From contig JAFQTD010000036.1 of assembly GCA_017409215.1 (NCBI GenBank), forward strand, positions 14,038 through 78,037: DNA of 64,000 nucleotides, in the 5' to 3' direction. This document shows positions 1 through 64,000 of this stretch, piece by piece. Made by a program: the position numbers and the translations under genes. A model generated the notes under the pieces. It was given only the letters and a program-made list of their open reading frames with translations, was not told the origin of the DNA and did not search any database. Each line of letters starts with the position of its first letter. The first letter of the stretch is position 1. The DNA is from Alphaproteobacteria bacterium. GTDB lineage: Bacteria > Pseudomonadota > Alphaproteobacteria > Rs-D84.

Positions 1-215
1 ACTAAATAATCAACAGATACACCTTCATAAGAACCGCGCATTTCCATCAATATTTTTGTGTTTTCCGCGATTTGGCGCAATTCTGAATCTGCAATGGTGC
101 GCGTCTGATTATCGCGAATGGTATTAAAGACCCCCAGTGCAGCGATTGTCATAAAACCACTGATGGCCAAAACACCTAAGATTTCAATCAAAGACCGTCC
201 TGATTCTTCTCTCAT
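1..215 (-). CDS. type IV pilin / pseudopilin-like protein, N-terminal part (gene continues past window start)
   Basis: Minus-strand ATG at 215-213, 9 nt after a GGGGGTGA RBS and 2 nt after the dnaX stop. Translation MREESGRSLIEILGVLAISGFMTIAALGVFNTIRDNQ... has a short polar leader ending in Gly, then a hydrophobic helix with Glu at +5 (prepilin peptidase motif). No stop codon before position 1. Absent from the ORF track because it is partial. Confidence 0.55.
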   Translation of the reverse strand, partial: MREESGRSLIEILGVLAISGFMTIAALGVFNTIRDNQTRTIADSELRQIAENTKILMEMRGSYEGVSVDYL

Positions 216-217
216 TT

Positions 218-1777
218 TTATTTCACCCCCACTATTTCTGCATCCGCGAACAGGTCCATTGCGCTTGCGACCAACGGGTCTGCGACCAGTTCTTCTTGTT
301 TTTGTTCTGACATTGTGTGCGTATGTACAGATTCCATTACGCGTTCTAATGCCCACTGGCGACCGGTTTTATCAAACAGCCACGATGACAGTTTATGTGT
401 AAAATCTGCATCACCCTTGCGGTCAAAGAATCTGATTTTACCATCAGAAAACTCTGCGATTTCTATATTAGAACTATAGTAAGAGTACAACAAAATCTCT
501 TTTGCGGATTGCAGTGCTTGCGCCAACTGAGCCGCATCAGATATCGTCAATTTTTCGGATGTTGCACTGGGTTGTGTTTGTTGTGCCATACGGTCTGCCA
601 AAATATTTTTCACATCGCGTACCCGCTTTTCTGATTCTTGCTGTTTAAGGATTTCTGGCACAGACGGCATATCTGCAATATGCATCATTCGTATTATCAG
701 CATATCAAAGCATTGTTTCTGATTGCCTGCAGCCTGCATTTCTGGTACTGCAGCCACCATAACCTGCCATATTCTGGACAAAGTGTTTAGTGAAGTTTTT
801 GTACAAATATCCTTTATTTGTTCGCGTTGTTCAGCAGTGTATGGTGCGTTTGATGCATCCCCTGCATGCAGGGCAGGGTGCATACGCGTTGCCCAATGTG
901 TCCATTCCATCATATCGATTAACAGCATTGACAGGTCTGCGCCATTGTTATATATAGAATCAACTGTGTTCAGTGCAGCTGCCGTATCACCAGACAACAG
1001 TGTCTTCATAAGGTCCATAACCACACCGCGGTCAGCACGTTTCAACATATCCAAAACGGCTTTTTCATCGACCTTGCCACCGGTTTGTGCGATTGCCTGG
1101 TCCAGCAAGGACAGTCCGTCGCGCACAGACCCGTCTGCGGCAGATGCCAATAATTCGTTTGCGCCATCTGACAGTTCAACATTTTCCTGCTGTGCAATCC
1201 ATGCAAAGTGCCGTTTTAGTGTTTCGACAGGGACACGCACCAAATCAAATCGTTGGCATCTGGACAAGATTGTCACAGGCACTTTCCGAATTTCTGTTGT
1301 TGCCAGAATGAATATAACGTGTGCAGGCGGTTCTTCCAGTGTTTTCAGCAGTGCATTAAAAGCCGACACAGACAGCATATGCACTTCGTCAATAATATAT
1401 ACACGATATCTGCCATTTGTTGGTCTGTATTGTGCGCCATCCAGTATATCGCGCATATTATCGACACCTGTATGTGATGCGGCATCGATTTCCATAACGT
1501 CGATATGTTGTCCTGCGGCGATTGCGCGACAATTTTCGCATGTTCCACATGGTGTTGCTGTTGCCCCATCGGCAGACAGGCAGTTTAATGCCTTGGCCAA
1601 GATACGTGCAGTACTTGTCTTTCCGGTTCCGCGAATGCCTGTGAAAATATAGGCATGTGCAATACGTCCTGTTTTGATTGCTGTGGTCAGTGTTTTTACC
1701 AAAACATCCTGTCCGATAAGGGATGCAAAATCCTGACTGCGATATTTACGTGCTAATACAGTATAATTACCATTCAT
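218..1777 (-). CDS. dnaX: DNA polymerase III subunit gamma/tau
   Basis: 519 aa. AAA+ Walker A GIRGTGKTSTARILAKALNC, a clamp-loader zinc module CxxC, and length and architecture typical of DnaX. Confidence 0.95.
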   Translation of the reverse strand: MNGNYTVLARKYRSQDFASLIGQDVLVKTLTTAIKTGRIAHAYIFTGIRGTGKTSTARILAKALNCLSADGATATPCGTCENCRAIAAGQHIDVMEIDAASHTGVDNMRDILDGAQYRPTNGRYRVYIIDEVHMLSVSAFNALLKTLEEPPAHVIFILATTEIRKVPVTILSRCQRFDLVRVPVETLKRHFAWIAQQENVELSDGANELLASAADGSVRDGLSLLDQAIAQTGGKVDEKAVLDMLKRADRGVVMDLMKTLLSGDTAAALNTVDSIYNNGADLSMLLIDMMEWTHWATRMHPALHAGDASNAPYTAEQREQIKDICTKTSLNTLSRIWQVMVAAVPEMQAAGNQKQCFDMLIIRMMHIADMPSVPEILKQQESEKRVRDVKNILADRMAQQTQPSATSEKLTISDAAQLAQALQSAKEILLYSYYSSNIEIAEFSDGKIRFFDRKGDADFTHKLSSWLFDKTGRQWALERVMESVHTHTMSEQKQEELVADPLVASAMDLFADAEIVGVK

Positions 1778-1862
1778 AACTAAAACTTCCTTTTAAGGTT
1801 AAGGATAACAAAACATTGTCAAAATTCAACAAATAAAAAGCGCCATAACTGGCGCAGACAAG

Positions 1863-2189
1863 TTAATTTAAATTCGTAATAAATTCTGGCAGAATTATAT
1901 CTTCGTCATCAGATGATTCTGTTGAATCTGTGGTGTTATCTGTGGCGTCAATGCTTGCGATTTCTTTTTCTGCAGCTGCCTTTTCCTTTGGGTCACGTGT
2001 AGAATCGATTTTACCTTGTTCTGCATTAACGATGCGCCCATAATGCTCTGCTGTTTGCAACAATCTTTCGCGTTCGACTTCATCAGTTGTTTGACGTGCC
2101 AAATCAATATATTGTTTTCTTTTTTGGCGCCATTTATGACAGCGTTGAATCATCTGTCCCACATTGGATTGATTTTTTTTGTTTTGCAT
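1863..2189 (-). CDS. DUF4167-like small basic/acidic protein
   Basis: 108 aa. A QTAEHYGR motif resembles the QHAEHY signature of DUF4167. The tail is acidic and Ser/Asp-rich. A minus-strand rho-independent hairpin (GCGCCAGTTATGGCGC+T5) follows at 1835-1855. Confidence 0.5.
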   Translation of the reverse strand: MQNKKNQSNVGQMIQRCHKWRQKRKQYIDLARQTTDEVERERLLQTAEHYGRIVNAEQGKIDSTRDPKEKAAAEKEIASIDATDNTTDSTESSDDEDIILPEFITNLN

Positions 2190-2345
2190 ATCTTATCTTT
2201 TTAACAGGAAATAATCTTATACAACAGCAGTTTTTTTAAACCGCCATTATGGTTAACGGATTTGATACTAGAACATCTTAAAAGCAATTGCAATAATTTT
2301 TTTCTGTTGCTATGCTATGAACAGGACCAAGGGGGGAATTTAAGT

Positions 2346-3701
2346 TTGAATCAACAACGTGGAAATTTCTTGATGCAGGCATTATTAGCTGTCGGGCTAA
2401 TATTTGCACTTGTGCCCTTTATGGTTCGACGTGTTGCAGACAGAACCGTTGACAGCAAGATGTCAACTGCTGTTCAACAGATAGAAACCGCCCAAACGGC
2501 GGCCAAGATTTTTATTCGTGAAAATGCAAAAAACATAAATTACAACACCACAATTGTTTCTGGGAATGATTTTGCAGATATACTTGAACCGTATGGTTTG
2601 CCACTTGGTTTTGTTCCCAAAACCCCATTGGGACAGGATATTGCGCTGGTTATACAAAAATCGCCCAGTGATATTACGGCATATTTAGAAATAAGTGGTG
2701 GCAGGTTAAATATGCTTGAACGCGCAGAATTGGCGCGTCGTATTGGTTTTTATGCGGTTTCAACAGACGGTGGTATAAATGTTGGTATTGAACTGGGGGA
2801 TATGTATTCTGACGTTGTTCGCAGGAATGAACCAAATATAGACAACAGTGGATTTTTGGCAGACCTTGATATGGGTGGTTTTGAATTAGAAAATGGTGGC
2901 AGTTTATTTTCAATAAATGGGGTGTTTGACAGCGCTGGGTTTAATACGCTTAGTATAACAGGCACAGAATCTGGACGCAAGGCACGAAACAAAATTGGGC
3001 AAATTGTCACAAATAAATCAGTTTTTCAAAGCATAACGGGTGAATCAGCGCTTAGTATAAATCGTGGAACGTTATTTGCAAATTCTCTTAATACAAAAAC
3101 TATATCAATGTACGGTGATACGGGAAATTTAACAGCCGAAGATGTATCGATATATGAACTTTCTATGACGGCGGGGCACACCAGTTTTTCTGGTCCGTCC
3201 GATTGGTTGGTGCATGGAAATGTCAAGACAACAAACATAAATCTTAGTATGGAACGATTGGATATTTCGTCTTTTTTGAATGCGACACGTGGTCAAGAGG
3301 TTTATATTGACGACCAAGCGCTGACTTATAACTCAAAGTCTGGCATAGAAACAAATATAATTTACACGTCAAATATAACAGTGCGCGACCAGACGTCAAA
3401 CGCGCTGTCCGGTGGTAAATCTGGTGCGATAATATTGGACATTCGTCCTGCTGGAACGACTATGTTGCCGGATGCGTATGTATCAGACATAAACAACGAA
3501 GGATTTCAGATTTTGGAAAAGCCTTTGGACGATACAACAAGGTTTGTTGGGTGTAAAGAAATCATAGACGGATACGAAGGTGTATATAACAAATCATCTT
3601 TGTCGCAATACTTGATTTGTCAGTATGTTTACTGGCAACGTCTTGAAAAAAGAATCGATGCAATGAAATGTTTAAAGTCGGGAAAAGATGGCTGTATATA
3701 A
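2346..3701 (+). CDS. large pseudopilin-like protein (GspK-like: prepilin-type N-terminus without Glu+5)
   Basis: Probable TTG start at 2346, 9 nt after an AGGGGGG SD, giving MNQQRG|NFLMQALLAVGLIFALVPF. The leader ends in RG and is followed by a hydrophobic helix. The rest is polar and Ser/Thr/Asn-rich, as in pilus-tip pseudopilins. The track ORF runs 2262-3701 and an ATG alternative lies at 2373. Confidence 0.55.
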   Translation: MNQQRGNFLMQALLAVGLIFALVPFMVRRVADRTVDSKMSTAVQQIETAQTAAKIFIRENAKNINYNTTIVSGNDFADILEPYGLPLGFVPKTPLGQDIALVIQKSPSDITAYLEISGGRLNMLERAELARRIGFYAVSTDGGINVGIELGDMYSDVVRRNEPNIDNSGFLADLDMGGFELENGGSLFSINGVFDSAGFNTLSITGTESGRKARNKIGQIVTNKSVFQSITGESALSINRGTLFANSLNTKTISMYGDTGNLTAEDVSIYELSMTAGHTSFSGPSDWLVHGNVKTTNINLSMERLDISSFLNATRGQEVYIDDQALTYNSKSGIETNIIYTSNITVRDQTSNALSGGKSGAIILDIRPAGTTMLPDAYVSDINNEGFQILEKPLDDTTRFVGCKEIIDGYEGVYNKSSLSQYLICQYVYWQRLEKRIDAMKCLKSGKDGCI

Positions 3702-4902
3702 AAACGAACATATTATAAATGAAAATCGTGGCGCAAGTATTATCGAAGTTGTACTTGCAATGGCTATCGTTGCGATGGCATCGCCGTTTGTGTATAATCA
3801 AATTAATCAAACAAACAAGACACTAAAAAATGTTGCGACCGCCAAAAAGATAATATCTGTACGTGATGCCGCACTAAACTTTGTTCGTGTTAATCAAGAC
3901 AAGTGGCCTGATGTTGCACAGATAAAATTGTCTGATGAAGAATTGGCGCTAATATCACCGACTGCTGTTGCAGGTTTTATCGATAAATATGCGCTTACTG
4001 GTATGACAACAACAGATATATATTTAGCATTTGATTTACAAGAATCGCAATTACAGACAAACAATGTTGCAAAGTATATTGGTTCAGACGCAGCGGTTGT
4101 TGGTGGTGATGGTGTTGCGTACAGTGATACATGGGCGGTGTCTGCGCCTGATTTTGCTGTTGGTGATTTGATATACAGGATTTCGCGTGATGTTGTTGGT
4201 GAAGATACAGAAAAATACTTGCATCGTGCGACATCAGGCGAAGATGAATTAAACAAGATGCAACGTGATTTAGATATGGCATCGCATAATATTTATAACA
4301 TTGCAAACCTGTCTGGTAAATCGATTGATGCCAGAAATGCCAGTGCGACCTTTGTTGAAACACCGTTGGTTTCTGCAAACGAAGTCTATTTTTCTGGTGG
4401 TGCAAACGTCGAAGGCCAAAATGTAGAACTGGGTAATGTGCGTGTTTCTGGTGATGTTTCAGGGTTCAGGAATATATATGCAAAAAATTTGAATGGTGAC
4501 AAATATACAACGCGTGGCCATATTATAACCGACCGCGCAGCAATATACGAAAAAGTAAACGTATCACGCGATTTGATACTAAAGTCTGACACAATCAGAA
4601 CAATTAGTGGCTTTACGGGTGTGTCTGTAAATTCTGTATTTACATCCTATGTATCGACCGAAGAAATAATGTTTTACGATAATTTTGGCTTAACTGTATC
4701 TGGCGAGTTGTTAATGTCCACCGTATCGCCAATAAAGATTGGTAATTGGTTGTTTCCATCAACTCGTCCGCCCGAATTTAGTGTGCTTAACCTATCGCGT
4801 GCATCAACACCATCGATGCCAAACAACAATGCATTTTCCGATATATTGCGTGATGGTTGGCAAAAGTCTATAACAATAACAAATGAATTTAACAAACAAT
4901 GA
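3688..4902 (+). CDS. large pseudopilin / minor pilin-like protein
   Basis: 404 aa. N-terminus MAVYKNEHIINENRG|ASIIEVVLAMAIVAMA has a leader ending in Gly, Glu at +5 and a hydrophobic helix. The start overlaps the upstream gene's end by 14 nt, suggesting an operon. Confidence 0.65.
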   Translation: MAVYKNEHIINENRGASIIEVVLAMAIVAMASPFVYNQINQTNKTLKNVATAKKIISVRDAALNFVRVNQDKWPDVAQIKLSDEELALISPTAVAGFIDKYALTGMTTTDIYLAFDLQESQLQTNNVAKYIGSDAAVVGGDGVAYSDTWAVSAPDFAVGDLIYRISRDVVGEDTEKYLHRATSGEDELNKMQRDLDMASHNIYNIANLSGKSIDARNASATFVETPLVSANEVYFSGGANVEGQNVELGNVRVSGDVSGFRNIYAKNLNGDKYTTRGHIITDRAAIYEKVNVSRDLILKSDTIRTISGFTGVSVNSVFTSYVSTEEIMFYDNFGLTVSGELLMSTVSPIKIGNWLFPSTRPPEFSVLNLSRASTPSMPNNNAFSDILRDGWQKSITITNEFNKQ

Positions 4903-6212
4903 TATGTAAAAGAAAAAAATTTTTATTACACAACAGTTCGCGTGGCAGTATGCTGGTTGAATTACTGTTAAGTGTTGCGCTGTGCGCGGTTATAGTTCCA
5001 TTTATCTTTAAATATCAACAAAGTTCTGTTCAGCGTGCGCAAAATTTAAAACTAAGAAATCAAATGACGGAAATTCAAGTTGCGCTGGAACGTTATATCA
5101 TAGAAAACAGGGCGCAACTATTAAACACAATTGGGCGCAATATAACACGTGTAGAACTTAGTGATTTAAGTGAATTTGGTTTACCTGATGCGATTATTGA
5201 AAATCAAGATTTATTTCAACTGCGTGTATTAAAATCCCAAGATTCAACAGGCAGTGCGACATTACAAGGTGTAATTGTTCGTAAATCGGATGAATTAACC
5301 CCATTACGTACACGTGAAATTGTTAATATGTCTGGTGGGACGATGGGGTTTGTTGATGGAACGCATGCGTACGGAACATTTGGTGCCTGGCACGCAGATA
5401 TGGTTGATTTAGGAATAAATCTTGAAAACGGTCTTATTGAATCGACTGCGGTAAATCGTGATAATGCGCTGTATTTATGGCGTGTTCCATCTGACAATAT
5501 ATACGATGCCCAGATGATGTCGCCATTGAATCTTGGTGGGCACGATTTAAAGAACGCAAGTTTTGTAAATGCAAACTTTGTCGAATTTGCTGATTTATTG
5601 ACTTCAGAAAACATAAACACCAACAGTTTTATATTCAAAAACAGAACAACAATAGACAGCGAATACAAGTCAGACATAACAACTGTTTCTGGTACATTGT
5701 CTGCAGACGGAAAAAATATGGAAATAAACGGGTCTTTGTTATTGGACAATTTGGGCAAGTTTTCATCATTAAATGCTAATAATTTATGGGTGACTAATAT
5801 GACCTTGGGTGGCTTGTCTATTAACGACGAAGATTCGCTGGCATTATTGAAAATTAATCAATATCTGGATATGACATCTGGTCACATCAATGCAATGTTT
5901 GTGACGGTTGGCTTTTCTGGTTCGATGACCCCACGTTTGGTTGTATATGACAGGATTGAAGATTCAACAAATTCTGACTACTATTGGGATGCGTCTAACA
6001 GACGGGCTAACTTTATGGACGCCAGCTTTATAGAATTAAATCGTATGGCAGAATTAGCTATGCATTACGAAGGTGACAAAGCGACCGCATCTGGCCGAAT
6101 TTTTGGCGCGGTATCTGCGAACAAGAATGCAACAGTTTCGGATTTTATGAACGCAATCAATAAAATTCAAAAACAAGTACAGGAAAAATATCAGGATTTG
6201 ATTTCGCAATAA
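4899..6212 (+). CDS. large pseudopilin / minor pilin-like protein
   Basis: 437 aa. N-terminus ...SSRG|SMLVELLLSVALCAVIVPF has a leader ending in Gly, Glu at +5 and a hydrophobic helix. It overlaps the upstream gene by 4 nt (ATGA). Confidence 0.65.
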   Translation: MICKRKKFLLHNSSRGSMLVELLLSVALCAVIVPFIFKYQQSSVQRAQNLKLRNQMTEIQVALERYIIENRAQLLNTIGRNITRVELSDLSEFGLPDAIIENQDLFQLRVLKSQDSTGSATLQGVIVRKSDELTPLRTREIVNMSGGTMGFVDGTHAYGTFGAWHADMVDLGINLENGLIESTAVNRDNALYLWRVPSDNIYDAQMMSPLNLGGHDLKNASFVNANFVEFADLLTSENINTNSFIFKNRTTIDSEYKSDITTVSGTLSADGKNMEINGSLLLDNLGKFSSLNANNLWVTNMTLGGLSINDEDSLALLKINQYLDMTSGHINAMFVTVGFSGSMTPRLVVYDRIEDSTNSDYYWDASNRRANFMDASFIELNRMAELAMHYEGDKATASGRIFGAVSANKNATVSDFMNAINKIQKQVQEKYQDLISQ

Positions 6213-6232
6213 TTTATGCTATAAGGATAAGT

Positions 6233-6757
6233 ATGAAAGTAAAATGTGAATTTTGTAAGACCGAGTATAATTTGGATAAATTGCCCGCCACACAGGTCAG
6301 GTGTGCGATATGTGGTCACAGTTGGGCGCCAACTATGCCCCCGCGCAAGAATACGTGGTTGATATTTATTGCCTCATTGTGTGCATTATTATCTGCAATC
6401 GTGTTTACCATCGCGGTAATTACCCAACACCACGCAAAAAATGCAAATCGTGGTCCGCTGATTGTTGGTATAGAAAATATAGACACCATGACAGATGAGA
6501 ATGGCAAACCTCATATTGTTGTGAATGGTAATGTGTCAAATATATCAGAATATCCGTATGCTGTTCCTGATTTAATAATTGTATCCAGCGATGATGACGG
6601 CAACGTATTGGCGCAACAGCGGTTTATGCCATCTGCTGCGATACTGGATTCTGGCAAATCGGTAAAATTCACACATGTGCTGGGTGGCCAGCCGACAGGG
6701 GTAAAGAAAATATCTGCCAAACTTGCAGATTTGGAAGTTTTACAAAAGGATAAATAG
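6233..6757 (+). CDS. zinc-ribbon domain membrane protein (DUF3426-like)
   Basis: N-terminal CxxC...CxxC zinc ribbon (MKVKCEFCKTEYNLDKLPATQVRCAICGHSW), then a single TM helix and a C-terminal beta-rich domain. RBS AAGGATAAG precedes the ATG. Confidence 0.65.
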   Translation: MKVKCEFCKTEYNLDKLPATQVRCAICGHSWAPTMPPRKNTWLIFIASLCALLSAIVFTIAVITQHHAKNANRGPLIVGIENIDTMTDENGKPHIVVNGNVSNISEYPYAVPDLIIVSSDDDGNVLAQQRFMPSAAILDSGKSVKFTHVLGGQPTGVKKISAKLADLEVLQKDK

Positions 6758-6758
6758 T

Positions 6759-7217
6759 ATGCGATTTTTATTCTTGTTATTGATAAATGTATTTGTTGCT
6801 TCGAATTGTGTTGCCGCGGACAGTCAACCGTTGCCACGTGTAAGCATATTTTCAACCAGTACAGACTGGCAGGCTGTCACAGGTCTGCTGTTAAATGAAT
6901 ACAGGGGAACATTTATTCCCGACAAGAATTTGGTTAAACGTGGATTGGTATTATATTATCTGGACGGTTTTCCGTGTTATGGCTTGGGCGAAGGCGTGCG
7001 TGTTTGGGTTGGGCCAGACTGGAATCACCAGCATTTACGCATTGCGTGTGTTGCTGCCCCAACAGAAATAAAGTTCGCGTATCGTAATGCCGTACGCGAT
7101 GCAGACGAAGCGACAACAACAGGTATCTTGACCTGTCCGGTAAAATCTGATGGACGCGAAATGACAATCAGATTATCTGACTGTACAGTTGGCCCAGATT
7201 GGAAAGAATATGAATAG
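6759..7217 (+). CDS. secreted hypothetical protein
   Basis: ATG at 6759 gives the signal peptide MRFLFLLLINVFVASNCVAA. The mature part has 4 Cys and no recognisable family. Confidence 0.5.
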   Translation: MRFLFLLLINVFVASNCVAADSQPLPRVSIFSTSTDWQAVTGLLLNEYRGTFIPDKNLVKRGLVLYYLDGFPCYGLGEGVRVWVGPDWNHQHLRIACVAAPTEIKFAYRNAVRDADEATTTGILTCPVKSDGREMTIRLSDCTVGPDWKEYE

Positions 7218-8184
7218 GTTTGATATGACGGATATTCGTGAATTGACTGTTTCTGACACAGATGAAGTGACACGCATTGATAAATTTTTGGCAACAAAAA
7301 TGCCAGAATTTTCACGCAGTGAAATCCAAAAGTTTGTAATAACCCGTCCTGATAACACGACACCAAAGATGTCAGAAAAGGTCAAATCGGGCGATGTTTT
7401 TTTGATACAGATTCCGCACCAAGAAACAACGGTTGCAACAGATAATGTATCATCTGATTTTGAATTGGATATATTATACGAAGACGATGATATAATTGTT
7501 ATTAACAAACCGCGTGGGGTTGTTATGTATCCGTCTGCGGGCAACAAGACAGGAACATTGGTACAAAATATATTGGCGCACACGCATTTGTCTGCGCTGG
7601 GTGGTGAAACCAGACCTGGGGTTGTGCATCGTCTGGACAAAGATACCAGTGGTGTTATGGTTTTTGCAAAATCTGATTCTGCGTTCAGGAATTTGGTTCA
7701 GACTTTTTCAAATCACGACCTGACACGAAAATATGTTGCATTTATTTGGGGGGTGCCAAATTGGGAAGAAGCGGAAATAACCGGTAATATTGCACGTTCT
7801 TCGCGCAACAGGCAAAAGATGTCAATGGTCAAGACAGGCGGCAAGCCATCACACACAGATGTTGCGGTAATAAACACATGGCCGCGTGAAAAAATATCAC
7901 AGGTTCGTTGTACATTGTTTACTGGGCGCACCCATCAAATCAGACTTCATTTATCTGCGCATGGATTTCCTGTATTGTGCGACCCGCTATATGGTCGTGG
8001 TGTTGCCAGATTGGGGTCTGTACGCGATGAATATTTGTTGGATTTTCTGCGCAGTCATGATGGTCAAATGTTGCATGCTGAACTGCTGGAATTCAGGCAT
8101 CCAACGACCGGTGAAACAATGCGTTTTAAATCGCGTTTGCCAGACGATATGTTGGAATTAAAAGAAATATTAGAAAACGCATAA
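7210..8184 (+). CDS. rluD: 23S rRNA pseudouridine synthase, RluD/RluA family
   Basis: N-terminal S4-like region and catalytic HRLDKDTSGVMVFAKSD motif. Start chosen at the ATG at 7210 (GGAAAG SD). The track offers a TTG at 7189. Confidence 0.85.
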   Translation: MNRFDMTDIRELTVSDTDEVTRIDKFLATKMPEFSRSEIQKFVITRPDNTTPKMSEKVKSGDVFLIQIPHQETTVATDNVSSDFELDILYEDDDIIVINKPRGVVMYPSAGNKTGTLVQNILAHTHLSALGGETRPGVVHRLDKDTSGVMVFAKSDSAFRNLVQTFSNHDLTRKYVAFIWGVPNWEEAEITGNIARSSRNRQKMSMVKTGGKPSHTDVAVINTWPREKISQVRCTLFTGRTHQIRLHLSAHGFPVLCDPLYGRGVARLGSVRDEYLLDFLRSHDGQMLHAELLEFRHPTTGETMRFKSRLPDDMLELKEILENA

Positions 8185-8190
8185 TAAATA

Positions 8191-8484
8191 TTATGCGTTT
8201 TTCTTTTTAGTTTTCTTTTTGTTTGTATTTTTGTTTTTATTTGTATCTGGATTTTCGCCCAAGATTTGCATTTGCATTTGTAAAATCAAGTTTTCTTTAT
8301 CTTGGATTTGCTTTAACAAAGATTGGTTTTCCAGTTTTATTTTATCCAATGTTTCGCGATTAACGATTAACTTCGTCGCCAAAGATTTATTGCGCTTATG
8401 GTTTAAATAGAACGCAAACACAGCCCCCATTATCGCACCGATTGATGCGCTAAGTACGTCAAAAAGGGTTTCTAGTATCATCAT
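8191..8484 (-). CDS. small membrane protein with coiled coil and Lys-rich tail
   Basis: 97 aa with an N-terminal TM helix, a coiled-coil segment and a KKKTKKKNA tail encoded by a low-complexity T-rich region. Family unknown. Confidence 0.35.
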   Translation of the reverse strand: MMILETLFDVLSASIGAIMGAVFAFYLNHKRNKSLATKLIVNRETLDKIKLENQSLLKQIQDKENLILQMQMQILGENPDTNKNKNTNKKKTKKKNA

Positions 8485-8524
8485 AATTGAATGATACCAT
8501 CCACGCGGATAACAATCACTGGGT

Positions 8525-9121
8525 TTATTTTCTTAAACCTGTTTTTTTATCTATCCAAACCTGTTCATCTGCGATTTCCATCATTGGCATATCAGATTTG
8601 CTGTCAGAATATGCGCGAACGACACGCGGTATATAGTTATTTTTGCGCGCCCATTCATCCATGGCATAAACTTTATTTTTTCCATAGCACAGAAATTCAT
8701 ACTTCCATGGTTTTTTCTTGTTTGTAATGCTACAAAAAACCGCATCAAACTTCATATCACGCACCAGTTGGGGTAATAAATAGTCAGGGCTGGCAGAAAC
8801 CATAATAACCTTGTTTCCTGCATCACGTTCGGCCTGAACACGTTCGCGTGCCCATCCAAAACGTTCACGACGGTGTTGTTTGATAAAACTTGGGGCGAAT
8901 TTTTTTATAAGTTTTGGTGAAACAAAGCGTCTAATATTTTCGCGCCACCATACCCCGTCGGGGTTAAAGACTCTTACAATGGCGCAAATACCAATCAGTG
9001 GCATATACAACCATGGTCTGATGCTATGGCGCATACAATATCTTGCAAATTGCACGTTGGAATCGAAACCAGAGAGTGTGCCATCAAAGTCAAACAAAAC
9101 AACATTTACTTTTTGAAACAT
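8525..9121 (-). CDS. HAD-superfamily hydrolase (HAD-IB-like)
   Basis: The N-terminal DxD motif VVLFDFDGTL is characteristic of the HAD phosphatase fold. Confidence 0.65.
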   Translation of the reverse strand: MFQKVNVVLFDFDGTLSGFDSNVQFARYCMRHSIRPWLYMPLIGICAIVRVFNPDGVWWRENIRRFVSPKLIKKFAPSFIKQHRRERFGWARERVQAERDAGNKVIMVSASPDYLLPQLVRDMKFDAVFCSITNKKKPWKYEFLCYGKNKVYAMDEWARKNNYIPRVVRAYSDSKSDMPMMEIADEQVWIDKKTGLRK

Positions 9122-9215
9122 ATAATAAATCCTTTTATATGATTACATAAGATTATAACTATCATACAAATTTCTGCAAGGGCTAAAAAAATCCCCCGCA
9201 TATCGGGGGAATTTA

Positions 9216-12200
9216 TTATTTTCTGAAACGTGGTTTCCACTTGCGTGCGCGTTCAATTAAAAAGAACAGGGCAGGTGTCAAAGTGAATGTCCACACCAAG
9301 CTGGCCAACATACCGCCAATCATAACTGCGCCCATTGCGACCTTCATACCGTCTGCAGACCACAACTGCGGTACCATACCAGCGATAACCGCAATAGAAG
9401 TCATTAACACCATATTCTTTTTTTCTTTTAATTCGTGCCACAATGCACTGTGTGCATCTTCGCCATTATTGATACGATTGATTGCAGGTTCCAACACCAA
9501 GATATTATTATTCACAACCAATCCGACCAACATAACAAAGGCCAACATCGCCCCAACGTTCATTGTTGCACCTGACAAGAACATCAGTACAAATACACCT
9601 GCGAAACTGGTCAATATTGATGTTGCAATTGTTAATGGGTGTGCCAAGGAATTTAATATAGCAGCCAACAACATATAAGTTAAAATTGTTGCCAACAAGA
9701 ATGCTGTACCAATTTCCTGTGTGCTTTCGCCCTGAACTTCTGACATACCGCCGAATGTTGCGTAATATCCTGCTTCCCATTCCATTGCGTTAATCTCAGA
9801 TTGGACTTTTGCCTGTACCGGTCCCATCGTAGATTTACCGATATTGATATCAATTTCTGTTAATCTATTTTTGTCTTTACGTCGAATGTCAGACGTTGCG
9901 CGATCCAGTTTTACTTCGCCCAATGCAGACATTGGTACCATACCCTTCTGAGAATTAATATACACATTATCAAACAAAGTTGCATTTTTAAATGGTTTTG
10001 CAAATTCCAAAATGATTGGGTATTCTTCACCATTTTCTTTGTACTTATATGTATCATTTCCAAACAGTGCGGTACGCAAAGTTGTTCCAGCATAAGAATT
10101 TTGTACCCCCCAGAAATTCATTTTTTCTTGGTCTGGGATAAATTGAGTTTCCATTGGTGGCACTTGTTGTGCGCGCACTGCTGATTGTACTTCTGGGATT
10201 TGGTTTATTGCATTGATTAATCTGTCTGCATAATCTTCACGCAATGCATCATTTTCGCCAAATACATTCAGCACCAAGTCAGCAGTTGCCCCCGATGACA
10301 ATGCTTCACCTGCCTTGATTTGTATTTCAACATCTGCGATATCTGCCAAAGTCGGCAATATTTTTTGTGCCAGCTTTTTATCAGAAATACCGCGTTCAGA
10401 AACATCGACTAATTCAATGGTCACATCAATGTTTTGCAATCCCTGGTCACCGATTTTAACGGTTGTTGCCTTGATCTCAGGGAATTGCGCCAGACGCTTT
10501 TCAATTTCGATTGCGATATTTTCAGACTTATCAAATGTTGCCCCCATTGGTGCGCGCGCTGTGATTGAAATTTCGTTTGCATCGGTTGATGGTGAAAACT
10601 CATTCCCCACAAAGCGCATTAACATAACCGAACCGATAAATATCATCACCACCAGTCCAATTACGCGCCAAGGGTGTGCGATTTGAAAATCGTACCAGCG
10701 ACGCAACCAACTGGTTTTATCGTTTTTCTGTTCGACCTTTTTTACTTGTTGTTTTTTACCGGTCAAACGCAAGAATTTTGCAATCATCATTGGTGTCAAC
10801 GTGAACGAGAACATCAACGACAGCAACGTCAAATACACAACAGTCAAACCGAATTGCACCATAAATTGACCGACGATACCCCCCATAAACGCCAATGGCA
10901 AGAACACCACTACATTCGTTCCGACACCTGCCAACACCGAAACTGCCACCTTTTTTGTTCCATCAATTGCGGCATCTTCTGGATTTTTTCCTGCACGCAT
11001 TTCCAATAATGCTGCTTCTATCAAAATAATCGCGTTTGACACCAGTGTCCCCAATGCGGACGAATATGCCAACAGTGTCATCGCATTAACGGTAAATCCA
11101 GACCCGTCCATAAAGAAGAACCCAGCAACCAAGGATGCAGGAATCACGACACCTGCAATAACCGTTGAACGCCAATTTCGTGTAAATACCAATAACACCA
11201 AGACGGTCAATATAACACCCAAAATAATACCATTAATTGTGCTGTCTGTTTCGTCTGAAATTGATATCGAAGAATCAGAAGTAATCATCATTTCAGCATT
11301 TGGAAAACGACGTGTTAAATCTGCTTGGAATTCAGGTAATTTATTATGCAACGCCTGTGAAATTTTAATTGCATTACCATCCGATGACTTTACAACAGAT
11401 GCGATAACAACAGGCTTTCCATTATAACGTGCCCCATTTTCAACATCGCGTGCTGCATCTGTAATTGTTGCGATATCTGATAATACGAAATTATTACCTT
11501 CTGCAGTTGTTAGGTGCAGATTTTCTATATCTGCCACAGATGCAAATTCACCAATAAATCGAACGTTTGAAGAATTACGACTGGTTTCGATTTTTCCCCC
11601 TGGAACATTCAAGTTATGCGCCCCCAGTGCAGACACAACGTCCATAACGGTTATACCATTTGCCGCCATAGTATCTGGGTTCATTGCGATACGTATTGCG
11701 CGTTCACGACCGCCGAAAACAGATACACTCGCGACCCCTTTTACCGCGGTAATTTTTGTAGACAAAACATCGTCTACGTATTCTTCCAAATCACGTGCAT
11801 CAGCGCCTGTTAGAACGATATCCACCACAGATTCTTCCAGTGGATTTAATTTTTCAACCATCGGTTGTTCCATATCGGATGGAAATTCCATACGCAAAGA
11901 ATCCAGCTTATTTTTAATCTCGGTTGACTTATCATTAACATTTGCCCCCAGATTAAATTCTGCCATTACCATACCGCTGTTTTCGAAAACGTATGAAGTA
12001 ATTGACTTTAATTCAGAAACTTCTGATATTGCATCTTCTGCACGTTTTATAACCTGTGATTCCAGTTCTTCTGGTGATGCCCCAGGGTACACAAACGTTG
12101 CTGTGACCATTGGAAAGTCAACAGATGGTGCGCGTTCGATATTCATTTTTGGGAATGATACCAACCCCAGAACGACCCAAACCAGAACAAACATCAGTGT

Positions 12201-12233
12201 GGTAATTGGTCTGCGAACAAAGAATTTTAACAT
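9216..12233 (-). CDS. RND efflux transporter permease (AcrB/AcrD family)
   Basis: 1005 aa with a 12-TM architecture, two large periplasmic loops and typical AcrB N-terminal sequence (MLKFFVRRPITTLMFVLVWVVLG). Confidence 0.9.
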   Translation of the reverse strand: MLKFFVRRPITTLMFVLVWVVLGLVSFPKMNIERAPSVDFPMVTATFVYPGASPEELESQVIKRAEDAISEVSELKSITSYVFENSGMVMAEFNLGANVNDKSTEIKNKLDSLRMEFPSDMEQPMVEKLNPLEESVVDIVLTGADARDLEEYVDDVLSTKITAVKGVASVSVFGGRERAIRIAMNPDTMAANGITVMDVVSALGAHNLNVPGGKIETSRNSSNVRFIGEFASVADIENLHLTTAEGNNFVLSDIATITDAARDVENGARYNGKPVVIASVVKSSDGNAIKISQALHNKLPEFQADLTRRFPNAEMMITSDSSISISDETDSTINGIILGVILTVLVLLVFTRNWRSTVIAGVVIPASLVAGFFFMDGSGFTVNAMTLLAYSSALGTLVSNAIILIEAALLEMRAGKNPEDAAIDGTKKVAVSVLAGVGTNVVVFLPLAFMGGIVGQFMVQFGLTVVYLTLLSLMFSFTLTPMMIAKFLRLTGKKQQVKKVEQKNDKTSWLRRWYDFQIAHPWRVIGLVVMIFIGSVMLMRFVGNEFSPSTDANEISITARAPMGATFDKSENIAIEIEKRLAQFPEIKATTVKIGDQGLQNIDVTIELVDVSERGISDKKLAQKILPTLADIADVEIQIKAGEALSSGATADLVLNVFGENDALREDYADRLINAINQIPEVQSAVRAQQVPPMETQFIPDQEKMNFWGVQNSYAGTTLRTALFGNDTYKYKENGEEYPIILEFAKPFKNATLFDNVYINSQKGMVPMSALGEVKLDRATSDIRRKDKNRLTEIDINIGKSTMGPVQAKVQSEINAMEWEAGYYATFGGMSEVQGESTQEIGTAFLLATILTYMLLAAILNSLAHPLTIATSILTSFAGVFVLMFLSGATMNVGAMLAFVMLVGLVVNNNILVLEPAINRINNGEDAHSALWHELKEKKNMVLMTSIAVIAGMVPQLWSADGMKVAMGAVMIGGMLASLVWTFTLTPALFFLIERARKWKPRFRK

Positions 12234-12251
12234 AACATACCTCTTGTAATA

Positions 12252-12860
12252 TTAATTATTTAATTGAACTTTTTCACCGGCATTGATGGATGACAATATA
12301 ACAATATCGCCATTGTTTAATCCGTCTGAAACCAAAGCATTTTCTGCATCCTGATACGCAATAACGACATCGTGTGCTGTTGCGACACCGTTTTCTACAA
12401 CAAAGACTTGGTTGTTTTTGATTGCATACAAAGGCACAAAAATCCCATCTGCTGTAAATTCTGCAAATTGCAACCCGTCCTCTACATCAGCTGTTTTAAC
12501 GATATACATACCAGTGTTCAGGTCAACCCCACGTGAAACAGATTTTATTGTACCACTACCAACAGGTTGTCCCACCTTCAGTGTCTTTGCGCGTGATTTT
12601 GAAACATATGCGCGATTGTTTTTTACAGACAGTGGCTCGTACAAAGTCCCTGTTTTTGATTCTGCAATCATTGTTTCAACTGTTGTGCCATTTGTGTTAT
12701 ATACACGTGCGATATTAAACACTTCGCGTGCGTTTTCGGATGCGATTGTTGCGAATCTAAAAGTTGCCCATGCAGTCATTGCGACAATAAACGCAACGAA
12801 AAATCCATGTTTAAATTTCTTTGAATGAATTATCTGTTCAATTTTTTCCATCTTATTCAC
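12252..12860 (-). CDS. minimal RND periplasmic adaptor (membrane fusion protein, beta-barrel/MP domains only)
   Basis: 202 aa. An N-terminal TM anchor is followed by sequence resembling only the beta-barrel and membrane-proximal domains of HlyD/AcrA-type adaptors. It sits tightly between tolC and the RND pump gene. Confidence 0.65.
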   Translation of the reverse strand: MNKMEKIEQIIHSKKFKHGFFVAFIVAMTAWATFRFATIASENAREVFNIARVYNTNGTTVETMIAESKTGTLYEPLSVKNNRAYVSKSRAKTLKVGQPVGSGTIKSVSRGVDLNTGMYIVKTADVEDGLQFAEFTADGIFVPLYAIKNNQVFVVENGVATAHDVVIAYQDAENALVSDGLNNGDIVILSSINAGEKVQLNN

Positions 12861-14184
12861 CTAACTTTTTAATAGATTCTGCCGACATTAAAATGTTGTA
12901 TTTTGTATTCAGCAAAGCCAAATCCAATTGATACAGCCCTGCGGAAACATCTGCTAATTCAACGGCGGATGTTTGCCCAGATGCAAAGCGGTTTTGTGAC
13001 AGGGTATATGTTTGTGCGGCTAAATCACGTGCCTTGGTCAAGGTCGACAAGTTATCGCGCAAACGATTATATTGTGTAATTGTGTTTTCGTATTTTTCTG
13101 TGGTTAATTTTTTTGCTTTATCTAAATCTTCGCGTGCTGCGATTGCGTTCATTGCTTCAACGGTTGCGTTTGCTTTATTTAATCCGCCGTTAAAGATTGG
13201 AACTTGCAACGCAATCCCCCAGTATGCAGATTGGCTGCCTTTTTTATCGAACATATGTCCAACATCACCCGCCATTGACATATAACTATAAGACGCGGTT
13301 GCTGCCAGTGTTGGGTATGCGTTTGCTTTCTTAGATCGCGCCAAATCCTCATACATTTTTACTTGTTGGTCTAAAATATCCCATTCTGGTGTGTTTTGCA
13401 GTTTTTTTGCATTTAATTCTTTAAATTCAGATGGAAATTCATCTGTCAGATTTAATTCTTCGTTAACATCAATACCCGCCATAATTTTCAGCATTCTGTG
13501 CGCAGTATCACGATTGAATTTTGCATCAGAAACATTGATTTCCTTGGTTGCAATATCTGATTCAATTTTCAGCAGATTGCTGCGATGTGCGCGTCCTGCA
13601 TTTGTTAAACTTTTCTTGGCATTTCGTGCATTTTTTAAATCGCGTTCAGACAGCTTTACTATTTCATCTGTCATTTTTGCAGTCCAATATAAATTCGCTG
13701 CTGCATAAACGACTTCGCGTCTGGTTAATTCCTTGGCTGATTCCGACATTTTTATTGCGGATTTAACAGACTTGACTGCGTTTCCAATTTTTCCAAAAGT
13801 ATAGATGGGCTGGGTCAAAGATAAGCCTGCCTGAAAGATATTATCAGGGATTTCAATATCAGCAACATTCATATCAAACGCATCTGACAAAATCCCCCCC
13901 AGTTCTGGTGGTAAATTCACAGAACTGCTTTCAAAGGGTTTTTCAACATTAACCATACTCATATAAGATACTGTTCCGTCCAGCTTAAACCAACGATTGG
14001 CATTTGCGGAATCCAACGATGCTTCGGCTTTTTTCAGGTTTGCCTCTGCCTTTTTCAAGTCATTTGATTCTGCTGTGATTTTTTTTACCGCATCATTCAG
14101 TGATAAATCCAACGCGTTTGCAGGCACACCAAACATTACGATACACAGTGCGCCCAGCAAAGGCACGACATATTTCTTAGTCAT
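12853..14184 (-). CDS. tolC: TolC-family outer membrane efflux protein
   Basis: 443 aa with signal peptide MTKKYVVPLLGALCIVMFGVPANA. It has a two-repeat coiled-coil/beta architecture and is first in the efflux operon. Confidence 0.85.
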   Translation of the reverse strand: MTKKYVVPLLGALCIVMFGVPANALDLSLNDAVKKITAESNDLKKAEANLKKAEASLDSANANRWFKLDGTVSYMSMVNVEKPFESSSVNLPPELGGILSDAFDMNVADIEIPDNIFQAGLSLTQPIYTFGKIGNAVKSVKSAIKMSESAKELTRREVVYAAANLYWTAKMTDEIVKLSERDLKNARNAKKSLTNAGRAHRSNLLKIESDIATKEINVSDAKFNRDTAHRMLKIMAGIDVNEELNLTDEFPSEFKELNAKKLQNTPEWDILDQQVKMYEDLARSKKANAYPTLAATASYSYMSMAGDVGHMFDKKGSQSAYWGIALQVPIFNGGLNKANATVEAMNAIAAREDLDKAKKLTTEKYENTITQYNRLRDNLSTLTKARDLAAQTYTLSQNRFASGQTSAVELADVSAGLYQLDLALLNTKYNILMSAESIKKLGE

Positions 14185-14626
14185 TATCCAACTCCATATT
14201 ATTCAAGACTTCCTTCATAGTACGTAATGCATCAGTCAGTCGTTTTTCATCATCTGGTGATATTGCGGAAAACATTTTTTCAACCCCCATTCTGAACAAA
14301 TCCATTGCATGCAATGCCAATTCAGCCCCTGATGGCGACACGCAATACCAAGTGTTTCGACGGTCGTTTTCATCAATTGTTCTGACGACATAACCATCTT
14401 GTTCCAGTTTTCGAAATGCAGCGCATAAATTTGGGGCAGACACATGTTCGCGTCTTGCGATATCTTTCAGACGTGCTGCGCCCCCCTGGTGCAGGCGTAC
14501 CAGAATATAAGTCAATTGACGTGGATATCCGGTGATTTCACTGCGTTCCAGTCGAATTTTGTCGGCCAATCTGTCAAAAGTCCAAATATTAGACTCTAAC
14601 AAACGAACAAATTCCTTGCGTGCCAT
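14177..14626 (-). CDS. MarR-family transcriptional regulator
   Basis: 149 aa with a winged-helix region (ILVRLHQGGAARLKDIARREHVSAPNLCAAFRKLEQDGYVVR). It heads the tolC-MFP-RND operon. Confidence 0.8.
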   Translation of the reverse strand: MARKEFVRLLESNIWTFDRLADKIRLERSEITGYPRQLTYILVRLHQGGAARLKDIARREHVSAPNLCAAFRKLEQDGYVVRTIDENDRRNTWYCVSPSGAELALHAMDLFRMGVEKMFSAISPDDEKRLTDALRTMKEVLNNMELDND

Positions 14627-14747
14627 AAAAAACTCCTATATAATGCATTAGTGACTTAAATTGTTAAAAAACTTAATAATTATATATTTTAATGAATTTA
14701 ATGCAAGAACTTTTTTATAAAAAATAAAAATAATGGACTAAAAAGAC

Positions 14748-14775
14748 TTGCAAAGGTCACAAAAATAATTATAAT
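14748..14775 (+). promoter_or_regulatory. sigma70-like promoter for tRNA-Gln
   Basis: TTGCAA (14748-14753), a 16-nt spacer, then TATAAT (14770-14775). The tRNA 5' end lies 13 nt downstream. Confidence 0.4.
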
Positions 14776-14787
14776 CGACTAAGTCAT

Positions 14788-14861
14788 TGGGGTGTCGTCT
14801 AATGGTAGGACAAGAGATTTTGGTTCTCTTTATCATGGTTCGAATCCGTGCGCCCCAACCA
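14788..14861 (+). tRNA. tRNA-Gln (anticodon TTG)
   Basis: A full cloverleaf was folded by hand. Acceptor UGGGGUG/CGCCCCA carries the U1-A72 pair typical of bacterial tRNA-Gln. D stem is GUCU/GGAC, anticodon stem AGAGA/UCUCU, loop UUUUGGU. T arm is CAUGG-UUCGAAU-CCGUG. Discriminator A and CCA are encoded. Confidence 0.85.
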
Positions 14862-14898
14862 ATATTCAAACGCCCCTGATGGGGCGTTTTAATATTGG
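14857..14898 (+). repeat. 42-bp direct repeat copy 1 (tRNA-Gln 3' end / att-like core plus terminator hairpin)
   Basis: AACCAATATTCAAACGCCCCTGATGGGGCGTTTTAATATTGG is identical to 16085-16126. Confidence 0.8.
14868..14890 (+). terminator. rho-independent terminator after tRNA-Gln
   Basis: AAACGCCCC-TGAT-GGGGCGTTTT. The same hairpin recurs inside the 42-bp direct repeat at 16096-16118. Confidence 0.6.
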
Positions 14899-15054
14899 CT
14901 TTGTTGCGCCCGTTTGATTTGAAACATCGTCCGCCTTTGGCGTGACAGGTTCGACTATGAGTAAGCGAAAACAAGCCTTGCGTAGTTTGAGCGCTAACGA
15001 ATGCGGCGCAGTGTCGGCACTGCCGACCGAGCCAATCCGTGCGCAATTTTTACA

Positions 15055-15214
15055 GTCCGAAAGTCAAATTTCGATTTTTTTCTTTCTAAATATACTTTCG
15101 AACCGCGTATAACACTCTAAAAACATTCGAACAAAGCATAATATTACAAAACCAACATAAAACCGCTCTAACCAGCATGTCTGTTCAATATGGTTGTGGG
15201 GTGCTGGCAAAACT
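15055..15214 (+). repeat. 165-bp cassette-boundary repeat, copy 1 (hairpin TTCGAAAGT...ACTTTCGAA plus inverted att-like arm)
   Basis: Roughly 75% identical to 18097-18262. It ends in TGTTCAATATGGTTGTGGGGTGCTGGCAAAAC (15183-15214), the reverse complement of the right-hand arm at 16067-16099. Confidence 0.7.
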
Positions 15215-15222
15215 AATAGATT

Positions 15223-16020
15223 TTATTTTACTTTTCTACAGATATATAACAAATGATTACTGTATCCTTGTTGATCTAATCTTTCACAGGTCCTAAAATG
15301 CCACTCTAAAAAAGCCTGATAATCTTTCTTTGGTAAATCCTCAATCAACTCACGCAAAACAGGTCCAATTCCATCGGCACTAACATTTGTTATATATTTC
15401 GTATTCGTTTTTGCAAATAACTTCTTGAAATCTTCAACATAAAAAGCAGCAAAGATTTCTTCTGGAATATCTGCTACTCTACCTTCTTTATCCATGCATC
15501 TGGTAAGCAAATCATAACATTTATGATGTCTTAAACCATATGTGGTCATTATCGTTGCACTTGATATGTATGCAAACATACAAACGCCGTTTTTCTTGGC
15601 CACACGAATTGTTTCTTTGATTGCTTGATTTTTATCTTTTTTATTAAACAAATGATACATTGGTCCTAAATTCAAAACCATATCAAAAGAATTATCTTTG
15701 AACATGCTTAAATCCAGCGCATCGCCAACCATACATTGAAAATTTTTCAACTTACGAGATTTGCGTTTCATTATTTCAACGTATTTAGGGGTTAAATCCA
15801 CAGCCGTAACATCGTAACCCATCTTTGCCAAAGCAATCGAATACCGCCCAGTTGCGGCACCAATTTCAAGTATCTTTGCACCTGGTTTCAAAAATTTTTG
15901 AATATACCGCATAGTCGTCAAATATTCCATGTTATGCGCCCGGTCTTTGATTAACCGAGAATCTTCATCATAGTCAGTATAATTGTTTATAATGATATCT
16001 TTATGTTTATTTAGTGTCAT
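15223..16020 (-). CDS. class I SAM-dependent methyltransferase
   Basis: 265 aa with methyltransferase motif I ILEIGAATGRYSIALAKMGYDVTAVDL. An extended -10 promoter TGGTATAAT lies at 16047-16055 (minus strand) and inverted att-like repeats flank the gene. Confidence 0.8.
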   Translation of the reverse strand: MTLNKHKDIIINNYTDYDEDSRLIKDRAHNMEYLTTMRYIQKFLKPGAKILEIGAATGRYSIALAKMGYDVTAVDLTPKYVEIMKRKSRKLKNFQCMVGDALDLSMFKDNSFDMVLNLGPMYHLFNKKDKNQAIKETIRVAKKNGVCMFAYISSATIMTTYGLRHHKCYDLLTRCMDKEGRVADIPEEIFAAFYVEDFKKLFAKTNTKYITNVSADGIGPVLRELIEDLPKKDYQAFLEWHFRTCERLDQQGYSNHLLYICRKVK

Positions 16021-16084
16021 ATTATAACCTTTATTTAATCATGACAATTATACCATATCAACTCGCGTTTTGCCAGCACCCCAC

Positions 16085-16126
16085 AACCAATATTCAAACG
16101 CCCCTGATGGGGCGTTTTAATATTGG
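16085..16126 (+). repeat. 42-bp direct repeat copy 2
   Basis: Identical to 14857-14898. It is preceded by CACCCCACAACC (a degenerate tRNA acceptor 3' strand). A further tRNA 3'-end copy GTGCGCCCCAACCA at 16246-16259 and a terminator at 16269-16294 follow. Confidence 0.8.
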
Positions 16127-16401
16127 ACGGGGCCAAGGTTCGTAATCTGCAACGTTAGTTGCCGGTTCGACAATGAGTAGATTTGAGAAGCGCAGCGCCA
16201 TCAAATCGTCAGGAATGCCCCGCAGGCGAAAGCCGAGGGAATTGAGTGCGCCCCAACCAAGATGTGCAACCGCCCGTTTCTGGGCGGTTTTTTGTTTGTT
16301 TTCTATTATTTTCACTGAGTTCGAAAGTTGGAGTTAAAAAATAGTGAATTTTTGATACTTTCGAACTTTTGTGGTATAATCTCAGAAAAGGATGAATTTT
16401 A

Positions 16402-16947
16402 ATGCAACCGTTATCAAATTTTCCGCAAACAATCAAAACTCCACGATTGGTGTTGCGGGTGTTGGCGCCAACAAAAGAAAACGCAGCAAAGATTTTGAAT
16501 ATTATTGAACAAAATCGTGATTATCTTATGGAGTGGCAAGGTCATTTTGGCGAATTAAAAACCATTGATGATGTGGTGGCATATTTAACAAAACGTGCTA
16601 ATCAAATTAAAACTAATCAAGGAGTCTGTTTTTATATTTACAATAACGATAATATTATTGGTCGAATTCGTTTTTTTAATATTCAAGACAATGGATGTGA
16701 AATAGGATATTGGTTGATAAAATCTGTAAATGGCAACGGATTTATGAGTGAAGCACTGCAAGCATTAGAAACAGAATTATTCAAATTTGGTTTCAGCAAA
16801 ATTACATTGGATATAGACAATGGAAATATTCATTCAGAAAATTTAGCGATACGCAACGGGTATAAATTGGAAAAACGCTTGCCAAATGCTTCATGGGCAA
16901 AATGTGTTGGTAAATGCGATTCATTGATTTATGTAAAAGAAAGATAA
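16402..16947 (+). CDS. GNAT-family N-acetyltransferase (RimJ/RimL-like)
   Basis: 181 aa with a GNAT fold (YWLIKSVNGNGFMSEALQALETELFKFGFSKITLDID). TGGTATAAT at 16372-16380 and RBS AAAGGA upstream. Confidence 0.8.
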   Translation: MQPLSNFPQTIKTPRLVLRVLAPTKENAAKILNIIEQNRDYLMEWQGHFGELKTIDDVVAYLTKRANQIKTNQGVCFYIYNNDNIIGRIRFFNIQDNGCEIGYWLIKSVNGNGFMSEALQALETELFKFGFSKITLDIDNGNIHSENLAIRNGYKLEKRLPNASWAKCVGKCDSLIYVKER

Positions 16948-17086
16948 TATTTTAATAAAATTTCTTTTTCATCCCATCAAGCTCTCGCCCAATCTCCGCC
17001 AATTCAGTTCGCGAACTGCACAGACACCCCAACCAAAATAAAACAATGCCCACCAGGGGGCAAGTCTTTGTTCGGAATACAAGTTT

Positions 17087-17836
17087 CTATTCGTGGGTTG
17101 ATTGGTTCTGTTTTTGCAAAATAATTTCATTAACAATTTGTTTAATGCGTGATGGGGCCATAAATAAATTTGGCGCATAATCCAGCACAGTATAAAAAAG
17201 TTTTTGGTCTTGGTGTATCTTGTTCCACCAACCAAGCCCTTTATTACATTGTGTTATAAAATACTTAATGTCTTTGGGGTGAAATCTGGATGTGACCCCA
17301 ATCAACAAATCATACGCATTTGTATGATTGTTAACCGGGATATCTTGCAATACAGGGTTTAACATTTTTATTTCGTTAACCATGTTTTCCATATTCATCA
17401 ATGCAACATTCTGATTTTTGTTGCTTGTAAAATGCGCTATTATTTTTCTTTTTTCTTCGTCATTCAATTCGCCCGTTACACTGTTCAAAAAGTCTAAATA
17501 TTGCTGTTTCTCTTTGGCTGTTGCATCTGGGGCGCCTTGGAATATATAATCGACATACAGTTCTGGATTTTCAATACGCAGTGGTTCAAACAAACCCAGA
17601 TAATACATATTGTTCATTACTTTTTTTTCATAGTCGGCTTCAGTAATACCATCAGGAAACTTATATTGGTGTGAAATCGGACATGCAGTAATAAAGCCAT
17701 CATCGGCCAGTCGACGTTCAAAATTCACCGCAGATGACCAATGCCCATTTTTAAACACAGCTTCCTTATCAAGGATATTGCTTATCACCTTTTGTATTTT
17801 TTTTGCATTTGAAAAATTTGAATTAGTTATTTGCAT
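17087..17836 (-). CDS. hypothetical protein (orphan, island-encoded)
   Basis: 249-aa ORF with a GGGGAA RBS and no recognisable domain. A degenerate direct att-like copy lies downstream at 17024-17066. Confidence 0.5.
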   Translation of the reverse strand: MQITNSNFSNAKKIQKVISNILDKEAVFKNGHWSSAVNFERRLADDGFITACPISHQYKFPDGITEADYEKKVMNNMYYLGLFEPLRIENPELYVDYIFQGAPDATAKEKQQYLDFLNSVTGELNDEEKRKIIAHFTSNKNQNVALMNMENMVNEIKMLNPVLQDIPVNNHTNAYDLLIGVTSRFHPKDIKYFITQCNKGLGWWNKIHQDQKLFYTVLDYAPNLFMAPSRIKQIVNEIILQKQNQSTHE

Positions 17837-18096
17837 ACGTTCCCCTGATTCATGCTGTTTATTGTATAGTATCGTCTTGTGTTTTGCAAATTTATAAACA
17901 ATTATTGATATTCTTTCCGAATATAAACCGTGGGAATTGGTAAATTATTTTGCGTTTAGTTCCAAAGATGCTGCATTGGAATTTGAACAATATCTTAAAA
18001 CAGGTTCTGGACACGCATTCGCAAAAAGACATTTTTGGAAGTAATTTATCAAGGGGCCGTAGCGCATTCCAGAGAGCAAAACAAATACCCTTTGAC

Positions 18097-18262
18097 GAGT
18101 TCGAAAGTCAAATTTCGATTTTTTATCTTTTCAAACACACTTTCGAATCCCTTATAACACTCTAAAAACATTCGAACCAACGACAATATCATAAAACTAA
18201 TGAAAATCTGCTCTAACAGGTCTTTTTATTCAAAGTGGTTGTGGTCGGTGGGCGGCCGTCAA
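18097..18262 (+). repeat. 165-bp cassette-boundary repeat, copy 2
   Basis: GAGTTCGAAAGTCAAATTTCGATTTTTTATC...GGTTGTGGTCGGTGGGCGG aligns along its full length with 15055-15214. Confidence 0.7.
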
Positions 18263-18294
18263 GGATTTTATATGCTTTTAAAACGATTTAAAAG

Positions 18295-19578
18295 CTATTG
18301 ATTACCTAAATTTCTGCGTTGTTGCATCTCCATATAATACAAATCATTAAATCGATTTTGTTTCTTTTGTTTGTTCATTAAAATTTGCTGACCTTTTTCA
18401 AACGCCTCTATTTTTGCTTTTGATTCTTCTTTTTTAGGTTCTTTGATTGCTGTTTGTTGTCCATATATTATCCTGTTTTTATGCATATCAGATATTTTGA
18501 TTAATTCATCTGTCGCCTGTTTTTGTACTTTTTCATCGTTGCGCAAATAAGCCTGTTTAATTATACGTCTATAATCGTTTGCTATCCCGTTTGAAATAAG
18601 TCCTTCGCGTGCAGAGCTGCCTATATACCTACTTAGCTTTTCCAGTTCGTATTGAGCAGACCCAAAATCACCATTTGTATTAAATTCATTATAAGCCGCC
18701 ACAAAATCTTTCGCTTTATTAATAACATCTAGAGATTTATATTGAGATTGTACCAACGAAGTTTTATCTAATACATCTAATTGATCGAGCAGTATTTTCT
18801 TTAATCTTTGTGTAGCATCTGTTTTTGATATGCCGCCATCTTTTGCCCAAGACAATATATCTCTGTATTCTTGTTTCATTTGTTCGGAAAGCAAACCTTT
18901 GTCGTTAGCTTCTCTTAGTCCAGCCCACATATTGTCGAAAGAATTAGGATCAAAATCGTTCCCTTTCTTTAAAACATCCGTCAATGCAAATACCGTTTCT
19001 GCCCCCATCTGTTTATCTTGATTCATTTGAGAGGAATTTATCGGTTTTTGCTCTTCTTTTTTAGGTTCCTTGATTGCTGTTTGTTCGATATTAGATAAGG
19101 GCGGTTGTTTGTTTTGATTTTCTTGGTGTTCTTTAATTATATTTTTTTCAACATCAGACATGGGCATCTGCTGTTCTGGAACATGTTGTGTTTTACTTTT
19201 ATGCAGCTCTTGTGTTTCTTTCAAAAAATCAGTTATACCAACATCTAATTTACGCATCGGATCCCACGTATATTCATCGTGCGCATACTCGCCAAGTGCC
19301 GACGATTTTATGTGAGACAAATCATTAGTCATATTGTTATATAATTCATTAAATTTTTCTAATTGAGAATAATCAACCCCGCGTTTAAAGTCTAATTCTT
19401 CATATATAAATTTTGTCAAAGGGTTAAAAGAATTTGCTATAAACTCGTATGCTGTTGCAGCATATGGTTGACCCGATCTTTGCATATGCCCAATCATTTG
19501 TTCTGCTTTTTGTTGTACGCTTAATAGATTCTTAACTATATCATAAAATTTTTCTGCTTGTTCTTGTGATAGTTGCAT
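18295..19578 (-). CDS. hypothetical Lys/Glu/Gln-rich protein with internal tandem duplication
   Basis: Start moved to the ATG at 19578 (RBS GAGAGGAATAAT), because the track start at 19659 lies inside the att-like repeat at 19633-19657. Motif QTAIKEPKKEE occurs twice. The DNA repeat TTTAGGTTC(T/C)TTGATTGCTGTTTGTT sits at 18421 and 19061. Confidence 0.5.
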   Translation of the reverse strand: MQLSQEQAEKFYDIVKNLLSVQQKAEQMIGHMQRSGQPYAATAYEFIANSFNPLTKFIYEELDFKRGVDYSQLEKFNELYNNMTNDLSHIKSSALGEYAHDEYTWDPMRKLDVGITDFLKETQELHKSKTQHVPEQQMPMSDVEKNIIKEHQENQNKQPPLSNIEQTAIKEPKKEEQKPINSSQMNQDKQMGAETVFALTDVLKKGNDFDPNSFDNMWAGLREANDKGLLSEQMKQEYRDILSWAKDGGISKTDATQRLKKILLDQLDVLDKTSLVQSQYKSLDVINKAKDFVAAYNEFNTNGDFGSAQYELEKLSRYIGSSAREGLISNGIANDYRRIIKQAYLRNDEKVQKQATDELIKISDMHKNRIIYGQQTAIKEPKKEESKAKIEAFEKGQQILMNKQKKQNRFNDLYYMEMQQRRNLGNQ

Positions 19579-19684
19579 ATTATTCCTCTCTATCGGTAAT
19601 AATATACCATAAAAAACATAAGTTTTCAAATCGCGCTCCGCCCACTGGCCACAACCCAAAAAAAACCAGTCATACGGCTGGTTT

Positions 19685-20467
19685 TTACTTTACTTTTTGC
19701 GATATGCCTTGCCACATAACTTTCTGTTTCTCGTTTTCAAAAATTGCGATTGGTATTTCATATACGTGGCTTTCAACACCGTTATAAAGTTCTTTGGTTA
19801 GTGCGACGTGCTTTGATGCCGCATTGTGCAATTCTTCAATACGCTTTAGGATATATGTATCGCCTATGTATTCTGGGTATCGTAAATATTCATATTCAAA
19901 TACGGGACTGCCAGTAACGATTTTGTATATCTTGGATATGTCTGTAAAATCAATTTCATCATCACTGTTACGGTTATACCATTGGTAATGTTTGTGGTTA
20001 ATACCTGGGATAGAGTTGATTCTTATATCGTCCAATCGGTCCAAGAATCTTTGTGGATTGATATATTCCAAGTTTGCACGTTTCCCATCAATAGATATGA
20101 CCTTGGTTTGCAAATCCTCAGGCTTGATATAAGTGGGACGATTTGGATTATAAAACATTTTTAAGGTTTCCAGTGTACAGTCTGGCACTTCCAGAATTGT
20201 GTCTTTATTAGTTAATTTATAAGGCACAGATTGCAGATTGATTGTCAGTGGGTGCGGCAAGTTAAAATCCACAGTGTTATAACTTTGAATTACATATTGT
20301 GGCGTACATGTTGTATATGTTAATTTATCCCCAGATTGTGTCAGGAAAACACATTCTGCCCATCTGTATCTGTTGCGGTCGTATTGTGTCCTGTATTCTA
20401 CATTCACAGGACGCGCCATACTTTTATGTTTTTCTAATACATTCGCGTTTAATGGAACGGTTAGCAT
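19685..20467 (-). CDS. hypothetical protein (orphan)
   Basis: 260-aa ORF with no recognisable motif. A terminator-like hairpin AACCAGTCATACGGCTGGTTTTT lies near 19667-19689, close to the stop. Confidence 0.45.
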   Translation of the reverse strand: MLTVPLNANVLEKHKSMARPVNVEYRTQYDRNRYRWAECVFLTQSGDKLTYTTCTPQYVIQSYNTVDFNLPHPLTINLQSVPYKLTNKDTILEVPDCTLETLKMFYNPNRPTYIKPEDLQTKVISIDGKRANLEYINPQRFLDRLDDIRINSIPGINHKHYQWYNRNSDDEIDFTDISKIYKIVTGSPVFEYEYLRYPEYIGDTYILKRIEELHNAASKHVALTKELYNGVESHVYEIPIAIFENEKQKVMWQGISQKVK

Positions 20468-20654
20468 TTTTTTCTCTTATTTCTTTATTCTCTGCCAGTT
20501 CCCCCTGTATGTCGGCATTATAAACAAGGCTGTGCTTATCGCGCAAGTAAAAACACAGTGAAACTTATATTATAAAAATATCAAGACAACATATTACGGA
20601 CTATGCAGAACATTAAACGAAAAAAAGAAGGGCGGTCCCTTCTTTTTCTTCAGC

Positions 20655-21767
20655 CTATACCTTAAAATCTTTGCGTTTACGATTACATTTAGGGTCGGTC
20701 ACACTGGGTGCATTCAGAATAGGCAGATTTTTGGGATTTTGATATTGGCAACCGTGCTCTAAAACAGTCATATCTTGAACGGCCCAACCTCTTCCAAAAT
20801 TATCAAACCCTTTGGCGCTTTTATGCAAGGCCCAACGCTTTGCGGTAATTTGTTGACGTAAATCCGGTCCCTTATAATCCTTGATTGCCTGAAATGTTTT
20901 GGGACCCAAATAGCCGTCTGCGTCTGTTCCGACAATTGATTGCAGTGTTTTTACTAAAACTTTGGCTGTGCCGTTGCCTTGATTAAAGGCAGTTGAAAAG
21001 AAATCGCCACGTAGTGCATCAGGCAGTTGGTTGAATTTATAGTTTTTATAAAAGTGACCATACGCAATATCTTGTGCGTCATGAATAGAAAATTCTGGAT
21101 TGTTTACAGAGTCTGCAAAGTATCTTTCTGTCACACCAAAACAAGTTATTCCCGCCCCATCACCAACATCAGAGCATACAGGTGCTTCGATTCTAAGTTG
21201 TGTAGCCCACGCCTTTTGGAAAGCGGGGTCGTTATGATATTTGTTGTTTGGTGGACAGTACAAATTTGCCACACGACCATCGGTATATTTAATTGCAGGT
21301 GTGCATGACTGATTAAATCTGTTAAAATCTGCCAAGCCAATAGTGTATGCAGGTTGTGCATCCCTGGTGTATTCAATCATATCTTTTATAAAATTATTTT
21401 TGCACGATAAAAAGGTGCTTGTAGTGAACGAGCTATGTCCTGCAAGACAAATTTTCATCAGGTTTCGCGCAGACAAATATCCCTGGTTTTTTGATGCTAA
21501 TTCTTCATACTGCGCAATGGCGTTATTTAAATTCTGTCCTTCGAAATGTTGTGCCAGCGCTACTTCTGCGATGCTTGGGTCGAATAAAATTGCGTTTTCT
21601 CCATCTTTATTAACACCGATATTGTTATCTGGCTGTGGCACGTTTTGCGTCAGTGACAAATCGCCAAGTGAATCCAGTTCGTTTATGATTTCGTTGTGAT
21701 AGGCCAAGGCATTTTGAATCAACAATCCAGACATTGGAATAAAGAGTATTGTAAATATCTTTCTCAT
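20655..21767 (-). CDS. secreted GH108-family muramidase with PG_binding_3 domain and unknown N-terminal extension
   Basis: Start at the ATG at 21767 (AGGAG RBS) gives signal peptide MRKIFTILFIPMSGLLIQNALA. The C-terminal half has the GH108-like block IEAPVCSDVGDGAGITCFGVT and the peptidoglycan-binding block DADGYLGPKTFQAI. The N-terminal ~190 aa are Cys-containing and of unknown fold. Confidence 0.65.
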   Translation of the reverse strand: MRKIFTILFIPMSGLLIQNALAYHNEIINELDSLGDLSLTQNVPQPDNNIGVNKDGENAILFDPSIAEVALAQHFEGQNLNNAIAQYEELASKNQGYLSARNLMKICLAGHSSFTTSTFLSCKNNFIKDMIEYTRDAQPAYTIGLADFNRFNQSCTPAIKYTDGRVANLYCPPNNKYHNDPAFQKAWATQLRIEAPVCSDVGDGAGITCFGVTERYFADSVNNPEFSIHDAQDIAYGHFYKNYKFNQLPDALRGDFFSTAFNQGNGTAKVLVKTLQSIVGTDADGYLGPKTFQAIKDYKGPDLRQQITAKRWALHKSAKGFDNFGRGWAVQDMTVLEHGCQYQNPKNLPILNAPSVTDPKCNRKRKDFKV

Positions 21768-21786
21768 AAAAAAACTCCTGCTTTTT

Positions 21787-22812
21787 TTACAACGCATCAG
21801 AACAATTTTCTGCAACTTCGATTAATTTCTTAATTACACTGATTTGCGATGCGTTAAATGCAGTTGCAACCGCGCTAGAAACAGTTGCGCCTGCAGCCAA
21901 AACATTTGCGGTGGTATTTAAGTTTTTTTCTTTTTGTTCTGCGCCTGTGGTACTATCATTTCGAATGTTTTTGCTGTTTGCAAGTGCGCTGACAATGGTT
22001 CCTGCGCCACCTGTGGTTGCGGTTGCTATTGATGATATTTTTGCACCTGTTGCGCGTTTATCGATTTTCGATAAGTCTATATAGTCATAACCCTCACACG
22101 CTGTGATTACATCAGCGGCATCAAATGTAGGTTCGCCTGAGATTTGTGCTGCCTTATATGATAATCTTAAATCAGACATTGCGTTGATGCAATTTTCAAC
22201 TTGGTCTTTTAATGATTGGTCTGTTTTATTTTTGTCTGCGATAATTGCCCCTGCAACACCTGTCACAGTGGTACCTGCCAACAATCCTGTTCTTAAATTG
22301 CCCAGATTTTTTGATTTTTTCTGCAGTTCATCCGTATTGTCTGTTGCCTCAGCCTGCTTTTCTTCTGAGGTACCAAAATCTTCAAAGTTAAGATTTTCTA
22401 CGTCATTGGAAAGCTGATCCAAAGCACTTTCTGTTGCTTTACCAGCTGTTTGTGTACCTTTAAGTGTTTCTCTGGTTTTCTCCAGTCGTACAGATAATGC
22501 TTTGTCTATACCTGCTTTTTTTATCCCGGCAACTGTTGCGCCGACCCCTAAACCCGTTCCGACACCAGTTATCGCGGTGTTTATTCCGGCCATTTTTTTT
22601 AATTCATCCAGACTATCTTCTATTCCATTGCATTCCCTATAAACAGCGCCCAGCGCTTCGTCCAATGGTAAAGGTTCCGCATCGGCAAAACCAGGGCACA
22701 ACATAACCATAACAACAAAGTGCTTGTAAATTTTCACTGTATTCTCCTTTGCCAAGAATTGTATCATAAATACCAACTTGAAACAAGTGTGAATCTTGTT
22801 TTTTTTTCCCAA
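21787..22812 (-). CDS. secreted Ala/Gly/Thr-rich protein, paralog of 57789-58727
   Basis: Signal peptide ...HFVVMVMLCPGFADA. Shared blocks with the paralog: YxxCxGIxDxLxxLKKMAGINTAIT.VGT..G.GATV.GI.K and KEKNLNT..NVLA......ATA..FNA.QIS.IKK..EVA..C. The true start may be an internal Met near 22767. Confidence 0.55.
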   Translation of the reverse strand: MGKKNKIHTCFKLVFMIQFLAKENTVKIYKHFVVMVMLCPGFADAEPLPLDEALGAVYRECNGIEDSLDELKKMAGINTAITGVGTGLGVGATVAGIKKAGIDKALSVRLEKTRETLKGTQTAGKATESALDQLSNDVENLNFEDFGTSEEKQAEATDNTDELQKKSKNLGNLRTGLLAGTTVTGVAGAIIADKNKTDQSLKDQVENCINAMSDLRLSYKAAQISGEPTFDAADVITACEGYDYIDLSKIDKRATGAKISSIATATTGGAGTIVSALANSKNIRNDSTTGAEQKEKNLNTTANVLAAGATVSSAVATAFNASQISVIKKLIEVAENCSDAL

Positions 22813-22982
22813 GGTGGCGGATAGATATTTTTTGAAAGATGTTAAAAAAATAAAAGGTTTAAATATGATTGTTCGGTCGTCAGATACGGAACAGATAAAA
22901 AAACACGAAAAAGCAAAAATTATATTAAACTTGTGTTGAAATGCATAAATTTTAAGTGTATGATGGTTGCGTTCTAAAACTT

Positions 22983-23057
22983 GCTCCCATCGTCTAGCGG
23001 TTAGGACACCAGATTCTCATTCTGGTAACACGGGTTCGATTCCCGTTGGGAGTGCCA
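22983..23057 (+). tRNA. tRNA-Glu (anticodon CTC as read)
   Basis: Cloverleaf folded by hand. Acceptor GCUCCCA/UGGGAGU, D stem GUCU/GGAC, anticodon stem CCAGA/UCUGG, loop UUCUCAU, T arm ACGGG-UUCGAUU-CCCGU. CCA is encoded. Confidence 0.8.
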
Positions 23058-23217
23058 AGTTTAAAAATATTCTACAAACATATTGACTTTTCTGATTTTT
23101 GTACTATGTTTTGTGTAAAGTAAAACTTTTATACAAAGGTGTAGTACCATGGAAAAAAAGAAAAAAAGTAATTTTAAGGAAAATTTAAACCTGTAGGCGC
23201 TTTCTGTTGCGATATTA

Positions 23218-23592
23218 GTGTCTGGTGGCGCGATGTTTTATCATATTGTTGCGGACCGCTATATTCCGAAGGTATCTGATAAAGAAATTGAAGCAAAAGA
23301 GTTAGAGTTTGCAAGCGACAGTACATTGTACGAAAATTTATTGTACCTTAATCTTCGTCAGCCAGAACAGTATGACAGCATAGATGGATATAGCTATATT
23401 GAAAAAAGCAAAGAAACACTAGACGCACAACGTGCAATGCTAAGGACAAGGGCAGAATTAGAAAAATTAAAGGCAGATAAAAAGATTGCGGATTCTATGT
23501 TAATGGTTCCAAAATATGAACGGTTCAAAAAAAATTGGAAAGAAATTCGTATCGCATATCATACCAATCGTCTAAAGTCATTATCACGCTAA
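23218..23592 (+). CDS. hypothetical protein
   Basis: 124-aa ORF, coiled-coil rich. GTG start in the track, with an ATG alternative at 23233. A bidirectional terminator lies at 23599-23621. Confidence 0.4.
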   Translation: MSGGAMFYHIVADRYIPKVSDKEIEAKELEFASDSTLYENLLYLNLRQPEQYDSIDGYSYIEKSKETLDAQRAMLRTRAELEKLKADKKIADSMLMVPKYERFKKNWKEIRIAYHTNRLKSLSR

Positions 23593-23598
23593 ATAAAA

Positions 23599-23621
23599 CA
23601 AACCGCCATTTGGCGGTTTTT
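23599..23621. terminator. bidirectional terminator
   Basis: AAACCGCCATTTGGCGGTTTTTG between convergent genes. Confidence 0.5.
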
Positions 23622-23623
23622 GT

Positions 23624-24694
23624 TTAACCTAAGGCAGCAGTTATTTGGTCTTGCATTTGAAAAGTTCCCAAAACAACCCATGCAATAATTGCTGAAACTA
23701 TTAATATGCCAATACTGTTTAGAATATTTGAAACGCGCTCCATTTTTCTGACGGATTCTTCCAGATAATCGTTTGCAATTTTATTCAAATTTTCATCAAA
23801 CCCATTCATATCTGCATAAATAATCAAGTCGCCAATAATTTCATCATCTGGGAAATTGCGCCCTGTATTTGTCAGCGCAACCCCCAGGTTATCACCATTT
23901 GCGATATAATGAAGCGTGTTGTCCAAAATGCTACGCAGATATCTGTTTGCATTATCTGCCAACAGTCTAAGTGCATCTGGAATTGTTCCGCCGGCCTTAA
24001 CAATTGCCGCCAAAGACATCAGCCAACTAACAGAAACCTGAATTTTATAAACGTTCCAAGGTGGCAGTTTATCAAAAAGTACACGCAATTTGCCAGACCA
24101 GTTTGCCAGACTTAACCAAACCAAGGAAATCACAAGCGCAAAAACAATAAAAAACACATACCAATAATTAATTGATATTTCGGACAGCACAACCAATGAA
24201 CGCGCCATGCCGCGCCAAACAATGGTGTTGCCTGCAACATCGGCCAACGGTGGCACCAGATAAATTCCAACCATAATAATGATACCAAATGTCAGTGCCA
24301 ACAAAAACAGTGGGTATGCGATTGCGCTGGTCATTGCGCGTCTAATCCGACCTGTTCCTTCTACTACGCGCCCAACATTTTCTAGTGCAACTGCCAGGTC
24401 AGATAAATTCCCAGAAGAAACCAACAGTGTTTCATCGGGTGGCACCCATCCACGTGTGACCTCTGAAAAAGTCATACCGCGCTCCAGACCATATTGCCAC
24501 TGTCGCATAACAATTGCGAATGGTTCGCGTGGCTTTGTGCCATTTTTTGATTCGATTGCTTCCAATCGTTCAAGCGCATTAATCAACGTAAAATCATTTC
24601 GCAATAACGAAGCCAACTTGCGACACAGCGCCATACGTTTTTCCGTACTGGTGCGAAAAACCCATTTTGCATACAGTAATTCTAGTTTATTCAT
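23624..24694 (-). CDS. type II secretion / type IV pilus platform protein GspF/PilC family
   Basis: 356 aa with three TM segments and paired cytoplasmic domains typical of GspF. Confidence 0.85.
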   Translation of the reverse strand: MNKLELLYAKWVFRTSTEKRMALCRKLASLLRNDFTLINALERLEAIESKNGTKPREPFAIVMRQWQYGLERGMTFSEVTRGWVPPDETLLVSSGNLSDLAVALENVGRVVEGTGRIRRAMTSAIAYPLFLLALTFGIIIMVGIYLVPPLADVAGNTIVWRGMARSLVVLSEISINYWYVFFIVFALVISLVWLSLANWSGKLRVLFDKLPPWNVYKIQVSVSWLMSLAAIVKAGGTIPDALRLLADNANRYLRSILDNTLHYIANGDNLGVALTNTGRNFPDDEIIGDLIIYADMNGFDENLNKIANDYLEESVRKMERVSNILNSIGILIVSAIIAWVVLGTFQMQDQITAALG

Positions 24695-24695
24695 A

Positions 24696-26330
24696 TTAAT
24701 ATGCCCCAGGTTCGTTTACATATCCGACCCATCGTTCCAGTTCATCTATGCTAATAATTCCCTGCAACATCAATGCTGATGCGGCTTCCTTTAATGTTCG
24801 TCCATTCATATTTTCCAACCAATATCGAAATGCATCGTCGGTTTTGCCTGACAGCGCCAGTCCCAAGAATTCGCTATTTGTAATGATAATTTCACCTGCC
24901 TTAACGCGTCCCAGTGTGCCTGACCCGTTGCAGTGTGGGCAACCTGCGCCACGCAAATATGCCTGACGTACCCCCAGTTCACCATACATTTCCATTATTC
25001 GTTTATATGCGCCGCGTTCTGGATGGTTTTCCAGTGGTTCGCGACAATGCGGGCAAACCTTTTTGAACAGTCGCATAGAAACAAGTCCGCGCATCAAAGT
25101 TTCTTCTTTTAATTTAAATGGCTCTATTCCCAAGTCTAACAAACGCGTCAACGCAGCCATTGCAGAATTTGCGTGCAATGTTGTCCAAACGTTATGCCCA
25201 GACAATGCGCCACGTACGGTCAGTTGTGCCGCGGCCAAGGTGCGAATTTCCCCGACCATCAGTGTATCTGGGTCGCTTCGCAATGCAGCAGCCAATGCTT
25301 CGACATATTTTTCTTCGCGTTGTTCTTCGTTTGTTGTGTTTACCACAGGCATCTGACGTGCGCCAAAAATTTTCTGTTCAACAGGATTTTCGACGGTAAT
25401 CAAATTAATTTCGTAATTTCTCTCTTTTAACATCAAGGACATATTGCGAACAAGTGTTGTTGATTTACCAGAGCTGGTTGGTCCCGCAACAATTACCAAT
25501 CCTGTTGGGAAAGAGCGCATACGTGCCAACAATCTTTGTTCATATGGGCCAAATTCTTGTTCTGTCTTTATGCCCTGTGATGGGTTGTCGTACAGCAGTC
25601 GCATAACGACATATCGGCTGCCAAAAGCGATTGGGTTAAATTGCATACGCACACCCAGCACCCCAGACGGCAGATACAAATCCTTTGTTCCGCGCAATGG
25701 TGTTCGCCCGTCTTTTTGTGCAGATTGATACTCGTTTTGTGCATAGTTTGCATTTGACATATCGGACGAAGCGAATGCAGCACGCACAAAAGATTCACCC
25801 CATTGTGAATTGTATTCCATTACTGGTTGCATACTGCCGTCTATGCGGAAATAGATTGTTGTCTGGTCTGCGACTTCGATATGTACGTCAGAAACCTTTT
25901 GTGATGCAGCCTTGGCGATAATATCGACAAAATCCTTTTGCATCTGATTATCAAAGTCCACACGTGAACGCCCAGTTCCGCCAATGCGCATTTCCTGTGT
26001 TTTGTATATATTAGAAATCAGGCTTAAATCAGAATAAAAAGGTGTGTTAACAACGCGCCCACGTCGTTTTAACAGGTCCAAAAAAGACAAAACACGTCCA
26101 TCATAACGGTGGGTTCGCGATATGATAATTTCACCACCTGTAAAGTACGCAACCAGTCCCTGCGTATCGTGTGGTAATTCAAACGCGGCACCTGTTGCGG
26201 TCAGCAAACGATTTCCATTGGAAAACAGATAATCAATAATGTCTTTGGATTCTGCGTTTTCCAACCCCAACGGTATCGAAGGTTTTTCTGTTGCGTCTAT
26301 GATATCAAGATTTTTGGTTTTTTTTACCAT
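24696..26330 (-). CDS. GspE/PilB-family secretion ATPase
   Basis: 544 aa with Walker A GPTSSGKSTTL and the tetracysteine CPHC...CPHC zinc motif typical of GspE/PilB. An N-terminal domain is present. Confidence 0.9.
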   Translation of the reverse strand: MVKKTKNLDIIDATEKPSIPLGLENAESKDIIDYLFSNGNRLLTATGAAFELPHDTQGLVAYFTGGEIIISRTHRYDGRVLSFLDLLKRRGRVVNTPFYSDLSLISNIYKTQEMRIGGTGRSRVDFDNQMQKDFVDIIAKAASQKVSDVHIEVADQTTIYFRIDGSMQPVMEYNSQWGESFVRAAFASSDMSNANYAQNEYQSAQKDGRTPLRGTKDLYLPSGVLGVRMQFNPIAFGSRYVVMRLLYDNPSQGIKTEQEFGPYEQRLLARMRSFPTGLVIVAGPTSSGKSTTLVRNMSLMLKERNYEINLITVENPVEQKIFGARQMPVVNTTNEEQREEKYVEALAAALRSDPDTLMVGEIRTLAAAQLTVRGALSGHNVWTTLHANSAMAALTRLLDLGIEPFKLKEETLMRGLVSMRLFKKVCPHCREPLENHPERGAYKRIMEMYGELGVRQAYLRGAGCPHCNGSGTLGRVKAGEIIITNSEFLGLALSGKTDDAFRYWLENMNGRTLKEAASALMLQGIISIDELERWVGYVNEPGAY

Positions 26331-26339
26331 AATATACTC

Positions 26340-27053
26340 TTAGTTCCCGTTGCTGACGTTCAATGTCTGTGTTGTACCGTTATCATCGCTAAAGACAACC
26401 CCATCATAGACAGAGATTGATTTTACAGTCAAACCATCCAGCGCTTTTCCAACGGTGATGCGTTTTGTTTGTCCTGACGTCAGGTCTTCTACAGTGGCTT
26501 GTAATTGTCCCCCTGCGCCGACAACATTTACCAATCTGTACTTCTGGCTGATGTCTACACTTGGGGTTTCTGTGTCGGCAACAACTGCCACAGGTCGTGT
26601 GGCATTTTTTTCTGTCTCTGCCAGCCAAGATTCTTTTTCGCGTTCGATACGTGCGGCCTCGGCTTCCAGTTTTGCCTTTTGTGTTTCAATTTCTTGTTGT
26701 TGTTGTTCTGCGCGTCCAGACAGTGTGTCAATTTCCATATGCAGTTTTATTTTTTCTGCTGCAAGTCTGTCTAATTCCAAATCCAACTGTGCGCGTTCTT
26801 TTTCCAATTGCATCAAGATTTTTTCTTGTTCCAAATCTGTGATTTGTTGAAACAACGAACCATCAGGTGAATAGTTTTCGATTGCGTCCATTGCAACTTC
26901 GTCCATTAAATTTTCTTCGACAAAATCACCGTCGCTATCTTCGACGAAAACATCAGCAGATTCAACATAGACATCATCTGCCAGTGCTGGTTGAAGTCCC
27001 CCCAGCAGAACAATCAGTAAAAAACCAAATGACACAATCTTTTTATTTTGCAT
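26340..27053 (-). CDS. secreted coiled-coil protein with PilP/GspC-like C-terminal beta domain
   Basis: Signal peptide, an acidic stretch, a long coiled coil and a C-terminal ~70-aa beta domain (YRLVNVVGAGGQLQATVEDLTSGQTKRITVGKALDGLTVKSISVYDGVV). The start overlaps the GspL-like gene's stop by 11 nt. Confidence 0.45.
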   Translation of the reverse strand: MQNKKIVSFGFLLIVLLGGLQPALADDVYVESADVFVEDSDGDFVEENLMDEVAMDAIENYSPDGSLFQQITDLEQEKILMQLEKERAQLDLELDRLAAEKIKLHMEIDTLSGRAEQQQQEIETQKAKLEAEAARIEREKESWLAETEKNATRPVAVVADTETPSVDISQKYRLVNVVGAGGQLQATVEDLTSGQTKRITVGKALDGLTVKSISVYDGVVFSDDNGTTQTLNVSNGN

Positions 27054-28305
27054 AGATAATCACCTCATAGTTCCAAGTACGGGACACCGCGTCCCAAGAA
27101 GCGCGCATTAAATACACACCACCAAAGTTTTCAAAAGCCTTCATAAATTGCATTGGCACTAATTTTGTTTCTGCGCCAACTTCTACCACATTCACAGTTG
27201 CTGTTTCGACCCCGTTTGTAATTGTATCGACAACAATCTGTGTGTTTAAATCTGTATCAATTCCTTGAAATTGACTGGTTATATCGCGTACAACTGTATC
27301 TGGGTCACGTTCATCTTGCGATGAATACGCATTCAGTGTTGGCAATTTTGCGGACACGCGCAATGTATCTTCGTTGATTTCTTCTACGAATCCGCCCGGC
27401 ATTAATTCTGATGCGATGTTATAAAATTCGACCAATGTTCCAAAAGTACGCCTAAATTCAACAACCGCCTTGTCTTCTTCGCAAGAAACGTAAACTTGAT
27501 TCCATCCAACAACAGGTTGCATCAAAAAAGCCATTGCACGATAGCATATTTCAGCGCGTTCATCTGGCGCAGGTATATTTTCGAACGGCATAACCAGTGG
27601 TGGTGGCGGTGTTTGTTTTTCGATTTCAAATTGTTTATCCAGTTCTTTATTTTTTTCTTCGATTTGTCGTTTGTATTCTGCAACTAGTTCTGGATTAAGT
27701 TCGTGTACCTGTGGACGTGGCATCATCGTTTGTACAATTGAATCACGAAAAATTCCTGTGGCCAACAAGACAAAGCCCCCCAGCAAAATCAATGAAAACA
27801 AACCCGCTCTAAAATGACTAATGGGGCGCAAAAATATACGTGAACGTCCCCCTAATAAGGCGGTCAAATCGCGTTCAATGGCGCGTGGCATCCCCCAAGA
27901 ATCTGGCGCAAAGAATGCCCCCCAATCTGGAATTTCGGTCAGTTTTACATATTCTTCGCGTGCTTCATTCTCTTTATCAAACAGTTTATCTTGCAAGATA
28001 ATGCCATTTCGCGCTGCAACCAAATAAAATCCAGCAGGCACTCTAAAAACAGCAATAAATGATGTGTATTCTGAAAATGCCTCCATAACCTCGGCTGCGG
28101 CGCTGTTCATCCCGACCCGCATTCCTGTTCGGCTGGCCCCCAGACCTACCATCGCGCGGTATTCAACAAACAAATTAAAATGTCGATTAATTCCACGTGC
28201 CAACGAATGCGCATAATTGCGCGCATTAAAAGCAGCGCCAATTGGTTGCCACATCAATCCAACTGCGTATTTTCTGCGATTAATAGTTATTACCTGTCGT
28301 GCCAA
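27043..28305 (-). CDS. GspL-like / PilM-PilN-like bitopic assembly protein
   Basis: 420 aa with a ~170-aa cytoplasmic domain, a single TM (LFSLILLGGFVLLATGIF) and a ~220-aa periplasmic domain. It is first in the operon with the GspE and GspF homologs. Confidence 0.45.
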   Translation of the reverse strand: MARQVITINRRKYAVGLMWQPIGAAFNARNYAHSLARGINRHFNLFVEYRAMVGLGASRTGMRVGMNSAAAEVMEAFSEYTSFIAVFRVPAGFYLVAARNGIILQDKLFDKENEAREEYVKLTEIPDWGAFFAPDSWGMPRAIERDLTALLGGRSRIFLRPISHFRAGLFSLILLGGFVLLATGIFRDSIVQTMMPRPQVHELNPELVAEYKRQIEEKNKELDKQFEIEKQTPPPPLVMPFENIPAPDERAEICYRAMAFLMQPVVGWNQVYVSCEEDKAVVEFRRTFGTLVEFYNIASELMPGGFVEEINEDTLRVSAKLPTLNAYSSQDERDPDTVVRDITSQFQGIDTDLNTQIVVDTITNGVETATVNVVEVGAETKLVPMQFMKAFENFGGVYLMRASWDAVSRTWNYEVIIYAK

Positions 28306-28392
28306 AAAACTCTCTCTCTTGATATCTTTGTGTAATTATAACACAAAAACTAAAACCAAGGCAAACATTTATAATCGTAAATTTAATATTTT

Positions 28393-29727
28393 TTAATCAA
28401 ATGGATTTTCTGATTTTTGATATTCGATTACAACGGGCAGGTGTTCCCACTGCAGTGCAGTTGCGATACCGCGTCGCAAGTATCGTGTATATGATTCTGG
28501 GATATCCGATGCGCCACCAACATTAATGGTTATTCGCATTGGGAAACGGCCTGTTTGTCGTGCGAATTTTATTTTCATTGGCCGTTTCAGACGTGACAAA
28601 GGCGGTTGGCGTTCTGCGACCAATCGTTCAATTATGCGATTAATCAGGCTGGTTGGTGCCTGTGTTGTCGACAGGTCATACTGTTGATATATGCGCTTAA
28701 ACATATTTTGCACACCCGTACCTGTTTCTGCAGACACAGCCAATATCAAAGGTTTTACGATTTGATGAAATGAATTGGCGAATTGATGTTTTAATTTCAG
28801 TAATTTTTCATCACGTAATTGCGGTTCAATCAAATCCCATTTGTTCAGTGCAACGCACAAGATTTTTCCAGCATTATAAACACGTCCAGCGATTGACAAT
28901 GCTTGGTTTTCAATATTTTTTGTCGCATCAACCATCAAGATAACAACATCAGACTTTTCGATTGCGTCCAAAGACTTCAATGCGGACAGTGTTTCAACAT
29001 CGTCTGTCACACCTGCCTTGCGACGCAGACCGGCTGTATCCATCAATACAATATCGCGACCATAAAAATTTGTTGGGATTTTTACAGTATCACGTGTCAC
29101 CCCCGGGGCATCCATCACAATTTGTCTGGTCTGTCCCAAAACCCTGTTAACAAAAGTTGATTTCCCGACATTTGGCTGACCAAGTATTGCGATTTTTATG
29201 CTATTATTAGTCTGTTGTTCTGCTGTTTGTGTCTTTGTGCCAATTTTAGTTGCGATATCGTCAAGAAACGCAAATATTTCATCAAAACCTAATTTGTGTT
29301 CTGCAGAAATCATCACTGGCGCCCCGAACCCCAGTTTATAGAAATCGTGTATATCAGTCAGTTTTTTTTCAGATTCGCTTTTGTTAATCAGCAGCAATAC
29401 AGGCGCACGTGTTTTTCTGCGTACCAGTTTTGCCCATTCGATATCTTCACCGGTCAGTCCAACGCGCCCATCTACAACAAACAGGACTGCGTTTGCATCT
29501 GTTATGGCATCCAGTGCCATATTTGTTGAATCTTGTGCGATTCCAGAATTTGCGCGTTCCAGTCCTGCTGTATCATACAGACTGTACGGGCGTAATTTAA
29601 AATTCCCAGAAATTGTATCGCGTGTCACCCCTGGTCTGTCATGAACCAGTGCATCACGCGTTCCAGTCAGCGCATTAAATAAAGTTGATTTGCCTGTATT
29701 AGGGCGACCTGTTATTACTACTTTCAT
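28393..29727 (-). CDS. der: ribosome biogenesis GTPase Der (EngA)
   Basis: Two tandem GTPase domains (GRPNTGKSTLFNAL and GQPNVGKSTFVNRVLG) plus a KH-like C-terminus. Confidence 0.9.
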   Translation of the reverse strand: MKVVITGRPNTGKSTLFNALTGTRDALVHDRPGVTRDTISGNFKLRPYSLYDTAGLERANSGIAQDSTNMALDAITDANAVLFVVDGRVGLTGEDIEWAKLVRRKTRAPVLLLINKSESEKKLTDIHDFYKLGFGAPVMISAEHKLGFDEIFAFLDDIATKIGTKTQTAEQQTNNSIKIAILGQPNVGKSTFVNRVLGQTRQIVMDAPGVTRDTVKIPTNFYGRDIVLMDTAGLRRKAGVTDDVETLSALKSLDAIEKSDVVILMVDATKNIENQALSIAGRVYNAGKILCVALNKWDLIEPQLRDEKLLKLKHQFANSFHQIVKPLILAVSAETGTGVQNMFKRIYQQYDLSTTQAPTSLINRIIERLVAERQPPLSRLKRPMKIKFARQTGRFPMRITINVGGASDIPESYTRYLRRGIATALQWEHLPVVIEYQKSENPFD

Positions 29728-29797
29728 TGTTATTTTTCCATTGATTTTTTCTAATTATAAAGCAAAAATATAAATAATCAAATCAGAGGATGTGATT

Positions 29798-30394
29798 ATG
29801 AAGAAAAAAATTAAAGGTGCATTAAAGCGTGTGAAAAACATAATAACGAATCCAAAACGTTATTTTACCAAAATTGTTGCAGATGGTAATATGGAAGAAT
29901 CTATGTTGCGTGCATTTTTATATGGTCTGCTTGGCGGATGTTTGGTTTTACTTATTCGTTTAATTGGTGGCGCGACGATTACTGTTGGGGCAATATTTAC
30001 TGCGATTGTTGTCGTGCCTGTCTTGGCGGTTGCATTATTGTTTGTTTTTGGTGGTCTAATGATGCTTATATCTGAAATAACAGGTGGCGAACGCGACTGG
30101 GAAATTGCGATTAAGGGTCTGGCATCGATATTTTTCATTTATCCCTTAATTTTAGTTTTAAATGCATTGGCATTTAATTGCACGTCTATGTGGGTTATCA
30201 GCATAATGGTCGACTTGTATGTATTGTTTTTGTTTTACAATATTGCGGTTTACTGTATGCGTGGCAAGAAAAGCAACGTGATAATAGTAATATCTGTGTT
30301 GTTATTATTTATGTTTACAGTATATGCGACAGATTATCGTATCGGATGGTTTATGTTAAAGAATACTGGCGCGACACTTGCGTGTTTGGTCTAA
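29798..30394 (+). CDS. Yip1-like multi-pass membrane protein
   Basis: About 198 aa with 4-5 TM helices after a basic N-terminus. RBS AGAGGA. Family assignment is tentative. Confidence 0.45.
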   Translation: MKKKIKGALKRVKNIITNPKRYFTKIVADGNMEESMLRAFLYGLLGGCLVLLIRLIGGATITVGAIFTAIVVVPVLAVALLFVFGGLMMLISEITGGERDWEIAIKGLASIFFIYPLILVLNALAFNCTSMWVISIMVDLYVLFLFYNIAVYCMRGKKSNVIIVISVLLLFMFTVYATDYRIGWFMLKNTGATLACLV

Positions 30395-30501
30395 GGATAT
30401 CGCCCCGTTCTGGGGTGATTTTTTTTGAAAACATTCTGTTGTACTTTTGTTGCTACGCGCGATATATATATGATATAATAACATCGTTATTAACCAAGAG
30501 A

Positions 30502-31230
30502 ATGTATATGCCAAAAACGAAAGAAAACATTATATCAATGAAGCATATAAACAAGAGTTTTCCGCTAGAACTTGGCGGTGAACAACAGGTGTTATTTGAT
30601 ATCAATTTTACAATAAAATCGGGCGAATTTGTTGCAATTATGGGGCCATCTGGTTCTGGTAAATCAACTTGTATGAACATAATTGGTGCGTTGGATACAC
30701 CGACCTCTGGTGTGTACGAACTTTATAATAGTGATGTCACAGGTCTGACAACGGATGAACTTGCGATATTTAGAAATGAATACATTGGCTTTGTTTTTCA
30801 GCAGTTTAATTTATTGCCAAAGCGCAGTGTTCTGGACAATGTAATGTTGCCATTGATGTATCGTGGGTTGCCCATGCATGAACGTGTTCAACGTGCGCGC
30901 GAAATGCTAAGGCGCGTTGGATTGGAAAATTTTGAATCGTATTTGCCGACACAATTATCCGGTGGTATGAAACAGCGTGTTGCGATTGCGCGTGCGCTGG
31001 CGGGTAATCCAAAGTTGATATTGGCGGACGAACCGACTGGTGCCTTGGACAGTAAAATGGGGAATGAAATTTTAAAATTCTTTAAACAATTAAACAAGGA
31101 TATGGGTATAACGATTGTTATGATTACGCACGAATTTGATATTGCAAAGTATGCAGACAGACTGATTCACATTCGCGACGGTCGAATAAACTATGATGGC
31201 CCTGTGCCACGTAATGATAACAACTTATAA
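30502..31230 (+). CDS. ABC transporter ATP-binding protein (MacB/LolD-like)
   Basis: Start at MYMPKTK. Walker A GPSGSGKST, ABC signature LSGGMKQRVAIARA and Walker B ILADEPTGALD. The track ORF starting at 30178 is an upstream in-frame extension that I reject. Confidence 0.85.
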   Translation: MYMPKTKENIISMKHINKSFPLELGGEQQVLFDINFTIKSGEFVAIMGPSGSGKSTCMNIIGALDTPTSGVYELYNSDVTGLTTDELAIFRNEYIGFVFQQFNLLPKRSVLDNVMLPLMYRGLPMHERVQRAREMLRRVGLENFESYLPTQLSGGMKQRVAIARALAGNPKLILADEPTGALDSKMGNEILKFFKQLNKDMGITIVMITHEFDIAKYADRLIHIRDGRINYDGPVPRNDNNL

Positions 31231-31243
31231 CAAAGGAACAAAA

Positions 31244-32461
31244 ATGACGTTTAATGATATTTTGAAAGAATCCTGGTTATCGATAAGCGGCAACAAAATC
31301 CGTTCATTTTTAACGGTGCTGGGGATTATTATTGGTGTTATGGCGGTTGTTATAATGGTTGCGGTTGGCGAAACTGTGCAAAAGTCGATTACAGACCAGT
31401 TTTCATCATTGGGAACCAACACTATAATGATACGTGCGGGCGCTGCGCAACAGGCAGGTGTCAGAACAGGCAATCGTCATACATTGACCATACAGGATGC
31501 AGAATTTATTGGTAAATTGCCGGATGTGATGGCGGTCACTCCTGTTCAAAATGGTGCTGCTCAGGCGATTTATGGTAATAAGAACTGGGGTACAGCAATG
31601 GTTGGTGTTTATCCGGATTATTCCATTGTTCAAAATATAGAAATAGAACATGGTACATTTTTTGATATGTCTGCAGTTCGTAATGCATCGACGCACGCGG
31701 TAATTGGGCCAGAAACAGCCGAAGAGCTGGGGTTGCCAAAGAATCCTGTTGGTGAAGTTATCAGGATACAAAATACACCATTTGTAATCGTTGGTATCAC
31801 CAAGGCCAAAGGCGACAGTGCAATGGGCAGTCAAGATGATATGATAATTATTCCAATAACAACATTAAAAAAGCGTTTACAAGGTTCACGTTTCCCAAAT
31901 TCTGTTGGTATGATTGCGATAAAGTTATTACCTGATTCTGATAATAATCTGGCCATAGAACAGATGACGGCCCTTTTGCGTCAGCGTCACAGACTAAAAG
32001 AAGATGCGGTCGATGATTTTCAGATTATGGATATGAAGCAAATTATGGAAACGATGACCACTGTGACAGGGTACTTAAAATTGTTGTTGATTGCGATTGC
32101 TGCGGTGTCACTGTTGGTTGGCGCGATTGGCATTATGAATATGATGCTGGTATCTGTGGCAGAACGCACGCGTGAAATCGGCATACGCAAGGCGATTGGT
32201 GCGCAAGAAAAAATGATAATCATTCAATTCTTATCAGAATCTGTATTAATTTCATTTATTGGTTCTATGATTGGTCTGGTAATTGGTGTTGGGCTGTCAC
32301 AGGGTGTCGGTCGTTTTGTATTGGGGTATAATGTTCCATTCAGTATGTGGCCGGTTGTATTATCAGTATCTGTAGCGGTAATTGTTGGATTGTCATCTGG
32401 TGTGATGCCTGCGATGAAGGCGGCAAAACTAAATCCGATTGACAGTCTGCGATATGAATAA
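31244..32461 (+). CDS. ABC transporter permease, FtsX/MacB family
   Basis: MacB-type topology: one TM, a large periplasmic domain and three C-terminal TMs. ATG at 31244 after RBS AAAGGAAC. Confidence 0.85.
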   Translation: MTFNDILKESWLSISGNKIRSFLTVLGIIIGVMAVVIMVAVGETVQKSITDQFSSLGTNTIMIRAGAAQQAGVRTGNRHTLTIQDAEFIGKLPDVMAVTPVQNGAAQAIYGNKNWGTAMVGVYPDYSIVQNIEIEHGTFFDMSAVRNASTHAVIGPETAEELGLPKNPVGEVIRIQNTPFVIVGITKAKGDSAMGSQDDMIIIPITTLKKRLQGSRFPNSVGMIAIKLLPDSDNNLAIEQMTALLRQRHRLKEDAVDDFQIMDMKQIMETMTTVTGYLKLLLIAIAAVSLLVGAIGIMNMMLVSVAERTREIGIRKAIGAQEKMIIIQFLSESVLISFIGSMIGLVIGVGLSQGVGRFVLGYNVPFSMWPVVLSVSVAVIVGLSSGVMPAMKAAKLNPIDSLRYE

Positions 32462-32479
32462 TAAATATGAATAACAAAT

Positions 32480-32510
32480 CACCCCAAGGAAATTTCTTGG
32501 GGTGTTTTTT
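32480..32510. terminator. bidirectional terminator between the ABC permease and virD4-like gene
   Basis: CACCCCAAGGAAATTTCTTGGGGTG followed by T6. Confidence 0.55.
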
Positions 32511-32539
32511 ATCTGTCTCAATTGTGTACGGTTGTTTAT

Positions 32540-34798
32540 CTATTTGATAACCAATTCCTTTACAGTTTTTGTTTTTGCATCATATACCTTTGGTTTCCCA
32601 GCATATCGCAATGCATAATGATGTTTTGGAATCATATATTCTGGAATTGGTGATGCTGCACCCATATCAACCTTTGCGGCCAGTGCCTTTTGCACCGCTG
32701 TTTCGCGATAGAAGTACCATTCACCATCCGCTTCAATCGGCAGGTTATAAAATCCTTGGAACAACACCAGCTGTTTTGCTTTTTTCAACGTCATCAAATC
32801 CATTGGACTGAACAAGTCTTCTTCTTTTTCAACTTCGACATCCTTGCCGTCCGGACCTTTTTCTTTCTTTTTAACCTTCTTTTTACCAATCATACGTGTA
32901 AATCTTTCTGCGGTTGCTGGGTCATTCACACGCAATATAACCTTGGCGGCTGTATTTGCGATGATTGTATCTGCGGCCTTGTCGCCATATTTTTCTTGAA
33001 TCTGACTGATGTCCTGACCTACAATCAGATAAGACACTTTTTGTCCACGACCAACAGCTGGCCCACGAATGATTGCTTCCAGCTTATTCATTGTTGGCAT
33101 TTCGTCCAATACGAACAGGGCAGGGTATGGTCCTAATTTTTGTCCGTTATTAATTGCCTCTGGCTTATTTGCAATCAGGTAATTAGACAGCAGTTCAATA
33201 AACATACTGGTTATCGCTGCAAATGCAGGTGCGTCTGCTACATTCATTGCCAGATATATTGTAATCGGCTTCATTTTGCCATCTGTTGGGTCAACCATAC
33301 CGCGCATATCACCAAAGTGTAAATCAGAATGTCTGGTGTGTTTATTAACAGCCGGATGTCTAAAAATATTCAATCCTGCATTCATTGTTGACATAACGGA
33401 CCCACGTTCTTTATCTGGTGTATTCGCAAGGTTAATCAGCGCGGATACAGAATCACTATCGTATGCATACAATTGTGCTTCTTTGATTGCCTCGTTTAAA
33501 AAGTCCTTCATTGGGTCTGCCATCATAACCATCTGGTCGCCTTGGTTTTTGCGTTCCTCTAAATCTTGTGCGACCTTGATTTGTCCTTCGACATACCATG
33601 CCAAGAACATTGGTATTGATGCTTCGGCCCCATGCCATTCCTTGGGCAATCCACCCCATGTACCAACGTGGACATAGTTATTTATATTCAGCTGTTTATT
33701 TTGCAACAGTGCCATTGCCGCATATGCATTTGGATCAGTGTTCATTGTCATATAATAGTCCATCAGGACAGCTGCATCTTGTTCATCAAATGTTCCGGTT
33801 GCCAGCCTGTTATAGAAATAATCATTCGCCTTGGCGCGTTCTACCTTGGAAATAATAAAGTTAATAAATCCTGTCAATGCGGCACGTGCGGTATTTGACC
33901 AGTGTGGGTCTTTGGCGTTTTCTTCAACAATAGAATTAACAACGACCTGAATATATGTACTGCGCCCCTCTGGATTCGGTGGCAGATTTTCAGGTGACAA
34001 CGGATTCCACGCAGGATAATAGATTCCTTTTTCTGGTTCGTCCGGTGCGGCCCAGTTCATAATAAACACCGGTCCAACTGTTGAACGATAACCAGATGTT
34101 TGGTAAATCAATTCTGGTTTTGGGTCGTTTACAATCATTGACACCGTATCGCATTCCAAGATTGTTGGGATAACGACCCCTTGTGTTTTACCAGTACCTG
34201 CGGGCGCCAACAGCAATGCAGACATACATTCGTCCATTTTAAGTGGTGTTTGCTTGCCTTTGTATTTGAAATACCCCAGCACCATCATAAAACCACTGAA
34301 CAGTCCCAATTTATTCTTGTGGTCTTGTGCCATTTTCATAATATCTTTTTCATTTGCCTTGCGTGATGTTTTTTCATCAAACTTGTCCTTGCTGTGTGGG
34401 TTAAATTCATCTGTCATTGTCGCATCAGATAAAAAGAAATACCCAATAATCGGCAACAGCGGTGTTATGCACGCGATATCAGGGCGCATCAGACAACGTA
34501 TCAGCCAAGACGGGATTTCTGCCAACACAGACAATCCGCCACTGGACAACACATTTTCAAAATATAACAAGAACCACTTGTTTGTTGCGGGACCCCAACC
34601 GTACCGCCACAAGTGTTCTATTGGGAACGCGCACGCAAACATAAATGCCGCGATAATCCATATTAACAAGGCCCATCTGATGTTCCAGAATTCACGTGCC
34701 TGTGGGGTTTGTTCGTGTTCTTTATATTTCTTAGAACTAAAAATCCCCAGTCCTTTTCCCTTGCCCGATGCTGATAAAAAGTTGAATTTTACTGCCAT
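32540..34798 (-). CDS. type IV secretion system coupling protein (VirD4/TraG family)
   Basis: 752 aa. An N-terminal TM anchor and the TraG/VirD4 P-loop region (LLAPAGTGKTQGVVIPTILE). The C-terminal region is conserved (YLIVGQDISQIQEKYGDKAADTIIANTAAKVIL). Confidence 0.8.
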   Translation of the reverse strand: MAVKFNFLSASGKGKGLGIFSSKKYKEHEQTPQAREFWNIRWALLIWIIAAFMFACAFPIEHLWRYGWGPATNKWFLLYFENVLSSGGLSVLAEIPSWLIRCLMRPDIACITPLLPIIGYFFLSDATMTDEFNPHSKDKFDEKTSRKANEKDIMKMAQDHKNKLGLFSGFMMVLGYFKYKGKQTPLKMDECMSALLLAPAGTGKTQGVVIPTILECDTVSMIVNDPKPELIYQTSGYRSTVGPVFIMNWAAPDEPEKGIYYPAWNPLSPENLPPNPEGRSTYIQVVVNSIVEENAKDPHWSNTARAALTGFINFIISKVERAKANDYFYNRLATGTFDEQDAAVLMDYYMTMNTDPNAYAAMALLQNKQLNINNYVHVGTWGGLPKEWHGAEASIPMFLAWYVEGQIKVAQDLEERKNQGDQMVMMADPMKDFLNEAIKEAQLYAYDSDSVSALINLANTPDKERGSVMSTMNAGLNIFRHPAVNKHTRHSDLHFGDMRGMVDPTDGKMKPITIYLAMNVADAPAFAAITSMFIELLSNYLIANKPEAINNGQKLGPYPALFVLDEMPTMNKLEAIIRGPAVGRGQKVSYLIVGQDISQIQEKYGDKAADTIIANTAAKVILRVNDPATAERFTRMIGKKKVKKKEKGPDGKDVEVEKEEDLFSPMDLMTLKKAKQLVLFQGFYNLPIEADGEWYFYRETAVQKALAAKVDMGAASPIPEYMIPKHHYALRYAGKPKVYDAKTKTVKELVIK

Positions 34799-34853
34799 AA
34801 TGTTTAATATTATAACAGAAAAATAATTAATAAGAAAACAGGAAATATAAAAA

Positions 34854-35510
34854 ATGAAAAATATTCCGCGAATTTATATAGACTTGCCAATCAAGGTCGG
34901 AACATATATTCCGGTTGAACGTGATGTTTTGCATTACTTGACGCGTGTAATGCGAACTAAACAGTGTCTGATATTTGGTGATGGTAATGAATACGTGGCT
35001 GAATTATCATCAGATAATGCGTGTCTGTTTGTGTCGGAACAGACTGCACATACCGACCCATCAAATGATTTGATATTATTTTTTTCCCCGATTAAGCGAA
35101 TAGATGATTTACTGAATATGGCGACGCAAATGGGTGTTGCTGCGTTTCAGCCTGTTATTATGTCGCGGACAGTTGCGCATCATATAAATTGGCAACGTAT
35201 GCGCAGGATAGTTATCGAAGCGGCCGAACAATCAAATCGCAACAGTGTGCCAAATATATTGCCGGTAAAAAAATTTCAAGAACTTGATTTGTCCGGTATT
35301 GTTTTTGCGGACGAACGGTATGCTTACTCTCAGCAGTCGTCGGAAAAAAACTTTAAGTCCAAGTTGGTTATGATTGGGCCCGAAGGTGGTTTTTCAGAAT
35401 CTGAATTTTCTGCGCTTGATGCGGCTGGCGCGCACAGTTTGTCGTTGGGGAAAACAATTTTGCGTGCCGAAGTTGCCGCCGTTGTCGCTGTGTCCAAGGT
35501 GCTAGAATAA
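34854..35510 (+). CDS. rsmE: 16S rRNA (uracil1498-N3)-methyltransferase
   Basis: 218 aa with an RsmE-family PUA-like N-terminus and SPOUT C-terminus. Confidence 0.8.
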   Translation: MKNIPRIYIDLPIKVGTYIPVERDVLHYLTRVMRTKQCLIFGDGNEYVAELSSDNACLFVSEQTAHTDPSNDLILFFSPIKRIDDLLNMATQMGVAAFQPVIMSRTVAHHINWQRMRRIVIEAAEQSNRNSVPNILPVKKFQELDLSGIVFADERYAYSQQSSEKNFKSKLVMIGPEGGFSESEFSALDAAGAHSLSLGKTILRAEVAAVVAVSKVLE

Positions 35511-35511
35511 A

Positions 35512-36225
35512 ATGACAACAAGAATTGCAAAATATCTTTCAGAGTGTGGTATTGCGTCCCGTCGTGATGCAGAAAAAATGATTGCGGACGGACGTGTAAG
35601 TGTTAATGGTGTTGTTATTGATACACCTGTTTATTTTGTCGCCCAAGGCGACAGGGTTTGTGTTGACGGTAATGTTGTTCATGCGCGTGAACAGACTGTT
35701 GTGTATATGTTTCATAAACCAATAAATTGTCTGACGACGCAACGTGATGACAGCGGTCGAAAAACGATATATGATTTTTTGCCACCAGAATACAGGAATC
35801 TAAAATATATTGGTCGTCTTGATTACAAGACAACAGGTCTGTTGTTATTAACAAATGATGGTGAATTGGCGCGAAAATTAACGTTGCCATCATCGGGGAT
35901 TCCACGTACATATATTGCGACAATATCGGGCAAAGATTCGCATTCTGGTTTGGAACGTGCGCGACGTGGAATAACGGTTGACGGCATAAAATATCAACCA
36001 ATGCAGATAGAAGAATTGTCTGATACTAAATTGCGTATAACAATAAGCGAGGGCAAAAAAAATGAAATCCGTATCGTATTGCGTGCCTGTGGTTGTCCGG
36101 TACGTCGTCTGCACAGGATTTCTTATGGTAATATTCAGATGGGAAAATTGCCCGTTGGAAAAATTGAAAAAATTATGCAGAAAACAATTGACGAAATGAT
36201 AAAAACCAATTATCATTCTAATTGA
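35512..36225 (+). CDS. rRNA pseudouridine synthase, RsuA/RluB family
   Basis: S4 domain (IAKYLSECGIASRRDAEKMIADGRVSVNG) and catalytic GRLDYKTTGLLLLTNDG motif. Confidence 0.8.
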   Translation: MTTRIAKYLSECGIASRRDAEKMIADGRVSVNGVVIDTPVYFVAQGDRVCVDGNVVHAREQTVVYMFHKPINCLTTQRDDSGRKTIYDFLPPEYRNLKYIGRLDYKTTGLLLLTNDGELARKLTLPSSGIPRTYIATISGKDSHSGLERARRGITVDGIKYQPMQIEELSDTKLRITISEGKKNEIRIVLRACGCPVRRLHRISYGNIQMGKLPVGKIEKIMQKTIDEMIKTNYHSN

Positions 36226-36246
36226 CAAAAGGAAGGGAGTATAATA

Positions 36247-37251
36247 ATGAAAAAAACACCTGCAAAAAAAACTAAACAACAAGCCAATGTTCGTCCTGTT
36301 GTATCCAAGGCAACAATCAAGGATACAAACAAAAGACAGGCAAAACCATGTTTTAATCCATGGTCATTGTCTATCTATGTATATTGGTTTATAATTTTGT
36401 TCTTTATCGCTGCGACGTTTTATATTCTGGGCCGCAGCCATAACAGCGCAAATATGAACAATGTCCGCATTACAGAAGAGATATTATTACAGGCAAATGA
36501 TTATTACGAAAGTGGAAAAACAAAATTATTAGCTGGTAATATAGAAGAAGCTATTACAGATTTGACTGCATCTATTGATGCGGGTGTCGCAAGTGTTGAA
36601 TCATATATCTTGCGTGGCGAAGCATATTTGCAATCTGGTGATTACCGCAATGCAATGGAAGATTTTAATACGGCATTAAGCAAAGACCCTGCAAACGCAG
36701 TTGCATATTATGATCGTTCATTGTTGAATACACGTCTGGAAGATTATGCTGCGGCGATGAATGACATCAATAATGCAATGGCTGCAAATGTCACACACCC
36801 CAGTCAGTTCTTGCAGATGCGCGATTTATATGCGAAACGCGGTCAGTTGAATTTGTGGATGAAGAATTGGGAAGGTGCAATTGCTGATTATACAAATTCA
36901 TTGGCGCGCCCAGAAGGTTCTGTTAATCCATCCGTTTATGCCGAACGTGCCGAGGCTTATACGGCAATTGGTGATTTGTCTGCGGCTGTAAACGATTATG
37001 GTTCAGCTGTTCGTGTTATTTCAGAACAAATACAAGGCGCCCCATCGGTCGAGGAACGCGAATCCTTGTCAAACAGGGCTATGGGTTACTTTGAAAAATC
37101 GGCTGCTTTGAATTTGAAACTCGGAAATACCGAGATGGCACGTGTCGATTTAGAATCTGCATATACAATTGCGGTTGCGCTAAACGATGCGGAAACAACT
37201 GCCAGATTGCAGGAATTAATTAATGGTATCAACGAAACCGTTGAACAATAG
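36247..37251 (+). CDS. membrane-anchored TPR-repeat protein
   Basis: Basic N-terminus, one TM and several TPR-like repeats. A rho-independent terminator lies at 37265-37292. Confidence 0.55.
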   Translation: MKKTPAKKTKQQANVRPVVSKATIKDTNKRQAKPCFNPWSLSIYVYWFIILFFIAATFYILGRSHNSANMNNVRITEEILLQANDYYESGKTKLLAGNIEEAITDLTASIDAGVASVESYILRGEAYLQSGDYRNAMEDFNTALSKDPANAVAYYDRSLLNTRLEDYAAAMNDINNAMAANVTHPSQFLQMRDLYAKRGQLNLWMKNWEGAIADYTNSLARPEGSVNPSVYAERAEAYTAIGDLSAAVNDYGSAVRVISEQIQGAPSVEERESLSNRAMGYFEKSAALNLKLGNTEMARVDLESAYTIAVALNDAETTARLQELINGINETVEQ

Positions 37252-37378
37252 TCTGAATGACAAAGAAAAAAATCCGCAAATGCGGATTTTTTCTTTGCTT
37301 TTGTGATAAAAGTTTTGCGTTGAAAATAAAAAAAATATTGTTATAGTGATTGTACGACAAAAATAAAAAGGATGGAAA

Positions 37379-38032
37379 ATGGCAAAAAATACAAATGTAA
37401 AATCTTATGTTAAATCTGGCATAGTTGCGGCGGTTGTTATTGCTGTTGCGGCGCTTGGTGTTTGGGGCGTATCGGCCCTTCGTCAAAACAGTGGTGCGCC
37501 TGTGGCGGATGCAATTGCGGGGGTCAGTGGTCAGGCAGCAAATGCCAGTGATTTGCGTTTGGCGGTGATTCGTATGGACGCAATTTTGGCGGATGCGTCT
37601 GCGTTAAAAGATTTGCGCGCACAGAAAGAAAAATATGAAAACGAATTGCGTGACGAATTAACCAAGGACCAAAAAGAACTTGAAAAAGAAAAGAAAGAAA
37701 TCGAAGAATCGCAAGACATTCTTTCGCGTGAGGCATTACAACGTCGTGTTGTAGAATACCAAGAAAAAGTCACAAAATTACAACGTGAATTGACGGAACG
37801 TGCACAATCGGTTGAACAGTCTTATCAGAAAGCATTGGCTGAATTACAGGCCAAACATCTGGACCCGATTATAGAAGGGGTTATAAACAAAAAGAACCTG
37901 TCTTTGGTGATTGACGGACGTATGGCGCGCATCGGTACAGGTGTCGAAGGTTTGGATATAACAGATGAAGTTATCAAGGCTTTTGATAAAAAAATATCAA
38001 AAATGAAAATGGAAAAACCAAAAGGTTTCTAA
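37379..38032 (+). CDS. OmpH/Skp-like periplasmic chaperone
   Basis: Signal/anchor region followed by a long coiled coil and an OmpH-like C-terminus. It lies upstream of the lpt genes. Terminator at 38035-38062. Confidence 0.5.
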   Translation: MAKNTNVKSYVKSGIVAAVVIAVAALGVWGVSALRQNSGAPVADAIAGVSGQAANASDLRLAVIRMDAILADASALKDLRAQKEKYENELRDELTKDQKELEKEKKEIEESQDILSREALQRRVVEYQEKVTKLQRELTERAQSVEQSYQKALAELQAKHLDPIIEGVINKKNLSLVIDGRMARIGTGVEGLDITDEVIKAFDKKISKMKMEKPKGF

Positions 38033-38034
38033 AA

Positions 38035-38062
38035 AAAATCCCCGTTTGGGGATTTTTTTTTA
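38035..38062 (+). terminator. rho-independent terminator (palindromic A-run/hairpin/T-run)
   Basis: AAAAAAAATCCCCGTTTGGGGATTTTTTTTT. The identical core recurs at 51896-51922. Confidence 0.6.
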
Positions 38063-38129
38063 GAAAACACTTTTTTGCATTTATATCTATGCCTTGAAAA
38101 CTGCAAACTAATATTTTATACTGCGTAAT

Positions 38130-39188
38130 ATGAAGATTCTGAAAAAATATTTTTCAAGGCAATTAATTGCTATATTCATAATGTTATTCCTGATATTAAC
38201 GGGATTGGCATGGATGATGCAAATTATGTCAATGATGAAATTTTTGCTAAAATATGGCATAGACGTTGGTGATTTTATTGGCTTAACATCATTGATGATA
38301 CCGTTCATTGCATCGATAATTGTGCCGTTTGTGTGCTTTATTTCGATTATATTCGTATATAACAAGATGATTTCAGACAATGAAATCACTGTTATGGCTG
38401 CATCTGGCCTGTCGCCATGGCAGATTGCGCGTCCTGCATTACGTCTGGGGGTATTGCTAACATTTTTTAATTTGTTGCTTAATATATGGATTGTTCCGTA
38501 TACTCAGGCCAGATTTTATGATATGCAGTGGAATTTGCAGTATGGTATGGCGCACATGAAATTACAAGAAGGTGCATTTACTGAAATATCGAATGGTCTG
38601 GTTGTTTATGTTGAAAGTGTTTCCGGACATGATTTGGGGCAGGTTATGTTATCTGATATGCGTGATGCGGACAATACCAGTATGATATTTGCAGAAAAGG
38701 GCAAATTGATTTCTACGGTTCGTGGCTTGTCTTTGGCGATGTCGAATGGTGCGCTACAGTCATCGGGTTCTGCGATGGCATCTGGAACATTTGATACATT
38801 TGATATGGATTTGAATGTTGTGGACAGGGGGGGCAACAATTCGTTTCGTGTTCGTCGGTTGCCGACATTGTATTTGATGCGTATTGCATTTGATGCGGCG
38901 ACCCAGCGTCAGCATAAAATGGTTTTGACGGAATTGTCCAATCGTTTTATCAGTCCTGTTATGAACATATTGTTGGCTGCATTATGTGCGACGATATTAT
39001 TACGTTCATCGTTATTACGTCGTCGTACCAGTTATGCGCCAATGGTCGCGGTTGCGTCTATGGCTGGGGTAATGGCATTATATATGTCTGCGACGAATAT
39101 GGTTGACACACTAACGCAATTGGCATTGTTGGCATTTGCTGTTGTTGCTTTGTTGGTTATAATATTGATGGTATTGGCAAAGAAATGA
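38130..39188 (+). CDS. LPS export ABC transporter permease LptF/LptG family
   Basis: N-terminus MKILKKYFSRQLIAIFIMLFLILTG is typical of YjgP/YjgQ. Six TMs and a periplasmic beta-jellyroll region. Confidence 0.8.
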   Translation: MKILKKYFSRQLIAIFIMLFLILTGLAWMMQIMSMMKFLLKYGIDVGDFIGLTSLMIPFIASIIVPFVCFISIIFVYNKMISDNEITVMAASGLSPWQIARPALRLGVLLTFFNLLLNIWIVPYTQARFYDMQWNLQYGMAHMKLQEGAFTEISNGLVVYVESVSGHDLGQVMLSDMRDADNTSMIFAEKGKLISTVRGLSLAMSNGALQSSGSAMASGTFDTFDMDLNVVDRGGNNSFRVRRLPTLYLMRIAFDAATQRQHKMVLTELSNRFISPVMNILLAALCATILLRSSLLRRRTSYAPMVAVASMAGVMALYMSATNMVDTLTQLALLAFAVVALLVIILMVLAKK

Positions 39189-41194
39189 AAAAAGTATTAG
39201 GTTTGTTTGTATTATTTTATTGTACAAATGCGCATTCGCTATCAGTTGACCTGAACGAAGCGCGCACTATTGTTGCGCCACGCATTGAATACGACGTTAA
39301 ACAAGACACGATAAAAACCGTTGGTGCGACCGAGATAACTAATACATCTGGCCAACGTTTAACACTGATTGATTCGTATATTTCAGAACGTGGGGAAGAA
39401 ATTGCCGGCGCTGATGTAAAATTATGGCTGGGCGACCATGTTTATATTGAATCTGATAATATTGTCCGCGAAGGCGATATAACCATTGCGCGTCACGCGA
39501 CATTTACTGCGTGTGATGATTGTGATTCATTTGGCAATGCCTGGCAGATATCTACGTACAAGATTATACACAATGACGACACACGAATGTTAAAATTTTT
39601 CAGTCCTGTTTTACGTGTATATGATGTACCTGCGTTATGGTGGCCTTATTTCGAGATGCCCGACCCGAGTGTAAAATACAAGACAGGTTTTTTAATGCCT
39701 GATTTAGAATCAACCAATAAAATGGGTACTCAGGTAAATATTCCGTTTTACATATCATTATCTGACACACATGATATGACATTTACGTTATCGTATTTGA
39801 CCCAAGAAAATCCATTATTTCAATTGCAACATCGCTTGAACGCGCCACATTCAGAATACAGAACCCAAGGTTCGTTTACGCACAACCAAGCGGGCGAAAA
39901 TCGTTGGCATATATTCAATGACGATATAATCGAACTTGGTGAAAATGCGCGCGCAACGATATTTTTGGAACGCACATCTGACAAAACGTATTTACAGAAA
40001 TATGGTTTTTACTCGGACCAGCCGTATTTAGATTCTGGGGCAAAATTAGAATTGTTTGGGCAAAGCAGTTATGTTGTTGCGGACGCGCATATATTCCAAG
40101 AATTGCGTAACAGCAGTGGCACCTGGGCGGCGCCTGATGGTAATATATTGCCTAATATACGTGCTGTTTATCAGACTGCGCCAATATTTCAAGAAACATA
40201 TGCGACATTTGCGACAGATATATTGGGTATATCTGGTGATGGGACATCGACACAACGTGTAATCGGTGATGTTCGGCTGACAACGCCATGGACGTTATGG
40301 GGTGGGAATCGTTTAACGGCCAGTTTATCTGCGCGCTATGATTTGTATCACTTTAACAATACACAAATGGTTAATGGCGATTTATTTTCTGGCTTCAAGA
40401 ATCGTTTCTTGCCCAGTGGTTATTTAGAATGGGGATTGCCAATGTATCGCGCGGCCAGCAAATGGACACAGATATTGGAACCACGCGCGCGAATAACAAT
40501 GATGCGCCATATGGACGAAGAAGAACTGGCATTAAATAATGATTCTGCTGGAACGATATTAACAGACAGCACTCTATTTTCAACCAATCGCCTGTCAGGA
40601 CTGGATTTATGGGAAAACGGAACGTATGCTGATTATGGTATGCGCTGGGCGGCATTCAGTCCCAAGGGTGATAATATCGAAGTTTTTCTGGGTCAATCAT
40701 ACGATTTCACAGACCGTCCATCGATTGATATGAACAGTGGTTTTCACAATGGCTTATCAGATTATGTCGGTCGTATCAGTTATAACAATATGCGTGGAAT
40801 AAACCTTGCGACACGTTTTCGTTTAAGCCAAGATGACTTGTCATTGAATCACATGGAAACCAGTGCCAGACTGGGCAAGGGCAAAAACTTTCTTAACATA
40901 GGACACATCTGGTCACAGAACCTGAATACAGAATTAGTTGATGTAATAGATGTTAACGAAGCGATTGTTGGTGCTGGTATTCAATTAACTGACCGCTGGT
41001 CGATGCGTTGGAATGCGGTATATAGTATGGCATATGACCAGTTTATGCGTCATGGTGGTGGTCTGTTCTATAGTCATCCTTGTTATTATTTATCTATTGA
41101 ATATCGTCACGATAACACGATAAAGGATGATTATATCGGAAACACAACGTTTCAATTCAAGTTTGGTATGGCCATAAACGGTCAACAATATTGA
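39185..41194 (+). CDS. lptD: LPS-assembly protein LptD (OstA)
   Basis: 669 aa with a signal peptide, an OstA-like N-terminal domain and a large C-terminal barrel. The lptD-surA-rlmN order is conserved. Confidence 0.65.
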   Translation: MKKVLGLFVLFYCTNAHSLSVDLNEARTIVAPRIEYDVKQDTIKTVGATEITNTSGQRLTLIDSYISERGEEIAGADVKLWLGDHVYIESDNIVREGDITIARHATFTACDDCDSFGNAWQISTYKIIHNDDTRMLKFFSPVLRVYDVPALWWPYFEMPDPSVKYKTGFLMPDLESTNKMGTQVNIPFYISLSDTHDMTFTLSYLTQENPLFQLQHRLNAPHSEYRTQGSFTHNQAGENRWHIFNDDIIELGENARATIFLERTSDKTYLQKYGFYSDQPYLDSGAKLELFGQSSYVVADAHIFQELRNSSGTWAAPDGNILPNIRAVYQTAPIFQETYATFATDILGISGDGTSTQRVIGDVRLTTPWTLWGGNRLTASLSARYDLYHFNNTQMVNGDLFSGFKNRFLPSGYLEWGLPMYRAASKWTQILEPRARITMMRHMDEEELALNNDSAGTILTDSTLFSTNRLSGLDLWENGTYADYGMRWAAFSPKGDNIEVFLGQSYDFTDRPSIDMNSGFHNGLSDYVGRISYNNMRGINLATRFRLSQDDLSLNHMETSARLGKGKNFLNIGHIWSQNLNTELVDVIDVNEAIVGAGIQLTDRWSMRWNAVYSMAYDQFMRHGGGLFYSHPCYYLSIEYRHDNTIKDDYIGNTTFQFKFGMAINGQQY

Positions 41195-41212
41195 TTACCC
41201 AAGGAAAGAAAG

Positions 41213-42040
41213 ATGAGAATAATAAATTACAGCATAGTTTTACTTTCGTTTATATTTGCGTTGCCCGCGCAAGGCGCAACGATTGTTGCCAGTATAAATG
41301 GCACACCGATAACAGATACAGATATAACTGCACGCACGAAATTGATGGCGCGCCAAGGGCAAACATCAACAGACAATCGTCGTGTTGCATTACAAAATAT
41401 CATCGATGATAATATCAAAATAGAATACGCCAAGAATTTTAATGCGATACCTGACGACAAAACGATTGATGCCGAATTAAAGAAGTTAAATTTGTCTGAT
41501 ATGACGGTCTCAGAACGTGAAATGGCGCGTAATGCATTGCGGTCCGAGATTGCATGGCAAATCATTGTTGGTCGTACAGTTTTACCAACGGTCAGCATTT
41601 CTGCCGAAGATATCGCGGCCGAACGTGCCGGTCTTGCGCGGGAACATGGACTGCCGATAGAGATGACCTTGATACGTCTAACAGATATTCCATCGGACAT
41701 AGCGTCAAAATTAACTGCGCCAAAATCGTGTGATGATGCGCTGGAAATGGCGCGTGCGCTTGGTGGTGTGCCGCAAAAATTCACCGCTGTTCAATATGAA
41801 TTATCGCCTGAAATCCGCGAACGTGTTGCGACACTGCCCCTGATGCGCTGGTCATCACATATGGATGATTCTGTATTATTAGTATGCAGTACCCGGAAAA
41901 CAAGCGAATACAAAAACCTTGACGATATTATTCGCCAAAACGCGACGTACAAACATGCGATGATGTTGGCGAATCAACAGCTAAAACAACTAAGGCGCAA
42001 GGCTGTAATCGTAATAAATGACGACAGGTATAAATTATGA
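41213..42040 (+). CDS. SurA N-terminal-domain chaperone (short SurA-like)
   Basis: Signal peptide MRIINYSIVLLSFIFALPAQG followed by a SurA_N-like sequence. At 275 aa it probably lacks one PPIase domain. Confidence 0.6.
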   Translation: MRIINYSIVLLSFIFALPAQGATIVASINGTPITDTDITARTKLMARQGQTSTDNRRVALQNIIDDNIKIEYAKNFNAIPDDKTIDAELKKLNLSDMTVSEREMARNALRSEIAWQIIVGRTVLPTVSISAEDIAAERAGLAREHGLPIEMTLIRLTDIPSDIASKLTAPKSCDDALEMARALGGVPQKFTAVQYELSPEIRERVATLPLMRWSSHMDDSVLLVCSTRKTSEYKNLDDIIRQNATYKHAMMLANQQLKQLRRKAVIVINDDRYKL

Positions 42041-43134
42041 AACCGATATTATTTAACTTCACAGATTCAGAACTAGAAGATTTTATTACCAAAATGGGAC
42101 AGCCAAAGTTTCGTGCGCGTCAGTTGCGCGAATGGTTAATGCGTGGTGCGCCTAATTTTTCTGTTATGAAGAACATCCCAGAAACTCTGCGCAATGATTT
42201 AGATGCGATTGCCCAGACTTTGCCAACCAAGATTGTAAAAAAACTTGAATCATCTGATGGCGAAACGACCAAGTTTTTATTGGAATTATCTGATGGCGAA
42301 CAGATTGAATCTGTATTGATGCGCACGACATACGGCAACAGTGTTTGTGTCAGTTCCCAGGCCGGTTGTGCAATGGGGTGTAAATTTTGTGCCAGTACAT
42401 TACTTGGGCTAAAGCGCAATTTATCATCGAACGAAATCTTGTCCCAGGTTTTAACCGCCCAGTGGGAATTGCGCAGCGCCAGAAATTCTGAAAGCAACAT
42501 CCGCCCAAATGGCGACGCAAACAATGGTGACGTATCGCATATTGTTATAATGGGAACGGGCGAACCCTTACAAAACACCGAAAACGTAATTGATTTTATA
42601 GAGCGTGCAAATTCCACCCTGGGCATATCGTGGCGACGTATAACATTGTCCACATGTGGGATTGTTGATGGCATAGACCGTTTGATTGAATGGGGTCGCC
42701 CGATAAATCTTGCGATAACCTTGCATGCACCAACTGATGAATTACGTTCCCAGATAATGCCAATAAACAATCGTTATCGCCTGTCAGATGTATTATCTGC
42801 CGCGTGGCGTTTTACGGACCTGCACAATCGTCAATTGATGATAGAGTATATTTTACTGGGGCGCAAAGACGAAAACGGTGAAACATACTTGTATAATGCC
42901 ACCCCAGAGTATGCAGAAAAGTTATCTAAATTATTAGCGGGAAAAAATTGTATGGTCAATTTGATTCCATGGAATGCTGTTGATGAACGCGATTTTGCAT
43001 CATTATCGGGCAATGCCGTTCACAGATTTCAAGATATCTTGATACAGAACGGCATTCATACCCGAATTCGTCGTGAACGTGGTACAGACATTGGTTCTGC
43101 CTGTGGTCAGCTGCGCCTGAACAATGCAAAATAA
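42037..43134 (+). CDS. rlmN: 23S rRNA/tRNA (adenine-C2)-methyltransferase, radical SAM
   Basis: Radical-SAM CxxxCxxC motif CAMGCKFCAS. Confidence 0.9.
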   Translation: MKPILFNFTDSELEDFITKMGQPKFRARQLREWLMRGAPNFSVMKNIPETLRNDLDAIAQTLPTKIVKKLESSDGETTKFLLELSDGEQIESVLMRTTYGNSVCVSSQAGCAMGCKFCASTLLGLKRNLSSNEILSQVLTAQWELRSARNSESNIRPNGDANNGDVSHIVIMGTGEPLQNTENVIDFIERANSTLGISWRRITLSTCGIVDGIDRLIEWGRPINLAITLHAPTDELRSQIMPINNRYRLSDVLSAAWRFTDLHNRQLMIEYILLGRKDENGETYLYNATPEYAEKLSKLLAGKNCMVNLIPWNAVDERDFASLSGNAVHRFQDILIQNGIHTRIRRERGTDIGSACGQLRLNNAK

Positions 43135-43166
43135 AGTCATGAAATAATTGTGCCAAGAATTTTTGA

Positions 43167-44195
43167 TTAAAATATCAAACGCATACCCGCTGATATAAAC
43201 GGTGCCTTTGATGTGATTCCCCCTGAAATCCATCCATCAACAAATTCGCTGTATTTATATCTGAACGAAGCGATTGCCATATTATCAGCAAAGTCATCAA
43301 CATTTTTTTGCCAAACACCAGTATCTGAAAACATATATGTCAACGATATACTGTATTTCAGTAAATCATAGCTAATCCCTGTACCAACAACAAATCCATC
43401 AGATACCGGCCCAATTGGATTTTTATCATAAATCACGCGTGCTGTTGTACCCCAAATCCAGCTGTTATATTGCATATTCATCCCCAGCGATACCTGTGCG
43501 CGCCAATCGGCTGTCACCCCTGGGGTATAAACTTCGTTATCAAAATCGTCGGGATTTTTCATAAAAGACGCGCCAACAGAATATGCTGTTTTTACTTTAC
43601 CACTGGAATTTTTTATTTTGATTCCGCCATCAATTGCCCAGTCATAGTTATCTGTTATTCCTGCAACAGATATTCCGTATTGTACACCGGTGGCTGGTGC
43701 AGACGCGATATTCAGCCGCAAAGAATTACTGCGCCCAGATGTAAGTGTTGTGTCTGCAATAACTGGACCGTCTGGGATAATCTTTTCATTGAACAGTGGT
43801 CTGTCATTAATACGTAATCCGCCAACATCCGGCAACCCCAGCCCCAGTTTACGTGCGATTGAATCGGTAAATCCCACCTCAATCCGGCCCAAAGATTTTG
43901 ATTCGACAAATGCAAATGTTTCGCGTGAAAAGTTTCCTTTGTCCAGTGCCGCCTGATCCATTGCATACACCAGACCAAATTTATATTCCTGACTTGCGGT
44001 ATATGTTATTTGTCCCCGCGCGCGCCAATCGCCAATGAACAGTGGTGATTTAAAATCTGGTTCAATCATTCCCACCGTTCCATATCCTGTCAATTTAACA
44101 GAAACCCTGTCATAATCGAATTGCAGTGCATTTGCGAATTGTGGCAGGGCTATAAAAAATAATGCATATAAAAGTGTTTTTTTTGCTGTATTCAT
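43167..44195 (-). CDS. outer-membrane beta-barrel protein (porin-like), hypothetical
   Basis: Start at the ATG at 44195 gives signal peptide MNTAKKTLLYALFFIALPQFANA. The sequence has alternating amphipathic beta strands and a C-terminal Phe (MRLIF). Confidence 0.5.
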   Translation of the reverse strand: MNTAKKTLLYALFFIALPQFANALQFDYDRVSVKLTGYGTVGMIEPDFKSPLFIGDWRARGQITYTASQEYKFGLVYAMDQAALDKGNFSRETFAFVESKSLGRIEVGFTDSIARKLGLGLPDVGGLRINDRPLFNEKIIPDGPVIADTTLTSGRSNSLRLNIASAPATGVQYGISVAGITDNYDWAIDGGIKIKNSSGKVKTAYSVGASFMKNPDDFDNEVYTPGVTADWRAQVSLGMNMQYNSWIWGTTARVIYDKNPIGPVSDGFVVGTGISYDLLKYSISLTYMFSDTGVWQKNVDDFADNMAIASFRYKYSEFVDGWISGGITSKAPFISAGMRLIF

Positions 44196-44196
44196 T

Positions 44197-45111
44197 TTAT
44201 TTGTTTCCATCTGCATCGCTAAGAATTGCGTCACGCAATTTTTTGTATGCGCGTTCTTCGATTTGTCTGACACGTTCGCGTGAAATTCCATATTTTTGCG
44301 ACAATGATTCCAATGTTGCGACGGGCTGTTTCAGTCTGCGCGCGACCAAGATTTCTCTATCCCGTTCGGACATTTTTGCCAGATTTTTTTTCAACAATTC
44401 GTATCCACGTCTTCTAAATTCCACCTGTTCCAGTGTTTCTTCGATTGTGTCGCAACCATCTGTCATATTAGACAGAATATCAGATGCCCCGTCATCTGTA
44501 TTCATTGGTGCATTCAACGACAAATCACGCGCGCCAATACGTGTTGCCATACGTGCGACATCTTTTTCTGGCACTTCCAGATAATTTGCGATTTGTTTTG
44601 TTTGTTCATCGCTAAGATTATTATCCATAATCCCCAGTGCGCGTTTTGCGCGTGCCAGATTAAAGAAAACTTTTTTTTGATTTGCGGACGTTCCGATTCG
44701 TACGATTGACCAATTGCTCAGGATTGTTTCGTATATTTCTGCCTTAATCCAGAACATTGCGTATGTTGAAAATCTGAAACCCTTTTCTGGGTCAAATTTT
44801 TGCACCGCCTGCATCAGTCCCATATTACCACTGGCAATTAAATCAGCGATTGGTATGCCATAGTTTTTATAATCGTATGCAACCGACACAACCAGTCGCA
44901 GATGGCTGACCACCAATTTTTCTGCGGCAAACGCGTCTTGATTTTTCACCCATTGCGTTGCGTATTCGTATTCCTGTTCTGCTGTCAGCACAGGTATTCG
45001 TTGCACAGATTGTATATATTGCGCCAGTCCACTTTCGTCACTGACCCCGCGTGCAGCAACAATAGAAGTGTTTTTTAATACTGGTATTGTGTTCTTGATT
45101 TCCTTTTTCAT
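44197..45111 (-). CDS. rpoH: RNA polymerase sigma-32 factor
   Basis: Sigma-70 regions 2 and 4 plus an RpoH box-like QKKVFFNLARAKR. The start at the internal ATG (45111) gives an N-terminal length matching RpoH. The track start is a TTG at 45147. Confidence 0.85.
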   Translation of the reverse strand: MKKEIKNTIPVLKNTSIVAARGVSDESGLAQYIQSVQRIPVLTAEQEYEYATQWVKNQDAFAAEKLVVSHLRLVVSVAYDYKNYGIPIADLIASGNMGLMQAVQKFDPEKGFRFSTYAMFWIKAEIYETILSNWSIVRIGTSANQKKVFFNLARAKRALGIMDNNLSDEQTKQIANYLEVPEKDVARMATRIGARDLSLNAPMNTDDGASDILSNMTDGCDTIEETLEQVEFRRRGYELLKKNLAKMSERDREILVARRLKQPVATLESLSQKYGISRERVRQIEERAYKKLRDAILSDADGNK

Positions 45112-45165
45112 AACTTTTATAGTATAACATAATTTAGTAATTATCAAGCCACAGGAGAATTTATT

Positions 45166-45816
45166 ATGGCAACAATCTTAGAAAGAAATAAAAACATCAA
45201 AACACCCAAGAAAACGTATGCAGAACATATGGAAGACGCCCTTTATCGCGAGGTATGGGAAGATGTTAATAATGAAAAAACAATGCGCTTTATCAAGAAA
45301 TATTCACGCCATATCATTTATGCTGTGATATTTATTCTGTTGGTTGCATCTGGTATTCAGATTGGTATGCGTGCGCACCAATCGAAAAAGGTTGCGACTG
45401 CGATTGCGTACGAAACAGCATTGTCAAATCTTGATTCAAATGCATTGGCGTCGTTGTCTGATAATTCGTCTGGCGCAACTGCAGATTTGGCATTGTTTCA
45501 ATCTTATTTGCTGGACAAGGATGAAAAGAAACTAGAAAAACTGGCTGAAAATGGACACAGTCGTGATTTTCGTGATTTGGCACGCATTCACCTTGTTGCG
45601 GTACGTGGTAATGCGATGTCTGCCCCCCAGGTCGAAGAATATTTGTCTGAATTAACAACCAAAGATTCGCCATATTATTACAATGCGATGTTGTTGATTG
45701 CGCAAAAGTATTTGTCAGTTGGCGAACAGGACGTCGCAAACAAATGGCTGGACCGTATTATCAATGATGAATCTGCACCTGCATCTATCACTGGTGTCGC
45801 ACAAACATTACGTTAA
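45166..45816 (+). CDS. YfgM-like membrane-anchored TPR-like protein
   Basis: Cytoplasmic N-terminus, one TM, a helical periplasmic domain. It sits directly upstream of a BamB-like gene, as yfgM-bamB do in enterobacteria. Confidence 0.4.
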   Translation: MATILERNKNIKTPKKTYAEHMEDALYREVWEDVNNEKTMRFIKKYSRHIIYAVIFILLVASGIQIGMRAHQSKKVATAIAYETALSNLDSNALASLSDNSSGATADLALFQSYLLDKDEKKLEKLAENGHSRDFRDLARIHLVAVRGNAMSAPQVEEYLSELTTKDSPYYYNAMLLIAQKYLSVGEQDVANKWLDRIINDESAPASITGVAQTLR

Positions 45817-45833
45817 TATTTCCTGGGGGCAAA

Positions 45834-46562
45834 ATGCGCAAGATTTACTTTATAGTATGTTGTATAACTTTATTATCTGCGTGTGACAAGCACGACCCGA
45901 TTTTGACTGGCATTCGAACCCCGATATTTGACGGTGGTCAGATACGTGTTTTAAATCAGACGATAACAGACGTGCCACCAGACGTGCATACGTATGATAA
46001 TTCTGCATGTAAATATACCCAGGATTCAAAAAACATTGTTTGGGATGGCGCGCGCAGGGTTTTTTCCGGCTTTGCAACAAATAATACAGTGTCTGGCACG
46101 CGCACCCCAATATGCAGTGGCAAATATTTATACGCAGGTCTGTCAACAGGCGAAGTTGTAAAACTAAATCCAAAAAGTCGTTCTGTCTTGTGGATTGCGG
46201 ACGTATATCGTACCAGTAATCTAACAGGTGGCGCGTCAATGGTTGATATTGTTGCGCCGATTGTACCGTATGGCGATTCGATTTATGCAGGTGGTCTGGG
46301 GGATGCGTTTTGTCGTATAAACGCAATCAGTGGCGCAAAGCATTGGTGTGTTGATTTGTCTGTTGGTATTCCTTTTATTTTGGCGGGCAATTATGCCTTT
46401 GTTGTATCATCAGATGGTAATCTGAATGCAGTGTCATTGAAAAAAGGCGATGTTTTCTGGCGCACACCGGTGACTGCACAATCTGCGCCGATTTATTCGG
46501 ACGGTGTAATAACGGTTGGCAAAGAACGCATAAATGTTGCGGATGGTAAAAAAATAAAATAA
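45834..46562 (+). CDS. PQQ-like beta-propeller lipoprotein (short BamB-like)
   Basis: Lipoprotein signal MRKIYFIVCCITLLSAC plus PQQ-like repeats. At 242 aa it is shorter than canonical BamB. Terminator at 46561-46587. Confidence 0.5.
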   Translation: MRKIYFIVCCITLLSACDKHDPILTGIRTPIFDGGQIRVLNQTITDVPPDVHTYDNSACKYTQDSKNIVWDGARRVFSGFATNNTVSGTRTPICSGKYLYAGLSTGEVVKLNPKSRSVLWIADVYRTSNLTGGASMVDIVAPIVPYGDSIYAGGLGDAFCRINAISGAKHWCVDLSVGIPFILAGNYAFVVSSDGNLNAVSLKKGDVFWRTPVTAQSAPIYSDGVITVGKERINVADGKKIK

Positions 46563-46592
46563 AAAAGTGCCGAATGGCACTTTTTTTAATTC

Positions 46593-46669
46593 TGGTGGGT
46601 GTTGAGGGACTCAAACCCCCGACCCTCTCGGTGTAAACGAGATGCTCTAATCAACTGAGCTAAACACCC
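46593..46669 (-). tRNA. tRNA-Val (anticodon TAC)
   Basis: The reverse complement folds as a cloverleaf: acceptor GGGUGUU/AACACCC, anticodon stem UCUCG/CGAGA with loop UUUACAC, T loop UUUGAGU, and CCA encoded. Confidence 0.85.
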
Positions 46670-46784
46670 GACAAAGCAAGCAAGATAATATAATATATTT
46701 TTTTACTTGTCTAGTATTTTTTTTGCGTTTTGTGTTTTTTTAGTTTAGAATACTTTTTGCAATAACGTACAAAGGAGAAAATAT

Positions 46785-47423
46785 ATGAAAAAAATCGTAT
46801 CTGTACTTGTTTTAACTGCATTGGTATCGGGTTGTACAACTGTAAATCCATATACGGGTCAAACACAAACAGCAAAATCTACTTGGGGAACTGCGATTGG
46901 CGCAACTGCAGGCGCATTATTGGGCAGCACGAAAAGCAGCGAAGCCGCATTGTTGGGTGGTTTGGCAGGCGCAGCCGTTGGTGGTGGTGTTGGCTATTAT
47001 CTGGATGTTCAGGCGGCTGAATTGCGTTCTGAATTGGTGTCAACAGGTGTTCAGGTTATTGAATCTGATGACAGTATTCGTTTGGTTATGCCTGGCAACA
47101 TCACGTTCAAGACGGATTCTGCGGATATAAATTCATCATTTTATCCAGTGTTAAATTCTGTGGCGCGCGTATTAAAGAAATATGATAATTCAACAGTATT
47201 GGTTTCTGGACATACAGACAGCACCGGTTCTGCGGATTATAATCTAAATCTGTCGCGCAATCGTGCACAATCTGTCGCGGCATATTTACAAGGGCAAGGG
47301 ATTAAGGCATCGCGATTTGAAGTAATGGGATTAGGTTCATCGAATCCAATTGCATCAAATGAAACCGCATCTGGACGTGAACAAAATCGTCGTGTGGAAA
47401 TCAAGATTATCCCAAACAAATAA
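46785..47423 (+). CDS. OmpA-family lipoprotein with glycine-zipper region
   Basis: Lipobox LVSGC, then a Gly-zipper (GTAIGATAGALLG...GGLAGAAVGGGVGYY) and a C-terminal OmpA domain (NLNLSRNRAQSVAAYL). Strong RBS AAAGGAGAA. Confidence 0.75.
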   Translation: MKKIVSVLVLTALVSGCTTVNPYTGQTQTAKSTWGTAIGATAGALLGSTKSSEAALLGGLAGAAVGGGVGYYLDVQAAELRSELVSTGVQVIESDDSIRLVMPGNITFKTDSADINSSFYPVLNSVARVLKKYDNSTVLVSGHTDSTGSADYNLNLSRNRAQSVAAYLQGQGIKASRFEVMGLGSSNPIASNETASGREQNRRVEIKIIPNK

Positions 47424-47506
47424 TAAAAGTCGCCCATTCGGGCGATTTTTTATTGCAAGTTTATTATTCTTTTTGTATCTTCAACAGGTGCACAAAAGGA
47501 ATAAAA

Positions 47507-47701
47507 ATGGAAGAAAACAAACTAACATTCGAAGAGGCTTACAAACAGTTAATGGAACTGGTGAAAAAGATGGAATCTGGTGAATTACCATTGGCTGATT
47601 CTGTTGCTGCCTACGAACAGGGAATTAAACTAAAGGCATACTGCGAACAGTTGCTAAAAGAAGCAGAATTAAAAATAGAAACATTAAAAATTAACGCTTA
47701 A
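47507..47701 (+). CDS. xseB: exodeoxyribonuclease VII small subunit
   Basis: 64 aa, MEENKLTFEEAYKQLMELVKKMESGELPLADSVAAYEQGIKLKAYCEQLL, matching the XseB family. Confidence 0.8.
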   Translation: MEENKLTFEEAYKQLMELVKKMESGELPLADSVAAYEQGIKLKAYCEQLLKEAELKIETLKINA

Positions 47702-47732
47702 TTGTATTAGTTTTAACCATTGGGATATTATC

Positions 47733-50264
47733 GTGGCAGAAAAAAGTAAGCTGACACCTGTTATGCAACAGTATGTCGATATGAAATCAGAAAATCCAGA
47801 TGCATTGCTAATGTTTCGTCTGGGTGATTTTTATGAATCGTTTTTTGATGACGCAAAAACAATCAGTTCTGCACTTGGGTTGGTTTTAACTGCGCGTGGT
47901 ACAGATGGCGATGGGGTCAGCATACCGATGTGCGGAATACCATGGCATGCATCTGATAATTATTTTGGTCGTCTTGTTCGTGCTGGATACAAGGTCGCGT
48001 TGGTTGAACAGATGGAAACCCCCGCCCAGGCCAAGGAACGTGGACATAAATATATTGACCGTCAGGTTGTGCGTGTTTTGACACCTGGGACATTAACGGA
48101 TGATAATTTGTTGACACCAAAGAATTCAAATTTTTTGGTTGCGATAACACCGATGGGTGGTGGTCGTTTTGATGTTGCAGGTTGCGATATATCGACTGGT
48201 GAATTTTTTGTCGGACAAACTGCGGATGCGATTGACGATATGACACGCCTAAATCCCGCAGAAATTATATTCCCGTTTGGCAGCGCCGAAGAAAAAACGA
48301 TTATGAAACTGCGCGAACAGTTCAAGACGACACCTGTTTACGAAAAATTGTATCATCGCGCAGATATTGATATGGTTGTGTCGCGCGTTTTTGGTGGTGC
48401 GGTTGACGGAAATACTGTGGCAAAAAATTTGGACAGTGCGATATGTTTATTGGCGGGGTATTTGTTTAATACACAGCGTGGCAGTTCGATAACATTTCGT
48501 GCGCCATACACATTTAAGTCTGGTCGTCAGTTGTTAATAGATTCTGCAACTTGGAAAAGTTTAGAAATAGACGCACCTATCAATGATGGTGGCGCGTGTC
48601 TGATTGATGTTTTAGACGAAACGATAACATCGGCTGGTGCGCGCAAACTGCGTGCATATTTACGAAATTTATCATCAGATTTATCAGAAATTACATTACG
48701 TCAAAGTCATATATCACACTTTTCGTTAAATCCAGATGTTTTGGCGATAATGCGTGATGTTTTGTCGTCTATTCCTGATGTTGGTCGTTCGCTATCGCGT
48801 TTATTGTCTGGTCGTGGCACGCCGCGTGATATGCGCAATGTTTCGGAATTTATTGCTGCATTACCACGTGCGCAATTATTGTCATCACGCCTAGATTCTG
48901 ATTTGTCTGCGCGCTTTGCAGGAATTGATACACACAGCACATTTGGCGTAAAGTTGCGTAATGCATTATCTGATGATTTGCCGACATTTTTTCGCGATGG
49001 CAATGTAATACGTGATGGTTTTGATGTTGCGCTGGATAATATGCGTGGGCTGTCCAGTGGTGGTCGCGAAACAATTGCTGCGCTTCAGGCTGAATACATC
49101 GCGCAAACTGGTATAAATACACTAAAGATAAAATACAATAACATTCTGGGGTATTTTATAGAGGTTCCATCATCGCGTGCAGAAGCGATGATGCAACCAG
49201 AATCCGGGTTTATACATCGTCAAACGATGGCTGGCAATATGCGCTTTACAACATCACGTCTGATTGATTTAGATAACGATGTTCGCAGTGCCGCTGAAAA
49301 GTCTGCCGCGATAGAGGCGCAAATAATATCTGACTTTATCGAAGAAATCCGTTCAATTGCGGATGATTTGCTGTCCAGTGCAGATTTATTAGCAGACGCA
49401 GATGTCTGGGTGTCATTGTCGATTGTTGCAGACCGTTATAATTGGGTGCGTCCAACAATTACTGACGATTGTGCATTTGATGTCGTTGGTGGTCGTCATC
49501 CTGTGATTGAATATGTCTTGCGTACACGCGGGGATAATTTCATCAAAAACGATTGTAATTTAAATGAATCTGCGATTGCGTTATTAACTGGTCCAAATAT
49601 GGCGGGTAAGTCAACGTATCTGCGTCAGAACGCAATAATTATTGTGTTGGCGCACCTTGGTTCTTTTGTACCTGCAACATCAGCGCGTATTGGTATTTGC
49701 GACCAGTTGTTTAGTCGTGTTGGTGCATCTGATAATCTGGCAGCGGGTCAATCCACATTTATGGTCGAGATGGCAGAAACCGCAAACATTTTAAATCGTG
49801 CAACCAATCGGTCTTTTATAATTTTTGACGAGATTGGTCGTGGCACAGCGACTTATGACGGTATGGCGATTGCTCAGGCGGTATTGGAATACCTGAATGA
49901 ACTGCAGCCCCGTACACTATTTGCGACACATTACCACGAATTGACGTCATTGGTTATAAGTGGTGAATTAAATCACGTGCATTGTCTGACCATTGACGTG
50001 CGCGAGCATAATGATGAGATAATATTTATGCATAGAATTATTTCTGGGGTTGCAAACCGTTCTTATGGTATTCACGTTGCGCGTATGGCAGGTATGCCAT
50101 CATCGGTGGTTGCGCGTGCAGAATGTGTGCTAAATGCATTGGAATCGCACACGTTGCCCACCCCTGCACCTGATTGCGCACCAAAACCAACACCACAAGC
50201 ATCCAAAGTAAATAAAAATTGCGTATCAGACGAAATATCAAAACCGCAATTAAGCTTATTTTAA
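47733..50264 (+). CDS. mutS: DNA mismatch repair protein MutS
   Basis: 843 aa with the N-terminal TPVMQQY mismatch-binding motif, Walker A GPNMAGKST and an HTH/dimerisation C-terminus. GTG start. Confidence 0.95.
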   Translation: MAEKSKLTPVMQQYVDMKSENPDALLMFRLGDFYESFFDDAKTISSALGLVLTARGTDGDGVSIPMCGIPWHASDNYFGRLVRAGYKVALVEQMETPAQAKERGHKYIDRQVVRVLTPGTLTDDNLLTPKNSNFLVAITPMGGGRFDVAGCDISTGEFFVGQTADAIDDMTRLNPAEIIFPFGSAEEKTIMKLREQFKTTPVYEKLYHRADIDMVVSRVFGGAVDGNTVAKNLDSAICLLAGYLFNTQRGSSITFRAPYTFKSGRQLLIDSATWKSLEIDAPINDGGACLIDVLDETITSAGARKLRAYLRNLSSDLSEITLRQSHISHFSLNPDVLAIMRDVLSSIPDVGRSLSRLLSGRGTPRDMRNVSEFIAALPRAQLLSSRLDSDLSARFAGIDTHSTFGVKLRNALSDDLPTFFRDGNVIRDGFDVALDNMRGLSSGGRETIAALQAEYIAQTGINTLKIKYNNILGYFIEVPSSRAEAMMQPESGFIHRQTMAGNMRFTTSRLIDLDNDVRSAAEKSAAIEAQIISDFIEEIRSIADDLLSSADLLADADVWVSLSIVADRYNWVRPTITDDCAFDVVGGRHPVIEYVLRTRGDNFIKNDCNLNESAIALLTGPNMAGKSTYLRQNAIIIVLAHLGSFVPATSARIGICDQLFSRVGASDNLAAGQSTFMVEMAETANILNRATNRSFIIFDEIGRGTATYDGMAIAQAVLEYLNELQPRTLFATHYHELTSLVISGELNHVHCLTIDVREHNDEIIFMHRIISGVANRSYGIHVARMAGMPSSVVARAECVLNALESHTLPTPAPDCAPKPTPQASKVNKNCVSDEISKPQLSLF

Positions 50265-50278
50265 AAAAGGATTAAGCG

Positions 50279-50728
50279 ATGAAAATGGAATTAAAAACAG
50301 TTATTTATATCGATATAAATACGCAAACAAAATTCACTATATCAGATGAAAAGACACTGCATCAGACTTTATCTGGTCTTTGGTCTCAGATATATAAATT
50401 AAGGCATTCACATCCGATTTTTTGTTTAGAACAACGGTTAGTTGGTACGATTGATGGTTGTCGTGTGCAATCTGTTCCAGATACAGGAAAGAAGTTACCA
50501 ATTTATGTTGCGGATAACTGCGAAATAAAAGATGGAAAAGTTTTTGTATCAAATGGTATTGATGGCAGAAAGGACATAAATATTTCAAATGGCTATACGG
50601 TTATAAATACTGCTGGCAAGCAGTTGTATCCACCGCTTGAAAAGAATCAAGAAACTGCTTTGGATAAATTTATTCGCGAAGCATATAACACAAAGTACAC
50701 GATTACTAAACAACAGAATACAAAATAA
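50279..50728 (+). CDS. hypothetical protein
   Basis: 149-aa ORF with RBS AAAAAAGGA and no recognisable motif. Confidence 0.4.
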   Translation: MKMELKTVIYIDINTQTKFTISDEKTLHQTLSGLWSQIYKLRHSHPIFCLEQRLVGTIDGCRVQSVPDTGKKLPIYVADNCEIKDGKVFVSNGIDGRKDINISNGYTVINTAGKQLYPPLEKNQETALDKFIREAYNTKYTITKQQNTK

Positions 50729-51600
50729 TGAAATCGGGTTGGATAATTTTAGACAAAGATTCTGGGCTGTTCTCGCGCACCGCGGGTGGTCGTGTGGCGC
50801 GAATGCTGGGGACAAAAAAATTTGGTCATATTGGCACACTTGACCCAATGGCGTCTGGCGTTTTGCCGATTGCGATTGGCGATGCGACCAAGATGATACC
50901 CTTTGTCGAAGAAGCAAATCCATCTGTCAAAGAATATTTATTCTCATTACAATTTGGTTTTGAAACAGATACACTTGATATAACAGGCATGGAAACGGCG
51001 CGCGATAATTTTGTGCCGCGTGAATCAGATGTTGTATCTGTGCTGCCAAAACTAACCGGTCACATTCAACAAATACCACCGCAATATTCTGCGGTGCATG
51101 TTAATGGTGCGCGCGCATACGATATGGCACGTCGTGGCATAAGTATTGAAATTCAGCCCCGCCTTGTTGATATTTTTGAACTGGAATTTCTGGGGATTCA
51201 TAACAACAGCTGGCATTTTCGCACGCGTTGCAGTCGTGGCACGTATGTTCGTTCAATTGCGCGTGATATTGCAAAAATGTGTGGTGCGTATGCGACGGTT
51301 GATATGATACGTCGCACACTAACGAACGGATTTTATATATCAAGTGCTGTAAAACTTGATTTTTTGGAAAATATATTTAATAATAGTGGCGCCTTGGGTG
51401 AAAACCTTAGGCCGATTGATTATGGGCTGGGGGACATTCCGGTTCTTAATCTATCGGATAAAGCGACTGCGTTTTATAAATCTGGTGGCTTTATTGAAAC
51501 GGATGCAGATGATGGTTTGGTACGTGTATACTGCGGTGATATATTCATTGGCATTGGTATTGTATCAGACTGTGTTTTACGTCCAAAACGAACAATATAA
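50728..51600 (+). CDS. truB: tRNA pseudouridine(55) synthase
   Basis: GHIGTLDPMASGVLPIAIG catalytic motif. The PUA domain is absent or short. Confidence 0.9.
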   Translation: MKSGWIILDKDSGLFSRTAGGRVARMLGTKKFGHIGTLDPMASGVLPIAIGDATKMIPFVEEANPSVKEYLFSLQFGFETDTLDITGMETARDNFVPRESDVVSVLPKLTGHIQQIPPQYSAVHVNGARAYDMARRGISIEIQPRLVDIFELEFLGIHNNSWHFRTRCSRGTYVRSIARDIAKMCGAYATVDMIRRTLTNGFYISSAVKLDFLENIFNNSGALGENLRPIDYGLGDIPVLNLSDKATAFYKSGGFIETDADDGLVRVYCGDIFIGIGIVSDCVLRPKRTI

Positions 51601-51621
51601 AAACAAAACAAAGGAAAAACA

Positions 51622-51894
51622 ATGTCCATAACAAAGACAAAAAAGTCTGAATTAATTCAGGAATATAAAGTATCTGAACAAGATAATGGTGGCTCTGTTG
51701 AATCTCAGGTTGCTGTTTTAACTGAACGCATTCGCAATTTGACAGAACATATGAAGGCTAATCACAAAGACAATCATTCAAAACGTGGTTTGTTATTGAT
51801 GGTTAACCGTCGCAAGAAATTATTGGCTTATATCAAGAAACGTAATTCCGAAGAATACGAAACATTGATTAAGAAACTTGGTTTGCGTAAATAA
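51622..51894 (+). CDS. rpsO: 30S ribosomal protein S15
   Basis: 90 aa with conserved S15 sequence (SVESQVAVLTERIRNLTEHMKANHKDNHSKRGLLLMVNRRKKLLAYIKK). A bidirectional terminator lies at 51896-51922. Confidence 0.95.
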   Translation: MSITKTKKSELIQEYKVSEQDNGGSVESQVAVLTERIRNLTEHMKANHKDNHSKRGLLLMVNRRKKLLAYIKKRNSEEYETLIKKLGLRK

Positions 51895-51895
51895 A

Positions 51896-51922
51896 AAAAT
51901 CCCCGTTTGGGGATTTTTTTTG
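51896..51922. terminator. bidirectional terminator between rpsO and rmuC
   Basis: AAAAAAATCCCCGTTTGGGGATTTTTTTT, identical to the hairpin at 38035-38062. Confidence 0.6.
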
Positions 51923-51974
51923 TATTCAGTAAATTTTATAGAATCTTAGAAAACATTACTTAAAACAAAGTCAT

Positions 51975-52853
51975 TTAATCTTCGCCAAAGTCCATATCGC
52001 GCAGTTTTTCTGCACGTGGTGCGATTTTTGCGATTGATGTTTGCAGTTGTTCAATATCGTTTTGTGCCTGTCCAAAGTGTCGCGCGACATTACCTGCGCG
52101 GTCAGACAGTCTGGTCAAATCGGTCAACAGATAATCCAGTTCTTTTTTTATCTGTGTTGCGACACGTTTGATTTTAATATCGGACAGCACTGCGCGAATC
52201 GTATTCAGTGTTGCCCACAGTGTGGCGGGTGATACAATAAATACTTTTTGTTTTGCAGCATATTCGATTGTATTTGGAAATTCGCGGTGCAGTGTTTCAA
52301 AGATAGATTCAGACGCAATAAACATCATTGCAGATTCTGCGGTCTGACCTGTGATTATGTATTTTTCACCAATTGCATCAATATGCTTGCGCACATCCAG
52401 TTCAAATTGTTTTCGTGCCATCCCATCGTTTGGTTCATTTATCATTTTGTTATAACTTTCCAGTGGGAATTTGCTGTCTATTATCATATCGCCTGGTGGG
52501 TATGGCAATCTGATGATACAGTCTGGTCGCACGCCTGTATCCATTACATGTTGAAACGCGTATGTTTCCGGTGGCATAATATCCATAACGATATCTTCCA
52601 GTTGTCTTTCGCCAAACGTACCGCGTGCCTGTTTATTTCCCATTAAAATATTTTTGAAATTTGCGATATCACTGCTGATATTCTTAAGTTCGATTGCATT
52701 CTGGCTAAGCGCCCCCAGTCGTTCAGCCAGTCTTTCACGCAGTCTGGCGTTGTCTTCACGCAGTGGCGAAATATCCAATGCTGGCTTTCGCATTAATATC
52801 GCGACCAATAAAACAATAATTATTCCTAACAATACAAAAATATAAGTTGTCAT
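51975..52853 (-). CDS. rmuC: DNA recombination protein RmuC
   Basis: N-terminal TM, a coiled coil and an RmuC-family nuclease-like C-terminus. Confidence 0.8.
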   Translation of the reverse strand: MTTYIFVLLGIIIVLLVAILMRKPALDISPLREDNARLRERLAERLGALSQNAIELKNISSDIANFKNILMGNKQARGTFGERQLEDIVMDIMPPETYAFQHVMDTGVRPDCIIRLPYPPGDMIIDSKFPLESYNKMINEPNDGMARKQFELDVRKHIDAIGEKYIITGQTAESAMMFIASESIFETLHREFPNTIEYAAKQKVFIVSPATLWATLNTIRAVLSDIKIKRVATQIKKELDYLLTDLTRLSDRAGNVARHFGQAQNDIEQLQTSIAKIAPRAEKLRDMDFGED

Positions 52854-52897
52854 TTCCTAATCCTTTGCTATTATTGCAATTATAAAAGGTTTTAAAT

Positions 52898-53398
52898 ATG
52901 TTGCAAATGAAACTTTGTGGTGATGTTGTTTTACGAACTGTATGTGCGCCCGTATCAAACATAGATAATGATTTACTGGCGACCATGGATGAAATGGTTG
53001 AAATGATGCGTGCCCAGAATGGTGTTGGCCTTGCCGCGCCTCAGGTTGGAATATTGTCGCGCTTTTTGGTTATGATGGACCCAGATTCTGAGGTTGTATA
53101 TCGTATGATAAATCCAAAAATTTTATCACACAGTGACGAACATTGTATGATGGAGGAAGGATGTCTATCCGTCCTTGGCAATGACAATTTGCCGATATTT
53201 GCAAATGTGTCGCGCCCACAATCTGTGATTGTTGAATGGACTGACGAAAACGGTGACAAAAAGACCGCCCAGATGTCTGGCACGCCCGCCCGAATTGTTC
53301 AGCATGAAACAGACCATTTGGATGGCAAGTTATTTATTGATTACCTGTCGCCTGTGCGTCGCGAAATGGTGACCCGAAAAATAAAAAAGCGTAAATAG
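52898..53398 (+). CDS. def: peptide deformylase
   Basis: Motifs GVGLAAPQVG, EGCLS and HETDHLDG. Confidence 0.9.
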   Translation: MLQMKLCGDVVLRTVCAPVSNIDNDLLATMDEMVEMMRAQNGVGLAAPQVGILSRFLVMMDPDSEVVYRMINPKILSHSDEHCMMEEGCLSVLGNDNLPIFANVSRPQSVIVEWTDENGDKKTAQMSGTPARIVQHETDHLDGKLFIDYLSPVRREMVTRKIKKRK

Positions 53399-53400
53399 AA

Positions 53401-54210
53401 ATGAAACTTGTTTTAATGGGAACAAATTCATTTGTTGTTCCGATTTTCGAAGCGATAAGAAATGCAGGTCATGAAATAATGGCTGTGTTTACGCGTGCGC
53501 CAAAACCGGTTGGACGCAAACAAATTTTAACCCCGTCGCCTGTGCACATTTGGGCGAATGAAAATAATTTACCTGTACACACGAATGTGTCTGAATATAA
53601 TTATGCACCTGATATGGTTGTGGTTATTTCTTATGGTGTTATATTGCGTGATAATGTTTTGGGGTCTGCGCCTTGTATAAATTTACACCCCAGTTTATTA
53701 CCAAAGTATCGTGGGCCGTCACCAATCAAGACTGCAATATACAATGGCGATAAAAAGTCTGCAGTATGTTTAATGCGTGTTGTGCATGAACTGGATGCCG
53801 GTGATATTTTAATGTGTCACGAATTCGATATTGATATTAACGATACGAATGACAGTATTGAAGACTTAGTTTCAAATATCGGTTCTGAAATGTTGGTTGA
53901 ATATTTGTCTGCACCTGATAGATACACTGCTGTACCACAAAATGGTGTACCGACATTCACCCACAAATGGACCAGTGCCGATATGAACATTGATTGGTCA
54001 CGCAATCCGATTGAAATACATAATCAGGTACGTGCGTTGGGGGCGGGGCGTACAGTGATAAATGGCACAGATGTAAAAATCCTGGAAACCAGAATTAATA
54101 ACGATGGCGAACTGGAAATTATAAGTCTGCAACCATCTGGAAAAAAACCGATGGATTGGAAAAGTTTTGTAAACGGTTTGCGTGGTGCAGAAATAAAATA
54201 TGGGGAATAA
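53401..54210 (+). CDS. fmt: methionyl-tRNA formyltransferase (short form)
   Basis: N-terminal formyltransferase fold. def-fmt linkage. At 269 aa it is shorter than typical Fmt. Confidence 0.85.
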   Translation: MKLVLMGTNSFVVPIFEAIRNAGHEIMAVFTRAPKPVGRKQILTPSPVHIWANENNLPVHTNVSEYNYAPDMVVVISYGVILRDNVLGSAPCINLHPSLLPKYRGPSPIKTAIYNGDKKSAVCLMRVVHELDAGDILMCHEFDIDINDTNDSIEDLVSNIGSEMLVEYLSAPDRYTAVPQNGVPTFTHKWTSADMNIDWSRNPIEIHNQVRALGAGRTVINGTDVKILETRINNDGELEIISLQPSGKKPMDWKSFVNGLRGAEIKYGE

Positions 54211-54212
54211 GA

Positions 54213-54380
54213 ATGAAACAAAAATGTAAATATTGCGAATATTACTACTTGCACAAGAATCAGCAATCATTGTGTTATTATGGTGATGAAATAAATATAT
54301 TTATGTTTGGTCCCAAGCGCACAAGTCCCAATGACTTTTGTAAAAATTTCACAGCAAAACAAGTACAAAATACCAGATAA
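54213..54380 (+). CDS. small Cys-containing protein (55 aa)
   Basis: ATG at 54213 after GGGGAATAAG. CKYC...C...C pattern. First of three tandem Cys-rich small ORFs. Confidence 0.3.
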   Translation: MKQKCKYCEYYYLHKNQQSLCYYGDEINIFMFGPKRTSPNDFCKNFTAKQVQNTR

Positions 54381-54398
54381 AACACAAAAGGAAAAATA

Positions 54399-54626
54399 AT
54401 GGCAATCAGATATTGCAAGAACAGAAACTGCACAGTTGTTTTAAATGAATATAATATGGATTGTGCGTGCATAAATTGTAGTAAAGAGATAAAACATTGC
54501 AACAGTCTTGATTGTGCGGACAAGGGGGTCAGGCTAAAATCAGATGATGTACGTGAGTTGTATATGCGCAAATGTCATGGATGTATAAACTTTTCTAAAG
54601 TTATAATATCTCAACGTAACAGATAA
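54399..54626 (+). CDS. small Cys-rich protein (75 aa, 9 Cys)
   Basis: RBS AAAGGAAAAATA. Cys spacing CxCxxC-x6-C-x4-C...CxxC, similar to the next ORF. Confidence 0.4.
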   Translation: MAIRYCKNRNCTVVLNEYNMDCACINCSKEIKHCNSLDCADKGVRLKSDDVRELYMRKCHGCINFSKVIISQRNR

Positions 54627-54634
54627 AGAAAAAA

Positions 54635-54865
54635 ATGTCACAGATAACCAAGAATAGTACAATGTGTGGTTTATGGGGGGTTGACGTTAATCTGTCAGAG
54701 CACAATCGTTTTGGCAAATGCGAATGTGTCGGGTGTATTGGCAATGCCTGTAATAATTGCGTAATATACCATGAATTGTGTACAGAAAGTGCAAATTCAA
54801 CTTTTAACAGGCTGGTGTCGCGGTGCAAAAAATGTCGAACAACGGAATTAATAAAACAAAGATAA
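54635..54865 (+). CDS. small Cys-rich protein (76 aa, 9 Cys), paralog-like to 54399-54626
   Basis: CxCxxC-x4-CxxC-x6-C...CxxC. No signal peptide. Confidence 0.4.
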   Translation: MSQITKNSTMCGLWGVDVNLSEHNRFGKCECVGCIGNACNNCVIYHELCTESANSTFNRLVSRCKKCRTTELIKQR

Positions 54866-54869
54866 AAAT

Positions 54870-55601
54870 ATGACACGATACAAAGTAATCTTGGAATATG
54901 ACGGTACGGATTTAATTGGCTGGCAGGAAAATCGCCAAGGTCCATCTGTACAATCGCTGGTCAAAGATGCGATTGAACAGTTTTGTGGTGCGCGTCCTGA
55001 TATTGTTGGGGCAGGGCGCACAGATTCTGGGGTTCACGCGGTTGCGATGACCGCGCACTTTGATATTGATGGCGACCATTCCCCCGAAACCGTTATGCGG
55101 GCATTAAATTTTTATTTAACGAATAAACCTGTATCGGTTCTGGGGTGCAGTGTTGTTCCTGATGAATTTAATGCGCGTTTTGATTGTGTTGCCCGTCATT
55201 ACAAGTACGTGGTGCTGAATCGTAGTGCTGCACCTGTATTGCAAAAAAATCGTGTATATTGGGTTCCGCGAAAACTGGACGTTGACGCAATGCGTGCTGC
55301 AGCAGAAAAATTAATTGGCAATCACGATTTTACCAGTTTTCGTGCATCAGAATGTCAGGCCAAATCCCCGATAAAGACACTGGATAAAATAGACATAACC
55401 ACAGACGGCGATTTAATAGTGTTTGAATTTTCTGCGCGTTCATTTTTGCATCATATGGTGCGCAATATTGTTGGAACATTGATTGAAATCGGTTTGGGTA
55501 AGCCGTACGATATTGATGAAATTTTTATTGCCCGCAATCGCAGTGCCGCCGGTCCAACTGCACCGGCAAGTGGTCTGTATTTTATTCGTGCAGATTATTA
55601 A
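54870..55601 (+). CDS. truA: tRNA pseudouridine(38-40) synthase
   Basis: Catalytic RTDSGVHA motif. Confidence 0.9.
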   Translation: MTRYKVILEYDGTDLIGWQENRQGPSVQSLVKDAIEQFCGARPDIVGAGRTDSGVHAVAMTAHFDIDGDHSPETVMRALNFYLTNKPVSVLGCSVVPDEFNARFDCVARHYKYVVLNRSAAPVLQKNRVYWVPRKLDVDAMRAAAEKLIGNHDFTSFRASECQAKSPIKTLDKIDITTDGDLIVFEFSARSFLHHMVRNIVGTLIEIGLGKPYDIDEIFIARNRSAAGPTAPASGLYFIRADY

Positions 55602-57553
55602 TTCCACCTGCGATTTGTTTGTGTGTATTTTATTTTGTTGTTTGGATAAATTACAAACCCACCGCTTAGTATTTTATGCTGACATCTTGGCGCATTAATT
55701 TTCAAATAAGACACAATAATTTTGACAGAATCATCTGCGCACAGTTTTTCAATGTTTTTCATCAGTGGAACAAACTTTTGAATATAAACAATATTACCAT
55801 TTCTGAAGATTCCATTGTTATGCGACTTACGTTTGTTTGGTGTATCGACTTTTTGTCCATTTACCTGTTTCCAGGTATCAAACGCGAATTTATGCCCGCT
55901 GGCGCGTGCCTTGTTAAATTCCAGAATTCCGTCATCATTCAAGAACGCAACCAGTTCATTATCGTATGAAGTGTAAAATATGGGCTTTGGGTTCAGATAA
56001 ACAGCACTTATCCCAGAAACAAAAAATATAATAAACAGGATATAATTAAACTTTATTTTAATTGGTTTAATAAAGACAAGTGACATAAATGCCAACACAA
56101 ATAACATCAGTGCAAAATTTGAAACGTGTGGCACTGTCAAATTCGCGTACGGCATATCAGAAATAATCTTGGCGATTTGAAACAACCAGTTATAAATATC
56201 GTGCGCCCATATTATTGGCGAAAACACACCGAATATAGCGCAGAAAACACCGATAAAAACCAGTGGCATAATTGCGACAGAAAACACAGGCAACAAAATT
56301 AGATTTCCTAACAAACTATAAACTGGTATCGCGCCAAAATGTGCGGCGACAAAGGGCGCGGTAAATATCGTCGCAACCACAGAAGTTAAGACACACGCAT
56401 AAACAATTTTTAATAATTTATTGTGTGGCATTCTGGGTTTTACGTCTTGGTATAACCAGACCAATCCAAAGACTGCAGAAAACGAAAGTTGAAATCCAGC
56501 CTGCATAACACTGTGCGGATTAAAAAGGAAAATTGTGCAGAATGCCAAGGCTACATTTCGCATAGAAATCGCGTTGCGCCCAAACACCAACGCGCCAAAT
56601 ACTAAACTGGTCATCAAAAACGCGCGCAAGGTTGCGATATCGATTCCAGACAAGAATAAATAAAACAGCAACCCAAACCATGCGCAAATTGTCGCGGGAA
56701 TCCTTGCGGGTATTCGTTTGGTTATTGGTGGAATTGTGCGAAAAATAAGATACATTACAACAAACAGCCACCCACCAACCAAAGTCATATGAAACCCGCT
56801 GATTGACCATATATGCCCGATACCAGTTGCGGTCCATATTTTATTATCATCATCTGGCACAGCGGATTTGTACCCCAACACCAAACTGTCCACCAAGAAA
56901 GATTTTGATTTTTTATGTAATGTATTGCGCAGTGAATTTGTGCCGATATCATTCCCTGATTCAATTACGGTCAATTCGTTTATATAACCTGTTGCAGAGA
57001 TATTGTTAAAATACGTCCATTTTGCAAAGTCAAATGTTTCAGGCGCGTATGCAGAATTAGGCTTGAAAATACCAGCATCAACACTAACTTTATCACCAAT
57101 ATTGGGTAAATTGGTTTCGTTTTTGATTGACAATCTCAGGTTTGCTGTGCCGTCGCCTGCATTAATATCATTTGCATTTACGGTTAAAACAATTCTTGCC
57201 TTGTCACTGGTGTAATCAACAGATTTAACAATCCCTGTCAGACTAAGGTTATGCATATCGCGTGAAATCTTTGGTGTATTTATGATATTGGTAAAACAGC
57301 ACGCATAGCAGAATCCAAATGCCACCACGCAAATCGCACGTATGAATATGGGGCATTTTCTACAGAATAAAATTGCGCCGCTTAAAATTGCAAAAATAAC
57401 AGCGTATGTAAAATCAGGTTCAAAACCTGCATTAAAATACATAATCGCCCCACCGGCCAACAGTAATGGCACATACAGGAACAGATTTTGATACTGATTA
57501 TCGAACCATTCTTTCATAAAAAAATTATAGGCGCGAAATCCCAAGTCCTGCAA
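55598..57553 (-). CDS. comEC: ComEC/Rec2-family DNA internalisation channel protein
   Basis: 651 aa, polytopic, with a ComEC competence-domain core. An internal Met at 57517 is an alternative start. Confidence 0.8.
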   Translation of the reverse strand: MQDLGFRAYNFFMKEWFDNQYQNLFLYVPLLLAGGAIMYFNAGFEPDFTYAVIFAILSGAILFCRKCPIFIRAICVVAFGFCYACCFTNIINTPKISRDMHNLSLTGIVKSVDYTSDKARIVLTVNANDINAGDGTANLRLSIKNETNLPNIGDKVSVDAGIFKPNSAYAPETFDFAKWTYFNNISATGYINELTVIESGNDIGTNSLRNTLHKKSKSFLVDSLVLGYKSAVPDDDNKIWTATGIGHIWSISGFHMTLVGGWLFVVMYLIFRTIPPITKRIPARIPATICAWFGLLFYLFLSGIDIATLRAFLMTSLVFGALVFGRNAISMRNVALAFCTIFLFNPHSVMQAGFQLSFSAVFGLVWLYQDVKPRMPHNKLLKIVYACVLTSVVATIFTAPFVAAHFGAIPVYSLLGNLILLPVFSVAIMPLVFIGVFCAIFGVFSPIIWAHDIYNWLFQIAKIISDMPYANLTVPHVSNFALMLFVLAFMSLVFIKPIKIKFNYILFIIFFVSGISAVYLNPKPIFYTSYDNELVAFLNDDGILEFNKARASGHKFAFDTWKQVNGQKVDTPNKRKSHNNGIFRNGNIVYIQKFVPLMKNIEKLCADDSVKIIVSYLKINAPRCQHKILSGGFVIYPNNKIKYTQTNRRWN

Positions 57554-57788
57554 TAAAAACTTTTTTTAGAAACAAAAAAATGATATAATTCCTTTTGACA
57601 ACAGTAAGTGTTGTTGGGTGTGGAAACCCAAATTCTAGGTTGTGCTGGTATTTACCGGCACAAAAAACTCCAATGCGCAAGTTGGAGGGCATTTGAATAT
57701 ATCGAATAGAATGCACTATTTTCCTAGAATAATAGTTTCCAACCTCCAACCACCTGTTGTTCAGGTGTTTTTTTGTATAGGAGAGATT

Positions 57789-58727
57789 ATGAGAAAAATA
57801 ATATCGCTATTGTCACTTATGGTTGTTATTCCTGCATATTCGAATGAAGTGTTATCATTGGATGACGCGTTGCGTGCGACATATACCGCCTGTGTTGGCA
57901 TTGATGATGCGTTGTACGATTTAAAAAAGATGGCTGGGATTAATACAGCGATAACTGCAGTTGGTACGGCTGCTGGCGCGGGCGCAACAGTTGTTGGCAT
58001 TGTGAAAAGTGGTAAAGATGCCAAGGCAGAGGCACTAGAGGCGATATTAAAAGAAATTGCAGAAATGTCCAAAAATCAATCGGCAATGACCGAAACAGAA
58101 ACCGCTACATTTATGTCTGAATTTAATTCTGCATACGAAACTGTACTAAAGAATGAACAAGAAGCGGAAACAGAATTGCAAAAAACAGTTCAGCAATCCA
58201 AGAAACTGGGTAATTGGCGCACTGGATTGATGGCAACTGGCGCGGCAACAAATCTGGCTGGTGCAATTATTGCGGGTACGAACAGGGTGGATGGTGATTT
58301 AGACACACAAATAACCGCATGCAAGAACTCGCTATCTGCATTAAGAACGTCGATTATGCAGGCGCGCATAAATGGCGAAGACGTGGCCGAGGCGCAATCT
58401 ATTGAATCTGCCTGCAGTGAATTTGAATATGTTGACCTGTCCAAGATTAACACGCGTGGCAAAGGTGCGATGATTTCATCTGGGCTTGGTGCGGCAACTG
58501 GTCTGGTTGGTACATTTACGTCTGCATCCGCCAACAGTCAGAAGGTTCGTGATGACAACAGCGATTCGGGTAAACAGAAAGAAAAGAACCTAAATACTGC
58601 ATCAAATGTCTTGGCGGGCGCATCGGCTGCTGCATCTGCCACTGCTACGGTATTTAACGCAACCCAGATATCTGCGATTAAGAAAGTTGCAGAAGTCGCA
58701 TCAAAATGTACGGGGGTATTGAAATGA
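57789..58727 (+). CDS. secreted Ala/Gly/Thr-rich protein, paralog of 21787-22812
   Basis: ATG at 57789 after AGGAGAG. Signal peptide MRKIISLLSLMVVIPAYS. It shares conserved blocks with 21787-22812 and its stop overlaps the next gene's start (ATGATAA). Confidence 0.6.
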   Translation: MRKIISLLSLMVVIPAYSNEVLSLDDALRATYTACVGIDDALYDLKKMAGINTAITAVGTAAGAGATVVGIVKSGKDAKAEALEAILKEIAEMSKNQSAMTETETATFMSEFNSAYETVLKNEQEAETELQKTVQQSKKLGNWRTGLMATGAATNLAGAIIAGTNRVDGDLDTQITACKNSLSALRTSIMQARINGEDVAEAQSIESACSEFEYVDLSKINTRGKGAMISSGLGAATGLVGTFTSASANSQKVRDDNSDSGKQKEKNLNTASNVLAGASAAASATATVFNATQISAIKKVAEVASKCTGVLK

Positions 58728-61700
58728 TAAAGAAAATATTAACCTTGATCGCGTGTATGTTTATTTCGGTCCCAACTAGTGCCGAAATATATCTTAGAAC
58801 TAGTTCGGAAAAACTTGAATCGGTTGTAAAAAAACATTTTGAAGCCAAATGGGCTCAGATAGGTGTTTTAGATGCATATCGTAATTATTTAAAACAAAAT
58901 TCTAATCAAGGAATTACAGCGAATCAATTGTGGTTTATATGCAAGGAAGGTGGGCTTTCGATTAGAAATACTGAACACAAAGAACGTTGTAGTGCGTTCG
59001 CAAATGATTTGATGGATAAATCTGGTGTCTATTATAATGTGTGCCGTTCGGACAAAGACAAAGAAGGCATAACAAAATATTGTATAGATAATGTTTTTGA
59101 TAGAAATTTTGGTGATAGTGATATTCAAGTTACCCCGCGTGAGGCTATTTTCTTGTCAAAAGCATATGCAAGAAAGCAGTATAAAGACGAAATAGAATGT
59201 TCAGATTTAATAGAAACAAGTGATAGTGATGATTTTGTTTCGTGTAAATCCATAGAAAAGGAAGATACTTATTATGAGTTTAGATTTTCTGATGCCAAAG
59301 AAACAAAAGATACAGCTGTTAACCATGGTGTAGAGGCTGGTATTTGTGCAATATATAATTTGCCTTATGTAAAGTCGGGTTCGACCGTCGCCCGAAGTAT
59401 GACAGCAATGGTTACATCGTGGCCATCAACATGTAAAACAGAAACATCATCTACTTGTGAAGAGATAAACAAAACAGCGGCTGATTTTGGGTACCAGATA
59501 TCGTATGAAAAAAATCATGGGGGATGTGCTTTTAAAAGCAATTGGATGTCGCCAGAAGACATAGTGAATGAATATGGTGAACAGATTGATAATACCATTT
59601 TCTCGGCAGACAATACTGCAATTCAAATCTATGCATCGGTATCATTAGACGAAACGATAAGACAATATGCAGTAATGGCGCTTGCACCAGCGCTGGTGAC
59701 AGACTTTAAATGTAACTCTTCGCATCGTCGTTTATCGCGTGGTATGTCAAATTCAGATGATGTCCTAACTTGTTATATCAATCAAAAGCGAGTTGATTTT
59801 ATTTTTGATGACATCACACAATCAAGGCACGCGCTGTTTGGAAAAAAGAAGATAAATGCTGGCACACAAGGTATGTCTTGTATTATTTCTGGTGGTACAT
59901 ATAACGGTAAGGCCTGCATGCATTTAAATCAAGAGCAATGTGAACTATTACGTGCTAAGAATCAAGAAGAATGCCCCAGTTGCAAGGCCGCAGAATGGGA
60001 CGGTGAAATGTGTATATTACCAGATGCAAAAGCCGCAACCAATATTCAAAAGGCTGGCGTTATAACATTAATCGTAGCAGGGACGGTTGTATCTGTTATG
60101 CTTAGCCCCGTAACTGCTGGCGGTTCTGCTACGGTCATGGCATACGTTACATTAGGCGCAGAAGTAGCAGGAGGCGCCATAGAGCTTGTTTCACAAATAA
60201 AAATTAATGCTATTATAGATGAATTTTTTGTTCAAAGCAATCAATGTCACCAAGCTGAATGTGCAGAAAGCTTAGTAAAAGAATTTATACAGCGTTTGGC
60301 AAATATACAAAATGATTTAAAATCAGAAGAAATAGATGCTGCAGATAAAGAACTGGCGCGATTAATAAAACTTATGCCAGAAGATTCTGATTTTATCGAA
60401 GATATTATTAACAATGGCACTACATTAGAACAAAGAAAGAAGGGGTTCTTTGATGCAGATGGCTGGGAACCAGAGCAAATATGGCGTGCAGTTGGTATAA
60501 TGTTACAGCTTACGGGGATTGTGTCAGGTCTTGTTGAAAAATTCACAACCAAAACCGTTACCCAAATGGACGAAAGCACAGATGCGTTGCAACACTTGAC
60601 ACGTTCACAAGCAAAACGTCTGGATGATGCAGCTACTCAGTTAAAAGCCATCGAGGAGCAACGAAATGTTGCAGGATTGACCAAAACACAAGCAGATGAT
60701 TTATGGCGTAGAGCAAAAGACATAAATCAATCAAAAAACACATTGCTTAAAGAACTTGGTTATAAGGAAGGGGATGAATTATTAGACTTGTTGAAACAAG
60801 AGGCTTACCAGCTGGATGATTTAGAAGTGCTTAAAACACAGCTGGATGATGTCGCAAAACAGCAAGATAACATGTATACAATCAGCAAAAGGGGCAACAA
60901 GGTTCTGAAACAAGGTAAATCGCCCAAAGATGTGGAGAAATTGACAAAACAAATCGATGAAATTTCGGCACAGATTAAGCAAACAACCACAAATATAGAG
61001 GACTTAACAAAACAAATAAACGATGTTTGGTCTGCCAGAAAAATCCAAAACGTAACAACCTCTACCACAAAGCTAGTTGAGACGGGGTTGACAAATACTG
61101 ATATAGTTGGGCGCGTTGTTGTTCTTGAGGCTAAAAATCAATCCAGAAAACAGTGGAATACAAACGATATGAAGGTGAATTTTTCTAATGCAGAGCCAAA
61201 TGATGAAACGGCCCCAGGGGCAGAGGAACCCATATCCTCTGACCCTGTGGTTGTGCCAGAACCTGAACCGGCTCCTGTGGTCACACCGACCCCTGTGGTT
61301 ACACCGACTCCAGATGGTCAAACAATCACACCGTATGATGTTAAAAAGCCAAAAACGGGTTTAATTGCGGGGGCAGCTGTATTGGGTACGGTTGGTACAG
61401 GTTTCTTGGTTGGTAAATTGTTGAATCGCAACCAAGACGACCCGTCAGCCCCACAAGATGTCATAACAGGGTCGACAGTTGACAATGAAATAAGAACAAT
61501 ATTAAACAATGCAAATGGCCTTATTGGTACAGTTAACAATAATCAAATAATCCTAGAAGCGATACCTACGTCTTTGGAAACAATGTCGCCAATAGTAAAC
61601 ATAAACAATAATGCAGTTGTTGTTGTTAATTACAAAGGTCATAATTTACCTTTCTATATTAACCGTACTGCGACTGCTTGGACACCATTGTTGGGAATCG

Positions 61701-61984
61701 GGCAAACCGGCGGTTGGTTAAACACGTATCAGGGCAAAGCCCAACCGACATATATAACCCAGATTCAAGCGTTATTAAACCAAAAACTTGCACCGGCAAT
61801 GGTTGCTAAATATATTGGCGTTAATTCCAGTGGCGTTCAGTTGCCGCTTGCTGGTGCTGGGGCGTATTCTGTAATTAATGCAGAATTTTCTGGTGGTGTT
61901 GTTCAGACATATAACGGCAAACTTAGTGGTGCGGATAAGAGCCTGCACGACAACAATTATAATAAAATACAAGCGATAAAATAA
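58724..61984 (+). CDS. large (1092 aa) secreted/membrane protein with two membrane-spanning regions, central coiled coil and Pro-rich linker
   Basis: ATG at 58724 after a GGGGG SD. Signal peptide MIKKILTLIACMFISVPTSA, then a Cys-rich ~420-aa N-terminal domain. Hydrophobic segments lie at about aa 450-500 and at aa ~890. Between them are a ~380-aa coiled coil and PEPEPAPVVTPTPVVTPTP. A bidirectional terminator lies at 61986-62022. Confidence 0.6.
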   Translation: MIKKILTLIACMFISVPTSAEIYLRTSSEKLESVVKKHFEAKWAQIGVLDAYRNYLKQNSNQGITANQLWFICKEGGLSIRNTEHKERCSAFANDLMDKSGVYYNVCRSDKDKEGITKYCIDNVFDRNFGDSDIQVTPREAIFLSKAYARKQYKDEIECSDLIETSDSDDFVSCKSIEKEDTYYEFRFSDAKETKDTAVNHGVEAGICAIYNLPYVKSGSTVARSMTAMVTSWPSTCKTETSSTCEEINKTAADFGYQISYEKNHGGCAFKSNWMSPEDIVNEYGEQIDNTIFSADNTAIQIYASVSLDETIRQYAVMALAPALVTDFKCNSSHRRLSRGMSNSDDVLTCYINQKRVDFIFDDITQSRHALFGKKKINAGTQGMSCIISGGTYNGKACMHLNQEQCELLRAKNQEECPSCKAAEWDGEMCILPDAKAATNIQKAGVITLIVAGTVVSVMLSPVTAGGSATVMAYVTLGAEVAGGAIELVSQIKINAIIDEFFVQSNQCHQAECAESLVKEFIQRLANIQNDLKSEEIDAADKELARLIKLMPEDSDFIEDIINNGTTLEQRKKGFFDADGWEPEQIWRAVGIMLQLTGIVSGLVEKFTTKTVTQMDESTDALQHLTRSQAKRLDDAATQLKAIEEQRNVAGLTKTQADDLWRRAKDINQSKNTLLKELGYKEGDELLDLLKQEAYQLDDLEVLKTQLDDVAKQQDNMYTISKRGNKVLKQGKSPKDVEKLTKQIDEISAQIKQTTTNIEDLTKQINDVWSARKIQNVTTSTTKLVETGLTNTDIVGRVVVLEAKNQSRKQWNTNDMKVNFSNAEPNDETAPGAEEPISSDPVVVPEPEPAPVVTPTPVVTPTPDGQTITPYDVKKPKTGLIAGAAVLGTVGTGFLVGKLLNRNQDDPSAPQDVITGSTVDNEIRTILNNANGLIGTVNNNQIILEAIPTSLETMSPIVNINNNAVVVVNYKGHNLPFYINRTATAWTPLLGIGQTGGWLNTYQGKAQPTYITQIQALLNQKLAPAMVAKYIGVNSSGVQLPLAGAGAYSVINAEFSGGVVQTYNGKLSGADKSLHDNNYNKIQAIK

Positions 61985-61985
61985 A

Positions 61986-62022
61986 ATCGACATAAAAAAT
62001 CCCCCAAATCGGGGGGATTTTT
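61986..62022. terminator. bidirectional terminator between the 1092-aa gene and glyQS
   Basis: AAAAAATCCCCCAAATCGGGGGGATTTTTTATTT. Confidence 0.55.
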
Positions 62023-63380
62023 TATTTCACAATTTCCAATAATTTTTCTTTTATCTGTGTGATTGGAACGCGTTCCTGTGCCATTGTATCGCGATGACGC
62101 AGTGTGACGGTATTATCCTCGATTGTTTGATGGTCAACGGTTATACAAACAGGTGTACCGATTTCATCGTGTCTGCGATAATTCTTGCCAATATTACCAG
62201 AATTTTCCAGTTCAATACGTCCGATTCCCAACCTGCGCAAATCACGCACAATTTCATTAGAAATATTTAACAGTTCTGGAATATTACGCGCCAAAGGAAT
62301 CACCGCTGCCTTAACTGGTGCCAATGCGGGTTTCAGTTTCAATACTGTACGTGACTTACCATCACCCAAATCTTCTTCGTTATACGCTTCTATCATCACT
62401 GCCAGCATTGCGCGATTAATCCCCATTGCTGTTTCGATAACGTATGGAACAAATGTTTTTCCGGTTTGTGGGTCACTGAACGCAAGTTTTGTGATACTGT
62501 CCTTGTTTTCGATAACATTTGCGTTAATTTCCAGTTCTTTTTGTCCTTTGGTATGTGATCCCAAATCAAAGTCTTGGCGATTATGTATACCTTCGACTTC
62601 ATCAAAACCATCTGGGAATTCATATTCGATATCAACTGCGGCCTTGGCATAGTGTGCCAACTTTTCGTGTGGTGCAAAGCGCAATTTTTCTGCAGGTATT
62701 CCCAAAACATTAATCCACCAAGCCAGTCTTTCGTCCATCCACATTTTATGGAATGCTTCATCATCGGCTGGATTGACAAAGTACTGCATTTCTGCCTGTT
62801 CAAATTCACGCATACGGAACACAAAGCCACGCGGTGAAATTTCATTACGGAACGCTTTACCAATTTGTGCGATACCGAACGGCAGTTTGTGTGGTTTTGC
62901 ATCCAATACGTTTTTAAAGTTGGTATATGTTGTTGTTGCGGTCTCTGGTCGCAGATATGCATTAATTGCGCCATCTGCAGTTGCGCCAATTGACAACCCC
63001 ATCATCAGTTGATATGCACGTGGCTCGGTTATTTCTGTACTGCCACAATTATCGCATTTTGATTGGTCTTTCATTTTGTCCTGACGCATACGTGCGCCAC
63101 ACTTTTTGCATTCAACCAATGGGTCTGAAAATCCAGCCTCGTGTCCGGAATATTTCCACATAAGGCGATTTGTAATCAAGGCCGCATCCAGTCCTTCGAT
63201 ATCATCACGCGAATAAATCATCGCGTTCCACCATGCGTCGCGAATATTTTTCATCAGTTCAACACCGTACGGGCCATAATCGTATGCCCCCCCCAGACCA
63301 CCATATATTTCCGAGCCTGTAAATATAAATCCACGACGTTTACAAAGTGCGACAATATCATTAACTGTTTTTGCTGCCAT
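62022..63380 (-). CDS. glyQS: glycine--tRNA ligase, dimeric alpha2 type
   Basis: 452 aa with a class II aaRS core and anticodon-binding domain. N-terminal sequence (MAAKTVNDIVALCKRRGFIFTGSEIYGGLGGAYDYGPYGVELMKN) is typical of alpha2 GlyRS. Confidence 0.9.
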   Translation of the reverse strand: MAAKTVNDIVALCKRRGFIFTGSEIYGGLGGAYDYGPYGVELMKNIRDAWWNAMIYSRDDIEGLDAALITNRLMWKYSGHEAGFSDPLVECKKCGARMRQDKMKDQSKCDNCGSTEITEPRAYQLMMGLSIGATADGAINAYLRPETATTTYTNFKNVLDAKPHKLPFGIAQIGKAFRNEISPRGFVFRMREFEQAEMQYFVNPADDEAFHKMWMDERLAWWINVLGIPAEKLRFAPHEKLAHYAKAAVDIEYEFPDGFDEVEGIHNRQDFDLGSHTKGQKELEINANVIENKDSITKLAFSDPQTGKTFVPYVIETAMGINRAMLAVMIEAYNEEDLGDGKSRTVLKLKPALAPVKAAVIPLARNIPELLNISNEIVRDLRRLGIGRIELENSGNIGKNYRRHDEIGTPVCITVDHQTIEDNTVTLRHRDTMAQERVPITQIKEKLLEIVK

Positions 63381-63480
63381 AATTTTTTTCCTTTATTAAA
63401 GTTTTGCTTTATATATTAAACGTATTTCAATTATCTGCAAGATTAAAGTTTATAAAAAAACCCGCTTTCGCGGGTTAAAT

Positions 63481-64000
63481 CTATGGACATTGTTCCAACT
63501 GTTTTAATACATTTTGTACATCGTTATTGATAGATACGGTTATTTCACGTTGCAGACCATCTTTATATGTATAACGGAACGGCGCGTTTTTAAATTCAGG
63601 CATAGCTTGATAAACCTGCTGGTATGGTGCCAACATTGCCTTGAACCATTGTCTGCCACGACACAGGCATCCGTTTCTGACGTCTGCGGCCACGACAGAT
63701 GTTGCGGTGTTTGGATATTTGGAATCCAAATCATAATCCGTCATCATCAAGCAACGCGCCCCAATACCATAGAAGTTCGCATCATCAACCAAGAATTTAT
63801 AGACTAAACCATCGCTTGCGCCTGCTTGTTTCAGTTTGTATGCCATACCATCTGTGCAACACGCATTTGCTGCCCGCATCAGCATTTTATATCTATCCAA
63901 CAGCGGTGTGGCCGCTGGGTGCGTTGCCTTGATATCGATATTGCAGTGTGCCACGTCCAGGAATTCTGCAATATTTGCATTGCGCAACTTGGAACTGCGT
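63481..64000 (-). CDS. hypothetical protein, C-terminal part (N-terminus beyond window end)
   Basis: The ORF runs to the window edge (173 sense codons upstream of the stop, 168-aa track ORF 63481-63987) and contains several Cys. A minus-strand terminator AAACCCGCTTTCGCGGGTT+T lies at 63453-63478. Family unknown. Confidence 0.35.
   Translation of the reverse strand, partial: RSSKLRNANIAEFLDVAHCNIDIKATHPAATPLLDRYKMLMRAANACCTDGMAYKLKQAGASDGLVYKFLVDDANFYGIGARCLMMTDYDLDSKYPNTATSVVAADVRNGCLCRGRQWFKAMLAPYQQVYQAMPEFKNAPFRYTYKDGLQREITVSINNDVQNVLKQLEQCP

Follow-up and report, generated by a model that had tools for sequence, protein, structure and literature searches.

A previously undescribed two-gene cassette of gut Alphaproteobacteria couples a conserved exported protein to downstream secreted proteins of variable payload

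In Neisseria, MafA forms an oligomer in the outer membrane and is needed to bring MafB, a Sec-exported protein consisting of a conserved N-terminal domain and a variable toxin, across this membrane (Arenas et al., 2020; PMC7738311). MafA is a probable lipoprotein of about 34 kDa with mixed alpha/beta structure, it belongs neither to the Omp85 nor to the TpsB proteins, its gene lies directly upstream of mafB, several cognate pairs are found per genome, and the system contains a MafI-like immunity gene (PMC7738311). The solved GH108 proteins are single-module proteins of about 170–180 aa. The Tae, Tge and Tlde1 effectors of T6SS and the wall-modifying arsenal of Bdellovibrio comprise muramidase, glucosaminidase, L,D-transpeptidase-like and protease activities. 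Moreover, in the choline-binding proteins of Streptococcus pneumoniae one anchoring module is combined with many functional domains, including those of wall hydrolases and large surface proteins. Finally, the alpha-pore-forming toxins ClyA, Hbl and Nhe are Sec-exported, multi-gene systems built from helical components.

The two-gene cassette reported here is previously undescribed and occurs twice in the window, i.e., in the whole stretch of 64,000 nucleotides analysed, which originates from a gut alphaproteobacterium with reduced genome of the Rs-D84 lineage (Candidatus Enterousia group). It encodes a protein A and, downstream, a protein B. Like the Maf system, it places a partner gene for a protein of about 34 kDa directly upstream, it occurs as several cognate pairs per genome, and the partner is neither an Omp85 nor a TpsB protein; B, in turn, is built like MafB from a Sec signal, a conserved N-terminal domain with a putative role in recognition, termed B-N, and a variable C-terminal module. 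However, the AxA-type site and the missing lipobox Cys show that A is not a lipoprotein, only helices are predicted for it, the A-B loci contain no counterpart of the MafI-like immunity gene, and the payloads of B are wall hydrolases or giant proteins, whereas MafB carries toxins. DUF1020 (PF06255), the hallmark of MafB, was absent from the two B proteins of the window (B1 and B2) and from 44 large ("big B") and 22 short B proteins, and A, which has no Pfam or NCBIfam match, is set apart from MafA by family search and description only. A-B thus appears to be analogous, not homologous, to MafA/MafB and would represent a second, unrelated instance of the same logic, in which a small dedicated partner serves a Sec-dependent, N-terminally tagged cargo. 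Two-partner secretion (type Vb) was discarded, as A is predicted to be all-helical and neither Omp85/POTRA nor TPS domains of Pfam were found in A or B.

At locus 1, which lies on the reverse strand, the A gene had been listed in a preliminary description as an ORF of 341 aa at 21787–22812. The location of this ORF stands, while its start at TTG 22812 is probably too early. We place the start at GTG 22737 (A1, 21787..22737, 316 aa), since the homolog P0001, which is 95% identical to A1, and the entire A family are about 316 aa long and since an AAGGAG precedes this GTG by 6 nt. A1 is indeed rich in Ala, Gly and Thr (12.9, 8.2 and 9.4%, respectively). From reading the sequence, residues 1–20 (22678..22737, MKIYKHFVVMVMLCPGFADA, with cleavage before EP) form a putative signal peptide, the position of which is conserved in the family alignment. 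Four Gly/Ala/Thr-rich segments follow at residues 49–73 (22519..22593), 147–168 (22234..22299), 231–254 (21976..22047) and 273–296 (21850..21921). In the A family these segments are uncharged, consist of G/A/S/T to 57–69% and are better conserved than the rest of A; in segment 1 of A1 (61% G/A/S/T, no charged residue) most positions are conserved to at least 90%. Their hydrophobicity is borderline for membrane spans (Kyte-Doolittle 1.1–1.7). Segments 1 and 2 are separated by a variable, coiled-coil-like loop, which comprises 350–450 aa in some relatives.

The gap between A1 and B1 is exactly the 19 nt given before (21768..21786), and it contains a Shine-Dalgarno sequence, AGGAG at 21775–21779, 7 nt ahead of the ATG of B1. 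A terminator-like hairpin with a 13-bp stem and a T run (20620..20649, reverse strand), directly 3' of the B1 stop, is predicted to close the A1-B1 bicistron. Genes of the R64-type pilO/P/Q/R group lie 0.9 kb from locus 1; pilR is also followed by a terminator-like hairpin, and this hairpin and a tRNA-Glu gene are situated between pilR and A1. Because such hairpins stand 3' of both pilR and B1, locus 1 is regarded as a separate transcription unit.

B1 (20655..21767, reverse strand, 370 aa) is composed of a signal peptide, the B-N domain (residues 54–156, 21300..21608) and a region assigned to a GH108 muramidase and a PG_binding_3 domain (residues 177–333, 20769..21239). The GH108 part of this assignment, which had been proposed for the C-terminal half, is well supported: residues 194–264 match Pfam GH108 (PF05838) with 24.0 bits at a cut-off of 21.2, residues 201–331 align with the GH108 structure NMB1012 (2IKB, E 1.4e-10), the "secretion activator protein" 7DNP matches with E 9e-7, and PHROG 315, annotated as "endolysin", matches residues 177–333 with E 4.8e-21. 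For PG_binding_3 (PF09374) the score of 19.2 bits remains below the cut-off of 24.6, yet the alignments with 2IKB and 7DNP extend through residues 270–333, which correspond to this module. B1 residues 177–333 are thus homologous to GH108 + PG_binding_3 proteins and retain the opening Glu, and B1 differs from the solved relatives in adding a Sec signal, B-N, a Cys-containing C-terminal tail and a paired A gene. The Pfam match starts at Glu194, which we take to be the position of the catalytic Glu. The GH108 motif reads E-G-G-Y ... D-x-G-G-x-T-x-x-G-I, and the catalytic Glu opens the domain. In B1 the spacing E194...D203...T208...G211 matches this motif, the GG after the Glu is absent, and two aligned B homologs of the GH108 type (L087, L090) retain R-[IL]-E. 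The muramidase of B1 is putatively active.

Locus 2 lies on the forward strand at 57789–61984, where a paralog of the Ala-rich protein, translationally coupled to a large secreted protein, had been noted. A2 (57789..58727, 312 aa, 16% Ala) is a paralog of A1, to which it is 46% identical (E 6e-65). B2 (58724..61984) is an exported big B protein of 1086 aa, the start ATG of which overlaps the A2 stop as ATGA; with the start at 58706 preferred previously the overlap amounts to 22 nt, so that the genes overlap with either start. As read from the sequence, A1, A2, B1 and B2 each open with a type-I signal-peptide-like stretch with an AxA-type site.

Residues 24–178 of B2 (58793..59257) contain B-N and an adjoining conserved region; they are modelled by AF2 with a pLDDT of about 65–90, and four helices are predicted within residues 28–96. 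B2 has a Cys-rich N-terminal half (58793..60262), in which 15 Cys are invariant and three more nearly invariant across 44 big B proteins. The AF2 model is good solely for residues 25–400 (pLDDT 75–92), and no fold in PDB or BFVD matched it significantly (Foldseek E at least 0.13). Proteins of the glyoxalase/VOC fold recur among these non-significant matches, which is a hint only. Downstream, residues 437–490 (60032..60193) form a predicted hydrophobic Gly/Ala-rich hairpin with Kyte-Doolittle values of up to 2.1. Positions 425–517 of the big-B profile match the hydrophobic head of Hbl L1 (7NMQ) with 24 bits (E 1e-4), while 300 composition-preserving shuffles scored 0.5 bits on average (sd 5, maximum 16), showing that the resemblance to the Hbl L1 head goes beyond composition. 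ClyA, Hbl and Nhe moreover share Sec export, the multi-gene organisation and helical components with A-B. However, only about 90 residues of big B are matched and no full-length match in fold or sequence to these toxins exists, and their single hydrophobic head contrasts with the four separate uncharged segments of A. The C-terminal domain of B2, about 180 aa (61436..61981), is present in a subset of big B proteins only and has no sequence match in PDB; it is 64–68% identical to P0281/P0282, while the N-terminal 600 aa are only about 30% identical, which points to a mosaic history of B2. Neither B2 nor big B matched Pfam, NCBIfam, PHROGs or PADLOC.

The relationship between the N-termini of B1 and B2 emerges only with a family profile, pairwise BLASTP being not significant (best E 1.2). 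A B-N HMM was built from B proteins encoded in other genomes, using their mature N-termini and none of the window sequences, and among 492 ORFs of the window it detected only B2 (E 3e-37) and B1 (E 2e-12), the next ORF having E 0.41. The weak local similarity suspected before, NLMKICLAGHS versus QLWFICKEGGLS, falls on the conserved "..dL.kvC.aaG" core of B-N and hence on a real common domain. Applied to 4309 flanking ORFs, the profile matched solely ORFs directly downstream of A (83/83). B proteins of the trypsin type seem to lack B-N, though they are still encoded downstream of an A. A and B-N are two new families, with which cargo can be found by position alone. As a word-indexed homolog search yielded few matches (3 for B1 and 17 for B2), the size of the B family was taken from the loci.

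In about 90 loci of other genomes, a same-strand ORF with a signal peptide, B, follows A wherever downstream DNA exists, and 84 of 90 A-B junctions have the 4-nt ATGA overlap. Both the expected linkage of Ala-rich paralogs to secreted proteins and the proposed combination of a conserved upstream partner with a secreted variable-payload protein are thereby borne out, as these B proteins have B-N in common and differ in their C-termini. Two findings had been named beforehand that would speak against the arrangement, unrelated N-terminal domains and paralogs unlinked to secreted proteins; both were looked for and neither was observed. For the reverse test motifs of big B were chosen, the B-N alignment being too divergent for a pattern scan. 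Among 30 metagenome loci found in this way, a canonical A lies immediately upstream in 23; three have a different Gly-rich ORF with signal peptide (318–382 aa) overlapping the B start, two are cut by the contig end and two have no upstream partner.

The payloads of B comprise GH108, Enc34-type endolysin/virion lysin, GH73 glucosaminidase, YkuD/Tlde1 (a Tlde1 domain was matched in the B protein of L041), trypsin and Cys-rich proteins of 1000–1800 aa, and such giant, mosaic, Cys-rich proteins make up 64 of 92 modules. The A clades track the B type, showing that both have diversified together. The spectrum of payloads matches that of the T6SS effectors and of Bdellovibrio. However, B would be delivered by Sec and a private partner, not by T6SS, and immunity genes are absent. 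B resembles the pneumococcal choline-binding proteins in its modular logic, which is a functional analogy, as the anchor there is teichoic-acid choline in a Gram-positive host and not the product of an adjacent gene. In 61 non-redundant complete loci neither a conserved immunity or third gene behind B nor orphan cassettes were found; the downstream neighbours vary in nearly all of these loci, and a small overlapping ORF is common to four. Since no immunity gene was found after B, the label "polymorphic toxin" is used as an analogy only. The cassette shows no conserved synteny, ComEC/TruA recurring in a few loci only. Some copies adjoin recombinases.

Clustering at 90% identity divides the A family into at least 933 groups, and clustering at 50% reduces it to 431 representatives; most members have about 300–330 aa, besides fragments and a few variants of up to 708 aa. 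The 120 A-family entries listed all lack a Pfam annotation, A has no sequence match in Pfam, NCBIfam, PHROG, PADLOC or PDB, and the A profile found only coiled-coil noise among PDB sequences. A has a signal peptidase I-type site, four invariant Cys and no lipobox. If the signal peptide is cleaved and A spans the membrane four times, these Cys would all be extracytoplasmic and on the same side. AF2 predicts A to be all-helical; the model is poor (mean pLDDT 55, below 50 in the Gly-rich segments) and at this low confidence had no significant structural neighbour (Foldseek E at least 0.29). AhlB, YaxAB and ClyA were dismissed as fold relatives, being non-significant Foldseek matches on a low-confidence model, and nothing is drawn from them. 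Comparing A with big B by hhalign revealed no relationship.

We tentatively favor a role of A in the membrane, where it would recognise B-N as a docking or translocation partner and bring about the export or display of the payload. A would be Sec-exported, disulfide-bonded and all-helical, its four Gly/Ala/Thr-rich segments would form two membrane hairpins, probably as an oligomer, and its Cys-bearing helices would build a head that faces the periplasm or the outside. B would be synthesised in step with A via the ATGA overlap or a tight Shine-Dalgarno site and would be Sec-exported too, and its helical, Cys-containing B-N of about 90 aa would dock on the cognate A, which might hold the variable C-terminal payload or pass it to the cell envelope or surface. 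At locus 1 this payload is a GH108 muramidase with a putative peptidoglycan-binding domain, which would cut the glycan strands of a cell wall, and at locus 2 a Cys-rich giant, the hydrophobic hairpin of which is toxin-like. Predictions describe the host lineage as a symbiont or parasite with an obligate need for a partner, and the likeliest use would therefore be a breaching or remodelling of wall and membrane where they face another cell. Docking is favored by the paralogy of A1 and A2, the constant A-B linkage, the specificity of B-N, the tracking of clades and the MafA/MafB precedent, as well as by the uncharged, highly conserved A segments and the same-side Cys. Against it count the poor AF2 model of A without significant structural neighbour, the borderline hydrophobicity of its segments, the trypsin-type B proteins seemingly devoid of B-N, and the missing immunity gene, which is unexpected if lytic weapons cross the producer's own periplasm; furthermore, muramidase, glucosaminidase, L,D-transpeptidase and serine protease are ordinary periplasmic housekeeping activities too. 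A could also be the pore subunit, an alpha-helical oligomer of the glycine-zipper type, of a new minimal translocation pathway recognising B-N, which we regard as distinctly unlikely. Folded or partly folded cargo, i.e., lysins, proteases and Cys-rich membrane-active proteins of 100–200 kDa, would then cross the own outer membrane or enter the envelope of a partner cell, and the partner-dependent Rs-D84 lineage would have in the cassette its main apparatus for host interaction or feeding. The 1:1 coupling of A and B, a further point against the favored reading, speaks for a stoichiometric partner and less for a catalytic channel.

Such coupling equally suits a 1:1 complex directed at the own envelope, in which A would be an inner-membrane four-span tether or regulator of enzymes acting on the own wall while the cell grows, divides or installs pili or type IV secretion machinery. 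B1 would then be a muramidase for housekeeping or associated with pili, and big B a structural component of the envelope. This is somewhat unlikely in our view, although a Sec signal alone directs B by default to the periplasm, where the predicted topology of A would also place every Cys, the payload activities are classic for peptidoglycan and protease housekeeping, the lysin type differs between genomes as in non-orthologous replacement, and no immunity gene was found after B. The R64-type pilO/P/Q/R genes near locus 1 belong on the same side. PilT of the R64 operon is a lytic transglycosylase. However, this linkage is not conserved, the GH108 modules of L087 and L090 having other neighbours, and at locus 1 the terminator-like hairpin and the tRNA gene intervene; B1 as a PilT-like hydrolase of an R64-type type IVb pilus operon was rejected for want of a conserved one-operon linkage. 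Moreover, most modules carry giants with a toxin-like hairpin instead of enzymes, the lysin domains are of phage endolysin and virion-lysin types, and several copies in a genome of <1 Mb are many for housekeeping.

The absence of a separate immunity gene would also be understood if A itself were a periplasmic, immunity-like chaperone or inhibitor, which binds B-N or the whole of B and keeps it harmless until release by another route, e.g., by vesicles or a type II/IVb-pilus-like machinery, for which GspE/F-like and PilO/P genes are found within the window. The upstream, ATGA-coupled A would be made first and in equal amounts, and its subtypes correspond to the B types. Nevertheless, this is quite improbable: soluble chaperones do not usually contain four long segments that are uncharged and extremely conserved, inhibition specific for an active site is impossible with A constant while catalytic domains differ, and the variants with a coiled-coil insert look structural. 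A domesticated phage lysis cassette or a type 10-like holin-endolysin release, with A as holin analogue and B as wall-opening endolysin, would account for overlapping genes for a membrane protein and then an endolysin-type enzyme and for payloads of the phage lysin type, and GH108 enzymes serve as "secretion activators", the name under which 7DNP was deposited. Salmonella TtsA is an example of this use. It is very improbable, however, since A has 316 aa and a cleavable signal peptide, unlike a small holin devoid of one, since it has no counterpart in PHROG and hardly occurs in 2.9 million viral contigs (one marginal match), since B proteins have their own Sec signals, need no holin and are in the majority not lysins, and since no phage genes were found near locus 1 or locus 2. 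Least probable of all is that related strains compete by means of the cassette as a classical polymorphic toxin. The constant N-terminal domain with variable C-termini, including a Tlde1-like domain, the mosaic B2 and the recombinases beside some copies fit, but the 61 loci have neither the conserved downstream immunity gene nor the orphan cassettes, and Pfam detected no known toxin-trafficking domain in B proteins.

The Rs-D84/Enterousia lineage is widespread in animal and human guts, has genomes of <1 Mb, is predicted to be partner-dependent and to lack standard transporters and is thought to live off other cells (PMC12306168). The cassette, which is present in several copies per genome and encodes some of the largest proteins there, is a concrete candidate for the cell-interaction machinery of this lineage, since a private partner is coupled to wall-cutting enzymes and toxin-like giants. 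According to the literature, Rs-D84 is the order of Ca. Enterousia-type gut Alphaproteobacteria, and every A-family member among the matches listed stems from a MAG that is labelled as Ca. Enterousia or as an unclassified gut alphaproteobacterium. In species-representative genomes 308 A copies were confirmed, and the 80 listed of these come from MAGs labelled Ca. Enterousia, Alphaproteobacteria, Rickettsiales or uncultured proteobacterium.

The A and B genes form a conserved bicistronic cassette, in which a disulfide-bonded protein A of predicted membrane type is followed by a Sec-exported protein B, whose adaptor domain is combined with an exchangeable payload. At locus 1, the two minus-strand ORFs that the preliminary description had put at 21787–22812 and 20655–21767 were found in this order, encoding A1 and, downstream of it, B1. 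The start at 22812 is probably too early: the A1 homolog P0001 (95% identical) and the remaining A family have a length of ~316 aa and a candidate GTG start at 22737 is preceded by AAGGAG 6 nt upstream, so that A1 is assigned to 21787–22737. The TAA stop codon of A1 is separated from the ATG of B1 by a 19-nt spacer containing AGGAG. At locus 2, with 58724 taken as the B2 start, A2 (57789–58727, plus strand) and B2 share an ATGA overlap, which is also present in 84 of the 90 A-B junctions of other genomes. Since terminator-like hairpins bound A1-B1 on both sides, one 3' of the B1 stop codon (20620–20649, 13-bp stem and T run) and one 3' of the pilR-like gene upstream of A1 (23600–23619), with a tRNA-Glu gene on the opposite strand between the pilR-like gene and A1, A1-B1 looks like an independent two-gene operon. 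The hairpin at 23600–23619 ends an R64-type type IVb pilus or T2SS-like gene run (23624–28305, minus strand) encoding PilO (PF06864), PilP (TIGR03021), a GspE/PilQ-like ATPase and a GspF/PilR-like membrane protein. No link to these pilO/P/Q/R genes was found for GH108 modules elsewhere, and in the mSphere paper covering this lineage, the only type IV pili mentioned are those of a different one, UBA9783.

A1 and A2, the two A copies in the window, share 46% identity (E 6e-65) and belong to a family of at least 933 clusters at 90% identity and 431 representatives at 50% identity. In species-representative genomes 308 copies were confirmed, of which the 80 listed come from MAGs of animal/human guts labelled Candidatus Enterousia, Alphaproteobacteria, Rickettsiales or uncultured proteobacterium. 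Enterousia was placed in the order Rs-D84, and the Enterousia/Rs-D84 genomes have ~0.75–1 Mb, lack respiration and standard transporters and are predicted to belong to partner-dependent symbionts or parasites (PMC12306168). The A family has no match in Pfam, NCBIfam, PHROGs, PADLOC or PDB sequences, and 2.9 million viral contigs are essentially devoid of it. Its alignment reveals a cleavable signal peptide, four invariant cysteines (C36, C183, C214, C312) and four segments of 22–25 residues, which contain no charged residue, consist to 57–69% of Gly/Ala/Ser/Thr and are the most highly conserved parts of the protein. It is coherent to regard these segments as membrane-spanning after signal-peptide cleavage, which would leave all four cysteines extracytoplasmic. 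Segments 1 and 2 are joined by a variable, coiled-coil-like loop, which grows to 350–450 residues in some relatives. Family members of 580–708 aa are P0219, P0252, P0261, P0262 and P0271; in the two sequences inspected, P0219 and P0261, the loop is expanded to a coiled coil of 350–450 aa, which suggests a hairpin stalk that varies in length and has segments 1 and 2 at its base. The AlphaFold model of A is all-helical with a mean pLDDT of 55, is confident for the Cys-bearing helices only and has no significant structural neighbour.

At all loci with downstream DNA, A is followed by a same-strand ORF starting with a signal peptide, and the B proteins encoded show a bimodal length distribution (~270–500 aa and ~850–1800 aa). 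As direct BLASTP of B1 against B2 was not significant, an HMM of the common N-terminal domain, B-N, was built from mature B N-termini of other genomes, excluding signal peptides and window sequences. Among 492 window ORFs it matched exactly two, B2 (E 3e-37) and B1 (E 2e-12), the next hit having an E value of 0.41; the short B1 and B2 peptides aligned in the preliminary description lie on the conserved core "..dL..vC.aaG....C..F", which bears out that similarity. In the B2 model, B-N is a four-helix unit (pLDDT ~65–90). The proposed linkage to A also holds in other genomes, as all 83 B-N occurrences among the 4309 ORFs flanking 86 loci are directly downstream of A. The trypsin-type B proteins apparently lack B-N. 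In a reverse search, motifs of the long Cys-rich class that includes B2 (big B) retrieved 30 metagenome loci. A canonical A was immediately upstream in 23 of these; two were cut by the contig end, two had no upstream partner and three had a different Gly-rich signal-peptide ORF of 318–382 aa overlapping the B start, a candidate for a more distant A-like partner. In loci from other metagenomes, shorter B-like proteins (~570 aa) are each preceded by an overlapping gene for a signal-peptide protein of 318–382 aa, in L112 (3775–4827), L121 (3784–4932) and L113 (2500–3456); these upstream proteins have two Gly-rich segments, e.g., KQLKTGLTTAGIGAAAGIIGNQIINK, escape detection by the A-family HMM and may represent a distant or analogous partner family.

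Judged by homology, residues 177–333 of B1 are a putative GH108 muramidase with a peptidoglycan-binding module: the score against PF05838 is above the cut-off, and B1 aligns with NMB1012/2IKB (E 1.4e-10), the "secretion activator protein" 7DNP (E 9e-7) and the "endolysin" PHROG 315 (E 4.8e-21). B1 retains the glutamate at the start of the GH108 domain, as do the GH108-type B proteins encoded at loci L087 and L090. This type is rare (three clusters in a word-indexed search) and occurs downstream of A1-clade A proteins. Other short B proteins carry a domain homologous to the phage Gp29 N-terminus and endolysin 7Q47 (E 7e-12 and 3e-6), a GH73 glucosaminidase, YkuD/Tlde1 or trypsin. Big B proteins including B2 have no Pfam domain. 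They contain 15 invariant and three nearly invariant cysteines within the first ~520 residues, a hairpin that is Gly/Ala-rich and strongly hydrophobic, a long coiled coil, a Pro-rich linker, a second hydrophobic segment and, in some members, a C-terminal domain. For the hairpin region, a match of 24 bits was obtained with the hydrophobic head of Hbl L1, a pore-forming toxin component (E 1e-4; 300 composition-preserving shuffles: mean 0.5, sd 5, maximum 16 bits), which is a hint and no family assignment. B2 is a mosaic, since its identity to P0281/P0282 is 64–68% in the last 250 residues and ~30% in the first 600; its predicted structure has no significant fold match in PDB and BFVD.

Only the A and B genes are conserved in their context. 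Neighbours downstream of B vary by locus without a recurring immunity-like gene, the chromosomal position of the modules varies between genomes and recombinases adjoin some copies. Multiple copies per MAG and tandem A-B-A-B arrays occur. The arrays of L007, L009 and L020 mix payload types, with, for example, a trypsin module after an Enc34-type lysin module, and the trypsin gene is duplicated in L007. The A clades follow the B type, as expected for cognate pairs.

We tentatively propose, at somewhat less than even confidence, that B-N docks onto its cognate A at the extracytoplasmic head, that the Gly-rich hairpins embed A, probably as an oligomer, and that A would thereby export, display or position the payload at the envelope. 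The lysins and toxin-like giants of this partner-dependent lineage would probably target the wall and membrane of another cell. By analogy, the closest precedent is MafA/MafB of Neisseria (PMC7738311), which follows the same logic of a dedicated partner and a tagged variable cargo; A/B is not homologous to it and has neither a lipoprotein as partner nor an immunity gene. The main rival, that A tethers or regulates periplasmic enzymes working on the bacterium's own wall, is somewhat less likely: Sec signals as the only export signals of B, the housekeeping-like payload activities and the absence of immunity genes agree with it, but the predominance of giant mosaic B proteins and the phage type of the lysins fit less well. 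Three further readings have a lower probability: that A is a chaperone or inhibitor, that the cassette is of a holin-endolysin-like kind, and that it is a classical toxin-immunity system. Neither the A nor the B-N family was found described in four domain libraries or in the literature mentioning Enterousia or Rs-D84. The concept of a dedicated partner with tagged polymorphic cargo is known and the components are new; that A defines a new translocation pathway has a minority chance.

A small ORF of 92–102 aa without signal peptide (MIIQDTRKYREYIKE..., MIVTDESVYLNYVKD...) is found after a few big-B genes, overlapping the B stop codon in L049, L083 and L029 and lying 22 nt past it in L039, and could be a third component at some of the loci. 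Downstream of B1 and separated from it by a terminator-like hairpin, two minus-strand ORFs (18295–20467) encode 260 aa and a Lys/Glu/Gln-rich 454 aa protein without match in any library; the pair stays with A1-B1 in the closely related contigs L088 and L089 and not in other genomes. Three consecutive overlapping ORFs at 2262–6212 (plus strand; 479, 404 and 437 aa) have no Pfam match at E 1e-5. A 752-aa VirD4/TraG-type type IV secretion coupling protein (PF02534, E 3.5e-51) is encoded at 32540–34798 (minus strand) in this genome of ~1 Mb, adjoined by LolCDE-like ABC genes (30178–32461). Finally, a 168-aa Cys-containing ORF without Pfam match (63481–63987, minus strand) has homologs (62–65% identity) in L018, L027 and L055, located a few hundred bases to ~1.5 kb downstream of big B.

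What the first reader, a model, noticed from the sequence alone, without database searches (positions are those of the whole stretch)
57554..61984. Locus 2 of the module: Ala-rich paralog translationally coupled to a 1092-aa protein with two membrane-spanning regions, and a structured 5' leader
The stop of the 361-aa paralog overlaps the ATG of the 1092-aa gene (ATGATAA). The large protein has a signal peptide and a Cys-rich ~420-aa N-terminal domain with more than 20 Cys. A hydrophobic segment follows at about aa 450-500 (AGVITLIVAGTVVSVMLSPVTAGGSATVMAYVTLGAEVAGG). After it come a ~380-aa Lys/Glu/Gln coiled coil, a Pro/Thr/Val-rich linker, a second TM and a ~200-aa Asn/Gly-rich C-terminal domain. 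The topology implies domains on both sides of a membrane. That could be a signalling or adhesion protein, or an effector that inserts into host membranes. The operon is preceded by a ~230-nt leader with a terminator-like hairpin, CACCTGTTGTTCAGGTG+T7, at about 57746-57770 just before the RBS. This could be an attenuator or riboswitch.
Basis: partly seen in the sequence, partly recalled or inferred. Interest (0 to 1): 0.6.

Follow-up and report, generated by a model that had tools for sequence, protein, structure and literature searches.

The report
New leader RNA gating surface-protein operon
In a tiny-genome gut bacterium (Candidatus Enterousia group), a two-gene operon for an unknown pair of exported envelope proteins sits behind a new, strongly conserved, folded leader RNA that ends in a terminator and precedes many other secreted-protein and accessory genes in these bacteria.

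Summary
Gene A is 312 aa (ATG 57789), not 361. Gene B is 1086 aa (ATG 58724), and its start overlaps A's stop (ATGA). The leader is about 195 nt.

A and B match no Pfam, NCBIfam, PHROG or PDB family. They form a lineage-specific pair in order Rs-D84 (Ca. Enterousia, genomes under 1 Mb). The pair occurs in several copies per genome. A is conserved. B has a conserved Cys-rich N-terminal half and variable C-termini. Their function is unresolved. I infer an envelope or cell-contact module.

The strongest result is the leader (57590-57780). It belongs to a structured RNA class with no match in Rfam 15. Each copy has its own promoter, six helices, an intrinsic terminator and an RBS about 10-20 nt further on. 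I found 25 copies in genome loci and 95 in metagenome loci. In the 95-copy alignment, 48 of 51 base pairs show changes on both sides. An 8-9 bp alternative pairing is kept through four sequence variants.

The RNA precedes A-B operons, many signal-peptide proteins, small HTH regulators, nucleases and restriction-modification genes. It most likely acts as a transcription attenuator or riboswitch with an unknown signal.

The parts
57581..57589 (+). Extended -10 promoter box TGATATAAT of the leader transcription unit
   Evidence: Read. A TAnn[AT]T box lies within 25 nt upstream of 91 of 104 distinct leader copies, and 39 have TGn in front. The simple -35/-10 scan did not list this site.
57590..57780 (+). 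Structured leader RNA, full-length copy of the new class. P1 57597-57615. P2 57616-57627 with 57735-57744. P3 57631-57639 with 57723-57731. P4 57642-57661. P5 57668-57687. P6 57689-57714.
   Evidence: Covariance-model hits of 217 bits (R1) and 184 bits (R2), against 13 bits on the minus strand. Fold z-score -6.2. Covariation. No Rfam match.
57681..57688 (+). 3' arm of P5 (GTTGGAGG). It can pair either with the 5' arm of P5 (57668-57673) or with the downstream segment 57743-57750.
   Evidence: In 22 copies falling into 16 sequence combinations, the arm and the downstream segment form 7-9 contiguous pairs (8 or 9 in all but one copy). The pairing is kept through four sequence variants. Cognate energy -16.6 against -12.2 kcal/mol for non-cognate. 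RNAalifold on an independent MAFFT alignment picks this helix.
57743..57751 (+). Switch segment CCTCCAACC, directly 5' of the terminator stem
   Evidence: In most copies about 4 of its bases are also part of the terminator stem (mode 4; 41 of 92 copies have exactly 4, and 80 of 92 have at least 3). In the window's copy the overlap is 0.
57751..57774 (+). Intrinsic-terminator-like hairpin (6-bp stem, 5-nt loop) plus T7
   Evidence: The stem covaries across the class: 5 of 6 pairs change on both sides.
57780..57785 (+). Ribosome-binding site GGAGAG of gene A, 5 nt after the T-run
   Evidence: The start codon lies within 30 nt of the model end in 68 of 88 copies.
57789..58727 (+). Gene A: 312-aa exported all-helical protein. 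It has 4 conserved Cys and Gly/Ala/Thr-rich hydrophobic helices.
   Evidence: At least 1805 clusters, all unnamed. AlphaFold2 model is all helix, pLDDT 74. No Pfam, NCBIfam, PHROG or PDB match.
58724..61984 (+). Gene B: 1086-aa protein. Signal peptide aa 1-20. Cys-rich alpha/beta domain 21-445. Hydrophobic region 437-490. Helical region 491-771. Pro/Thr/Val linker 831-876. TM-like segment 877-901. C-terminal domain 917-1086.
   Evidence: Family of 459 clusters at 50% identity. The N-terminal domain and C-terminal domain have pLDDT about 90. No known family or fold found.
61992..62025 (.). Two-way terminator hairpin between B and the convergent glycyl-tRNA synthetase gene. It marks the end of the operon.
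20655..22734 (-). Paralogous module ('locus 1'): A' (46% identical to A) overlapping a signal-peptide GH108/PG_binding_3 muramidase gene. It has no leader RNA.
   Evidence: The covariance model finds no copy there.

Best explanation
Locus 2 is an operon controlled by a leader RNA in an Rs-D84 (Candidatus Enterousia-type) gut alphaproteobacterium.

Transcription starts at an extended -10 promoter and first produces a folded RNA of about 190 nt. The RNA has a 5' hairpin and two long-range helices. These enclose a junction that carries three hairpins. An intrinsic terminator follows, ending 14 nt before the A start codon. No room is left for a second promoter, so A and B are made only when RNA polymerase reads through this terminator.

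The RNA carries conserved, mutually exclusive pairings. The 3' arm of hairpin P5 can pair either with its own 5' arm or with a segment that abuts the base of the terminator stem. In most copies that segment overlaps the stem. In the window's copy the 5' strand of P1 can also pair with the terminator's 5' arm and loop. The leader therefore most likely works as a transcription attenuator of the riboswitch type. An unknown ligand or factor would bind the junction domain and decide between the terminator fold and a read-through fold.

The same RNA precedes many other genes in these bacteria. Most encode exported proteins. This suggests it gates a large regulon.

The operon encodes two translationally coupled exported proteins (ATGA overlap). 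A is a conserved helical protein with Gly/Ala-rich hydrophobic helices and two likely disulfides. B is a large protein with a disulfide-rich ectodomain, a membrane-embedded hydrophobic region and a long helical stalk. In this copy B also has a Pro-rich linker, a second membrane segment and a compact C-terminal domain.

I infer that A and B assemble into an envelope or cell-surface complex. The organism is predicted to be partner-dependent, and this complex would mediate contact with, or uptake from, other cells.

Shown: gene structure, conservation, copy number, the RNA structure and the alternative pairings. Inferred: attenuation, the existence of a ligand, A-B complex formation and the cell-contact role.
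For: RNA:
- The window copy is a full-length hit of 184-217 bits.
- There are 25 copies in genome loci and 95 in 80 metagenome loci.
- On 87 distinct sequences, 88.6% of cells are paired, against 67% in shuffles and about 40% when the partner is slid.
- On the same sequences, 48 of 51 pairs change on both sides. Results are similar on 15 genome copies.
- An independent MAFFT/RNAalifold run recovers P1, P4, P6 and the terminator with covariation.
- G-U pairs are frequent, and the minus strand scores only 13 bits. The folded molecule is therefore the + strand RNA.
- The arm-switch pairing is kept through four variants.
- About 4 bases of the switch segment are shared with the terminator stem in most copies.
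- In the window, the terminator fold (-65.1) and the fold that consumes the terminator (-66.0 kcal/mol) are nearly equal in energy.
- The start codon lies within 30 nt of the RNA's end in 68 of 88 copies.
- In L005 the switch segment and terminator stem are deleted together.
- No Rfam family matches.

Proteins:
- The A-B pair and the ATGA overlap occur in nearly all of about 80 loci, with several copies per genome.
- A paralogs are 53-100% identical. B paralogs are 20-45% identical in the N-terminal 600 aa.
- B has three C-terminal classes.
- 14 Cys are invariant in B.
- AlphaFold2 gives confident models for the N-terminal domain, the helical region and the C-terminal domain.
- A'-type paralogs are coupled to other exported proteins.
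- Poly-C tracts lie in the signal-peptide region of 6 A genes, which suggests contingency-type surface genes.

Organism: genome under 1 Mb, no respiration or standard transporters, predicted obligate symbiont or parasite with many unknown membrane proteins (PMC12306168).
Against: - No ligand, regulator or transcript data exist.
- In the window's own copy the arm-switch helix does not overlap the terminator (overlap 0). It can also coexist with the terminator in a nested fold.
- The P1-terminator complementarity that would serve as antiterminator here is only weakly better than non-cognate across the class (-10.4 against -9.4 kcal/mol; median rank 30 of 82).
- The metagenome set was selected with a pattern that fixes the arm and switch sequences. 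Those 95 copies therefore say nothing about that helix.
- Alignments made by the covariance model lean towards its structure.
- Tandem arrays of up to four units, each with its own promoter and terminator, fit a stand-alone RNA product better than a simple leader.
- The genes behind the RNA are so diverse (HTH regulators, methylases, helicase, ABC exporter) that no ligand can be guessed.
- For the proteins, no homology, fold match or genomic partner supports any specific function.
- The topology is ambiguous.
- Signal peptides and TM segments were judged only from hydropathy.
Confidence: 0.6

Rival explanations
1. The 190-nt RNA is mainly a stand-alone small RNA, either trans-acting or protein-binding. 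It has its own promoter and terminator and is present in many copies. Expression of the downstream gene is just leaky read-through.
For: Each unit has a -10 box and a terminator. Tandem arrays of 2-4 units occur, each with its own promoter: L113 8595-9387, and also L155, L116, L120 and L154. At least 6 copies lie on one 234-kb contig. Some copies have no ORF within 400 nt. Loop and junction sequences are highly conserved, such as GAAUAUAUUGAAUAA and GCUAUUU.
Against: In 68 of 88 copies a start codon with an RBS follows within 30 nt. There is then no room for another promoter, so the downstream genes depend on read-through. The three-way complementarity of P5 5' arm, P5 3' arm and switch segment next to the terminator is what a switch needs and serves no purpose in a simple sRNA. 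The two roles are not exclusive: terminated riboswitch transcripts acting in trans are known (own knowledge: SreA/SreB of Listeria).
Confidence: 0.2
2. The leader is the target of a protein antiterminator or a specialised elongation factor (NusG paralog or RNA-binding protein), or is itself a polymerase-modifying antitermination RNA. It would not be a small-molecule riboswitch.
For: The genes behind it are accessory, surface or secreted and horizontally mobile types. This is the kind of gene set served by RfaH/ops, LoaP, UpxY, put and EAR elements (own knowledge). No metabolic genes are present that would point to a metabolite.
Against: Known protein-dependent antiterminator targets are short hairpins, and put and EAR RNAs are not followed directly by their own terminator (own knowledge). 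A six-helix domain of about 190 nt with conserved junctions is more typical of ligand-binding RNAs. No candidate protein partner was identified, and none was searched for systematically.
Confidence: 0.2
3. A-B is a polymorphic toxin or effector system. B would carry a conserved delivery domain at the N-terminus and exchangeable toxic domains at the C-terminus. A would be its chaperone, translocator or immunity protein.
For: The N-terminal 600 aa are conserved and the C-termini vary: 27 with linker+TM+CTD, 17 with an HExxH motif and 22 other. Several copies occur per genome. The organism is predicted to be parasitic.
Against: No known toxin domain was found in 36 variant C-termini or in the window's C-terminal domain. 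No small downstream immunity gene is present. In the window B is followed by a terminator and the convergent glyS gene, and elsewhere the next genes are mixed. A is exported and far more conserved than B, which does not suit an immunity protein.
Confidence: 0.15
4. A is an alpha-helical pore-forming or membrane-inserting protein of ClyA/AhlB/MakA type, and B is its receptor-binding or anchoring partner. Together they would open the membrane of a partner cell.
For: A is about 310 aa and all-helical, with helices of 40-58 residues and four Gly/Ala-rich hydrophobic stretches. The weak Foldseek hits include AhlB, SmhB, MakA and YaxB. It is encoded in an operon with a partner, as in bi- and tripartite alpha-pore-forming toxins (own knowledge).
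Against: The Foldseek matches are not significant (E 0.4-1, TM about 0.24, rmsd above 30 A). De-novo helical bundles and TolC score as well or better. The A model has only pLDDT 74 from a shallow alignment.
Confidence: 0.12
5. B is a transmembrane receptor. The Cys-rich domain would sense something outside, and the helical region would act inside the cell, together with an HExxH protease domain in the paralogs that carry one. This is the 'signalling' reading.
For: The N-side of the second TM-like segment is net positive and its C-side net negative in 6 family members. This puts the helical region in the cytoplasm if the central region crosses once. 17 of 66 paralogs have a C-terminal HExxH motif and no second TM segment. 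That layout recalls sensor-proteases such as BlaR1 (own knowledge).
Against: The flanks of the central hydrophobic region are acidic on the C-side, which speaks against a cytoplasmic location. The Cys pair conserved in at least 90% of family members just after it (C508, C513) suggests an oxidising compartment. No signalling domain was detected. HExxH is only a motif here, with no Pfam peptidase hit.
Confidence: 0.12

Closest known systems
Terminator-type riboswitches that serve broad gene sets, e.g. c-di-GMP-I (GEMM) (own knowledge; Rfam tested here)
   Same: Own promoter, conserved multi-helix domain with covariation, and an intrinsic terminator just before the RBS. It sits in front of many unrelated genes enriched for surface or secreted proteins. 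Occasional tandem copies occur.
   Different: No match to any of 4227 Rfam models, even at E up to 10. The architecture differs: a 5' hairpin and two long-range helices around a junction with three hairpins. The ligand is unknown. Tandem units each have their own promoter. The class was seen only in Rs-D84-type gut bacteria and metagenomes.
trp-type attenuator logic (segments 1:2, 2:3, 3:4) (own knowledge)
   Same: Three-way complementarity. The P5 5' arm pairs with the P5 3' arm. The P5 3' arm pairs with the switch segment. The switch segment forms the base of the terminator stem in most copies.
   Different: There is no leader peptide. The competing segments are about 60 nt apart and embedded in a large folded domain. 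In the window copy the switch segment abuts the terminator but does not overlap it.
Leader elements for processive antitermination (RfaH/ops, LoaP, put, EAR) (own knowledge)
   Same: They sit at the 5' end of accessory operons for surface or secreted products.
   Different: Those elements act on distant terminators and are short, or are not followed by their own terminator. No NusG paralog link was tested here.
Polymorphic toxin / contact-dependent systems (CdiA, Rhs, MafB) (own knowledge)
   Same: Large exported protein in several copies, with a conserved N-terminal part and exchangeable C-terminal parts.
   Different: No recognised toxin, delivery or immunity component. The obligatory partner is a conserved helical protein encoded upstream, not a transporter or an immunity gene.
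ClyA-family alpha-pore-forming toxin components (AhlB, SmhB, MakA, YaxB)
   Same: Size, all-helical long-bundle prediction, hydrophobic Gly/Ala-rich helices, and operon partnership.
   Different: The structural match is not significant, and there is no sequence match.
Holin-endolysin cassettes and muramidase-dependent secretion (GH108 TtsA type) (own knowledge), relevant to locus 1
   Same: In locus 1 the A paralog sits directly upstream of, and overlapping, a GH108 endolysin-like muramidase. This is where a holin gene would sit.
   Different: A' is about 310 aa with a cleavable-looking signal peptide. It is not a small multi-TM holin. The muramidase has its own signal peptide.

Membership tests
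Any Rfam 15 RNA family | Score at or above the family's gathering threshold | tested here: not met
   Only tRNAs were found in the window and in 6 loci with leader copies. At E up to 10 on 57500-57850, only chance-level hits appeared: bxd_3, SL1 and icaR 3'UTR.
Terminator-type riboswitch / attenuator (functional class) | Conserved structured domain supported by covariation | tested here: met
   48 of 51 pairs change on both sides. 88.6% of cells are paired, against 67% in shuffles and about 40% with slid partners, on 87 sequences. Also.
Terminator-type riboswitch / attenuator (functional class) | Intrinsic terminator between the domain and the RBS, with no other promoter | tested here: met
   Hairpin 57751-57767 plus T7, RBS 5 nt later. 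68 of 88 copies have the start codon within 30 nt.
Terminator-type riboswitch / attenuator (functional class) | Conserved alternative pairing that excludes the terminator | tested here: inconclusive
   The arm-switch helix is conserved through 4 variants. It shares about 4 nt with the terminator stem in most copies (mode 4; 80 of 92 share at least 3), but 0 nt in the window. The window instead has a P1-terminator alternative at equal energy, which is weak across the class.
Terminator-type riboswitch / attenuator (functional class) | Ligand- or factor-dependent change of termination | not testable with these tools
   Needs in vitro transcription, in-line probing or transcriptomics.
T-box leader | Stem I specifier loop and T-box antiterminator sequence | tested here: not met
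   No Rfam T-box hit, even at a lax threshold. The downstream genes are not aminoacyl-tRNA related.
Polymorphic toxin system | Recognisable C-terminal toxin domain | tested here: not met
   Pfam found no toxin domain in the window's B or in 36 paralogs with other C-termini. Only an HExxH motif appears in 17 of 66.
Polymorphic toxin system | Immunity gene directly downstream | tested here: not met
   B is followed by a terminator and the convergent glyS gene. The genes after B in other loci are mixed.
Two-partner secretion (TpsB/TpsA) | Partner is a POTRA plus beta-barrel transporter, and the cargo has a TPS domain | tested here: not met
   A is predicted all-helical. Neither protein has a Pfam hit.
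ClyA-family alpha-pore-forming toxins | Significant structural or sequence similarity to the family fold | tested here: inconclusive
Chlamydial Inc-type proteins | Bilobed hydrophobic domain of 40-60 aa plus a type III secretion signal, with no Sec signal peptide | tested here: not met
   The uncharged stretch is 36 aa (family median 34). B has a Sec-type N-terminus and a large disulfide-rich N-terminal domain.
GH108 muramidase (locus 1 partner gene only) | Pfam Glyco_hydro_108 above threshold | tested here: met
   23.9 bits against a cut-off of 21.2, plus PG_binding_3 at 19.1 bits, below its 24.6 cut-off. phrog_315 endolysin E 5e-21.

The most novel reading that the evidence does not exclude
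The leader is a new riboswitch class. Its ligand would be a signal of contact with, or the state of, the partner organism, for example a second messenger or a partner-derived metabolite. In a bacterium with a genome under 1 Mb it would act as the master switch for dozens of surface, secreted and accessory genes. The A-B pairs it controls would be a previously unseen, phase- and sequence-variable apparatus that this obligate symbiont or parasite uses to attach to other cells and draw nutrients from them.
Probability: 0.25. Interest if true: 0.9.

Novelty: new variant of a known kind. Interest (0 to 1): 0.72.

Why it matters
Three reasons.

First, the leader is a large orphan structured RNA with very strong comparative support: more than 100 copies and nearly every base pair covarying. 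It is absent from Rfam. Orphan leaders of this quality have repeatedly led to new ligands or regulatory principles.

Second, it precedes a large share of the exported-protein and accessory genes found next to it. At least 6 copies lie on one 234-kb contig of a genome that is probably about 0.9 Mb. RNA-based control may therefore replace much of the lost protein-based regulation in this reduced lineage. That idea can be tested directly with transcript 3'-end mapping and in vitro termination assays.

Third, A and B are abundant protein families with no known relatives and confidently predicted domains. They come from a widespread but uncultured group of human and livestock gut bacteria thought to depend on other cells. 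This makes them prime candidates for the still unknown contact machinery of these organisms.

Tried and rejected
- Family searches. Pfam, NCBIfam and PHROGs on A, B and A' gave only sub-threshold noise.
- PDB sequence searches. Profiles of A, B and the B C-terminal domain found nothing.
- Fold searches.
  - Foldseek against the PDB for A and B gave no hit at E ≤ 0.001; helical-bundle noise dominated.
  - Foldseek against BFVD for B gave one E 3e-4 hit to an uncharacterised Cellulophaga phage protein, with TM 0.09. I consider it meaningless.
- Is A homologous to B's hydrophobic/helical region? hhalign gave probability 47% over 42 columns, so I rejected this.
- Is A fused to B in the long paralogs (P0015/16)? 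An HMM of A finds no A-like domain in any protein longer than 600 aa, so I rejected this.
- Pfam on 36 B paralogs with other C-termini found nothing except a low-complexity hit.
- C-terminal-domain profile against 5.8 billion proteins. It returned only unnamed, mostly fragmentary proteins of the same kind.
- P1-terminator pairing as the general antiterminator. Cognate pairs are only 1 kcal/mol better than non-cognate, so it is not general.
- A local GGGTGTGGAAACCC hairpin seen by eye. Covariation supports the long-range P2 instead.
- MAFFT alignment of both leader types together. It was too poor for a consensus fold. This was solved by covariance-model iteration.
- Phage origin of the RNA. Nine IMG/VR contigs carry it, but in the same host-like contexts. 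This was not informative.
- Exact look-up of B in public assemblies. It is not on record. The nearest is a 97%-identical protein on an ENA contig.
- Literature. Nothing was found on this RNA or on these proteins.

Full report
WHAT IS THERE

The window comes from an uncultured gut alphaproteobacterium. Gene A is 100% identical to a protein of an 'Alphaproteobacteria bacterium' MAG, and the best genome locus is a sheep-rectum MAG. Many related loci are labelled Candidatus Enterousia. This genus belongs to order Rs-D84. Its genomes are below about 1 Mb, are fermentative and lack standard transporters. [quoted passage not shown]

The finding lies between comEC (minus strand, ends at 57553) and a convergent glycyl-tRNA synthetase gene.

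GENES

The mechanical ORF of 361 aa starts at GTG 57642. The real gene A starts at ATG 57789, behind GGAGAG. It is 312 aa, like its homologues.
- Its stop overlaps the start of B (AAATGATAA).
- B is 1086 aa from ATG 58724, and homologues start at the same MIKK motif.
- AlphaFold2, run with a 79-sequence alignment, gives a confident alpha/beta N-terminal domain (21-445, pLDDT about 90).
- It also gives a helical region (490-565), long helices (616-771), a disordered stretch (773-916) and a confident C-terminal domain (917-1086, pLDDT about 93).

THE A-B PAIR IS A CONSERVED, MULTI-COPY MODULE

A belongs to a family of at least 1805 clusters at 90% identity, all unnamed. In 80 genome loci holding an A-type gene at least 53% identical, nearly all are followed by a gene of 850-1800 aa whose ATG overlaps A's stop. 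Truncated contigs are the exceptions.
- These downstream proteins share B's first 600 residues or so at 20-45% identity, with 14 invariant Cys.
- Their C-termini differ. Of 66 copies, 27 have the window's Pro-rich linker, TM segment and C-terminal domain.
- Another 17 have an HExxH motif near the end and no second TM segment, and 22 are something else.
- Several copies occur per genome: three loci each in MAGs RGIG2010 and SIG50.
- A profile search of 1.84 billion representatives finds 459 B-type clusters.

The window's second A-type gene (46% identity, 21790-22734 on the minus strand) overlaps a signal-peptide GH108/PG_binding_3 muramidase instead. Other A'-like genes precede Cys-rich exported proteins. 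An A-type gene coupled to an exported 'cargo' gene is therefore a general arrangement.

NO KNOWN FAMILY OR FOLD

Pfam, NCBIfam, PHROGs, PDB sequence profiles and Foldseek against PDB and BFVD gave nothing significant for A, B or B's C-terminal domain.
- A is predicted all-helical with very long helices. Its weak resemblance to ClyA-type pore formers is not significant.
- A is not homologous to B's hydrophobic region and is never fused to B.
- B's topology stays open. The flanks of the second TM segment suggest that the helical region is cytoplasmic.
- The acidic flank and the conserved Cys pair after the central hydrophobic region suggest the opposite.

THE LEADER IS THE MAIN RESULT

The 191 nt after the -10 box TGATATAAT (57581-57589) fold much better than shuffled sequence (z = -6.2). 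By eye, upstream regions of a subset of A-B loci showed the same layout with different stem sequences.

I built a covariance model from five copies and a second from 15.
- The second model found 25 good copies in 0.96 Mb of genome loci.
- The model found 95 full-length copies in the 80 loci returned.

On 87 distinct sequences, 88.6% of cells form pairs. This compares with 67% after shuffling and about 40% with slid partners. 48 of 51 pairs show changes on both sides. P3 shows all four Watson-Crick pair types at three of its nine positions and three types at three more.

An independent MAFFT/RNAalifold run on 40 copies recovers P1, P4, P6 and the terminator with covariation. Frequent G-U pairs and the poor minus-strand score (13 bits) show that the + strand RNA is the folded molecule. 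Rfam 15 has no matching family. I found no literature on it.

ARCHITECTURE (WINDOW COORDINATES)
- P1 hairpin: 57597-57615.
- P2: 57616-57627 pairs with 57735-57744.
- P3: 57631-57639 pairs with 57723-57731. It encloses P4 (57642-57661), P5 (57668-57687) and P6 (57689-57714).
- Switch segment CCTCCAACC: 57743-57751.
- Terminator: 57751-57767, then T7.
- RBS: 57780-57785. ATG: 57789.

Loops and junctions are highly conserved, for example GAAUAUAUUGAAUAA in P6, GCUAUUU and UAUAGUU.

HOW IT PROBABLY WORKS

The 3' arm of P5 (GUUGGAGG) is complementary both to P5's 5' arm and to the switch segment.
- In 22 genome copies the arm-switch duplex has 7-9 perfect pairs (8 or 9 in all but one copy).
- It is kept through four different sequences: CCUCCAAC, CUCCCCGAC, CUCCCCGC and UCCCGAC.
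- In most copies about four bases of the switch segment (AACC or GACC) also form the bottom of the terminator stem (mode 4; 41 of 92 copies have exactly 4 and 80 of 92 have at least 3).
- The arm-switch helix would therefore remove the pairs next to the U-run.

This is the 1:2 / 2:3 / 3:4 logic of an attenuator. P5 closed gives a full terminator (off). P5 open gives the arm-switch helix and read-through (on).

RNAalifold on the independent alignment prefers the arm-switch fold together with a small GCUAU:AUAGU hairpin. Two global folds are therefore possible.

In L005 the switch segment and terminator stem are deleted together.

The window copy differs. Here the switch segment only abuts the terminator (overlap 0), and the arm-switch fold can coexist with the terminator. 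Instead, the 5' strand of P1 (GACAACAG) can pair with the terminator's 5' arm and loop (CUGUUGUU). This gives a fold of -66.0 kcal/mol, against -65.1 for the terminator fold. That pairing is only weakly supported across the class.

The existence of a switch is thus well supported. Which pairing acts in this copy is not settled. The signal is unknown.

A LARGE AND DIVERSE GENE SET

Of 120 copies, 19 precede A-B operons.
- Among 80 other distinct downstream proteins, 54 have a signal-peptide-like N-terminus and 26 are small and Cys-rich.
- Pfam finds 13 small HTH_31 or HTH_3 proteins and two PLD-type nucleases.
- Pfam also finds an EcoRI-type methylase, HsdM, a UvrD helicase and an ABC exporter.
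- One copy precedes a lipoprotein gene followed by a TPR plus barrel gene.
- At least six copies lie on one 234-kb contig.
- Tandem arrays of up to four units exist, each with its own -10 box. This keeps open that the terminated RNA also has a role of its own.

Other A-B loci lack the leader and have a promoter about 30 nt from the start codon. Six A-type genes carry a poly-C tract of 8-14 C in their signal-peptide region. That is half of all such runs in 0.9 Mb and points to phase variation.

VERDICT

The leader is a real, new class of structured cis-acting RNA with a built-in terminator, most likely an attenuator or riboswitch for an unknown signal. I put confidence that it is a functional structured RNA at about 0.9, and confidence that it acts by conditional termination at about 0.6.

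A and B are new, lineage-specific, translationally coupled exported proteins. Their role as an envelope or cell-contact module of a partner-dependent bacterium is an inference (about 0.35).

The kind of system is known: a leader-controlled operon for surface proteins. Its components are not.

Noticed in passing
L046, L053, L059, L064, L077, L080 (about 15-40 nt around the start of the A-type gene, e.g. L059 ~5985-5998): Poly-C tracts of 8-14 C lie inside the signal-peptide coding region of six A-type genes, always at the same place (…TTTTTACCCCCCCC…). They make up about half of all C/G runs of at least 8 nt in 0.9 Mb of loci. This suggests slipped-strand phase variation of some A-B modules. 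The window's A has none.
   Followed up: partly
L113 8595-9387 (also L155 8682-9112, L116, L120, L154): Leader RNA units occur in head-to-tail arrays of two to four, each with its own -10 box and terminator. In L113 the array lies between clpX and small HTH genes. This is unusual for a riboswitch and hints at a role for the terminated RNA itself.
   Followed up: partly
window 20655-22734 (-), 22983-23057 (+), 23624-28305 (-): Locus 1 is an A paralog overlapping a signal-peptide GH108/PG_binding_3 muramidase gene. It sits next to tRNA-Glu and a type IVb-pilus-like cluster (T2SSF, T2SSE, PilO-like). It has a plain promoter and no leader RNA. The three ORFs downstream of it (17087-20467) have no Pfam match.
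   Followed up: partly
window 54399-54626 and 54635-54865 (+): Two adjacent ORFs of about 75 aa, rich in Cys (CxxC-like spacing), lie between fmt and truA. A related genome (L001) has an 89-aa called gene at the same position.
   Followed up: no
L031 1668-2929 (-) and the next gene; L030 4936-5635 (-); L158 1100-1798 (-): The same leader RNA precedes a lipoprotein gene followed by a TPR plus barrel gene that looks like a surface-lipoprotein assembly (Slam-type) protein (my reading, not tested). It also precedes secreted PLD-family nucleases (PLDc_2, E 4e-25).
   Followed up: partly
L011, L012, L014, L016, L018, L033-L035, L037, L043, L049, L052, L055, L058, L065, L069, L081 (last ~260 aa of the B-type gene): 17 of 66 B-type proteins end in a domain with an HExxH motif and lack the Pro-rich linker and second TM segment. 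Pfam does not recognise it as a peptidase. One JGI record calls such a protein 'predicted metal-dependent hydrolase'.
   Followed up: partly
L005 5807-5984: In the locus whose A is 85% identical to the window's, the leader has lost the switch segment and most of the terminator stem in one deletion. P5 is weakened as well. This looks like a copy that has become constitutive.
   Followed up: no
window 61992-62025: A 14-bp two-way terminator hairpin with T-runs on both strands separates B from the convergent glycyl-tRNA synthetase gene.
   Followed up: no
window 53401-54210 (+): The fmt gene encodes only 269 aa. In L001 the C-terminal formyltransferase domain gets only a faint Pfam hit. This fits gene shortening in a reduced genome.
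   Followed up: no
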